A stretch of DNA of 57,788 nt, counting the filler, from Bipalium vagum (Eukaryota), in NCBI GenBank assembly GCA_037834085.1. It is 3 parts of 3 records of this genome, joined end to end, with 100 filler letters (N's around TTAATTAATTAA, not from the genome) between each part and the next. Parts side by side here need not be neighbours in the genome. Positions count along the whole stretch, not along the records: positions 39,475 to 57,788 come from JBBMKC010029455.1; 2 more parts are not named here. One strand, 5' to 3'. Under the pieces are notes generated by a model. That model saw only the letters and a program-made list of their open reading frames with translations. It ran no database searches and was not told the origin of the DNA. Positions 1 to 57,788 of the stretch are shown one piece after another (within the stretch, counting starts at the first letter, position 1; the number at the start of each line of letters is the position of its first letter). The position numbers were made by a program, and so were the translations under genes.

Positions 1-759
1 TTATTATTATTATTATTATTATTAATCTTTTCAGACATTTAGTTTTCCTATGAGACAAAAATGTTCAATAATATTTTTTAATTAACGAAAATGTAATTTT
101 TAAATGCATTCGCTGAATAATTAAAATATCTCTTTTAATTCCTCAAATTGTAAAACAACGTACAAAACTAAAGCGAAACATGCAAGAGAAAGGGAGAGAC
201 GAATGAAAGCATTAAAAATATAAAATAAAGTTTGCCCCGCTCTGTCAAGGAAGCGATTTAGGAAATTCTGTCAGTCAAGACGATAATAATAATTCTGAAG
301 GAGAATTCGAATTTCTCTCACAGATCAACGAGAAATAATGAAATTTACATTTTTCAGTTTTTGTTATTGAGAAATTTTGTTTTATTTTTCTTTGGAAAAT
401 CTGAGATTATTCCTCGAGAAAGAAAACTGGAATAAACATTTTTCATTTTAATTATTTTAATCCCATTTTTGGCATTTTTTGAGATTAATGCATTAATTTT
501 CTCGAATTTTTGCACTTTGTTTTATTATTGGATAAAAATAAAGTTATGAAAACTTTTGTAATTCTCGAATTAGTCGAAAAAATTAAATTTTGACTAAAAT
601 TAGTTCTAATAATAATAATATCTCCTTTCTCTTTGGAAACATTTATAATTATGCTTGATTTTTAATTATGCGAGTTAACATTTGTTTAAACATGCTATAT
701 TTGTCTGTAAATTGCACACAATTTCAAAATGGCAAGTTTACAAAAATCAGGCTTGGAAT

Positions 760-1306
760 ATTATCGAAGAGTCACGATTAATAGGCGTCATCTCCGGTGA
801 GGATGATGTCATGTCCCCACACTTGAAAATGGGTGAAACTATCACCAAGGAAGTCTACATACAGATTCTGAATACAACGGAAACCGTTGCTTCTGAAAGA
901 TCGTACATCTTTCAACAAGACTGAACGCATGCTCATACAAGTTATTTAGTTCAAAACTGGCTGTCCGATAATGTTGACATGTACTGGAGCAAGGAATTAT
1001 GGCCCCCAAATAGTCCAGATTTAAACCCTATGGATTATTATGTATGGAGTGTTCTTGAAAGGGTTACTAACAAGTCGAAACACCCTAATCTGACATATCT
1101 ACAGAATTCCATTACAGAAGCATTTGCTCAATTGAACCATGTCCATATAAAGAAGGCATGCATGCGCTTCAGGCAGAGAATCTTGAAGGTCATAGAAAGA
1201 GAAGGTGATTATATCGAGCAAAAGAAGTACGGAACATATTTTCAATCCAAATATATATATTTGTTGGTATAAAGTTTTTTTGTCCGGATTTTTCTGGCAC
1301 ACCCTG
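760..1306 (+). mobile_element. maT/DD37D Tc1-mariner element, 3' part, pseudogenised
   Basis: FQQD*...WPPNSPDLNPMDYYVW has exactly 37 residues between the catalytic Asps. The right TIR TTTTCTGGCACACCCTG is followed by TA at 1307. Confidence 0.85.
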
Positions 1307-3730
1307 TATACTCATCACTTCTGACTCATATTTGGCTACTGGATTATATTTAATATTAACAGACATTGAAGATACGTCTGTTGAATAATATATGACATAA
1401 TATAATATAATGTGTATAAGTATAATTCCAGCTTTTACAAAAATGAGTTAAAAGTTTTGGTTCAATAGTCCTTTTTAATCCCACTGGTTTTATTTATCTA
1501 CATATCTGCGAAGTAGAAAGATTCACGGAGAGATTTTCTTCACATCCAATTTCAGTATGTAAATTGTCACTCCCCATAATTTCAAGTATTTCACAATGTA
1601 CGGCATCTTTATTAATTGTTTTCCTTCCTGCATTGTAAAAAGGTTTTCATATATCATATCTCTCTTATGCTCACTTTTCTTCAATTTTTCATATAGTTGT
1701 GTTAAGTGTATTTTTACTTAACGAGGTGATTTCTTGCAGTTCCTTTTTATTTTGTGTAAACGTTTTATTTGTTCAAAAAGGTTTGTCCACAGAAATTCTT
1801 TTCTTTCTTTCATTACATGTAACTACTTCTATTTCATCCACACTTTCTTATAAAATCAATATTGTCAATAATAAAACAATGAATTTTAATTTATGAAATG
1901 GACTGTAAATAATAATTATATTATTTATTTATATATTATCATATTTTAAATAATTATATGTTACAGGTGAAGAATATACATAATAAATTGAAAATAATTA
2001 TATTTACAAAATATAAATAAATAATATTATCGATTTATTTTAAATAATCAATGAAATTTAAAATAATAATAAATTAAAACATAATGATATCAAATGTTCT
2101 CTAAATTCCGTAACATCTCACGGGGAGCTAATAATTGAGATAAATAAAATAATTATTGTCTTAAGTCTAATGAGAAAATGTCCGATTTCCCACTGAATTA
2201 ATGGTACTAAAAATTAGAAGATTTACGAAAATATTTCAAAATAATGTTGTCGAAATATATATTAAAAAGATATGTTAAAATTATTAATGTAAAAATCATC
2301 ATAACTAAAAGAAAAAATTACCTTTCCAAATACAAAACGAAAGTGACATCATAATAAGGTTCTGGGCAACAAGTATAAACAATATTATTCCTTAATACCT
2401 AAACAAATAAAATAATTTTATGTTTTTAAATAATAATATTTTAAAATATTAACAATTTCAAAAATAAAAATTCATTCATATTCGAAGCTTATATTTATAT
2501 TATTATTAATTTTATATTATTTATATTTTCATTTATACTTATACGAATATCGATTAAAAAGTGATATTTTGCGTCTAATATAATTACATTTTATTTTTTT
2601 AATTAAATCATTTTTACAAAACGTTAAGTACATTTTTCTTAATTCAGATTGGTCTCTTTTTTCTTCCATAAACCCTAATAAAATATATTATCAATTTTCT
2701 ATTATTACTTAAGTTATAATTAAATTTAATCAATAATGCAATTAAATTTGTTTTAATAATTACCTTAAAAAATTCAATTTAACAAAGAGAAGAATTATTT
2801 TATCTAAATGAATTTCGAAATTTTGATTTAATAAAACAATTTATTTAGTTTAACTTGTCATAATCACTAAAAATTTATTAATTTAAACAACGATCAGAGA
2901 AATTAGGTTTTGTTTTAATTGGCTGACTATTAAAAGCAGTCTTTAAATATATAAAAGTAATAAAAAAATAATTATTATAAATTAAAATAAAAAATTTAAT
3001 TTTCTATTTGATCTCCATCATTAATTTTGTTCCACCTGCACTAGTCTCACAATAATTAAAACAAAGAAATAAAATATATTGTCTATATAAATTGTCTATA
3101 TACATGTGACTAACGAACATTAGTGTATGAGGTGAAAAATGTTTTTATTATATTATTTAGAGGTCCTGTGTACTTTCGATGGACCAGTCGAACCAGTGAA
3201 GTGAAACCGAAGGAAACCCCCCTAATAATCCAACATAATTTTCGAATTCCACAATGGCACAGCGTCTTTCAGCGTAATAATTAAATTCATCTCTTTTCTT
3301 ATGTTTTCTTGAGCAAGGCTCCATATACTAATTAAAAATTTTTCTTTCATTGAATCGAATATTTCTTTCATTTGAAAATAATTTTTCTCCCTCGATTGTA
3401 CGGCTCTCATGAGAATTTATTTATAAATGTAAAATGAATATAAATTCATAATAATTATTATTACTATTAGTAATATATTAATTATATAACAGAATAATTA
3501 AATAAGGGTAATTAATGAAATTATTCAGTCTTGATTATTGATCAGTACTCATTAAAAAAACGTAAATTTCCGAACTTAATACTCCATTACATTTATTTTT
3601 AGAAATTAAATTTTAAATTCTTTTTATTTTTAATTAATTTTTCTTTATTGCAATGCGTGTTTAAAAAAACGCGCTTTTAAAAATTTTTCAAGAAAAAAAA
3701 TTCTGTAGAATAATTGGTACTTCAGATGTA

Positions 3731-5043
3731 TTAGGTGTAGGCATAAGTTTTAAATAATTTTTTCATCGTTGTTTTACTAATCCAAATATTATCAAATAAC
3801 AGTAGCGAAATTTTACATTGGTAATCAATATAATAAATTTTATAAATATATTGAATTTTTTTACTTAAGTTATTTTATAAAAAACCAAAATATCAGTCTT
3901 CAAAATGAGTGATGAAAAATTGTGTTGCATAAGTTGCAATATGTGTTGCATATTGTTCGGTGTTGCATAAGATATGAATTTAATCTAGGCAAAAATGCAT
4001 CTAAGGCATTTAAATCAATATGTTCCTTTCTTGGTAATAATGCCGTTTCCAGCAGTACATGTAAATACTGGTATCGTCAATTCAAGGACGGAAATTTTGA
4101 TGTTATGTAATGGTGTTCCACAGATATTGTAATCAGCTAAATTGGAAGAGCTGTTGAATGAAAATACAGCCCAGACACAAGAAGAACTCGCTAAACAACT
4201 TGCCGTTGATCAAAGAACTGTTGGGAGACGATTACATGACATGGGAAAAATTCAGAAGGCTGGAAAGTGGATTCCGCACGAACTTTCCGGGCAATATTTT
4301 GTCGATTAACAATATGCAAATCCCTTGTTGCTAGACAAATAAAAAAGACTTTTTATGGAAAATCGTCACTGGAGATGAAAAATGGATTAGTTACAATAAT
4401 CCAAAACGCAAACATTCGTGGGTGGACCCTGCAATGCCAGCTACTTCCGTTGTCAAAACAAATATTCATAATAAAAAAGTACTCCTTTGCATATGGTTGG
4501 ATATAAAAAACCCATTCATTATGACCTCCTCCAAGCTGGTGAAACCATTAATGCGGAACGTTATAGCAAACAATTGCTGCCTTTGGCTAAACAAATCGAG
4601 AAAAAAAGACCTTTTTCAGGCAATGGTCGCATAAGATTGTTCTGTTACATAACAATGACAGACCTCATGTAGCGAAACATACTCAGGAAAGAATTTTACA
4701 GCTAGGCTGGGAAGGTCTTCATCACGTGGCCTATTCTCCAGACTTTGCTCTTACTGATTTTCATTTGTTTCGCTCAATGCAACATGAATTAGCCAGATGA
4801 CGTTTCAAAAATGTCGACCAGATACGAGATTTTGTCAAGAATTATCTTGCGTCAAAACCAATATCTTTTTATGGTACCGGGATTCGGCATTTACCTGAAA
4901 GATGGCAAAAAGTGATTTCCAATAATGGATATTATTTTGATGACTGATTTTTTGAATACCTGTCGTATAAAAATAAATATATTGCCTTTTTAATAAAATT
5001 TAGTTTTTTTTAAAAAATGGACTAAAATTTTGCCTACACCTAA
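3731..5043 (+). mobile_element. Full-length decayed mariner element (about 1.3 kb)
   Basis: TIRs TTAGGTGTAGGCA... and ...TGCCTACACCTAA are flanked by TA. Frameshifted transposase motifs: YEFNLGKNA, WIPHEL, IVTGDEKW, YSPDFALTDFHLF, LPERWQKV. Confidence 0.92.
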
Positions 5044-5047
5044 TATA

Positions 5048-6339
5048 CCCCTCCATTCCAAAAATAACAGAACTTTTAAAAAAAAGGCAACCAATATTTA
5101 TTTTGAAAGAAATTATTTTTATTAATCAATGTAATCGCCTTCAGCATCGATACACAAATTTGCACGCACTAACAAGTTGTCAAAGGACTTCTCTATATCC
5201 TTTGTGGTAATGGTCTTTGGGACATCAGTAACCGTACTTTAGATGGCCTCAACCGACTCGTGAAGCTTTCTCTTGATTGTCAAATGAAGCTTGAGGAACA
5301 GATAGTAGTCGTACGGAGCGAGATCAGGTGAATAGGGTGAATGTTGCAAAGCAATAATCTGATTTTTGACCAAAAATTCAGTCACAACTCTTGAACGATG
5401 TGATGGTGCATTATCATGCAAGAGTTCAATTGCCGTTTTCTCGATATTCTGGCCGAACACGACGAATTCTTGCCATCAATCGCTTCATGACATCTAAGTA
5501 AAAGTCTCCTGTGATTGTTTGACCGGGTGGAACAAACTCTTTGTGAATAATTCCTTTGGAATCGTAAAAGCAAATCAGCAAAACCTTTACTTTTGATTTT
5601 TCCAAACGAGATTGTTTCGGTTTTCCCTCATCCGGCGATCTCTATTCAGCACTCTGCCGCTTTGTTTCGGGTTCATACCTAAAACACCACTTCTCGTCAC
5701 AGGTAACATTCGTTTTCAAGAAGTTTGGGTCCTTCCGAGCACTTTTAATGATGTCTTTGCTATGATCAATTCAAGCCATTTTTTGGTCTTCAATGAGTTT
5801 GTGTGGAACAAACCGCGAATTAACCTTACGAAAACAAAATACGTCGGCCAAAATGCGGTATGCAGTTGTTTGAGGAATGCCTAATTCCATTTCAATCAAT
5901 TTCACCTTTGATTTTTTTTATTATTTTTGATAAATTCACGCATTTTTTCAATGTTTTCTTCCGATAATCCAGTTTTTGTACGGCCTGGTCTTTCATCGTC
6001 AATTATGGAATCGTTTTGAACCACTCGTATACTTGCGTACGAGAGAAACATTCATCACCATACGCAGATTGCAGCGTTTGATGTGTTTCAGTAAAAGATT
6101 TACCAAGTTTAAAACAGAAGTAAATTGCAGCTCTTTGTTTGAAATTCATTTTCTAACCGTAGTATTAAACAGACTAACAAGAACGTAGCAATTACTCACG
6201 TTGTTTATATCTTAATGTCATGAAATTTTTATCGGTTGTCAATGAATGACCACGTTATCTAGGGGTATAATGTTAAAATAAATGGCACTTGTAGTAATAT
6301 ATTTTTTTTTAAGTTCGCTTATTTTTGGAATGGAGGGTG
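5048..6339 (-). mobile_element. Full-length decayed mariner (DD34D), a different family from its neighbour
   Basis: TIRs CCCTCCATTCCAAAAATAA..GAACTT at both ends. LLHDNAPSH...HSPYSPDLAPYDYYLF has 34-residue D-D spacing. IVTCDEKW and RFVPHKL are also present. Confidence 0.9.
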
Positions 6340-8770
6340 TCAATTTCCAATAGATGAGTCACAAGTATTGGTTTTATTAAATCAATTATTTAAATTGTCA
6401 ATATCATTAATTTAAATATAAAAAATTGCTCAAACAACCAAAATTTGTAATTTCTCTGTTTCAGTTTTAACTAAAATAGAGTTTAATGCGAATTCCAGAC
6501 ATTACCAAAAGATCGATAAAGAATGAACGTGCAAGACTCAAGAGTTGAAGGCTCAGGGAGAACACTGAATCAAAACACCAGAAAATAATCAAAACTAGGA
6601 TAGTTTACCAAAAGAAAAATCAATGAATAACTTTTTTCAAATTGATAAATAAATTAAGCAAAATATCATCTCCAGAAAAAAATTTACAGAAGTCCTTAAT
6701 TTTTAGAAATTGTTTTATCTTTTGATTTTTAAGACAAATAATCTACAGGACAATTGATCCACATGATGCCTTAAAGGAATTCTTTTGGGAAAAGATCGTT
6801 TTTACTTCTTACTTAATGGGAAAATTGTTCGCTTTGTGCAATTATGGATTAACCAACAGAACAATACATCCAGACTAGGTTCAGTTCCTATTTTGATAAT
6901 TGTTCTTTCTTTATAGATATTAAATAATTAAATTTTATGTAAAAGAAAATAAAAAATATTTCTTAAAATGTTCTCTTATTGTGATCAATTAACAATAGTA
7001 AAGAAAGCGACTGAAATCAATTAAATCAATGGAAATGAGAAAGAGGAATAAAAGAAGATTTAACAAAATTTCATAGGCGTGTTTCGGAAACTATTGGTCA
7101 AAATAAATCAGAAAAATGTTCGAGCAAAAGGTTTTATTCAACTAAATTGAATTCAAATAAATTAGAATAAAAAGAAGATTTTAACAAATGTGTTTATTGA
7201 TTAATGTAATGAAAACCAATTAAATATAACTAAGAATTTAAGTAAAACCAATAAGATCAATAGATTTTAGAAACGAATAATAATAACGAATAATGAATAG
7301 ATTTGAAGAAAAACATTTTTAACTTAAAAAGACTTCGAAAAAGATATTGGATTAACTAAACCTTTATAACGAGACAAAGTTTGATAAACCGAAAGACAAC
7401 TGAGCTCCTGCACAATAATACCAGACCACATACATATTTAAACTCACGGTACACGTTGTAAGAGCTTAGGTTGGAATTAATGATGTATCCACCACCTAGC
7501 TGTGGCCAGGTACGTTTATTTTGATATATGCATAGCTCTCTCAAAGAAGTAAAGTTTAATTCTATGTAGGAATATGAAGAAAAGTATTTGATACAATTTT
7601 TTACAAAAATCCAGAGAAAGGTCATAACATTTGTCAATCTAAAGTGTGTCGATGTGACTTAAGTAAATCGCTTTATAATTCTTTTTCTACGTACTTCGGA
7701 GTGTTTATAAAATACGAAAAAGTCTTTTCCACACGAAATATTTTTCAATAAAATAGAAGTGAAAAAGGGATCATTTAAAGTCTTGTGGTACGTTGTTTTA
7801 ATTTGATAGTGTGATGGGTCCAGAGAACTAGATAGTAGATCTCACAATGATCACTAATTTTCTCAAGAGATCTTTTACGGAAAATAGAAACCATGTTTAG
7901 GTATTACTTTAACTCCACGTTCGGCAATGGTAAGTTGCCAAGGGATTACACAACCTCATGCCCTAGAGAATGGTTTCAATAAATCTGTACTTATACATTA
8001 TTAAGTAAACATATTGGAAATGAATGAACCTGAGAATAGAAAGGTCCTTGAAAAACTTCGATTTCCATACCTATTTCAAAGATTTCTACATATTACTAAA
8101 GGTGAAAAGAGATTCAACCTGAAAGATTTAAAGCCTGAAGGACTAATGAAAAAGGAGGAACGTCATTTATTGTTAAAAACAGATTCTGCGGAATATCTCT
8201 TCAAAACTGATTAAACTATCTGAAGGTAAACATTTTTCTTCCATGGTAAAAACCGTTATGGATTCTCGGGAATTAATAGAGTTACTCTTTACTGTGAAAA
8301 ATGTAATGTAGATTTTAACGATTTTGTTTAAATTATTGAAAACCTTCTTAGACTGTCGATATATCAAATAACCACTGAAACATTTTTCCCGTGCAAATTT
8401 TGTGGTATTTGATCAGTATATTTTTATAACCGTTCTGTGTGATTCTGTTTCAAGTATTTTCCCCTGAACTTTTGTCTGCAGAGTTACATGCAAGTCGACT
8501 GGGAACTCCGTTTCAGTGGGAAGGGGAAAGAAGAAAATGACAGGAAAACAGAATCGAAGACATCTCTCAGGCGTCAACTCATTAAAATCATTTCTTAATG
8601 TTTTATTTTGACTTTTAAAAAATTTTCGAATTTTTCAAATCGATTTTAAAAAAATTTAATTTTTCTCTTAATTAACTTTCTTTAATTTTTGAAATATACT
8701 TAATTAAAATATTATTAAGTAATTAAAATTAAATTATTAAGTTTTTGGAATTTATTAAAAATTTTATTAA

Positions 8771-8960
8771 ATAAAATATTTTTTTATTGATTAAAATATT
8801 AATTTATTAACTAAAATATTAATTTATTAATTAAAATATTAATTTATTAATTAAAATATTAATTTATTAATTAGAATATTAATTTATTAACTAAAATATT
8901 AATTTATTAACTTAAATATTAATTTATTAATTAGAATATTAATTTATTAATTAAAATATT
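8771..8960. repeat. Minisatellite with a 20-bp unit (TTAAAATATTAATTTATTAA), about 9 copies
   Basis: Directly visible tandem units with occasional C/G substitutions. Confidence 0.9.
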
Positions 8961-9547
8961 TATAAGTAATTAAAATTAATTTTTTATATTTTTTGAATTT
9001 ATTAATTTATTTTTTAATTCTAATCCAAGCGAACAGAAAAAAATGAGTGGACTCTTGTAATCAATAAGACTTACAGTGATATTAAAGAAGTCGAAGAATC
9101 AGTTAACTTGGGTGAACTTCTAAATGATAATGATGAGGCAGAAATACGCAAAACAAATGAGGTTGTTGATTCTTTCCATGACCTAATGAAAGGACAGGGC
9201 TTACGTAATATGTGACAGAAGGTTGTTATAAAAATACGTTATAAATATTTTTATGTCCAATCTTTTCTTTATAAGAAACTTTCTGGATAAGAATTTTTAT
9301 ATTAAAAACCGGCTTGAATTTTTTCTCATGCAGGATGCATTAATATTTTTGTAAGTAAATGATGTTTAAAGGTATGCCAATGGTTATAACAAAATAATCT
9401 TCCGTAAGGTGTTTTCTTAAATTAATTATGTTATAAGATTGTTTTGGTGATTGAAAATTACAGGGAAGTGACAGGAAAAGAAATGGAAAATTGTATATAA
9501 TTTAAGGTTAGTGAAAATCAGAAATAATATTTTTTTATTACTTAATA

Positions 9548-9790
9548 TTAAATGCATTTTATTGATAACAATAAACATAACAGGACGAAATTCTTGTCTC
9601 GCCAAGGCTTTATGTTGCGAAAATAACCACTTAAATCAATATTGTCATGCATGAGTACTTTGGTAATCAATTCTTTTAAATAGTTCCGATCTGTAATGGT
9701 TCTCATAAAGGATGATATTTGAGACTTAAAACTGCTGAAAAACTCTTCGATCAGGTTTAATTGACGCGAGTATGGTGGCAAAAACTTCTG
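9548..9790 (-). mobile_element. Tc1-like transposase C-terminal remnant
   Basis: LPPYSRQLNLIEEFFS, a variant of the SPxLNPIE motif. Confidence 0.7.
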
Positions 9791-11609
9791 GTTTAGTGTA
9801 AGTTGGCTCCAGTTTCATCTAAGTAAACAAGCTTACAATTTTCAGTGTACTCAATGTTCCTCGCATAAGGCTGTCTAGCCTCAATGTTTTAACAATTATT
9901 TCTCTCTTCGGGACCTCTGACTAATCACTTTCTGGTATAATTCATGTCACAGAAAATTCTTGAGACAGTACTTTGGCTGATTAAAATGCGGTCAAATTCA
10001 AATAGAAACAATCGATTATTTTTTCTATATATGCATAAACCTGTAAGTTAAATAAATAAAAATCGAAATTTCTTTTGCACCAGCATGGCAATATTTTCAA
10101 AATACGCCAAAAATTTTGAAGGTCATTACATATTGTTAAAACAAAGTATTTTGAATCAATTAATGTTAAAATCTCTGGACATAAATTCTTTCAAGAAATA
10201 TTTCCGTTTTATAACACATTTGGGAGTAACTTAATTAAAAGCTTAATATAAAAGTTTTTTGACGCACTTCTAAGAAATTTGATCATTTTGCGATTTCAGT
10301 AAAGCTCACTACGGTTATGATTTAAATATAATTTAAAAATGACATGTTAAAAATCATGTTCGAAAATAAAGAAACATTCGCATAACAAAAAAATTTAACT
10401 GTAAAACCGAAATGTTCGGTTACCCTCAAAAAATGAAAACTATTGAATCGTATCCCACTGAATACAAATATAGCAAAAAATATTATCAGGTTCTGGAATA
10501 ACCTAAAACCTTTTCCTAAAACATCTTAAGTATCCCTGTAGTAGTTGGAATAGTAGACTTGGATTGACCACCAGACTATCAGTTACAGTGAAGGGAAATG
10601 AAAAAAAGTTAAAGTGAACTCACTAAAAATGTTATGGATACAGCTTAGAGGTTCTCTCTAAATTCCAGATCTGAATACCACAAATATACATTTTTTGTCA
10701 GTATCATAAAGTATAAAAATCAAGGACTTCTTCAATCCAAAAAAATTATCTTTTTCCAAGGATTTCATAATTTGATAAAAATTGGGAAAAGGTTACAGAA
10801 AATCGAAAATATTTCGATTAAAATTAACCAATGAATGATTTTTTGGAAAATATTTTAATCAATCTAAAATTAAATGAAATCTTTTTTTGTGATTCTAAAC
10901 CTCTCACGCATAAATGTTTTGAAGGATGAAAAAAATTTATAATATAATATAAATAAAAAGTGAGTAAAATAAAAAAATCCAAAAAATTGTTTTCGACATT
11001 ATCGTGTGAGAGATTACGACAATTCATTAAAACAAATTAGTCGAATTTAACTAATTTTTCTGTCTCGTTAAGTAAAACGTAAAGTATTTACGTGGCTGGG
11101 CGTTCAAGGAAAGGGTTTCGAGAAATCAGGAAATATATAACATTCACGGAGCAGTTGGGAAAGATAAAAGGAATAATTAAAGCGATTGAAAGAGCTCAAG
11201 GTCATTAATTACTTTGTGAAAAAATGAGAAATAATTTTTTCCTTAATAATTCCATTATTGATTCTTTCTGCTTAACAAAATGGAGAGTTGTCTTCTAAAA
11301 GGATGTTAATTAATTTTTAAATTTTGGCACTGAGAAAACCCCATGCAAATGTCAACTGTGGCATGTTCCACCAACCATTCTAATAAGAGTTAATTAATTA
11401 TTATGGTTATATTTTATCGTAGTACAAACTATGTTTCGGGTAATGACGGCTGTAGGTTAGAAAAAAACAAAATTATAAACCAAATCAAATTACACTTCAA
11501 TCTCATCCATAGGTAATGTTTTTAGGTCGACAAGTTGAGAAGGTGTCTACTTTTAATATTATTACAAATCAAAAGACGGATAACATAAATACATATTTAT
11601 ACAAGATGC

Positions 11610-11930
11610 AACCAATAATTAATTGGTGAAGTAATCTCCGTCATTCTCGATGCACTTTAACCATTTTTCAGGTTGCTGGTGGATTCCAGTTAGGAACAAA
11701 GATGACGATTTTAAATCTATATAATTGGAAATCGATTTTTGAACATCATCAACCGTTTGTAACTGCGAATCGGCCAGGTAATGTTGAAGAGATCTGAATC
11801 AATTATAATCTAATGAAATCATGTCAGCTGAGTAAGCCTCGTGAGGAAGAATTTTCAAAGCCAAAGAGGAATGATGGAGTACAGTGGTCTTTGAGATATG
11901 TAGTCGGGCATTGTCCATATTAATGACTTT
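11610..11930 (-). mobile_element. Mariner transposase C-terminal remnant
   Basis: DNARLH...AYSADMISLDY..FRSLQHYL...PEKWLKCIENDGDYF. Confidence 0.75.
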
Positions 11931-12954
11931 GATTCAAGCTGCCCCATAATGGTCTAAGAAGATAAGTCAAATGAGCCTGTTATTTTATATGACATTTTAC
12001 GTGCTTCAACTTTTATAAATTTACATTATCAAGATAAAATGAGGAACAGGTTGAGTCCATACAACGCTTTGATTGGTCCAACTTTCTGAAAAGAATTGTC
12101 ATTATTATTGATGATTTAATAAAGAATGGTGCCAGGAATAAAGAGCATCACAAAGACTTATCAATGGAAAACCTAAGATAATTATTGAAGTCCACTTTAA
12201 GAGATAACAACCGGAAATATAATCGATAATTTTGAATTTTGCAAAGGGGTACTCTTAACTTAATGAAGAAACAAATAAGACTGAAGAATAGTCAATGTGC
12301 TACGGTGCAAAACATTTTTAAAACATTGCATTTAAACTGAACCTTAATTTTAATTTTTTTCATCCGTCTTTCTAACTGTGCACAGTGCCAAATATCGAAA
12401 ATGTTGCAACACTCGACGCAAGGTCAAATGGTAAAAAGTTAAAAATAGTTTTCTCGAAACAGTGTGCGAATAAAGTAAATTTCCGACTTTAAAATGTAAC
12501 CACGTAAAATGTATTTCCTTTGTTAATTGTTCCTTGTCCAGCATACGCGTCAATATTTTCATTTATTAATCCTTCGATTTTCTTTTATAGATAGATAATC
12601 TCTTCTGTCCTTTTGTACTTCATTTATTCTTCCAAGTCTTGCAAAAAATTTGTTTTTCTCAGAAATTCCTTTCTTAGATTATCTTCTTAATCGAAAGATT
12701 CATCTTGACATTCATAGACTTCCCTTAAATATCGATCAATTAGGATTATCACTAACAGAACCTTTTCCTTTTTCTTTACACCAATGCACTCAAAATATGT
12801 GGTGCAGTCAAAGATAAATTTTTCGATGTCGTCACCTTTCCTGAAAATTACAGGGTGCTATCTTCGCACAAAGGATCCATTGATGCGTGAATCGACATGT
12901 TGGTTACAGCTACGTCATCAATACTTTCGGAATTTAGAGAGTCTGATGATATTA

Positions 12955-13085
12955 TACTGCTTCAATTTGAATAATATCTTTCAGGTCTTGGATATCTTTG
13001 GGTTTTCTGCTATATATATGCGTCTTCAGATGTCTCTAAAGGAAGAAATCAATTGGCATTAGATTTGGAAGATAAGATAAATTAT
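12955..13085 (-). mobile_element. Tc1/mariner (DDxD-type) transposase remnant
   Basis: LPNLMPIDFFL*RHLKTHIYSRKPKDIQDLK resembles SPDLTPLDFFLWGYLK..VY..KP....DLK. Confidence 0.6.
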
Positions 13086-13344
13086 TGTCGATTTCATTAA
13101 TTAGGCTGTCACATATTACACTTCTTTCAGCATAGGCTTCGTCTTTTAACTTGTGTATAATTTGGATCTAGTATGGATAAAGTTAGATATCTTTTCGTAC
13201 TGATTTGTGTACATTTTAAAATTCCAAACAAAGTTCTTAGCAGAAGTTCTCAGAGATGTATCAGGTGCTTTTTATGAACTTGGTTTATTAAGCACGTTAG
13301 TCCCTCATCCTTTAAAAGTCACATCGCCCAGCTCTCTTACTTCC

Positions 13345-13512
13345 GTTACTCTCTTCTTTCTATTACTTTTTTTTCACTTTTGAGACCTCGTCCGCTGGTT
13401 GGCGTTCTGTTGTGGTCGCCATGTTAGTTGAAAATTAACCGAAGATACCGGGATTCGAACCCGGGAACTTTCACGTACAAGTGGGCTGATCTTGCCGCTG
13501 ATCTAAATCCCC
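13345..13512 (-). mobile_element. tRNA-derived SINE, or tRNA pseudogene with tail
   Basis: 13512-13441 reads GGGGATTTAGATCAGCGGCAAGATC...CCGGGTTCGAATCCCGGTATCTTC. It has an A box, a perfect B box with T-arm, a GATC/GATC D-stem, and degenerate anticodon and acceptor stems. A GC-rich body and an A/G-rich tail follow. Confidence 0.7.
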
Positions 13513-14555
13513 AGAATTATTTTCAATTTATCTCACAACTTATATTTTCTTATCTTCAATTGCCAGTCTTCTAGACTTCCAAAGATCATAAAAACTTGTA
13601 GTGTCCTTGAATTTTGCAATTCCTCTTTCTAGGTATATTTTTCATTTAGATTATTCTAAATGCCTTCTGATTAATGTGACTGGTTTCTTCTCAGCTACTG
13701 GTAAAACAATTTGCTGTCTTTTTTCAATGGAGAACATTAATAAAATTTTAATTTTGTTCAATTAGATTCGATAAAATTGATTTATTAAAACAATAAAGCA
13801 CTCAAATTAAATTTCGGAATTTCTTTTTTGGAAATATTTATTTTCATTAAATTATTTATAATGATTTTATTTTTTTTATTTGTTTTTCTACGTCAAATAA
13901 AATATTGATTAATAATAAAAAATAAAATTAAATTTAATGATATTTCCATATTTAATTACATCAAATTATATTGGTGCATTTAAACAAGATAGAAAACTGA
14001 CTGGAATACTTCACTTTTAAAAATACATATTTTTTTTAATAATTTGATTTTAAAATTTTAATAAATTAATCTCAAAATGCCAAAATTTATTAATTTATGC
14101 TGATTTGATTATTAACAATTTGATGATTTGAAACGTTAATAAATTCTCATTTTATTTAATTTTTATTATTATCAATGCAAAATGCAATTTTCTTTTAAAT
14201 TCTTCCAAACAAAATCTTTGGCAAAATATCCATTTATTAAATATAAATATTTTAAAAAATATTTTATAAATTATATATATATTAATAATATTTAATTTTA
14301 TGCAATAATAATAATAGTCATATTAAAAATATAATAACCATAAATAAAAATCAATAATTTTTTATATAATAATAAATAATTAATAATTCAAAAACTAATT
14401 TTTATTTGCAAAATAATTTAATTAAAAATTATAAATTTTATAAAAAAATAAAATCCATAATTCCAAAAAATATGAATTAAAAATTAAGATTTAATTATTA
14501 TTATTATTAATTATTATTTTATTTTATTTTTTAGAGTTTCTATTTATTGTCTTTT

Positions 14556-14690
14556 NNNNNNNNNNNNNNNNNNNNNNNNNNNNNNNNNNNNNNNNNNNNN
14601 NNNNNNNNNNNNNNNNNNNNNNNNNNNNNNNNNNNNNNNNNNNNNNNNNNNNNNNNNNNNNNNNNNNNNNNNNNNNNNNNNNNNNNNNNN
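14556..14690. other. Assembly gap
   Basis: 135 N. Confidence 0.98.
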
Positions 14691-14820
14691 TTACTTTTCT
14701 TAATTTCTACTTATTGTCCATTTAAAAAATATTATTATTTATTATTATTATTATTACTATTATTTTTATTATTATTTTTTTTATTTTTATTATTATTATT
14801 ATTTATTATTATTATTTTAC

Positions 14821-14898
14821 CTTTGTTTTTTTCAGCTTCCATTCTCCATTTTCTACATACATATCCAAATCCACATCCTTCAATTTGTCTAATTCAAC
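14821..14898 (-). CDS. Isolated internal exon of a Cys-loop ligand-gated ion channel (nicotinic acetylcholine receptor-like, loop F/beta9 region)
   Basis: A 78-nt phase 0-0 exon (ttttttatcatttgataaag|...|gtaaaa) encoding VELDKLKDVDLDMYVENGEWKLKKTK. This matches the nAChR pattern vDl...Dls.Y..NGEW.L. I did not confidently find other exons, and an N-gap lies 130 nt downstream. Confidence 0.55.
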
Positions 14899-16224
14899 CT
14901 TTATCAAATGATAAAAAATAAATCAATTAAAATCAAAATAATTATTAAATATTAATAAATTAAATAAACATTTTCAGTGCAAAATAATAATTTTTATAAA
15001 GTGTACCATGTTTTGTCATTATATTCATTAAAATTAAAGAAAAGGATAGGATATTTCAATATTTAAAATTATTATTATTAATATCACTAATAGTATTATT
15101 ATTATATTTATTTTATTATTATTATTAATATCTTATATAATTTAAAATAGAATTGTATTCTTCAATTCCAAGCGTGGTGAGAAAACTAAATATAAAATAA
15201 TTACATTCTTTAATCCTGGTAAGAACTAAAAATATGCTCATCAATATGCGGGATTAATTTTGGCTGTGGATCTGATTTAAGATATGATTAAAACAACGTT
15301 GAGCTTGATATTCGCCAAGGAGAAATTGATTACCAAAAAAATAGAAAATTTGTCTAGAAATTTTTCATATAAAAAGGGAATCTGTATTTTATGGAATTTT
15401 TAGAAGAAATCGAAAAATTAATTGAAATTATTATTGAATAATCAATTATTTCACTATTGATATTTCTGAGAATTTCATTCAATGAGAATAATAAAAAATT
15501 GAAAAAAATAGGAATAAATTAATCCACAAAGTTGAATTAAAGTCAGTATTATTAATTATAAAATAATTATTATTATTATTATTAATAAATTGGAAAAGCG
15601 AAATTAAAACAAAAGCTTAAAGAATAAAATATGATTTATGGAATAAAAATGTTTTATTTTGAAAACGTTACACAATTTTATAAATGCATTATTTTATTAT
15701 TAACAATTAAAAATGATTTTAATTTATAATTGGTTGATGTTGGGAAATCCGGGTTTTTAATATCTTTGTCTATCCTTTTGTTAAAACCCGACACGTTGGT
15801 TCGGCAAACATAGCAATCATCAAAATGTATTTTTGCTCTCTCTAAACCATAGATGTACTGAATGGTAAATTGAGAATCTTACCAATAGAAAACATGAAAG
15901 AAATAAGAGGAACATATTCTGCATACAATATGCGGTGCGAATGGTGAAAAATGGTTTGGGGTATTTATGCATCGCCGGTGTCACATTTTATTTAAAATTT
16001 GCGAAAGTTTAAACAATTTTTAAAGGGATATTAAAAAAGTTAAATAAAAATATTTTCAAAAAATACATGTGATAGATCCTTGAATGTATTTATTTTCGTG
16101 ATCTGTGTGACGATATGCACATGATTAGATTAGTCTTATTTAATAAAGAAGTTTGGTCCGAGAGTGTTATTATTAGTTAACATATTTGCTTGAAAATCCT
16201 TGTTCATCTTTCCACCTTGACTAA

Positions 16225-16827
16225 TTCTCAATTCTCTTTGTATGCAATTTTTTTTATTGAATTTTGAAGGTATGCAGTTTATTTTTTAATGAACTATGAC
16301 ATTTCAGAAAGTTTGGAATTAGATCCTATCGAATATCCTTTTGAAGACAATGAATCAGAAGAAAAACCAGTCCCACTTAGTGCAAATTTTGTTTGCGAAG
16401 GCCTTTAACTTTCAAGTAAATTGGAAAATCATTTTCTATTAAATGACAACGATTCAGAGCTTGCCTTAAAATTTACACGTGATTTGAAATTTTGTATGTC
16501 AGGTTACCGAGAACTCTATAAAATTTTATCCAACCCATTACAGACATTAATTACTGAATATTTTATGTATTAATAATAATAAATGTGGCTTGTTTTCGTG
16601 TTTTTTGGTTTAATTGCTAATTTTCGTATTTATAAAGCGTTGAGACCCTAAAAATAACATTTTATAAAAAATATTTGTTTCAAATTCCAATGGGGCCATT
16701 AGATAAAAATTTCCAGAACGGAGGTCCTTACCTATCATTTTGTATATAAATATCGCATATATTTAAGCGATTTTTTATATGCCACTTTTTCTGGCTCGTA
16801 TCTACTGCATAAAGAGAGAATTGAGTG
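16225..16827 (+). mobile_element. Internally deleted pogo/Tigger-like element
   Basis: Imperfect TIRs CTCAATTCTCT..TATGCA at both ends, with TA after the right end. The internal C-terminal peptide DNDSELALKFTRDLKFCMSGYRELY...QTLITEYF is typical of Tigger transposase tails. Confidence 0.6.
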
Positions 16828-19229
16828 TACGACATTTTTGTATGACAGTAAGTGCTTGATAAATGCCACTCCTCGTTAAGTGCAACCTTTATTTAATTAA
16901 AGTTAATATTGATTAAAATTGGTCACGTAATTGTGATATTGTTTATATCATAACGGTAAATGTACATATTTCAAATTAACAGGTACAAAATAAAAAAATC
17001 GCTTAGTATGGAAGAGAAACTTCTCTATGGAAAAGAAAACAGCAGAAATTGCAAAAAATGGGTCAAATGGCTGCAATGTTAATGGATTACAATGTTAACA
17101 GAAGTACAATTAAAAAAGAAGGAAAACATAAGATTTTTCCAGGCATGTCATATAAAAATTATTTTTTCAAAAACTTACCGAAACATTTCATTATTTAAAC
17201 AAGGCAACTGTTTATTCAATAAATTATTCAACGCCTCTTTTACTTTAAAACATAAAATATCACGTAAGAATTTTACAAAAGAAGTCTTTTACGTGAAAAA
17301 ATCTAAGTTTCGTTTATTTTAGATGTCGAGGCACATCATAGGAATTTTAAAAATTTTCTGTTTAAATATTCACCTTACTTATTAAATAAATAAACATTTT
17401 TGTTATTATTTACTTTTTTTATTATTTAAAGAGGACTGCACTTTGAAAATTGCCAAGACCATGGTAGTTAAGTGGTTAAAGAACCAAACCTATTTATCAG
17501 AATATCAAAGAAACTGGCAAAATTGAGTGATCATATTAAGATCAAATAAAGCAAAGTTGGATCAATCAATTATTATAATCAATAATTCCTTGTTTTTATA
17601 GAAGAAAAGATTTGGCAGAGTTAGATTGAATGTCAAAGGATAGATGGATGAGAATTCATGTATTACAAGAATCAGTCTTTTAAAAAAAACTCGTGTCAAG
17701 AAACATGGGACCACTTGAAAAAGTTGGGTTCTGGTATTTAATGTGATAATCATATTCGAAAGAGCTATCATGATTTCTTTTTAGAGATCCTATTTTATTA
17801 CTTTTAACCAGATCCATAGAAAGTCATAATGAATATAACTATACTGTTCATAGTCAAATGGTTATAAAAAATTAAAGTTAGGCTTTAAGGTTTTAGAAAT
17901 TAACATACAGCGACATGTTAGTAAATAAATACAAATTGCGTGGCTTGGAAGGTTAAAGATTTTTTATTTAAAGATTTTATATTTTATCCTATACATCTAA
18001 TTTTAATAGGAACCTGTTTGAATAGCACAGAATATTGGTGGTTATAGACTCGGTATCTTTACCTGACGTGTCCCTAATTTAGAGTTTGATAAATGAAAAC
18101 TTTAACTTAACACCAAAGAAGAACAGGGCGATATCTGCAAATTTTCGTGGATATTTGTATGAAGAAACACGGTTATTTAAAGTCGACAAACGGTAAGTTG
18201 TTAATATTTGAGGTTATGACATGTAAGGATATATGTAAATTTTATGTAAATATTAATAAACTTTATCTGTATTTGTAATTGAAAAACAGGATTAGAAATT
18301 TTTTGAGACACCCCTTAAAAAAAAGTTTTCAGAACGCTGAACTTGAAAATTCGGTGTCCAGATATGTTCTTAAAAATTTGATAAAGTAAAAGATAATTTT
18401 GAATTTATTTAACCTTAAAATCACATATTAAATATTTAAACAAAGCTTACTTAATCTTTATTTTCATTAGAATTTAGAATTAGTTTCAAAAAACTTTAAA
18501 AAATGTTCAAGTACGATTTTCATAAAATAAAAAACTTTTTATTTTATGAATTTCCTTTTTTTTTAAAAGAATCACTAATTACTTTTAAAAATTATTAAAA
18601 AATAGTGAAAAATTAGTTATTGTTTGGAATTAAGCAGAGGAATAATTACTGGCACGGAAATATTCCAAAACGATTCCATTTCTCTGTCATGGTAGATTCT
18701 AATCTATTTAAAAGACAATTAATTATATTTTAGGTAAAACAAAGAAAAATAGAATTAAGGACAATGATCCAAATTTGAAAAACGCAATAGTGAATGTGTC
18801 CATTTAGGAATAAAATGTGGTCCAATTTGAGTGGCAATTTAAATGTAGAGACAGAATGAAATGCGAAAATCAAGACTGGGATGAAAGAGACGTACCATAA
18901 AATTATAACACCTGAGCGTTAATGAGACATGGTTAGCTCAATACCCTACATATGCTTTCAGTGAAAAGAATTGAAAATCTTTCTAATTATTTTCTTAAAG
19001 AAATTGAAAAAAGAAAATGAAGTTTATTTAGATTGGTTACAAAATAATTTCTTTAAACCTTGAATTAATTTTTTAAAAAAATTGCTTGAACGCATTAATT
19101 TATATATCATTCGAAGTGCAGAAATTGTTTTACAATAGAATGACTTTGCTCCTGTCACCGCCTGCCGCAGGTTGTTTTTCTAAAAGTTCTGTATTCAATT
19201 TAATTAATTTGCTGTTTGTATTGATCTCA

Positions 19230-19830
19230 AGTGTTAATCTCTTTCTGTAACAGAAGATGGTAATAATTAACATTTTGATCCCACTAAATGTTGTTTTTCC
19301 GTGGATTTTACACTTTGGAGTCGAATCTGTTGGTTGATCTCTGTTTACTCATGATCTTATGCATTTTCGATTGTCGAAGTAGATCCATTTCTCATTCTCA
19401 GTTATTAATCACCATAGAAAACTCTTTTTTGATGTCTGGAAAGCAATAAAACTGTGATGTTGAATCTATTATTAATTTCATTTTTATTTCGAAGACATGG
19501 AATCTATTTTTCTTCTTTCTGTATCTTCTCTATCTCATGCAGAATAATTTGAAATAGTTTCAGGACAGACATTTAATATTTTTCCATATATTATTTGAGA
19601 ATCAGAGTCGAGTCAACCTTCAATAATACTTCCAAATTGGTATTGTTTAAATTTTTAGGCTGACATGAGTGTGAATTATCAGCAATGTCATGATTGGCAA
19701 ATATATATCTGAAACAATTTTCTGATAGCAAAAAATCACCAAAAGTCTCCAACAATATTCGATAGGTTTCCGCCACAGTTTTCTTCATATTGAAATATTG
19801 CAGCAGTATTTTTTGCGTTTCATATTTTTC
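19230..19830 (-). mobile_element. Mariner 5' remnant
   Basis: N-terminal HTH KKTVAETYRILLETFGD, followed by degenerate TENEKWIYFDN (TGDEKW-like). Confidence 0.7.
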
Positions 19831-20719
19831 AACTAAAATTTGATAAAGTAAATCCTAAATTCCATTTTAGTTTTAATTTTTAATGAGTTATGATAAATAT
19901 CTAACTTTAATTTTTTATCTTTCAAAAATAATATTAATTTATAAATTTATTATCAACGCAGAAATTGATTATAACATCTAATATATTTTGATTTTAATTT
20001 TGAAAGTTAACTATTGATTAATCGTTAATTTTCAGAAAATGATAAATATTAAACAATTTTTAATTGTTAACAGTCCTTACATTAAGTACAAGTAAATAAT
20101 AGAATTATTAACTTGTTGTTCCACATGAAATAGCAGGTTTTAAAAAGTAACTAAACTAAATTAAAAAGACCTATGAAACTAATTATATTCATCAAAATAC
20201 TTTTCATTGTTCTCAATACTTTTGTACCATCAAGACAATACATTATTAATTCCCCTTTAATACAAATTAATTTATCATTTGACAGAGAACAGAACCTACA
20301 AACAAATTCTTTTCTGTAACAGTGGGGACCTTATACTTTACAGTCTCTTCTTCATTTATCTTTTTTATTTATTAAACATTATTTTATTTCTTCGCACTTC
20401 AACGTCTCTTCGGCATTTAGGATTATTAAATTAATTAGGTAGGTTCATTATATTTTTTCTTTGATTTTTTAAAAACTTTTTTTCATTATGAGGAACATTC
20501 AAAGACGTGCATAATTAATTAAATTATTCTTATTTCAATAATAACCTATTAATTATTATTTCTTGCATAATTAATTACTAATTTATTTAATATATATAAT
20601 TTTTACAAAATTGTGATATATTTCTGTTTCAGTAAACATTATGGAGGTGTAAATCTAAAATTAAATTCACAAAGGAATTTTTTGTTAAATGAACATATTC
20701 TGATTAACAATATTTGTTG

Positions 20720-21000
20720 TTTAAGCCATCTCCAATAAGCTTAGTTTTATTCTTTTCACGCTTTCATATTGCCGAGATTCCAGAAAGAGTTTTACATTTC
20801 TTTTTACAATCTAAGAACAGCATTAGGCATTTATCTATGTCGAGAACGGATTTTGAGACAACTACATTCTTAGGTTTCATTTTTTCCGAACGAGTTTTCC
20901 GAACTTTTTCTGAACAATAAATATCCACTGTAATAGTTATTTTACGAAGACGAAGAAAAAGTGCAAGAACAATTGGATGATTCATAGAATGTAATTCAAC
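20720..21000 (-). mobile_element. pogo/CENP-B-like HTH remnant
   Basis: ITVDIYCSEK...LDIDKCLMLFLDCKKKCKTLSGISAI resembles the psq and CENP-B HTH region. Weak match. Confidence 0.4.
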
Positions 21001-21685
21001 GATAACCTTTAAGTATTCAATCTTATTCGCGAAAGATTCTGAGGCAAAAATACTAGGTGTCTGTTTTAAATAACACAAAACCAACATTAAAATACAAATT
21101 GCAATATTTTGGGTAAATATAATAAAAACATTTTCAGGCGCAGTGCTGTTAACAAATAAAAGACGTAATGCATCTCATTAATCCTAAGCCACCCGAAAAA
21201 TTCAACAAAACAAAAGATTTCTCATATACAAATATTATGTAAAGATTCTAGAAAGTCATTCTAAACTATAAGCAAGTTAAATCAAAAGTAATAGTCGTTG
21301 GTCAGAGTTAATAGCATCGGCTGATGCAATCAAGAATGAAATACCCGGAAAACGAAATATGAATTGTTCAAAAACAATTAAGATATTAATAACATATTAA
21401 ATGATTGGCTTGTCTTCAACCAATTAAATTTTTCTATGATGGAATTCATAAGTTGTCTAAAATGTGCGAAAATATTTTGTTCATAATCAATGTTTTTTGT
21501 TTTAATTGATTACCTTGACTTTTCCTAATTTTATTGATCTTTCAGTTTGAAAACGGCGGAATCGTATTTGTTCACTTTATCAATTATCAACACGGGGGTA
21601 AATAAAAAATTCCCTAAATTTAATCGGCAATTAATTTATTAGTGGTAATTTTTAAATTTGTTTACAACCGTGTTTCAGCATTTTT

Positions 21686-21953
21686 GGCAACACTATAGTA
21701 TATCTCCCGTTTTTTAATTGGTTCGCCACATTAACTAATTAAAATGAAGTATTTACAAAATTATTAGGTAATATTTAACATTTGAATTTATTTTAATAAT
21801 TTGTAAATGAATTTTAATAATGATTAAACCGTTATTTTGCCTAATAATGAAAAAAGTAATAATAATGATAAAAATTCATATTAAAAATCTTAACCACTTT
21901 CAGATAAGATTGAAATTTTTATTAGGAAGTGGGGGACATACTATAGTGTTACC
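21686..21953. mobile_element. 268-bp MITE with GG-starting TIRs and an 8-bp TSD (Merlin-like)
   Basis: TIRs GGCAACACTATAGTATATCTCC and, as reverse complement, GGTAACACTATAGTATGTCCCC. Flanks are GCATTTTT (21678-21685) and GCATTTTG (21954-21961). Confidence 0.7.
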
Positions 21954-22885
21954 GCATTTTGAATTAATTTTTGGATTATTAAACTTATTTAAGTAAGAAA
22001 TCATTTTATGTTGAGCATATGATGACGAATAATACACCGAATGTGCAAAATTTAAGACCGATAGAAAGTTTCTGGGTCACACAAAAGAACAAATACAAAG
22101 TTTTTACTATTAGCTGCGATACTATTTTAAAGTTCAGAGATTCATGGAAGCAATTTTCACCTGTGTGAAAATTTTCAGAAAACATGTTAAGTTTTAAAGG
22201 ACTTCTGTTAATTTAAAGAAAATGTGATTTAAAAATAGAGGAAAATAAAAAAGCCACGTTATTGGATTGTTTTACATACCTATTTATGATTGATCATCAT
22301 GTAATTGTTAATAAATTATGGATTTTTATATAATTTCACGATTTTTAATTTCATAAACAAAAATTTTCTTATTTTTCTGGTACCAAAAGTATCAAATTAT
22401 AGATGAATGACTGTATTATTGGTTATAACTAGAATTAAAATTTTAGCCGACCATATTTAAATCTTGCTGAAGTAATGGATAATGATGAAATGTGGATTAT
22501 AATTCAGTACGAGTTCAAACTTGGAAATAATGGTGTGACAAAAATTACGAATCTTCAAAATGTGCTTGGCGATGATATGTAAAAAAATAATAAGCTAATT
22601 TTAATATTATTAAAATTGCAAATATTAAACATTAATAATTAATTAAAATTTAAGCTGGATCTCTGATCTGTTTTATGTTGTCTGCAAATTTTGTATGGTA
22701 TCTTTCTCATACTAATCCTAGGAGATATCTTGGATCAGTCTTGATTAGAATTTTTGGTCCTGGAACTTAGTCAGATAAATGTATTAATTCTTATAGCAAT
22801 TTATCTATTTGGCAAAGGATTAGTCGATCATAGGTTTATTATTTCCAGTGTGTGTACACAGCAAATTATTATTGACTATTATTAT

Positions 22886-22985
22886 NNNNNNNNNNNNNNN
22901 NNNNNNNNNNNNNNNNNNNNNNNNNNNNNTTAATTAATTAANNNNNNNNNNNNNNNNNNNNNNNNNNNNNNNNNNNNNNNNNNNN
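22886..22985. other. Scaffolding gap with artificial six-frame stop linker
   Basis: 44 N + TTAATTAATTAA + 44 N = 100 bp. Confidence 0.95.
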
Positions 22986-23335
22986 TTTAAGCTGGAAGTT
23001 TATTTATGTAATGAAATCAATAAAATTTAGCCGCTTTAATTATTGTTATTTGTTTTAATTTTTTTTTTAATTTCTCAGATAGAAATTTTTCTATCCTACA
23101 AGTCAATTTTTATCGTTTATTTGTGTTTCTATAATAGAGGTTTTACTGCATAATTTTGTATTTTAAAATATCAATATTTATAGATATTTTTAAAACAAAT
23201 ATATAAACGATGGTATTTTTGCAATAAGAATTATAGTCAATTTATAATATCAGCCCTTTATGAATAACCCTTTATATATAGTTTTATGCAAATATGTTTT
23301 GAAATCAACATCTCAGTTAATTACTTTTATAATAT

Positions 23336-24547
23336 AAGGTGTTTCAGAAAAATTCTGGCAGGCATGAATATGGAAAATATATATATAGAAACTAAATAGA
23401 AATATTTTAAAGTTATATTTATTACAATACAGTATTTAACAATAAAAATGCAAAAGATACAGGCTGAAATCGATTTCCACACCAAAATAATAAAATGTTC
23501 TATTTCAGTTTTCCCAGGAGTGTCTAGACATCCACTTTGCTGATGTTATTTGCTTGATTAGGCCATTTATGTCTGAACTCATTAAGGTTGGGTGTTTTAG
23601 ATTTTGCTCCTTTGATCTTAGATTTTATATTGGTCCAATAGCACTGGATCGGAATTACTTCCGGACAATGTGGTGGACTGGCTTCTTTTGGAATTACATT
23701 GATACTGCTCTTGCTGTAGAATTCTTGAGGTTGTATACTGTAAATGTAAGTTGCCAAATCTGGTCAAAATTATACAGGAAAAATATGGGACTCAATAAAT
23801 GGAACCAATCTTTTTTCTAGGCAGTCCTTAACGTAAATCTTGCTATTGATTGATCCTTTATTTAAAATCCTTAACTTTTTCGTCCACATGAACACATTGC
23901 TTGCCACACCAACTTTTTGAAGAAAACTTTGATACTTTTTATTTTTATATTTATTATATATATTGTGCATTCAAAATACGCATCCAAATTTTGTTTAAAA
24001 AATCAGTAAATAACTTCTTAGCTCCTTTTTTTCGATTACTTCTTTATTTTCATCTCTGTCTGTGATGTTTTGCACTCTATATGTCTTCACTCTAGCTCGA
24101 ATTTTTTTCTGTGAACAGTTGATGTTAACATTTCACTTTATTTGCCATGGTACGTACCGATAAGTTAGGATTTCTTTGAAATTTTCTTTACAATTTCCTA
24201 ATTTTCTCTACCTGATTTTCTACCAGAATTATTTTTTCTGTCGGTGGTCAAAGTTTTACGATAATTGGCCAAAACATTTTGCACTGTTCAGCGACGAAAT
24301 TTTAATTGCTATGTGATATTGCACAGAGAACTAGTTATGTCTTGCAAGTACTTGTCCACTATTAATTTTAGAATATAAATTTCAGTAGTCGTCCTATTTA
24401 TTAACATTAATCTAATTAAACAAAAGATAATCGAATATTACTGTAATTAAAACATTAAATTCACATACCATATATTATCACGATATTGCAAGTATAAATA
24501 TATTTATGAATGTATAAACATGCTAGATGTTTTTTAAAACACCCTCT
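23336..24547 (-). mobile_element. Decayed Tc1-like element
   Basis: Degenerate TIRs (GGTGTTT..AAAA..TCT.GCA). Transposase pieces SGRKSGR, GSINSKIYVKDCLEKRLVPFI, FDQIWQL and SPPHCPEVIPIQCYW. Confidence 0.75.
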
Positions 24548-25128
24548 AGTCAAATATTCAATACTTAAAAGTTGAGTGATATATATACCCACACTTGAAC
24601 TTATTTTACAAAGAACTCCTGAATTTCTTTGATAAGATTTCTGAATAGTGAAAAAATTACTGAAATATTTTATTCCTTTTTCTATAAATAAATTTTATTA
24701 ATTTTTTGCACTTAATGTATTTTTGAGAAGTCTTCCTATATATTCACGAAATAATTGGCAAAAGTGACCAGAATATGTTCTCAACAAAATAGAAATATCA
24801 CACTTTAAAACGGATTTTCTGGATTACAATGTGATCCACAGTCAGAAGATTTCAGTGGTAAAGAAATTACTGGAATATTTTGTTTCTCTGGAAGTACCCT
24901 TAAGTAATACAATTAAGTCAATATCCTATGTGAAAATTATTTTTCCGGATTTAGTATCAGATAAAGTTGAATTTTACTTATTTATATATAATAATTCCAC
25001 AAATTTCATTCATATTAAAAGATTAAGTCCAATATTTGGAGTAATTGAGAAAATAATTAAGTTATATAAGCAGTTACATAAATTGGGCTCAAAGTTACCT
25101 TGAGAAACTTGGAAAATTAACATATGAA

Positions 25129-28100
25129 ATGAAATTTTTATTTTTAATAATATTCTTATCAAAGAGTATGTTTTTCAGCGATGTAGTTTCTATAACGTTG
25201 GATTCGAACAACATTCTTCAAGATATGGTCATCTTTATAAGAAGAGATGTCCAGGATGACAATGAAATATTTTTGGATACACTTAAAGTGATTTTTGATG
25301 TTTGATGTTCTAACTTTTCTGATAGACCTCCATAACGGAAGCATCAATGTCGTTGTTCAAGGCAACAAATGCCTTGGATCCTAATAAGAGCGGTGTTCAG
25401 TTCGGGAAGGTCTTTATTATTGTTCCCAATACGTGGATATCAACAAAATCAATTGAAAATGAAATTACTTGGCAGACCTGTGACAATGCAGACATAATTA
25501 TTACTAAAGATGATATAAACCAGAAAAGTGAACCTTTTACTATTCAAAGCGAAGAATGTGGTGAACCAGGTGAAGTCATAAAAATTCCTAAATCCTTTTT
25601 AGACTCAAAGGGTGAAAAACACATTATCGGTAATCACTTCATTCAATCTTAACTCATGATTTTCATTATTTTTTAAAATAATATATAGTAAACATAAAAT
25701 TTGGATTTCAATTTTAAAGAATTTGATGTTTTTCATTTACTGATCAATTAGGTTGGTGTAAAGATATTGGAAGTTTTTATTTCGTTATGTTTAACTGGTA
25801 TATTAATCACGTCTTATTAATTATGTTCATCATCCTTTCTAAATGATCAACTATCTTATTGGAATAAAACGCCTCAAGATGTCGATAAAAACTTAAATTC
25901 AACCATTAAGAGTCGGTCACTCCATTTGAAAAAAATCCTCGAATTTATATAAAATCAAATTAATAAATTAATGTTACCACTTTTAATTTACTATTCGATT
26001 AAAGAAACCGTCCACCACCCGTTAAATTGAATTTCCAAATGACAAGGTCCAACGACTGGTTAGCTCATTGTAAAAATTCTTCAGCTAAATAATTTGCATC
26101 GAAAGAAATGTCTGGTAATTATTTGTTGAAGCGTAAATGATCTGCTCCACCAACCTTTCTAGATTTCCTCAAGACAATCACTGATAGAAAAAAGTAAAAA
26201 ATTTAAAAATCGCACATAAACTATATTTTGATTTCGTGTATGTACCGCTTCGCACAATTAAAATTAAACATGTTAAAGGTATATTCATTGCATTTTGGAC
26301 CTGTAAATATCTAATTATTATAGGTAGTTTGAGATTTTTTTGGCAAATATAGATTTTGTCTACGGCACATCTTTCATATACTACTGAGATCAAAATATTT
26401 CAAATATCAAAAAATTAAAATTAAATATAATTAATGTAATACATTTTTATATACACGTTTTATTGTCTCCTTCAAAGTAGTCACCTTCAGCTAGAATACA
26501 TTTACTATAACATTTTTACCTATCCTCTATGAATTTCTCCTATTAAATTCTGCTTATTTGTCTTGAAATCTCCTTTGGTTTTTGTTTTATCGCTTCAATC
26601 AATATATATCGAAGACAAAAAAATTGAATTTTCAACTTTGGAAAGAGAAAAGAATTAATCGGAACTTCATCGGGTTAATATGTAGCTTATTTGATGTTAT
26701 TTGACAAAAAATTTACACAAGCAACGAAGTGTGAGCTGAGCCGTTATCATAATAGAAAAAATAAAAGTTTTTGTTGGGTTTATTTCATTGGAGAAAATTT
26801 AATGGGAGATTCGTTGTTCAATTTTTGCATCCATTCTTAACAATCATCATAACTCATAAATTAACATCTAATATATGATAAAATTTTAAAGACACATAAC
26901 AAGTAGCAGTACCAATATAAAAATGGCGATTAATGGTAAATACTGATTTTTATATATCAAATGCTTAAAAAATATTAATAATGAAAAAAATCAGTAATAT
27001 AATTTCCGTTATTATTTTAGTACGTACTTTCCACCTTTTCAGCATTTAGTCGAACCATTATTTAAGAAACTACAAAATATACATCGAAATTTTTGATTCA
27101 TTATTTTTCACTGTCTGGTTCCTTCTCAACAGTATTGACTTTCATTTGGTTTGAGAACGAAAGGGAAAGACATAAATCTGTTGAATAGCTCTAGAAAAAT
27201 ACGATGGTTTTGAAGAACTACCAACTCGAGTTCTTAAATGGTGGTTTTGAAGATATTTGATTTTTACGGCTTCCTGTTATCATGGATAAGAAAAACTGTG
27301 GATCACTTATACTGTCTTTGGTCTTTCATAATAACTTTTACTCTACTTAGTTGATTCATATATGGGATGTTTTTGATTGTCTGGTTTTTCTGGATTATTT
27401 CCCAGTGTATGAGACCGAGCCAATTCCAACAAACGGAGAACATGATTTTTTGTGATGCAAATCTTGTTTAATTCTAGACAAGCAGGAGATTAAAAAATTA
27501 TCTATAAAAAACACCGTGACCAAGTTTAATTTTTTATTTAACATTTTTAAAATTAAAATTTTTTTATCATTATCATAAGAAATATATCTAAATGCATACT
27601 GATCGTCATAATTTTTCAAACAGGACATAATTTAGTATTGTACAAGTTTTATGTTTAATTTTTTTTAAATTGTGCCTGCATAATAGAAGTACTTTTGAAA
27701 ACTGCAAAGATCATGTCTTCCATTCAATACTTGTTATGTATTGTAATAAATTAAAATTTTCTAAAAAAATCATCAATTTTCAAACACTTAATATTTATAA
27801 CGAACGTGTTAATTTTTACGCAAGGAAATTCTTTGTAATAAAATTTTACCTAAATGCCTTCTTAAGATTTAAACAAATTTGTGATTTTTGTACGTTGGAA
27901 TGATTAATGTCTTCCACAACATGTTACAGTTTGGTAGTTAATTCATTGACATTTTGAAATTGAGGACGATCGTTAATTTCATCTGAAATTAATTTCCAAA
28001 TATCTTCTGCAATGTTCTGATCAGGGCTTTTAGCTGGCCAACTTAAAATCTTAATGTCACTGGATTTCATAAATTCTTTGACTTTGCGGATTTGTAGCCA

Positions 28101-31100
28101 AAAATCTGTCAAAATTTCATTATAAAACTGGCACATACTTTTCTTTAACACTTCTATATATGCTGCTGAATTAAATTTTCCTTTGATAACATTGTAAGAC
28201 AATAAGCTATTGAGCAATTTCATCATCCAAACCTTAATGCCGTTACCCATGCATTGTCGGCGCTATATATATACAAATATATTCATTTTTTGAAACATAT
28301 GTTCACCAATCAATCCAGACTAAATCTTTTTCTGTCAGTAAATACAATATTTTCCCATAATTGATTTTCACTAATCTAGGTACTTACTTTCAACAATCGG
28401 TCTTCCTTATGTTTCTTACTTAAATAAATCAGATATACTTTTTTATACCTCATTCCTTTTCTTTTCATGTGCCTCTAGTCCATAAAGAAATATTCAAATT
28501 ACATTCAATTTTTAATTTATTTACATTTATCTTATTTTTTCTATTTTTCAACTTGCATATTACTCTTTTCATATTCAACTTCTCTCGTTTACTTATTGTA
28601 AACTTTGGTCCACATTTCTTAAATATATCCTTCTTTACATATCTGCATGTAACTTGCTGAGTTTCTTGTTATTTTCATAATTTTTCCTATTTGAGTGTAA
28701 ATTAGTCCATCTTCCTTTAAAGCCAAGCCTTGAGTTTTCGCGAAATTTTTCATTTAATTGCTAAAATTTTAAAAAATATATCATTCACAAATAACAAATA
28801 ATTACATGACATTTAATAAAATATTAGGAAATGCTTAATAATTACCTGTTTGAAAAATTATGCCTTAATTTAAAATTTAGACTTTAACACAATCTTTATT
28901 TATATTACTTAAACAATTAATATTTCTAATATAATGGAAGATATTACTTTGAAGTAATGTACAATACTCTTGAACTTGGCATTATACATAAATAAAAATA
29001 TTTAAAATGAATGTAAATAATTATGTGGTGTTTGAAAAATTATTATTATTTAATCTATAAAACCAAATAATTAATGCATTAAACTTTTACAGGAAAAAAA
29101 ATTATGAAAGAATTCGTTAAGTTCAGATATGGCGTGTTTAGTGAAGAGATATACCAAAATCAGTTTACATTTTTCGATGGGCTCTCTTACATTCCTTCAA
29201 TGTAATTTTTATTCCAATTTTTTTAGAATTATTTTTATAGATATCATCGAAACTTTTTTTTAAAATAAAATAATGCAAAAAGTCCAATACATTAAATTGT
29301 TCAATATTAAATCTGATAATAAATAATTCAGAACTGTTCCTTATTTTAATATTGAGAGTACATTAATTTTGGTCTAAATTAAAAATAAGTAATAACGTTA
29401 TTTGTAATAACTACAAAATATAAAATTATTTTAAATATCCGAATATCTAATGAAAATTATATAGATTTTGGAATACTATTTGTTTAAATAAGTCCTTTTA
29501 GAAGGTGCAATTAATCAAAATTAAATTTCAGACATGAAAAAATGATTTTTATTTGATATGCTGAAATCCAAAATGGAAGCGCAATTCAATTTCTACGAAG
29601 ATATTCAAAACGAGTATCAAATTTAATTCACTCTAAGGAAAAATCATTTTAATGTTGCTGAATATAAACTTTTTTTATGTGGGAGCAAGGTTATTTTCAA
29701 CGATTTGAAAATACCTTAATTGATTTAATATTCTCTATTTGTCATAAAATAAATATTAAAAGTTGTTTAAAAGGTTTAACATTAATGCACTGTATAAAAA
29801 CATTTATTATTGTTGATTTAATTAACATATTTTAAAAATAAAAGAAAATTACTTGTTTTTTTATAAAATTATTTATATGAGGAGGCTAATCAGACCTGGA
29901 AAATTTTTTAATTATTTTTATTATTAAAAATTTATATTCATATCATCAAAATTTTCTGTAAGATAATAACGCTAGCAAACGTTCCAATGCATTAAAATAT
30001 TAGTTACAACCTAGGTCTGATATTTGAATATTACAAAAATATTTTCCTTTTTAATAAATTTGTGTTATTATTGATTTAATTACTAAAATATAAAAATAAA
30101 AGGAATAACTTATGAACATTTAGGTGTGGACAAAGTATCAAGTGGAAATTATCAAATCCATATTCAGAATGCAGTGGCTTCAATAATTCTTGCACATATT
30201 CAATTGATCCAAATGCCAATCACTCTTACTCTATTATGTTTGATCATCAGACGAAATCGGTATGTATATATATTGTTTTTTCGTAATTGATTATTTTCTT
30301 TTATCTTTCATTTTAAACTTTTATAATTTGAGAATAAAGACATCATTTTAATAAGTAATACCAGATTATTTTGTAATATTTTCAAAAGTTTTATACCATA
30401 CCATCTTGACGAGGAACAGGTATCACATAGCTGCTATGACATACATTAAAATTGATTTTATTATACCCATAATAAAATTACTCTACTTTAGTCAAAAGTA
30501 ATTGTTTCATAGATATTTATATCCGTATAAGCAATGAAATAATTCATATCATTAATTTAAAATTAGATAACCTAATAAAACAATGACACGGAAATCTTGA
30601 TAAAGCGAAAGATAAACATCACACCTCAAAGATGACATTACAGAAAATCGGTTTTGATGAAAAATATGGTGTATGGGAAATGTTAATTATAATTAATTAG
30701 AAGTACATTGTGTAATAGATAATAAAAATTACGTGGTGTGCCCAATAAGTACTGAGCCTATGGTTGAAAGCAAGGCACGATCACAAAACACTTTTGTATT
30801 AATAAAAACGAATATTTACCAGTAATTATTTTTAATAAAGTGGTCAACATACTTTTTCCAGCGAGTGATAAGTTGCAAGAAGGCTTTTTTTGAAGAAATC
30901 GGAAGATTTATCGTTCATATAATTAGTGATAATAATGACTGAACAGCATCTTTGCTAACATTTAGACGCACAGTAAGCTCTCTTGTTGTGATTCTTTCAT
31001 TTTGTATAATTTCATGTAGGTTTTTTGTTATTTTTTTGCTGATTTCGCATAGCCTTATTTATTTTTCTACGTACACCACGGAAGTTCTTCCAGCTTTAAA

Positions 31101-34100
31101 TTTATTATACCATCATTTTGTTGTAGCCCATGAAGGACTTTGTTCACCGTAAACATCATTTAATTCCTTTTGAATTTTTTCTCGACTTATTTTCTTCAAA
31201 TAGAGGAAACAAATGAAGCTTCAATATTGCACATTTTCTAAAGACATTTTAAAAATAACGCGATTTACCTGATAAACATAAAATAATATATTAAAAAAAT
31301 ATCTTACATTTACCTATAATATATTGCACTTTATATAATTACCATATTTTAAAATTTACATTAACCTTTCTACAATAGGCTCAATACTCTTTGGGTACAC
31401 CACTTATATTGAGATTACAATTTTTTTAAATAGTAATTTTTGTGATAATTTTTAACATAATTTAATTTCTAGAGCGAATATTTCTGTGACAATAACCGTC
31501 GTCCTCACAACACATTAGCGAAGTCCCTTCACAATTATAAATGCGATGGAAGTAGTGTCGGAGAGGTGATTCTGAGGCATGGAGATTTTAGTTAGTAAAA
31601 TCTGATTATTTATATTTTACTATAGAAATATGTTAGTCAAATTACAGTATACCCTCTGATATTTTCCACGGTCGAAATTCGAAAAAAAGAGTTAGATAAA
31701 AAATAAATGGAAATAAATTTTTATAAACAACTAATGTGCAATTCGCGTTATATAATTATACAACGGATAATTCATAAAATTTTTAACAAACAAATTTATT
31801 TATAAAATTTTCACTACTTCCAAAAGTAATCCATAATTGTGTCCTGCTTGCTTCTCAATGTTTGTTTATTAAGAAGTTTTTGAATATTCATTAAGGAAAT
31901 GATATCATCATTGGTGAGATTATCCTAACTTACCAAGTATAATTTTAATTCATGAAAATTATGTTGTGATGCTTTGAAACTTAATCCTATAATAACTTCA
32001 TTACTCTCCTTACTGGTTTCTCTTTCTTGAGCTATATTATTATGTAGGATTTTAACTTCTTCATTCAATAAACTTAAATCTGGATCACAAAAATGATCTT
32101 GTGGTTTTTAACCCAATTGATCTCTTTACTCTTTTTAACCTCTTCTTGATTAATTGGATCGATAATTACTAATCATTGTATTAATTCATCAGTGTTATAA
32201 CTTTTCAAAGTTTTGATTGTTGAAATAGTCGTTGGATTTAACTAATCCTGTTTCTCCCAACGATTTACAATTATTAATCGAGAATTCTATCTTTTTAATT
32301 GTATCTCAAGCAAATAATAGCACCTTTACTAGTGTGCTTTACTAGTGTTATTTTATTGATAATATATAATAGAAGATATTGATAAAATCATCGTAATTAA
32401 CACATTCTTTATAGAAAATTTCATCTCTTCTAAAGCTTGGAAAATATGTACCTCACGTTCTTGAAGAAAGTAACAACAATAAAGGTGTTTCGATTTCGCA
32501 TCATTACTCGTTCGCCATTGATCTGCTGTGCAGCAATATAAATCGCTCCTTTCCAGAATTGTAACAGGTGATGAGAAATGGTGTGTGTATGTGATTTTGA
32601 GACACAAAAAGGCCTGGGTAAGTCCTCAAAAGAAACCACAACCACTTGCGAAACCCGATGTTTATAAACGCAAAATCTTGTGCGTTTGGTGGGACAAAAT
32701 TGGTGTTATTCATTACGAAATTTTTCCAAGAGTATTTTTCCAATAGTTGTTGAAATGATAGTCTCTTGTTAAATGTCACAGATGCTATTGGGGCGACGTT
32801 TACGAACGGATTTTGTTACTGCTGTCACCGGTTCCTCTTAGTTTTCAATACAAAGTCTTCCAGAACATTGTTTTCTTGCGAATTAACCACGTTCAAAAAA
32901 ATTGTAGCACAATTTCTTTACACAGTTTTATTTATGTTAAATGCCTTGAATAAATCGTGGACCTTTGCGTATTTTGGTTTCACCTTTCCCCTCTTAACCA
33001 ATAATCTATCATAATCGAATAATAAGAGCATTTCAAAAAATGGTCACTTGTTCGATATTCGTTAAATATGCAAATAACTTTTGGTCGCATAATTCATCCA
33101 AGAAGAAATTCATTATTAATGAATAATGTAAAGTTTTTAAATAGGTTTTAATATTAATAATACATAAATAAAGGTATATAATTGTATCTAATTGGATAAT
33201 ATAAGACGCTTCTTATCAAAGCCCAAAAATAATATTAACTTTATTTAAAAAGTTTAAAGTAGAAGTACCATTTGTACCACCTAATAAATATGATTTACGT
33301 ACCACTCTTATTCTTATTAGATTAAAATAATAAAATATTATATTCCAAAAAATATGCAGAAATATTTTATTATAAAAATTATTATTATCCGTAAATATTG
33401 TGGAATTTATTTTATATTTTCTTATTTGCTCTGGAGATTTAATAGAAAAACATCAACTCACTGTTATTAACATTAATACACAATTTTCATAGTAACTATA
33501 CATTTTTAGGAAATAGTTATGCAAAAAGACAAATATTTCAACCACCGTCTTTCACCATTCTGAAAAATTCAAAAAGACGCATTCTTCTGGTTTTGAACTT
33601 GTCCAAAGAAAAGGAGAGAGTAAAATACTTGTTGTCAATTTTAAGATATTTTATAGTTTATATTTTTTGTTTAATTTCTCTTTTGATTATGTTTTTTGTT
33701 ATATTAGACTCTTAAAAATATTTTTATCTCGTACGTCCTCTTTTATTTTTTATTTTAACCAATTAATTGCTATATATAGTGTGCTCGAGAAGGAATATTT
33801 TCAAGGTTGTACTTATTCTTAGAAAATCCATAAGTCTTCATTTATCTAACTTAACTTATTTATCCAGTATTTGTGGATAAATTAATGGTATATTTTTAAA
33901 TTTGACTTCAGAATACGATAGAAGAGCATCAGTGTTAGAATTGCTTCGCACCCGGAAAATATACAATAAATTATTAGTGATTGGTTCTATAATATTAAGA
34001 GCCTCGTTAAAAGTTAAGGAAAAATGATGACAAAAATAATATAAAAGCATAAAAAAACCAACATCATAAAAGTTTAGATAATTTTCATAATAGATTGAGA

Positions 34101-37100
34101 AGAGAAGATTGATGATTATGGTTCCAAAAAAATGGTTGATCTAGGAAATCAAATGGACGTGACCAAGTCAAGAGTTGCAATAAGAAAAAATATGTACTGA
34201 AAGTTTTGTCCTATTTCAAGGATTTTTCTTGACAGAAAAAAGAAAATCAATATATAACTTTAACCACATGTTATCCTGATTGACTTGAAGTATATATGGC
34301 ATTGAAATTTTAAAATTTTGCAGTCTGAATAAGAATTATTTTGTTTATGATAGGAGAGTCAATTACAAAAATGATTTGCCACCAAGTTTCTGATTGTCAT
34401 GCATTCTAAGTTTCCAACATCTGTCTTGGTTTTGAATTTCATATCTAGTGTAGGTGATGTCATGCGATCTCTTTTTTTAGAAATACCTTACAGGCAGCAA
34501 AGAAGGTCATATCAGCATATTGCAAATGATTGTGAAACCCTGGATCGATAAAGTATCCAGTTGGAGAAAGTATGTATTTTAACAAGCCTTTGCTTCGGCT
34601 CACAAAGAAAGGAACACCTCGGCATAGTTTTATGAAAATCTAACTTGCCATTAGTCACCCGATTTCTGACTTTCTTTCATTTCAGTCTACAATTCCATAA
34701 ATTATTATTTATTGAGTCTAGTTGATGCACACGTCAATACAAAACCTCACAGTTCTATGAAATCATTATAGCATTTTGTAGAGAAGGTAAAAACATGCTT
34801 ACACCTGGAAGAAGGCTAAGAAACAGATCCATCTTCTGCCAACAATTGCCAGATCATTAACTTTTTTCAAATTTACGGTTTGAACTACACGCTCTTCAAC
34901 TGGTGTCTCCGTTTCATCATCCGACAAATAATATTGGTGATTAGGCACTTACGTTGGATCTAATGGCACATATGTTTCGTTATCCAAAACAAAGTAATTC
35001 TTGCCACTTGGAAGACTATCCTTGTAAAGCTTAGCTGATCACTTAATTGAACGCTGAATCTGACATATTTTATACTTAGGCTTCCTCTGCTTCTTCTGTG
35101 CTACCAATCCAACCGCTTCTTTCACTTTCAGATAGGTACTACGACTCAGATGCAACTGCTTTGATGACACGAGCCCTGATAGTGATCTGTTGTTTTTCGC
35201 GTACTTCAACACTTTTCTTTGGATTCTGGGAGTGTTTACAACTGGTTTACGAGCTGGTATTGACTTGTAATCTATTACTCCAGTCTTCAGAAAGAGTGAT
35301 ATTACATATCGGATTGTTCTCTCTTTAATATTTTGCTGCCGAAAGTGATTAACCGTAGCCATTTTATTTTGTGAATTTTCTTGGAAAAAAGCAATAATTG
35401 CCTTGGCATTAAATTCGTGTTGTTGTCTCTTCATCTAGAGGATTATCACTGAATAAATTATTCAATAAAAAGATTTCAAAAATGTCTTTGTTTTAGTTAC
35501 TATGTAGCCTAATATTTCATAGCAATTGTTAGAAGTGGCGGCATCTATATATGGGCAACTCTTTATACAATACAATATAAATGTACAAAGAGTTAGAACA
35601 CAATTTAGTCCCACGGGATAATATAGAATCACTTCTACTAATGAGTCTTCCTATTATCATTTTTGTAAGTTTAATGATCTTAGTCTTCTAATACCACTTT
35701 CATTTTCCAACAATGTCAAATTGAATTCTTTGTGAGGAAAATTAGAAAGTCGCTTTTTCTATTTTCTTATTACCTTTTACCCAATTAATATTGTCACCAT
35801 TGTACCACTTTAGCTGCTAGTAAGCTATTCGATCTGGAATGTGCATAAAATATGCATAAACTTTTTCAGGAACTTTTTAAAATGTAATCATATTTATACA
35901 TCAGTTATTTTCTTTTTGTTAGTGATCATATCTTAATATATTTAACAAAAACTTTTTTCAGTTGTTACCGTCGATAAAATTGTCCATTCAAAATTTTATA
36001 AATTATTCTATTGAAGACTCCGATGAATTTGGTTTTGTCTCAAATGATCCAGCAATGGAATCTATACTTCATCCATTACCAATGGGAATGGAAAATCGAA
36101 GGAAAATTCTTGATCATATTCAAAGACTGTCTCTCCACCAAAACACAAATATTCTCCATTGTTTAACAACAGCAATGAAGGTTACATATTCAATAAAATT
36201 AAATTAAATGAAAACCATAAAAAATTATTATAAATATACAAATTTATTAATAAAAAAATTTATTTTATTTTGTTTTCTCAAAATTCACTGACAAATTTAT
36301 ATTTATAAAAAAATTGATTTGATTTATTTTTGTGATTTTTATATGTTTTACAGTTTTTATTTAAATTTATTTAAGAAATTCAAAAAATAAAAATATTTAA
36401 TTTCGATAAAAACCTGATTAAACAATTATTAATTATTATTATTAACTTTACGTATTTATATTTATTTATAAATTTTTTATTTTACAATTTAAAAATTTAT
36501 TAAAAAATGTTTTTTACTTATAAGTTCAATTCCATTTTGAATCTGTATTCATCAATTAATCTAATTTTTCAAGAGAGAAAATGTAAATATATTTTTAAAT
36601 ATTATATATAAATATTATTATAAAAAAATATTATAAATATTAATTTAAGATTTTAGAAATATTTATAATGTAATTTAAGATAATTATATTAAAATATCAT
36701 GGAAAATTATATTCCTCTTTTTATTTAGTTAATGATAAGAAAACCTGGAACAGTTATCTTAGTTACAGATCAAACCAATGTGGATTTTCATGAAAATTTG
36801 AACATGGATAATTACATAGAAAAGGGAAAAAATTTTAATGTGATAATTTATGGAGATAAATCATCAAGAAGTCTAAAATCGCTGCCTACCATGACAAAGG
36901 GAAGATTTATATTTGCAGATCAAAACTTTCCGTATATCGATCTAAGTCTTAAACTTAGTGTGGGATTATCCTGTGACTCGTCATTTAAAACCATAGTCAA
37001 AGTATTTTTAATTTATATTGGTTTATAAATAAAAAAATCAAAACATTTTTTATATTATAGAATAAAAATATTTTATAAATATATAAACCAATTTTTCTCA

Positions 37101-39316
37101 CCAGTTATTATTTCCAATTGAATGTAAATGCAATGTAATGATGGAATAATGACAGCGAAGCCTCTCCGCTAATTGATGATCAGTTTGTGCTTAGTCAAAC
37201 TTAATGACTGCTTTCAATTCCTCATTATCCACGACTTCCAAACGTTTACTATGTTCCATGTCTTTAAGACTTTCACCGACAAAGGTTTGACACTGATGTA
37301 ACATGCTTAGTGAATAATTGGCCTAGTATGCCATGAGATTTTTAAAATTTTCCTTGTTTATGCTCATTTAGGAGAGACAACCGTATATGGTAAACATCTA
37401 AAATGTTTATTTCATTTTAAAATCAATTAAATATTGACATAATATAAAAATAGATTCCCCAGAGATTGCCCTTCATGAATATTAAAACAACAGTTAACAT
37501 ATTATTATAAACGATAAAAATTAAATTAATGTTAGCGACATTTCCAATTTAGCAATTCTTGTTTAGTGAAACTGTTTAATAAATAAACAGTGATAAATAT
37601 ATAGTTTTTTTGCTTCTGAAATTATTTTATAAAGATCTTTGTATTATATAATTTATATATATGAGATGTGTTTCCTTTACTATTTTACAAAAGGCATTGT
37701 GCTTTGGAATGTATTTTTTCTTAAAAATACTGATATTTTAATAATAGTAATTAAAATTTTATTATTTCATTGTGATTTTTATTTATTTTCTGCTTATTAC
37801 TGAAATGATCACTAAAATTGTTAGTTTTTTAATGCCCAATTTAAATGAAATCACAATATTAATCTTAGTTAAGGCTCTTTCATATCCTGGTAAAATTCAT
37901 CATATTGATTAAATACCTTTAGTATTATTATAATAATAATAAATAATAAAAAAATATTATTAACCTATATTTTCATTTCTTATTTTATAAAATAAGAGAC
38001 AGTTTTGAAAAGAGTCTTGAGGCAGTATAATATCGAAGTATCATTTTGAAATACGATAAAATTGTTCTGATACTTGTCAAGAAAATATAAATATTCTTGA
38101 TAGTGTTGCTGAGGACTTCTTAGATAATATCATCACAAAAGGACGTAACACTACAATCCTTGTATATATCATAGTCTAATCTAGGATCTCATAGGGTAGA
38201 ATTGTTTGCCGGGTACAGTTCAAAGACAATTCTAAATTAAGGAGACGATCAATAATAATGAATTATTACTAAAAAAAAGTGATATAATAAAATTAAAATA
38301 AAAATAAAAACAGTGGAAATGAGGAAATTTCATCAAATATAATGTTAGTGATAATAAAAAATTTTGAAAATTCTCTTTTGTATATTTTTTTAATTTTGAA
38401 TATGATAATTTTTTATGTATATATTCATAAACATTATTTTTTTATTTTCTTCCCAGAATTTTGAAGGTAATTGGATTTTAAGCAGAAACATAATACAAAA
38501 TGATTTTAATCTTAATCAATTTCGGTCAACTAGTGAAAACATGCTCATAACATTACTTTTTGATCAGAACATGTCTCCTTATAATATTACTTTATTAAAT
38601 CATATCAACGAAGAAGTCGCTCATTCAATATATCTACAAGATTACAACAGAACTATGATGGGCTTTACATTGACAGGAAATAAAACTGTAAATGTGATAT
38701 CATTTTAAAATATTTAATCATTTGTTTCATTTTTAGACTGGAAAATATAAGATAAGATTCAAATTAACAAACGTTACAAACCTAGACACCAATAAATTAA
38801 CTATCAATTGTCATTGCATGGTAGTTTCAACTTTAGATCCAGTTAATCAAAAGATCAGAAATCCTAATGGAAAGTTTTCAGTAAACAATATTAAGTCGTT
38901 GGATGCTGAAACGAAAGTGAAAGTCACACTTGATTTTTCAGAATGTAACATAAAAGAGAAAGAACTGCTGTCAGTTTATTTTATTTTTCAAGTACCATCG
39001 GGAAAAATACAACATAGACCCTTACAAGATCAAGGATTCGGTAATCTTTGAATTTCATTTTTTAATGTTTGATTATATATATGAAATTTAAATCCCCGAT
39101 TAGTGAGAAAATATTTGGTAAAAAAAAGATACAAGATTTTAAAGAATATAACTCTTCTTTAAGTAAAAGGTTGAAGTTAAAATACTTCATATATTTTTTG
39201 GGTTTTCTTACATTAATTTTACTTTTTATTACCTTTTATTAATATTTATATTTCATTTTATTTTTTATTCCTTTTAATTTTTAGGTTTAGATATGAGGTA
39301 CAGTCGTGGCCAATGA
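25129..39316 (+). CDS. CLCA: Calcium-activated chloride channel regulator (CLCA) family protein: signal peptide, CLCA_N, Cys-rich region, VWA and beta-rich region; 3' end interrupted or incomplete
   Basis: Phase-consistent GT-AG exons: 25129-25287, 25326-25629, 29093-29201, 30124-30259, 31473-31590, 33510-33619, 35962-36180, 36729-37001, 38457-38687, 38737-39040 and 39285-(39297 or 39316). Signal peptide MKFLFLIIFLS. CLCA-like motifs: TEASMSLFKAT, IIVPNTW, EPFTIQSEECGEPGEVI, KEFVKFRYGVFSE, YSIMFD, FCDNNRRPHNTLAKSLHNYKC, PPSFTIL..RRILLVLN, VILVTD and LQDQGFGLD. Confidence 0.88.
26455..26760 (-). mobile_element. Mariner C-terminal remnant in CLCA intron 2
   Basis: YDNGSAHTS...KCILAEGDYFEGD. 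Confidence 0.6.
27599..29047 (-). mobile_element. Decayed Tc1-like element with inner and outer repeats, in CLCA intron 2
   Basis: IVFTDRKRFSLDGL and WPAKSPDQNIAEDIW. The motif ATAATTTTTCAAACA occurs at 27608 and about 27773, and inverted at 28847 and 29029. Confidence 0.8.
30732..31404 (-). mobile_element. Internally deleted mariner in CLCA intron 4
   Basis: TIRs GTGGTGTGCCCAATAAGTACTGAGCCTAT and its imperfect inverse, with TA flanks. N-terminal peptide IQKELNDVYGEQSPSWATTKWWYNKFKAGRTS. Confidence 0.85.
31645..32340 (-). mobile_element. pogo-like 3' remnant in CLCA intron 5
   Basis: Terminus TA|CAGTATACCCTCTGAT. Peptides IVNRWEKTGL and QDTIMDYF*. Confidence 0.5.
32490..32750 (+). mobile_element. 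Mariner catalytic-core remnant in CLCA intron 5
   Basis: LSRIVTGDEKWCVY...KILCVWWDKIGVIHYE. Confidence 0.85.
34100..35565 (-). mobile_element. Tc1-like element remnant in CLCA intron 6
   Basis: The 131-aa ORF at 35039-35434 is an N-terminal HTH region. YFVLDNETY and VWQAICN follow, and a TIR-like end AAAGAGTTGCCCATATATAGATGCCGCCACTT is present. The left boundary is approximate. Confidence 0.65.
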
Positions 39317-39374
39317 AATAGAAACGCTTACCTAAAATACTTGTTTTACTTCTTTTTGTATTTAAAAATTTAAA
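39301..39374 (+). mobile_element. Tc1-like terminal inverted repeat at a TA within or next to CLCA exon 11, running into a gap
   Basis: TA|CAGTCGTGGCCAATGAAATAGAAACG is a typical Tc1 CAGT-start terminus. The other end is not visible. Confidence 0.6.
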
Positions 39375-39474
39375 NNNNNNNNNNNNNNNNNNNNNNNNNN
39401 NNNNNNNNNNNNNNNNNNTTAATTAATTAANNNNNNNNNNNNNNNNNNNNNNNNNNNNNNNNNNNNNNNNNNNN
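39375..39474. other. Scaffolding gap with artificial six-frame stop linker
   Basis: 44 N + TTAATTAATTAA + 44 N = 100 bp, identical to the gap at 22886. Confidence 0.95.
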
Positions 39475-39849
39475 TATTGAAAACTCGAGGAAAAGTAATT
39501 TCCCTGTAATAATTGTTAATAAATTGAAATTAGAAAAAAAATTATTTAATCAATTGAAGATTGTGAAAAATGTGCAAATATTGATTTGGTTTTATTATTT
39601 ATTATAAAACCAAAATTTTTAAATTAATCATAATAATTTTCACAATAATTTGAGTATTTCTTTCTCTCAATGACGTTCTTTTCATTCGTCTTAAAATCGT
39701 TATCAAAAGAATTTACCCCGACATTTTTTTATTAAACCATTTTGTATTTTGTTTCTAAACACGGAAATTAAAACATACGAAATATCATTGTTTGCCGTGA
39801 GGTCGTCTGCCAAATGAAAATAAGGTGGATTGAATATAAATTGTACAAT

Positions 39850-40140
39850 AATATTATAAATAATATAGTATAATATGAATAATATAAATAATATGAATAA
39901 AATAAATAATATTAATAGTATAAATAATATAATTAATATAAATAATATAATATGATATGAATAATATGAATATTATAAATAGTATAAATAATAAAAATAC
40001 TAAAAAATAATAATAATATAATATGAATAATATAAATGATATAAATAGTATATATAATATAATTAATATAAATAGTATAAACAATATAAATAACATAAAT
40101 AATATGAATAATAAAAATAATAAAAATAATTTATAATTAA
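39850..40140. repeat. AT-rich low-complexity degenerate 9-mer repeat (AATATRAAT)
   Basis: Repeated aatatgaat/aatataaat/agtataaat units. Confidence 0.75.
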
Positions 40141-40739
40141 AAACAATTTTCAAATAAACAACCTGGTTAAAGAGCGGAATATGAATTAAAATGTATTAGA
40201 CTGTGTAGAGAGTTTACGTAGAAATTTTCCAATATTTTATCTCCTCGGAAAGCTTATTGTGAAACTCTTAGTTTTCGACACTCATTTTCTTTACAATTCA
40301 CATTCATAAAGGATAATTAAAGATAGACAATTACCTCTTCAGAAGAAAGGAAAAGAGACGAATACATATTGTAATTTAATATGAAGTAAACAATTTTTAA
40401 TAGTTATTTGTTGATCATAAGTACAATGCATAACCGTCACATGGCTCAAAAATATTGAAAATAGGCATTCCGTTTGTTTATTCTAAGGAAACGAATAATA
40501 TAAATATCCAAACTTTCTCAAATTCAATGATTATATATATTAATAATGTCACATGCAACAATACTTAATGATTTTATTTTTTTTAATTCTACTTCTTTTA
40601 ATTTACATTCTGTTGTGATAGGGTTTATTCTTTAAAATATCTTTCCCTATATTATTTATAAAAATAATATATAAAAATTAATAACTTAGAAAAAACCGAA
40701 AACCTAAAGATTCAAATTAAAAAAAAAGAGATCACTAGA

Positions 40740-41230
40740 AAAATATGCTACAATTACCATTTTAATAGAATTTAAAACCTTCAAGGCGGTAGTTGAAAAA
40801 GCCTGTAGAACAAGAAGATCTAAAAGTAATTTTAATTACAGCAAAAACAAAGAATCATTGAAAATTTAAAAACCAAATCTTACAATATCTTGCAAACTTA
40901 GACTATCTGCAAAAAGTATTCGTACGATCACTTTTTCATAATAAAAGTCAGATTTATTGACCCATTTATTTGAAATAAAGGTAAATTGTTATTATTAACT
41001 AATTGTTAATTTTACATCATAAATATCGTGCTTAACTTCAAATGTCATAGATGTAACAGTATATACACAGGGAAACACAGCGTCATCTCAGAACCCGTAT
41101 TAGTGAACATTCTCAACTAAGCAGAACTGATAAAGATTTGTGAAGTTAGCACAGGATTTAGTAAAATTATGAACAACTTGGATAATAACTACGAAAGAAA
41201 AGTCTACAGACCATTATTAATTATAAAACA
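40740..41230 (+). mobile_element. Penelope-like retroelement GIY-YIG endonuclease remnant
   Basis: NIVLNFKCHRCNSIYTG, then a frameshift, then TQRHLRTRISEH. This is the Penelope YKFxCxxCxxxYIGxTxRxLxTRIxEH signature. Confidence 0.75.
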
Positions 41231-42744
41231 TTTTTATAATTAATGTTTTTTCACATTACACCCTCTTTTTTGAAATAAGGAAATTTTTTAATTATTTTAT
41301 TTCTTTAATGATTTTTATTTATTTTTACATATAAATAATTGAAAGTTTGACTAATTTTACAACTTTAAATTTTCTGACATTATTAACATGACCGAAAATT
41401 TTAAAAATTTTCACATAGTATTATGAAATCGAATTTATAATCATGATAATATATTAATAATGGACGTTTAATGATATATTAATCAGGAATAATAATTATC
41501 TGCACTCCTTTTAATATTGTGAATGATAATGATTAGCGGAATAATGGAAGACTTTGTGAAGAAACATGTAAGAGATTGTTTGTTATATGAATTCGAGTTG
41601 GGAACAAATGATTCAGATGCAACCAATAGTTATTTTTATAATTTTCAAAATATTATTAAAACAAATTCCGGTGAAACAGCACAAGTAATAAATCTTTGAT
41701 CTGCTCAGGAAGCACAGTTCACTGATTTGTTGGATTATAAATTTTTATTTTCAACGATGCGCTAAAAACTCAAGCTCAATTCTTTTGTCTTGTTGTAGAT
41801 TGTTTTAAATTGAACAAATATATCAAATTACCATTTCACTAATCTGATAATTATTAGATCACAGTCGCTATGTTAAATTGTTTGTTTGACTAGTGCAACC
41901 CGTGCCACTGGGTATTTACTTTACCGTTATTCTATCATTGTTACTTTATCAGTCTCAACACATTTAATCGAAATTAACCACATTTTATTTTTGGATTAAT
42001 TTTACTTTTTAAAAAAAAGGAAAAAAACACCAAAAGATAAATATTGAGACATTTTCGGTAAATATTTAAACAAAATATTAATTTTTTTTCTTATCACTCT
42101 GAAACGTGAACTAAAAAACACAGTTTACCATTTTGCGTTTATGATTGAAAGTCTGTTTCGATCAAACTTTATTTTATTTATTTATATATTTGATTGCCTA
42201 CCTGGAAAAATCATCTAAGATATTTATAAAAAGTTGTGACGGAGACTCTAATCTCAAAAAATTAGAGAAACGACAAAGGTTGATAAGATAAAGTCAGTTT
42301 ATGTAACATGTAAGTTGTTTAAGTAAATCTTATTTTTTGTTTTAATTCATTAATTTAAGCCATTTCGATGCCAAATTATTATCGGATATACTTACACATT
42401 ATAGTCACCAACGTGACTAGGTTTTCTATTTGACCTTATTCAGCTGCGTAAACTAATGTTCATTCACCCTACGTATAAAAATACGTAAACTTTTCGTATT
42501 ATTGATGATAAACAAGATGATATGAATGTGTTCTTATTTGAAAAGCTGTAAAATATTTTAAAAATTTAATAAAATCAATTAATAAAACAAGAAAAGATTC
42601 TCTCAACTTTCAGAAGATTTTTTAACAAGATTCTAAAACTGAAAAATAAATAAAAACTAATTATTACTATTATTGATATTATTATTTCAGAAAAAAAAAC
42701 ATTTTTTGCTAAATTGTCCACTACGATAATGTCATTGTTTTTTA

Positions 42745-43354
42745 TTATTCTTTGCATCCTTCGAGAATTATCGGTGCCGCCACAGTTAAAATGTTTTTAA
42801 CCGAAACCTTCACTTTTTCCGATTTAAAATAGTTTAACAAGACCTCTTGCAAAACCGGGACCGTTGCCTATGAAGAAGAAAACATCAATGAAAAGCGTGT
42901 TTTTTCTTAACACAAATCAATTTACCACAAAATGCTCACAAGTAACATTTCTGACTTTGTGGCTTGAGCCAATATGCTTTAACATATCCCCAAGCTCACC
43001 CTCGTTATCCAAAGTCTCAAATACTCCATTTAGAGCGTTAACAACCCTCAATCCGTGAGCCTTTAGCTCCGTTGAATTTATAATCTCATCCAACGAATTC
43101 ATCCCGTCAAATTTTTTGAACAGTTTTATAAATTCCGGATGGGCCGTAAATAATCTGGAACGAAATGGAAAAATTGAAATAAATGAGAATAATCGATCTC
43201 ATGACACTTAAATATCGTTATAAATAAATGAGAAATATATAAAAAAAGACTTTCTAAAAAAGATTTGTCCGATCAGAATTTTTTTGTTTTTATCCGTCGA
43301 CACGTCTTTCCATTCGCTCCACAAGGTTTCCCTGACGTCTCTCGTAATGCTCAT
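42745..43354 (-). CDS. Single-domain intracellular globin (myoglobin/cytoglobin-like), 151 aa, 3 exons
   Basis: Exons 43354-43251, 43154-42926, 42867-42745, with GT-AG introns of 96 and 58 nt at B12.2 and G7.0. Protein: MSITRDVRETLWSEWKDVSTDKNKKILIGQIFFRKLFTAHPEFIKLFKKFDGMNSLDEIINSTELKAHGLRVVNALNGVFETLDNEGELGDMLKHIGSSHKVRNVTCEHFVATVPVLQEVLLNYFKSEKVKVSVKNILTVAAPIILEGCKE*. It has Pro C2, Phe CD1, distal His E7 (KAHG) and proximal His F8 (SSH). Confidence 0.95.
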
Positions 43355-43366
43355 GGTGAAGTTGTT

Positions 43367-43430
43367 GAAATGACCGCTGTCTGAATATTCACACTTTTAT
43401 ATAGGCCTATGAATTTGCATTGGTCATCTG
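43367..43430 (-). promoter_or_regulatory. Globin core promoter: E-box, CCAAT, TATA and Inr
   Basis: Minus strand: CAGATG (43430-43425) overlapping TGACCAAT (CCAAT 43423-43419), then TATATAAAAG (43403-43394), then Inr-like TCATTTC with its A at 43371, about 30 nt after TATA and 17 nt before the ATG. Confidence 0.6.
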
Positions 43431-43899
43431 TCCAGACAAATAGAGATGAAGTGCATAACAGTTTCTATTATGTTTAAATTAAACGAAAAGCCACTGTTAT
43501 TTTTGGTTGTTTTTTCTTCTTCGCAACCTTGTTAATATTATCTTTTATATTATTACTTTTAAGGTTTTCTGTTCATCAAACTGATTTTATGGATTTTGTT
43601 TTAATGATTGATATTCCATTTTACTAATAGCAACATTTATTTATATAAATATATTATTATTATATAAATAATAATGCTCTATATATTTTAATTTTAATAT
43701 AATTTAATAATTATGATCTGCTAAAAAAAATTATAATACTTAAACATTTTTTTAAATATTTTTTTTTAATTTAATTATTAAAAATTAATTTATAAAAAAA
43801 TTAGTATAAACAAAGCAAAAAAAATTAATAATGACCAGAGAAACACCAGGCTGCTGCATACTTAACGCAGGTTTTATGTGTTAACTTTAAAGCATATGA

Positions 43900-44420
43900 C
43901 TCTCAAAAATAAACTTTATTCATCAAAATAAGATCCATTAGATTCAACGCATTGTTTTGCCAAGGAAAAACAGGTTTTTTCGTTCGTTAGCATAAAAGTC
44001 CGTAGTTCTGGAATCCATGAAACCTAGAGCGCCATTTTACAACAGAGTCCTTGTCTTTGCACTATTTCTTTTGCAAGAATTGATCATGAAATCTAAACAT
44101 GTGGAGAGGTCTATATAATGTGCTGGGTGAAGAAGAAAGTAATCTTTCGTGTTGATTTGAGAGGTAAAAATCGATGAGGCACTTCAGTTGACCGTTGTTA
44201 ATACTTCCATTTTAATTGTAAAATTACGATAATTGAAGTCAATATTTCCATTTCTGAATTTTTGGAATGAACGTTAAACTTTGAATTCGTTAGCATTACT
44301 TTCTCTCTCCAAGTCTTTTTGACATTTCGACTTGTTTCTGTTGCACTACTCCCGAGTTTAAATTCGTAAAAGAATATGATTCGTAAATTCTCTTTTGACA
44401 TTCTTTGTTTTCAAGCTACA
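43900..44420 (-). mobile_element. Mariner remnant upstream of the globin
   Basis: MSKENLRIIFFYEFKLGSSATETSRNV. Confidence 0.75.
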
Positions 44421-44649
44421 TACAAAGATATAATTTTTTTTTGAAGATTGTTTATATAAGGAGCATAAAAAGATTATCTTTAAAATAATATATAGAAAAA
44501 TTTTAGTAAAAAAAATTGTCTATTTTAAAAGTATGAATACCATAAACCTTCATGGATTTTTCACCTGTTCGATATTAAAGAAATAAACCATTAAAAAACA
44601 ATGTTATTAAAATACTATTCAATTTTTACAGGGTTTTCATTTAATTTCG

Positions 44650-44900
44650 ACAACTAATAACATTTATTGCGAAAAGTTGTTAATCCATGATCACTTCTTT
44701 TCTTGCGCATCTTGACAGATATTTTATCATATGTTTATAAAAACTTAAACAATCATTGCTTGTTATAAGAAGAGATATATATTTAACCAGTTTTATTAAA
44801 TCAGATTCATTTGTAGGGGCTGATCTTTGAACCAATCCTTTCCAGTTTGTAAACATTTCCTCAATCGGGTTTAGAATAATAATCTGCTCTTTTTTCAATG
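44650..44900 (-). mobile_element. Tc1-like transposase C-terminal remnant
   Basis: LNPIEEMFTNWKGLV...YLSRC. Confidence 0.7.
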
Positions 44901-45329
44901 ATAACGAGGCAATTTCGACGTTGAGGTATTCTATATATTCTGTAAATGGTATAATGAAATCCTGTTTAATTACTAATTATTTATATTATTATTTATATAT
45001 TATATTATTATATATTATAGATATGATGAAGATGTAAATTTAAAGTTGTAATGACCTTAATTATCTGAATTATTTCTATGTCAGTATTACCTCTTTCAGA
45101 TCTGTAGATGTCTGTCAGTCTAGACAGCCACTAAAATTTACATTATGTTTTGCTTTAACTCTATATGATTGACTTTTGTACCATTCTCCCCATATTGTCA
45201 GAGTAGTTTAATCATTTCAACAATATTTCATAAATGTTTAACATAAAGTATATGTGCATTTTCTATTGTTATATACGGCTAAGCTGAACTTTGTATAATG
45301 TTTTTGGACTATTTAATTATGTGATATTG

Positions 45330-46040
45330 TCATGAACCAACTCTTGATCCTACCATTTGTGATAACATAAGATCTAATGGCTCCAACTGATTCTCCATAC
45401 AGTTGCCACATGTAAATATTATTTTATCATTGGCATAAAGGATGTGCAAACTATCTCTCATAATTTTTTATTACTTTCTATCATTTACTTTCAATATTTA
45501 TATTAATCGGACTTGCTAAATACAGTCTAACCTCATTTTGGGTCATGTCATCGGGCAAGGCACCTCATTATCCTTGATAAACTCACTCTTAGTGACAATA
45601 ATTAAACACCTAGATTTGTCTGTATTAATTATTGGTCGAATAAAATTTTTTTGAATCTTTCAGTCTACTGCCAAAATAGTAATTAGCAATAAATAAATTG
45701 AGATTTATCACTGATAAAAATATAGTTGATTAAACCTTGAAACTTTAACGGGAAAATTATTGGTCGATGATTTACTATGATTTTAAATGTGGCTTTACTC
45801 TGAAACAATGTCTAGATCAACTTCATTTAGTCTTTCGAAATGAATTACCACCAAAGACCTGCATTTACAATTTTCTCGTAGAATTCAAACATGTGAAGAC
45901 AAACTTCAGCTACTAATATTGATGGTGGGAGTGATATAACTGAAAGAGATTGAAGCATGTTGATATTGTCTTGAAAGCAATTGATACCATTTGAAGATAT
46001 GGAGACTTTAGAGTCATCAACTTTGCAAATAATCATTAAA
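45330..46040 (-). mobile_element. Decayed non-LTR (LINE) reverse transcriptase remnant
   Basis: CKVDDSKVSISSNGINCFQDNINMLQ resembles (F/Y)ADDxK...LQxDxxxL. Heavily degraded. Confidence 0.4.
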
Positions 46041-46269
46041 TTTAGTTTTCAGGTATTCTAAGCACCTTGCATTATCAAAAAGTAAATTGTCATTTTTTTC
46101 AAATGAAATTTTTTCTGAAAATTTCTCTTCAAAATGATGTAGATCTTCAAATAATTTCGAAATCTTGTGAATCGATAGTGAAAACCAAAAATACTATTAA
46201 AACCCTTTCAATTCTTATTCAAAAATTATCATTATTCACTTCATTTCGGTTTTTTTTCAAAAATAATCA

Positions 46270-47598
46270 TGACTTGAATACATTATCACGGTAAGATTTT
46301 TTTGTTAAAACTAATGTACAAAAGTTGTGCTTGTAATAATTTATTTATATACAAAGAATTTATTTATATCATGTAATTTAAATTTAGTTTAGCATGGAAA
46401 AACAACCGATCTATCTGATTATGAAAAGGGACAGATAGACGCCTTTAATTTGGACAATAGATTGAACGCTGAGATGGGAAGACTTATTAACTGTTGCAAA
46501 GTATTTAAGTAGAGAAAAAAAGTAAAATTAGTGTAGAAAACAGAAGGTGTATGAAATTAGCAACAATCAATAATTTATCAACAAGAAAGATAGTAAATGA
46601 ACTTTCAACGAAAGCGAGTTGTTCAACAATCTTAAACGAACTACATGGAAATAAAAATATGAAGTTTTGCTAAAATTAAAAGTCAGCCAAAATTAAAATT
46701 ACAACATATAAAGTTTTATGGTCTCAAGAACATCAGACTTGGAAAGATGAAAAGTGGAGCAAAATTGTATTTAGTGATGAAAAGAAGTTTAATCTAGATG
46801 GCTCTGATGGGTTAAATTTCTATTGGCACAACTTCAATTTGAAAAAAGTACTTTACAAAAAGACCATTTGGGTGTGGTGGATTGATGATTTGGGGAACAA
46901 TTGGATATATATCAGAAACTCTTCTTTAACAATAATTGATGGAACCGTAGACTCGAAAGAATAATAGATAATATAAGATGAACATCTTTTTAAATAATAA
47001 TTGTATTTTTCAACAAGATAACGTGCCTATTCACGGATCGAAAATAACCAAACAATGGCTACAAAATCAGGATATGAATACATTATATTGGTCCCCGCTT
47101 AGTCCAGATTTAAATCCCATTGAAAACGTTTGGGAAATGGTATTCAGACGGATCTATGAAAAAGAAAAGTTTGATGAACTTAAAAATGATCTATGAAATG
47201 TGATTATTCAAAAACGGTCGAACATTAAGCGCGGAACCATTCATCAGCTTTTTCAAAACATGAAATCTCGTGTTTAGGGTTTAATTGTAAAAAAGAAAAC
47301 TATATTAATAAATAGTTTGAATTTAACTTTTAAAAATTTTTTTTATTCTTTGTAAAATTAAATATATATTAATAAATAATTTTTACCGTGATAATAATTT
47401 TGGTCAATTTTTTTATAGAAAGTGTTGAATTTTTCTTTAAAATTATTAATTTTTTTAAGTTTTCAATGCAGTAATTCTTATTTAATAAATTAGGGACTAT
47501 TTCCATACTTAAACCAAAATCTAGCACTTTCGTTTATTATTATTGAGAGCAGTTCTCCAAAAAAATCCAACCGTGATAATTTTTTTTGTCAGACTTAT
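46270..47598 (+). mobile_element. Decayed Tc1 (DD34E) element between globin and Rbfox
   Basis: DLSDYEKGQI, VFSDEKKFNLDGSDG, and FQQDNVPIH...SPDLNPIENVW with 34-residue D-E spacing. ATTATCACGGT at 46281 occurs inverted at 47385 and 47570. Confidence 0.88.
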
Positions 47599-47944
47599 CT
47601 TATTTTCTGAAAGAAATTGAGTTTAAAACAACAGTCAGACCTCGTTAACCCGAATTATTTTTTAAAAATTTCCTTTGAATTACAATAGATATAAAAGTGA
47701 GTATTTATTTTTAGAAATAATTTTTAAAATTAACTTGGTGCAACAATAAAGAGGAAAATAATAAGCAACCACGGATGTTGTTTTATAAATTGTGCCATAA
47801 ATTTGTCTTTGTTATTCAAACTTAAATGAAACATCTTTTATGTATGAAGAGATATGAAATAATTTAATACATTTTTAAAATTTGCTTCACTCTCTAAATA
47901 TAATAGTGATAACTTTTATTTGATTTTGTTTTAATAGTATATAG

Positions 47945-48900
47945 CTAAAGCGCCAAATATGACCGTAAACTATATTTTAGTAATTTTAGGACACAATTGG
48001 AAAACTTTCCCGAGTCGGAAGTCATCTGTTTTATTAAAGAAGTTAAAGTTACAGACAGAATAAACAAAAAGACAATTATGTTGTGATTTGCAAAGTTAAA
48101 ATCGGGTGACACCGGCCTCCAACTTGCTTGAGGAAGGGTATCCTCGTTTGATGAAGATCTCTTGACAGAATCTGTTGAATCCAATTCGTCAATTAGCATA
48201 TGGAGTTGTTTCTTTAAAGTCCATATTCCACAATATCTTCATTCTATTGAGAAAAATATAGTTTCTCGGATCGATTCTTATGAACTGTAGGAAACCATAC
48301 AGAATATATAAATGGTTATTTACAAATGACTCGCATGTTTTTTGTAAAAAAATACAGCAATTTGGAAAAAACTCATGTCCATATTTTGTAACTTCAGAAG
48401 AATCATTTTCATTGAACCACTGCCAAATGATAATAGTTTAAACTCGGGTGAAGTTATAACGACAAAATATCCTTCTTTAATCAATTCGAAGTTTGTATTA
48501 CAAGCGAATAGTGCAAAGCATCATAAATCAATGAAATCAATAGCAATTATCAACAGCCTTGATAGAATTGAACTATTGCCACATATACCGTAGTTACAAG
48601 ATATCACAGTATTTGACTTTCATTTGTTTAGTGCATCTGTACATTAACATCATAAGGTGAGGGAATTCTTTGACAATAACCTGCCAAACAGATGAATTCG
48701 AAGAGGTTCAAAGGAATTTTCTTCTCCATAAACAGATCTAACGCCAATGGAATTTTTCTTCTGGGGTTATATTAAGGACAAAGTTTAAAGCATGACATAA
48801 AAACCCAGAAGTTTGCCTATCAATCGCGTATCGATATGAACAATATTTCAACCGACAGTATTTACATTTTAAGCACATTTGTTAACAAATTATTGTACAT
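47945..48900. mobile_element. Nested Tc1/mariner debris
   Basis: Minus strand: SLKKQLHMLIDELDST...EDTLPQAS. Plus strand: IIFIEPLP, LLPHIP*LQDITVFDFHLF and TDLTPMEFFFWGYIKDKV. Confidence 0.6.
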
Positions 48901-49473
48901 TGATGTTATAAACCGTATCTCATAAAATGTACATACTTTTCATGGTACTTGTCAATTTATTAAAATTACATCATAAATAATTATCTTGACTAAACTCTGT
49001 CAGTTACTTACTTTTATAAAAATCTAATAATAAAACATTATTTCTATAAGTGTAACCTTTATGACACTACCTCTTGAAAATTAATTAAATATTCACATTC
49101 ACCCAAATCATCTCTAAAATAAAAAAGTGAAATATTTCTCTGAGACGAAACGAAATAAAAAAATAAGCTGAATAATAAAAATTTATTTTATTCCAACAAC
49201 AAAATGTCCAATGTTCCATATTGAAGTCTAATCAAAACACATTCTAATAGATATTTCTATTTAAAATAATTAAATTAAACAATAAATTCTTGAAAAATCA
49301 AATCCCGCCTCAGAAAGTAAGAAGTCAACCTTTAGTGAAATATATAATATTTGTATTTCATAGTATCAAAGAACTGTTATCTTAGTACAAGGTGTTTTAG
49401 TCAAAATCTATACAAAAATGATGTGTAATTAGAAATAATTGAAATTAAAGGTGAAAATAAAAGTAGGCCTCTG

Positions 49474-52400
49474 TCAATACGGAGAAAATCGCTGGTAACT
49501 AGAACTGTTTCTATAAACTGCCGGACCTCCAGGGTTGTTTGGTAAAGTGTAAGTCATTCCAATTCTGTTGAGAAAATTTGCATCTGACGCTGAGACAAGG
49601 CCGGTCAGGTCTGGAATATATCCCAGAGCCGAGCATTCTCTGAGGAAAATAAATTTCAATACAGAGAACCGGTGAAAAAATTATGATAATCTTTCCACTC
49701 AGACTTTAATTTTTATTTATCTTTTATTTGATGACTTGTTGATATAAGAGATAATTATAAAAAAAATTTTTTTTGAAAATTATTATATAATTATAAGTTT
49801 TTTTTATTGAAAATCAATTTTAGGAATATTATTTATGTAAATTAATAATAAAAAAATTAATATTATTGACGAAAAATGTGTTTATCAACAAAGATTTTTA
49901 TGTCAAACCTATTTATTATATATGGAAAAAAGAGTTAATAATTCTAGACAATGTCTTCTCATATGACGTTTGGATTTCACAGAACATCATTAGACGTTAA
50001 AAATTGATAAATGAAGCATTGTAGATTTTAGAAAACAAGTCTTTCTTTAGATATTATTTTACCAAGATTTTTTGGCCAAAAATTATTCACTGTTTGTCAA
50101 TATTCTATTTGAGCAAGGTTGCAGCTTGTGTTCGCAAACTCAATTTTAAATTACAATTTTTATTATTATAATGATTACATAATTATCTTAAATAATCAAA
50201 CGCCGTTGATTGGTTGTTGACAAGCTGGGCATATAAAACTGTTCATAATTAGTCTCCTTTGTGCGTTTAATTATTCATAACAATTGTGTAATAATTGCTC
50301 TAATAATATTTTGTTTCAAATTACAAACTGAGTTTACGACTGAAAGGTGCAACTTTTCCAATTTTTTTTCATATAAAGAAAAAAATGCCCAATAAAAGAT
50401 TAAAATTGTTGATAAAATAGTCTTGTCAATGTATTACTTTTACCAAAATATGCAAAATATTTTAGAACCTATTTTAATACCATTTCTATTAGGAGATTTT
50501 CAAAGAAATAAAAACCGAATGACTACTTGCAGAGTTTATTCTAATAATTTAATTCTAAAATATCAACTAAATTCCCGGGGCTGGGGTCATTTGGGTCAAA
50601 ATCTAACAGTGAATATTTCAAAATTTCCCAAAAAAATGTTAACGAAAAGAGAATTATCAAAGAATCATTAATTGGTGGAAATTAATAGAATGTTTACCCA
50701 GCAACTTCTGGTATGTTAGAACTGTTCGGATTTCCAATTTGACCTAGTGTTGCTGTGGTTGTGGGATTTGAAAATCCTGGAATTGTAGATATCCCTCTCA
50801 GCATTCCGGCTGCTGCATATTGATTGATTGCAGCCATGTTTAATGGCTAGAAAAATGTAGCAAATCAATCTGGTGAAATCTCTACCCCAAAACTATACTA
50901 TCTAATTAAATATTAACATACTATGGCTGCTTGTAATCGTGGATCTGATGCTGCAACGGCATAGCTCGCAGCTAACAGCGCTGTTGGATCAGCTAACAGA
51001 ATTGGTTGATATGGCAATCCAAATCCGGGCGCTAGTGCTTTCAAAGCGGCTTGGTGTGGAAGCAGAGTTTGCATCATTGTTCGCATCCCTCTCATTGCTA
51101 AAGCAGCTGTTTTTCAAATCAATAAAGTCGCAAATAGCCGATTGTTTGCTTACCTGAATGTTCCACTTTCTTCTTGGTAATAATCCTGGCAGTGGCATTG
51201 TTAATCTAAATATGTCTCAGAATTATCATGTACGATTTTTATTCTCTATTCCACTAGCAAAACCCATAAATAAAACATTCCATTAATTAAGGAAATTGCC
51301 GATTTCATTTCACCAATTATGATGCCACCATGCAACAAGAGTAATCGACCTTTAATCATTTCAAGAACAGATAACGTGGTTATCTAAGAAAAGTTTGAGG
51401 CCTAACATCTCTTGTATTTCTATTGTTACAATTTTTAGAGGAAAATACTGTTATATAAAAGAAAGATTTTAAAGATGTTCACATATAAAAATGAATGGTA
51501 TATGGAAGTTTTTTACAGCATTTGTTTAAGTTATTGATTATCGTTTAATCTGGTACAGGACATTGTTTTATTTCATACGACTTAATAAAAAATATAATAA
51601 TAATGAAAATTCAATTTTACTTCATTAAAACAAGCCATAATTATTGGCACTGAGAATGTCCTCAACGCTAAGGCGATATATGTCAGAGATAATTGCTTTT
51701 CCTTTACAATACTTAAGATATTTTTATTTATTTATTTTTACTATTTATCAAGGCAAACTTTTGGGGGGATTACTTATTTTAATTATATTAACTAAACAAA
51801 ATGATATCCCAGTGTATATAATTAATATCTCCGTACAATTCGTTCAGAACATATAGACATTCACGCAAGATTTGACGATAATGCTCGAATTTCAAACATC
51901 AGCATAAACGAATCATTAATAACTTGTTGAAGATGAAGGAAACTTACATCTGAAATAGTTAAGACTTGTGTAACGAAGATTTGTTATTATGGGTGGAAAT
52001 TACGTCCCATCAATTCAGCGATTATTACTACAAATAGGTAATGTCATCGTTGTAATTCGGAATAACAATAGCAATTGATATTAGCTGCTTAGTAAAAGTA
52101 AAGACAAACCTCGATTTTTCTGCCCTCTACGATAGTGCCGTTGAGACTCTCTCTGGCTTTCTCGGCTTCTTCGACGGTTGAGAACGTAACAAATCCAAAT
52201 CCCTAAGGAAATTTCTTATATATGTTAACCAAAATTTGGTATACCTTCGATCCACGTTCATTAAAAATAATTTCAACATCAAGTATCGTACCGTAGGGCT
52301 GAGATTAAAATAGTGAGGTTCGGAAATAATTATGTTATTACTCCTAATAATTGTCTAAGATCTGATTCTCTGAACCTGAAAGGTATGTTGGAAATATGGA

Positions 52401-53027
52401 GTCGTTTAGGAGATCCGGTTGCATTCGGTGTGACAGAGCACGGATTATCTGTAGTTACTTCCGGTCTTTCGCTAATCGTGTTCGGATAATCGTCTTCTTT
52501 TTTTGAAGTAGCCTGGTTTATCTTGATTATTCGATAATACTTTGATAATAAAATAAAAAACTATATATACCGCTGTTGAATTATTGATATTTGGTACTGA
52601 TATAGAACCATTCTGACCCAATGTATTCGGTGTAAAGTTCGACATAACAGATTTCGTCTGATCAAAATTTATCAAACCAAAAGGATCTGTCAAAGTGGCT
52701 TGTTGATATCCCAGAGGAAATCCTGCAAACTGAAACATGGGAGTCGTAGAAAATAATGACGATGCCATTTCCAATGACGAGGCCGAAGACATAGCAGGCA
52801 GACCCCATTGGGCTTTGGATTGTTTCGAATCGTTTTCATTGTCAATGTTCTGTTGAAAATTCAAGTTCCCCGATGAAGGATAGAAACCCGCTGCTGCTGC
52901 GGCAGCTGCTGCATCGGTCGATAACATCTGTAACAATACGATAAAGTACAATGAGCCGGTCGAGAAACGAAACGAAACTCACCAGTTTATTCAAAGAAAG
53001 AGAAGCTTGTGGCCACATGAAATTCAT
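49474..53027 (-). CDS. RBFOX: RNA-binding Fox-1 homolog (Rbfox family splicing regulator), 9 coding exons, about 423-432 aa
   Basis: Exons (minus strand): 53027-52983, 52927-52571, 52512 (or 52539/52521)-52342, 52298-52245, 52202-52110, 51205-51154, 51106-50922, 50846-50698, 49639-49474. All introns are GT-AG and phase-consistent. The spliced RRM reads [79 protein letters not shown], the diagnostic Fox-1 RRM. The C-terminus is Ala-rich and ends YQRFSPY*, matching the Rbfox RF(A/S/T)PY NLS. Confidence 0.96.
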
Positions 53028-53130
53028 GATTGCAGATATAATGGCATTCAACAATGATGAAGCTGTTAATAACACGTTTCAGGTCTGCAAAAGTAGAAAT
53101 ATGACTAATGTCGTTATCTAAGACGAATTA

Positions 53131-53240
53131 CACGTGCATTCTGATGAATTTTCCCATGTGTGCACTCAGGCCCGCCTTTCCCGTGCGGTATGCACACAAG
53201 CTCATTGTGCAATGTTCCCGTGTGTGCATGATGCACACGA
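53131..53240. promoter_or_regulatory. GC-rich repeated motif and hairpin cluster upstream of Rbfox
   Basis: Five TGCRCNC cores within about 80 nt (53158, 53161, 53191, 53222, 53232), three TTCCCRTG (53151, 53178, 53215), two GTGTGCA...TGCACAC inverted pairs, and CACGTG at 53131. Confidence 0.5.
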
Positions 53241-56223
53241 TGCAACCGGCAACTCGTTGGAACGTTGTCGATATTCCTTGCAGATTTTCTTTTGGCATTT
53301 TCAAGTGCAATATGGGGATGTCTTTAACAGAAAATTATTTTTGAACAAATGTGCTGGCATAACAACATTTCAACCGGTTTATCTTTCGTTTTGCAATGAT
53401 GCAGAATTCAATGTTTTCGTTGGCTTTCAGTATTTACTTTGCTCCGGTTTCGTTTTATTAGGCTTTCTTGTTGGGACAAATCGTTGAAAGACTTAACGTT
53501 GTCTTGTTTGGCTTGATTAAACAGAAAAAGAGAGGAGATATTAAACAATCAACAGATTAAATGAAAAGGTTTAATTTGGCTAATATTGACCTTTTGCGGC
53601 CGAATTTTAATGATTTTTTAAGGCAGTTAATTTATTCAAAAAATAATATTTGATAAAATATACAAAAATAAATATTAAATTGAAAAAATTAAAATAGAAT
53701 ATTATCAAAATACCAAAATATATTATTATAAGTGAAGACTTGGCTTAGCCTTATTCAGTTTGATTAAAACGAAAAAAGATATTAAATAAAGAAAAATGAA
53801 AAGGTTTAAGCTGCTTAAGATTTTTATTTTAAAGATCTTTTTTAGTAATTAATTATTTTTTTTAAAAATTATTTATTTTTAATTTAAAATAAATTTAAAA
53901 TAAATAATTTAAAATAAATAATATTAAATTAACAACATCTATAATAAATGGTTAATATTGATTGGTTAATAATTTAATAAAATATTACTTTTTAATACTT
54001 TAATATTTTTTAACTGAAATATAGTAAGTGTCAACTATTGGTTGCGCTATATAAATATTATTCCGTTTATTTTGTACTAAGAAAGTACGCTTCGACACCC
54101 TGATTTTTGTTTCTTCATTTATGGTAAGATATATTCTTTTTTTACATATGTTATATTTTTTTCCACGAATAATTGCAAATTGAATAATTAATTTTCACTT
54201 TCTTTATTATTTGAAACCACAATTTATTTTATTGGTGTATTATTTTTTATCATTATATGGTATTTCTTATCAAGCCCATTTTCCACTTAGTACATCTTCA
54301 AATATGTGGGAAAAGGAATAAGAACGAAAATTATTTTGGACTTTATATGAACTTTATCAATCTTAGAATTAAAAATATAATTTGTTTACGTCATTTTCTG
54401 TACTATAATAGACAAAATATGTAGAATTGTTGCATGAGAGTCTGGAAATAATCTCTAGAGAAAGGAGTGCTAACGACAACCTCAATTCCATTCAATTGAT
54501 AATAATAAATATATCTAGAAAATCTCTCAATAAATGCACATCTTAGATTTGTTGAGTACTGTACTTAAGAAACTAAAACTGGAATATTTTATTATTTAAA
54601 TTCATATTTATTCTTATTACATAAGAATAATAATATTTTTTTTATTATTTTTCAGAATTATAAAAATATTGACGAAAAAACAAATAATTAATAAAATATT
54701 GATTTAATATAAATATTAGAATAATTCACTCATTATTTGATTTTACAATAACATTTTTACTAAGTGTAACATTTCTTAAGCAAATTTCCAATATTTTTGT
54801 TTATGCATTTAAAATTTTAATAATGGCACCGTTATAATTATTTTTTTTTATACATGTTGTGTAATATGAGGTAATTTTTGATTTACATAATTGTGAGATC
54901 CTTAGTAATCAAGTTTAGGTTAAAGGTTAGGGACTAGGCCAAGGAACAATGATATCATCTAACAGAGAATTATTACAATCCATTGGCATTCTATCAATGC
55001 CATAAAATATCCCCTAATTTATTATTAAATATGAATAAAGATGAATTCATTATACTTCATTATTGTTCTAATGAATTACATTACTTCCACCAGTGAAATC
55101 ATTATTATTAGTTAGATATACTTTTTATGACAGAATTCATTGTCCTTGCCTTATTGTCATTTAGATAAAAGAGAAACTTCATTTGATTGAAAATTTCTAT
55201 TGATAAAAAATAAAGAATTCTGTCTCTTAAAAAGTTAAGGCATTAATACAATAAATAATAAAATGTTATTAAAAATATTATTATTATTATTATTAATTAT
55301 TTCATCACCAGATTTCTATTGGACATTATTTTTTAAATTTAAAACACTTTAAAGTTAATAAAATTGTAAGATAAGATCTAAATGCTTAATGAAACCAGAC
55401 ATGAGTTCTGTCAAATAAATATTTAATGGATTGTTTGGTTTTGAAGGACCAAGGAAATTACAATATAATTCTAAATTTTCATGTTAACCTTGGACAATAT
55501 ACGACAACCAGTTTGTTTAAATTTCCTTATTTTGTTATTCAATCTCAAGGCTGACATTTTGAAAATGTTATATTGATTGAGAAAAATCGTTTGTTGACTT
55601 TTTTGAATAAGGGAGTTATGAAACCCTTTGTGTATCAAAACTCGAACATGTCTGTGTTACGAAGTGTTCTAATGAAGATCTATAATTATTTTTAAGTTTG
55701 TTTGGTTTAATTCGATTTTCGGCATTAAATTGACTTTAATATTTATAAAGTTAAGAAAATTGAAACAGAAAATTGTCATCCAATCTTAAGAGAAATAACT
55801 AAAGATATGACAATGGTCAAAGTAGTTGTTTGGAACATTCTTCGAGAATGAGACATCTTCTGTTCCAAAAGAACTTTGTTTTTCAAAACAGTACCGTAAA
55901 CAAGTTGCTGAAGATATATTTGAATATAAGTAAATTTTGACCTCTTCCCTTAAAGCATCACACTCATTGATAAGAGATTTTGGAAATGGTTTATAAAATA
56001 TCCAGCAGATAAGAGGATTTAGTGAATAAACAGGAAGAAAAAGTAAATCATTTATAGATTAAATATTATGTACATAGAATTCGACAACACAATTTTCGAA
56101 GGACCACATTTAAATTTATTCCAGTTCTTATAATATATTAATTTCATCTATTAGTTTCCAAATACATTGTGGGCTTTCATTCACTCCTGGATCAAAAATA
56201 TGTCCAAATAAAAGTTAGTTGAC

Positions 56224-56310
56224 ATTGGGAAGACTGCCGAGATAGACGAAAGCAAAATCGGAAAACGCCATCACCATGGTCACGATGTCGAGGAGACCAA
56301 GGTTTTGGAA
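56224..56310 (+). mobile_element. Merlin (ISXO2/IS1595-like) transposase remnant
   Basis: IGKTAEIDESKIGKRHHHGHDVEE matches the G..VEIDESK.GKRKY.RG..VEG motif. Confidence 0.7.
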
Positions 56311-57788
56311 ACAAATGAAATCTTTAGTAAATATATTATGCTGTAACCTACCACTCTGCATAGAGAAAGGTCGAAAGTTTCATAAACAAAACTAAAATTT
56401 TCTAATTGACTCAAAATAAGTTTTTATCATTAAAAGATATTAAAAAAATATTGACATTTTGATGTTCACCTCACATTTAATGGAAAAATTGGAAGTGAAA
56501 GGGTATAGAACTTCCCCTTTCTTCACAAATAATTAAAACCCATTATGTAATGGTTTCCTACGATCACTTCAATCAGAAATGATTTCTCTTTTGTTATAAA
56601 AATATGTGTATGGTTCTGCTTGTTCAAATTAATTGTTTTAAAAATCAAATTAGCACTCCATATAAAATCATTTGTTCCTTTTCAGATGAATTCTTTCTCA
56701 TTTTTTATTTTTCTTTTAAGATAAAAGAATCCATTTTAAAATCTCTTTTGGTACTACATTTCAAAACTTCTGTGGCAATTAATTTTTCTTGGGTTAAAGC
56801 ATATTATTTTTAGATAATCTTGTATAGATTTTTTTAAAATTTTAAGGTCATTTATTTCACTATCAGACTTTTCTTCTCTTCCTTATGATCTTAGACCATA
56901 AATTTATAAAAGCCCCTTCATATCTCCATCAATGAATTATTATAACAAACCACTTAATCAATAATTGACGAATTTTCAAAGAGTTACGGATTTGAAGGGC
57001 AAGGTACCACAACTATGGAAATCATTTTCAATGATGATAGCTCCTCAAAGGATGTCCAAATAACTCTTATTTATAAGATTCGAAGTCTCCACCATCCACT
57101 TTAAATCCCTTCGATAATTTGCAGTTTTAAATTTTTATGCTTCTCTTAAGATAAAAATTTTTCTCTTAGAAAATATTAATTAATTTTCTAAAGTTATTTA
57201 TTAATTAATTAATTTTAAAATTATACATAATAATATATTAATAATAATAATATATTTTTAACTTCATAAAAAAACTTAATAATAGAAAAAATAAGTTTAC
57301 TACAATAAGTAACAAGCGAACTTTGTTTTATTGAAGTCTTATGGAAAATAGATCACATTTTCTCAACATTTCGCTTTACGTAGAAATAATGAGAATGAGA
57401 TATCTCACCCCTTCTGAAGGCAAAGAGATTACACTTGAAATGTTAATTTGACGGATTTCAATATTAATCTTATTTCTCAACCTCACTGCCTCGTCTGGCG
57501 ATTTCGCGAAATAATAATCACTTAATAATTGAAATAAATTTTAATTATAAGAGAGAATTTGTTTTAGTTTTTGCAAAACTTTAATATTTAAAATGAAATA
57601 ATAATTTAATATTTCATTTTCAGAACTTAATCATTGTTACTTTTAGGATTATTTAAATAGACAAAATAACTGGTATATCCATAATAATAATTAAAAATAA
57701 TAATTAAAATGATAATAATAATAATAAAATAGTAATAATAATTAAAATAAAATAATATTAATATTAATAAATGATATTAATAATAAAA

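Follow-up and report, generated by a model that had tools for sequence, protein, structure and literature searches.

An intact single-domain globin gene was found directly 3′ of an Rbfox orthologue in the genome of Bipalium vagum, on the same (minus) strand and about 6.1 kb away (43354 to 49474), and the explanation that we favour, with a probability of roughly 0.65, is that two ordinary, independent genes were brought together within this lineage. The window, i.e., the whole stretch of DNA analysed (57,788 nucleotides), carries both genes in a single piece of 18 kb (39475–57788) that contains 0 N, so that no assembly gap separates them.

Gene structures at the Rbfox-globin locus

The initial annotation had described Rbfox followed by a globin on the minus strand, with transposon debris and no assembly gap between them, and in these respects it was borne out: gene models and family matches were obtained for both genes, each of its landmarks (42745, 43354, 49474 and 53027) coincides with an exact gene boundary, and the spacer holds mariner fragments as well as a Tc1-like element whose ends are inverted repeats (Table 1).

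Table 1. Features of the Rbfox-globin locus (positions along the window).
Feature	Position	Strand	Basis or remarks
Globin, coding span	42745..43354	-	complete, 3 exons, 151 aa, ATG at 43354
Globin exon 1, encodes helix A and the beginning of helix B	43251..43354	-	profile positions 17-45
Globin exon 2	42926..43154	-	Pfam Globin; profile positions 48-121, E 2.5e-32
Globin exon 3, G/H helices, 40 aa and stop TAA	42745..42867	-	phase-0 junction
TATA-like motif TATATAAAAG, 49 nt 5′ of globin ATG	43394..43403	-	consensus match only
AATAAA poly(A)-signal motif overlapping globin stop codon	42741..42746	-	consensus match only
Rbfox, whole coding span	49474..53027	-	9 exons, in-frame length sum, all introns GT-AG
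Rbfox possible (optional) first coding exon, 15 aa	52983..53027	-	sequence reading, phase arithmetic; GTGAGT donor
Rbfox exon RA, low-complexity N-terminal region	52571..52927	-	sequence reading, phase
Rbfox exon RB, RRM start	52342..52512	-	PDB matches
Rbfox exon RC, 54 nt, 18 aa	52245..52298	-	sequence reading, phase
Rbfox exon RD, 93 nt / 31 aa	52110..52202	-	AG/GT borders, Pfam RRM_1
Rbfox exon RE, 17 aa	51154..51205	-	sequence reading, phase
Rbfox exon RF, Ala/Leu-rich C-terminal region	50922..51106	-	sequence reading, phase
Rbfox exon RG	50698..50846	-	sequence reading, phase
Rbfox last exon, ends RFSPY and stop	49474..49639	-	sequence reading, phase
Tc1-like DNA transposon, degenerate, bounded by terminal inverted repeats	46277..47585	+	inverted repeat, DDE_3 match
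Mariner transposase HTH_48 fragment	44201..44410	-	Pfam E 1e-6
Possible second mariner HTH_48 fragment	45749..45913	+	Pfam E 0.061, below curated cut-off

The three globin exons map collinearly onto the globin profile, the third with a weak match (positions 123–161, E 0.016), and BLASTP of exon 3 against P0007 gave no support. The junction between exons 1 and 2 agrees with the contiguous reading of P0001, a 75%-identical protein. Exon 2 matched Pfam Globin (PF00042) with 62 bits (cut-off 22, E 7.1e-17), its best PDB matches being cytoglobin and myoglobin (top match 6q6p, cytoglobin, 2.7e-8), and it holds the haem-pocket residues Phe CD1 (FKKF), distal His E7 (KAHG) and proximal His F8 (SSHK), which the profile alignment pairs as FkkF/FKKF, LkaHA/LKAHG and gksHa/GSSHK. 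Intron 1 interrupts the codon directly preceding LFTAHPE between its second and third bases (profile 46/47), and intron 2, in phase 0, lies directly after EHFV (profile 121/122); these sites correspond to the classical, ancestral positions B12.2 and G7.0 of the established globin literature, which are also those of vertebrate globin genes. No N-terminal acylation site was found in the 151-aa product. These features identify the downstream gene as a single-domain globin of 151 residues.

The Rbfox product comprises 423 aa, or 408 aa with the translation start at 52927, and the reading frame ends in a TGA (49476–49474). No homology support was found for the putative first exon, and exon RA is without a Pfam match. 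All six PDB matches of exon RB are Rbfox-family chains, namely RBM9/RBFOX2 (9.7e-8), RBFOX1 and C. elegans ASD-1. A degenerate 12-residue pattern taken from exon RC matched at least 120 metagenome contigs; GFGFVTF directly follows the pattern in 37 of them, and the rest have mostly a GT-initial next codon, consistent with an intron donor. Searched separately against Pfam, the C-terminal exons gave no match to the Fox-1_C family. The C-terminus reads YQRFSPY and fits the R-F-[AS]-P-Y nuclear-localisation motif, a PY-NLS having been described at Rbfox C-termini (PMC3126832). Exon RD matched RRM_1 (Pfam E 8.9e-9) and RBFOX1 PDB chains (5e-9), and its 93 nt are exactly the size of a conserved cassette exon within the RRM, a 31-aa RRM exon being common to the mammalian and fly genes (PMC3126832). 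Exon content and RRM matches together identify the upstream gene as an Rbfox orthologue. Rbfox is an RRM splicing regulator that binds (U)GCAUG in other animals, and the conservation of the RRM suggests that the B. vagum protein would bind this RNA sequence as well.

Spacer and immediate neighbours

The inverted repeats of the Tc1-like element (28 nt, 86% complementary, at 46277 and 47585) enclose a Tc1-type DDE_3 fragment (46972–47193, Pfam E 2e-11). Apart from the transposon fragments, the spacer for the most part matched neither a repeat nor a family in the tests run. At least one Tc1-like insertion, its inverted repeats intact, and mariner debris have been accommodated between the genes, which argues against a tightly constrained regulatory block. 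GCAUG is absent from the globin gene and from the 200 nt around it and occurs once in the Rbfox gene, where 1.7 occurrences are expected. We infer no functional coupling between Rbfox and the globin, which are probably transcribed independently.

None of the other genes of the vertebrate RBFOX2-MB neighbourhood (RASD2, MCM5 and MYH9) was found in the 18 kb piece, and CCNF, CCDC40 and TBC1D16 were not seen up to 4.8 kb 5′ or 10 kb 3′ of Rbfox.

Vertebrate and invertebrate neighbourhoods

In human, MB lies 3′ of RBFOX2 on the same strand, and RBFOX1, RBFOX2 and RBFOX3 share chromosome arms with HBA, MB and CYGB at distances of about 0.1 to several Mb; on chromosomes 16 and 17, megabases separate Rbfox from globin. 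The initial annotation had invoked the RBFOX2-MB arrangement. The order on which it relied is published as HMOX1-MCM5-RASD2-Mb-(APOL3-like)-RBFOX2-MYH9, and the MB-RBFOX2 order is kept in amniotes (PMC4524481).

The supposed linkage did not appear in the intermediate taxa covered. Eight loci of related globins, from seven other invertebrates, had no Rbfox within 10 kb; two of them belong to a tapeworm, and the others to a mite, Capitella, a monogenean, an acorn worm, a sea cucumber and one further invertebrate. The power of this survey is low, since the flanks extended to 10 kb, a single paralogue stood for each species, and the species covered included no close relative of B. vagum. No globin was present on 120 Rbfox-bearing metagenome contigs (of at least 120), few of which extend past the Rbfox 3′ end. 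In amphioxus, synteny with the vertebrate Mb, Cygb and Hb loci was not found (PMC3087553). The available part of a 49-genome microsynteny table places Rbfox in a bilaterian block with CCNF-CCDC40-TBC1D16 and no globin, and the CYGB orthogroup in a different block (PMC8851819); beyond this block, number 407, we found no published deep microsynteny that involves Rbfox, as far as that part of the table goes. In flatworms, conserved synteny is reported to be almost absent and the ancestral linkage groups to have been lost (PMC11410931). The Rbfox-globin pair has been seen only in the B. vagum genome and in vertebrates, and is absent at the eight loci checked and from the available part of the block table.

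Two neighbourhoods were observed in the course of the survey. In the mite, a Ras-family gene lies 0.9 kb from the cytoglobin-like gene and is convergent (tail-to-tail) with it; the P-loop GSSRVGKT and DTSGxxPFP motif of the Ras-family gene resemble those of RASD or DIRAS. In vertebrates MB lies tail-to-tail with RASD2, and if the mite gene is of RASD type, the vertebrate MB neighbourhood would be echoed independently a second time. An MCM gene lies near the Capitella globin; its Pfam match is the MCM3-type C-terminal domain, and its length of 817 aa presumably fits MCM3 rather than MCM5. The Capitella example suggests that family-level echoes of a neighbourhood may arise easily.

Affinity of the globin

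A grouping with neuroglobin or globin X rather than with the cytoglobin-like clade would have spoken against a preserved linkage, and the tree does not show one. The maximum-likelihood tree separates cytoglobin from globin X by a starred, well-supported split (96/95), with the B. vagum globin on the cytoglobin side and in a starred clade with tapeworm globins (96/85), but AU tests reject neither placement: the trio+GbX constraint gave a p of 0.143, leaving a globin-X affinity unrejected, and trio+Cygb, which costs 8 lnL units, a p of 0.364. Short neuroglobin motifs were absent among the 150 matches listed.

Origin of the adjacency

We infer a lineage-specific origin of the adjacency, in which a rearrangement would have placed Rbfox beside the globin, and the likeness to RBFOX2-MB would be coincidental. 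Both genes would have remained intact and separately transcribed, the globin with its own TATA-like motif and AATAAA. Against coincidence stands a rough estimate that the chance of a same-strand, cytoglobin-side globin directly 3′ of Rbfox is a few in 10,000, assuming about 15,000 genes and 5–10 cytoglobin-side globins.

It is unlikely, in our estimate, that the bilaterian ancestor already had Rbfox beside the ancestor of cytoglobin, myoglobin and haemoglobin, perhaps in the order RASD-globin-Rbfox, and that both B. vagum and vertebrate chromosome 22 retain this order, the globin being a positional orthologue of the vertebrate-specific globins. The matching strands and the location of RBFOX1/2/3 on the chromosome arms of HBA, MB and CYGB agree with such an inheritance, but the adjacency on chromosome 22, a single paralogon, may itself stem from the loss of genes in between after two whole-genome duplications. 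The mite pair would fit through the likeness of its Ras gene to RASD or DIRAS, but that gene could be placed in the Ras family and not in a subfamily. The gene order matches the vertebrate one (PMC4524481), but intermediate taxa lend no support (the eight loci, amphioxus and the available part of the block table), and transposons have inserted between the two genes. The tree is likewise divided, with the globin on the cytoglobin side (96/95) and a cytoglobin constraint that costs 8 lnL units (p-AU 0.36), but no sister relationship to vertebrate cytoglobin and a p-AU of 0.14 for an affinity with globin X.

Also improbable is a looser ancient linkage, in which Rbfox and a cytoglobin-type globin shared an ancestral chromosome, and local rearrangement or gene loss made them neighbours in two separate events, one in this lineage and one on vertebrate chromosome 22. 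The human RBFOX trio on the HBA, MB and CYGB arms, at about 0.1 to several Mb, would be expected under such a history. It is also in keeping with the MB-RBFOX2 order kept in amniotes (PMC4524481), but ancestral linkage groups are reported lost in flatworms (PMC11410931), and a claim at the scale of chromosomes is set against a piece of only 18 kb. Very improbable is a misassembly joining the genes through repeated transposon sequence, since, although the Tc1 and mariner copies of the spacer are likely repeated elsewhere in the genome, the piece contains 0 N, the spacer beyond its transposon fragments is largely free of repeat or family matches in the tests run, and 98% of the sampled words of 42700–52600 occur in one public run, which may be the assembly's own source.

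Significance and comparison with known systems

Globin trees give only a weak answer as to which invertebrate globins are orthologous to the myoglobin/haemoglobin/cytoglobin lineage, and even amphioxus has yielded no flanking-gene anchor for this lineage (PMC3087553). If conserved, the Rbfox-globin pair would be an anchor of this kind, and one easily tested on chromosome-scale assemblies. We regard it as doubtful that Rbfox-globin, or perhaps RASD-globin-Rbfox, is a remnant of an Urbilaterian neighbourhood that seeded the MB, CYGB and HBA paralogons; if it were, the gene from which all vertebrate-specific globins descend would have its positional orthologue in the B. vagum globin, and the locus would be the first synteny anchor for that lineage outside chordates. 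As it stands, the locus is one suggestive coincidence, whose value is that of a cheap, well-defined hypothesis and not of evidence. If the adjacency is lineage-specific, as is likely, the locus offers well-preserved Rbfox and globin genes in an AT-rich, transposon-bearing genome.

Among known systems, block 407 joins Rbfox with CCNF-CCDC40-TBC1D16 in Lingula and, unlike the B. vagum locus, is globin-free, and CCNF-CCDC40-TBC1D16 recurs in Saccoglossus and sea urchin, in the available part of the table (Robert et al., 2022, PMC8851819). The nearest named relatives of the B. vagum globin are the globins P0011, P0016 and P0025 of the tapeworm Schistocephalus solidus, whose globins reach 38% identity (E 2e-17) to P0001, a close relative of the B. 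vagum globin; in contrast to B. vagum, neither globin locus of this species has Rbfox within 10 kb. Vertebrate cytoglobin and the B. vagum globin stand together on one side of the split from globin X but are not sister groups in the tree, and cytoglobin has N- and C-terminal extensions that the 151-aa globin is without. At vertebrate RBFOX2-MB, as in B. vagum, the globin adjoins Rbfox on its 3′ side and on the same strand, but the vertebrate pair is separated by roughly 100 kb, which in amniotes include APOL-type genes, whereas the B. vagum pair is separated by a 6 kb transposon-bearing spacer. The order and orientation of human RBFOX3 and CYGB also match the B. vagum arrangement, and the B. 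vagum Rbfox gene retains the 54-nt and 93-nt RRM exons of vertebrate type.

Adjacent Rbfox and globin genes on the same strand

The third piece of the window (39475-57788; ~27% G+C, N-free) carries a nine-exon predicted Rbfox gene on the minus strand, followed after 6.1 kb by a downstream globin gene of the same orientation. This adjacency, reported in the initial annotation, is confirmed in every detail in the assembly: Rbfox ends at 49474, the last base of its stop codon, the globin starts with the ATG at 43354, the debris between them consists of a Tc1-like element and two mariner fragments, and no assembly gap separates the genes.

As read from the sequence, all Rbfox exon borders are canonical GT-AG and the summed lengths stay in frame, giving a predicted product of 408 aa, which grows to 423 aa if the first exon is coding; six of the eight introns measure 42-75 nt and the remaining two 904 and 1058 nt. 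PDB matches, exon sizes, the RRM_1 match and the C-terminal motif together identify the upstream gene as Rbfox. The exon at the start of the RRM matched only Rbfox-family chains in the PDB, namely RBM9/RBFOX2 (9.7e-8), RBFOX1 and C. elegans ASD-1, and the predicted protein closes with YQRFSPY, the family's PY-type nuclear localisation motif. The RRM is split over a 54-nt and a 93-nt exon, sizes that we take to agree with those of vertebrate Rbfox exons. The 93-nt exon (31 aa), which matched Pfam RRM_1 and RBFOX1 chains in the PDB, is as long as a cassette exon that mammalian and fly Rbfox genes conserve within their RRM (PMC3126832), and is the counterpart of that exon, whose skipping yields dominant-negative Rbfox in mammals and flies. 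An exact-product look-up with an ORF of Rbfox exon A returned no recorded protein. G+C rises to 0.38-0.39 at 51975-53474, covering the Rbfox 5′ end and 300-500 bp upstream, vs. 0.21-0.29 around it, a rise that may reflect the 5′ UTR and promoter.

The three globin exons, predicted to encode 151 aa, are collinear on a profile of 91 related globins, with Phe CD1 and both histidines aligned. Intron 1 cuts the codon preceding LFTAHPE after base 2 and intron 2, in phase 0, follows EHFV, which places them at the B12.2 and G7.0 sites classical for globin genes. P0001, a database protein of 75% identity, runs without a break through the exon 1-2 junction and so confirms it. Exon 3 is short, with a weak collinear profile match, and found no BLASTP support against the metagenome relative P0007.

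Coordinates of the predicted exons and transposon remnants
Feature	Position	Strand	Evidence
Rbfox, possible short first coding exon	53027-52983	-	sequence reading
Rbfox exon	52927-52571	-	GT-AG borders, frame
Rbfox exon, start of RRM	52512-52342	-	Rbfox-only PDB matches
Rbfox exon, 54 nt	52298-52245	-	GT-AG borders, frame
Rbfox exon, 93 nt / 31 aa	52202-52110	-	RRM_1 and RBFOX1-chain matches
Rbfox exon	51205-51154	-	GT-AG borders, frame
Rbfox exon	51106-50922	-	GT-AG borders, frame
Rbfox exon	50846-50698	-	GT-AG borders, frame
Rbfox last exon, with stop codon	49639-49474	-	GT-AG borders, frame
Tc1-like element, degenerate, ~1.3 kb	46277-47585		DDE_3 E 2e-11; 28-nt terminal inverted repeats, 86% complementary
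Mariner HTH_48 fragment, weaker, in spacer	45749-45913		E 0.06
Mariner HTH_48 fragment, in spacer	44201-44410		E 1e-6
Globin exon 1	43354-43251	-	profile positions 17-45
Globin exon 2	43154-42926	-	Pfam Globin E 7e-17; profile positions 48-121
Globin exon 3	42867-42745	-	weak profile match, positions 123-161
Mariner HTH_48-like fragment	41523-41696		E 8e-4

The transposase reading frame of the Tc1-like element is broken, and the three short mariner fragments lie on both strands, which suggests that mariner copies have inserted and decayed around the globin more than once. No other recognisable gene was seen in the 3.2 kb past the globin or the 4.8 kb ahead of Rbfox, and an Rfam search of 43800-57788 returned no match. 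The region 39706-40195 (~20% G+C) contains long stop-free frames of I/L/F/Y codons and looks like AT-rich simple repeats rather than coding sequence. A search of sequencing runs found one run carrying the locus and no RNA run.

Nothing in the sequence suggests functional coupling of the two genes, and the shared regulatory block proposed initially finds no backing here. The globin has its own promoter-like motif, TATATAAAAG, located 49 nt upstream of its ATG, and its own poly(A)-signal motif, an AATAAA overlapping its stop codon, both consensus matches only; transposons have inserted between it and Rbfox. GCAUG is absent from the globin gene and the 200 nt around it; the Rbfox gene holds one UGCAUG (51334, within the 904-nt intron), with 1.7 GCAUG expected.

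In an exon 2 tree the globin falls on the cytoglobin side

Exons were searched one by one rather than as a joined protein. In a word-index protein search, the queries globin exon 2 and P0001, a metaclust protein, gave P0001 as sole relative; the exact-product look-up with P0001 returned no entry, a globin-alignment scan of metagenomes found no relative, and the ESM Atlas returned generic globin clusters only. Because the word search gave nothing beyond P0001, we ran an exhaustive profile search with this protein, which yielded 200 matches at E ≤ 1e-3. Multi-domain globins from sea urchin, from sea star and from mussels scored best, since their scores add up over the domains. The top-scoring matches, P0002 among them, are giants: a sea-urchin protein has 12 domains, and the JGI metagenome protein P0003 (2461 aa), annotated 'hemoglobin-like flavoprotein', has 14; P0151, a member of the P0003 cluster and a putative multi-domain globin, reaches 3326 aa. 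The nearest single-domain relatives are the metagenome proteins P0007 (42%) and P0009 (74%), the latter a fragment from a 1-kb contig, and the tapeworm globin P0011 from Schistocephalus solidus (38%, E 2e-17). Vertebrate cytoglobins and globin X, picked out by short motifs, appeared at similar E-values (2e-9 and 9e-9), and no sequence with the corresponding neuroglobin, myoglobin or haemoglobin motifs stood among the 150 matches listed.

A maximum-likelihood tree of 59 rows was built in which the window globin is represented by exon 2 alone (76 aa), because the spliced models had been searched exon by exon, together with P0001 and P0009. A well-supported split (96/95) sets the cytoglobin side apart from that of globin X; the three sequences form a well-supported trio on the former, nested in a well-supported nine-row clade (96/85) with tapeworm globins, which hints at a flatworm source. 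The cytoglobin side also holds sea cucumber, Capitella, acorn worm, brittle star, mite and bug globins, several of them annotated "cytoglobin-like". In this tree the globin thus does not group with neuroglobin or globin X, the grouping that would have refuted the initial proposal. A specific kinship to the vertebrate lineage gains no support either: with exon 2 alone standing for the window, AU tests rejected neither the trio forced with globin X (ΔlnL 24.8, p 0.143) nor the trio forced with cytoglobin (ΔlnL 8.0, p 0.364).

Search for the pair in other genomes

We surveyed ±10 kb around globins related to that of the window, at eight loci in seven invertebrate taxa, and found no Rbfox gene at any of them; tblastn with the window Rbfox exons gave no match at the first six examined, which lie in D. 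farinae, C. teleta, Protopolystoma and Schistocephalus, and the Glandiceps, Holothuria and further invertebrate loci were judged from called-gene tables only. The neighbours were IF4E and a Ras-family gene in Dermatophagoides farinae, TSEN34 and an MCM gene in Capitella teleta, and an AMP-binding enzyme and a second globin in Glandiceps; none could be assigned to a family in Holothuria, and none was seen at the two Schistocephalus loci or on the 6.4 kb Protopolystoma contig. Globins duplicate locally, so the right paralogue for synteny tests is hard to pick. The Glandiceps talaboti pair is convergent, 3 kb apart (L127, 10001-16185), and the further invertebrate locus carries tandem intronless globin copies (L130, 5710-7425).

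With a degenerate DNA pattern for an exon-internal Rbfox peptide we retrieved at least 120 Rbfox-bearing metagenome contigs, and no globin was encoded on those listed. Only about six continue for at least 3 kb after an Rbfox stop that can be recognised, several of these resemble transcripts, and none of the contigs is closely akin to the window Rbfox, so that they are weak negative evidence. Amphioxus globin regions were reported by Ebner et al. to lack synteny to the Mb, Cygb or Hb loci of vertebrates (PMC3087553). In the part of a 49-genome microsynteny table available, the Rbfox orthogroup occurs once, in a Lingula block classed as "Bilateria novel" that also contains CCNF, CCDC40 and TBC1D16, and the CYGB orthogroup sits in a different block, in amphioxus (PMC8851819). 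Should the window come from a flatworm, as the globin clade hints, published comparisons describe near-complete synteny loss within that phylum (PMC11410931). Together, these negative comparisons are of low power.

Origin of the adjacency

We favor a lineage-specific coincidence, to which we assign a probability of roughly 0.65. The pair was picked from a very large scan for its likeness to the vertebrate pair, and family-level echoes of the vertebrate MB neighbourhood arise easily. The initial annotation had instead proposed microsynteny inherited from before the vertebrates; the two genes are indeed adjacent, and by a rough estimate with assumed gene and globin counts, a cytoglobin-side globin would be the same-strand 3′ neighbour of Rbfox by chance in only a few of 10,000 cases. 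This inheritance is nevertheless unlikely, given the selection of the pair and its absence from the flank survey, the metagenome contigs, the amphioxus study and the available part of the block table. A loose ancient linkage followed by independent juxtaposition is somewhat more doubtful still. In the human genome, RBFOX1 and HBA lie on one chromosome arm, and RBFOX3 and CYGB likewise, at megabase distances, whereas MB is found 3′ of RBFOX2, in the same orientation. An assembly artefact, in a piece free of N, is very improbable.

The gene order invoked for vertebrates is itself borne out, HMOX1-MCM5-RASD2-Mb-(APOL3-like)-RBFOX2-MYH9 being reported as conserved in amniotes (PMC4524481). At the Capitella locus (L003, 1-14188), the MCM gene near the globin encodes 817 aa with Pfam matches that include an MCM3-type C-terminal domain. 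Its length presumably also suits MCM3, not MCM5, and it recalls the vertebrate MCM5 near MB at family level only, as an example of such easy echoes. In D. farinae (GCA_024713945.1; L001, 10001-18476), a cytoglobin-like globin (+) and a Ras-family gene (-; 11465-18476) encoding 290 aa converge across a 0.9 kb gap, and L002 shows the same layout. The Ras-family exons read ...FGSSRVGK / TSIVRRIL...LDTSGTYPFP / MRDLAIQTADAFILVYAVDD; we take the P-loop GSSRVGKT and the DTSGxxPFP motif to resemble RASD or DIRAS, and PDB and ESM Atlas searches gave no subfamily, the latter returning generic Ras clusters only. Of all observations, this neighbour alone could make an inherited block more probable, as a possible second echo: the mite globin and Ras-family gene stand tail-to-tail, as do RASD2 and MB in vertebrates.
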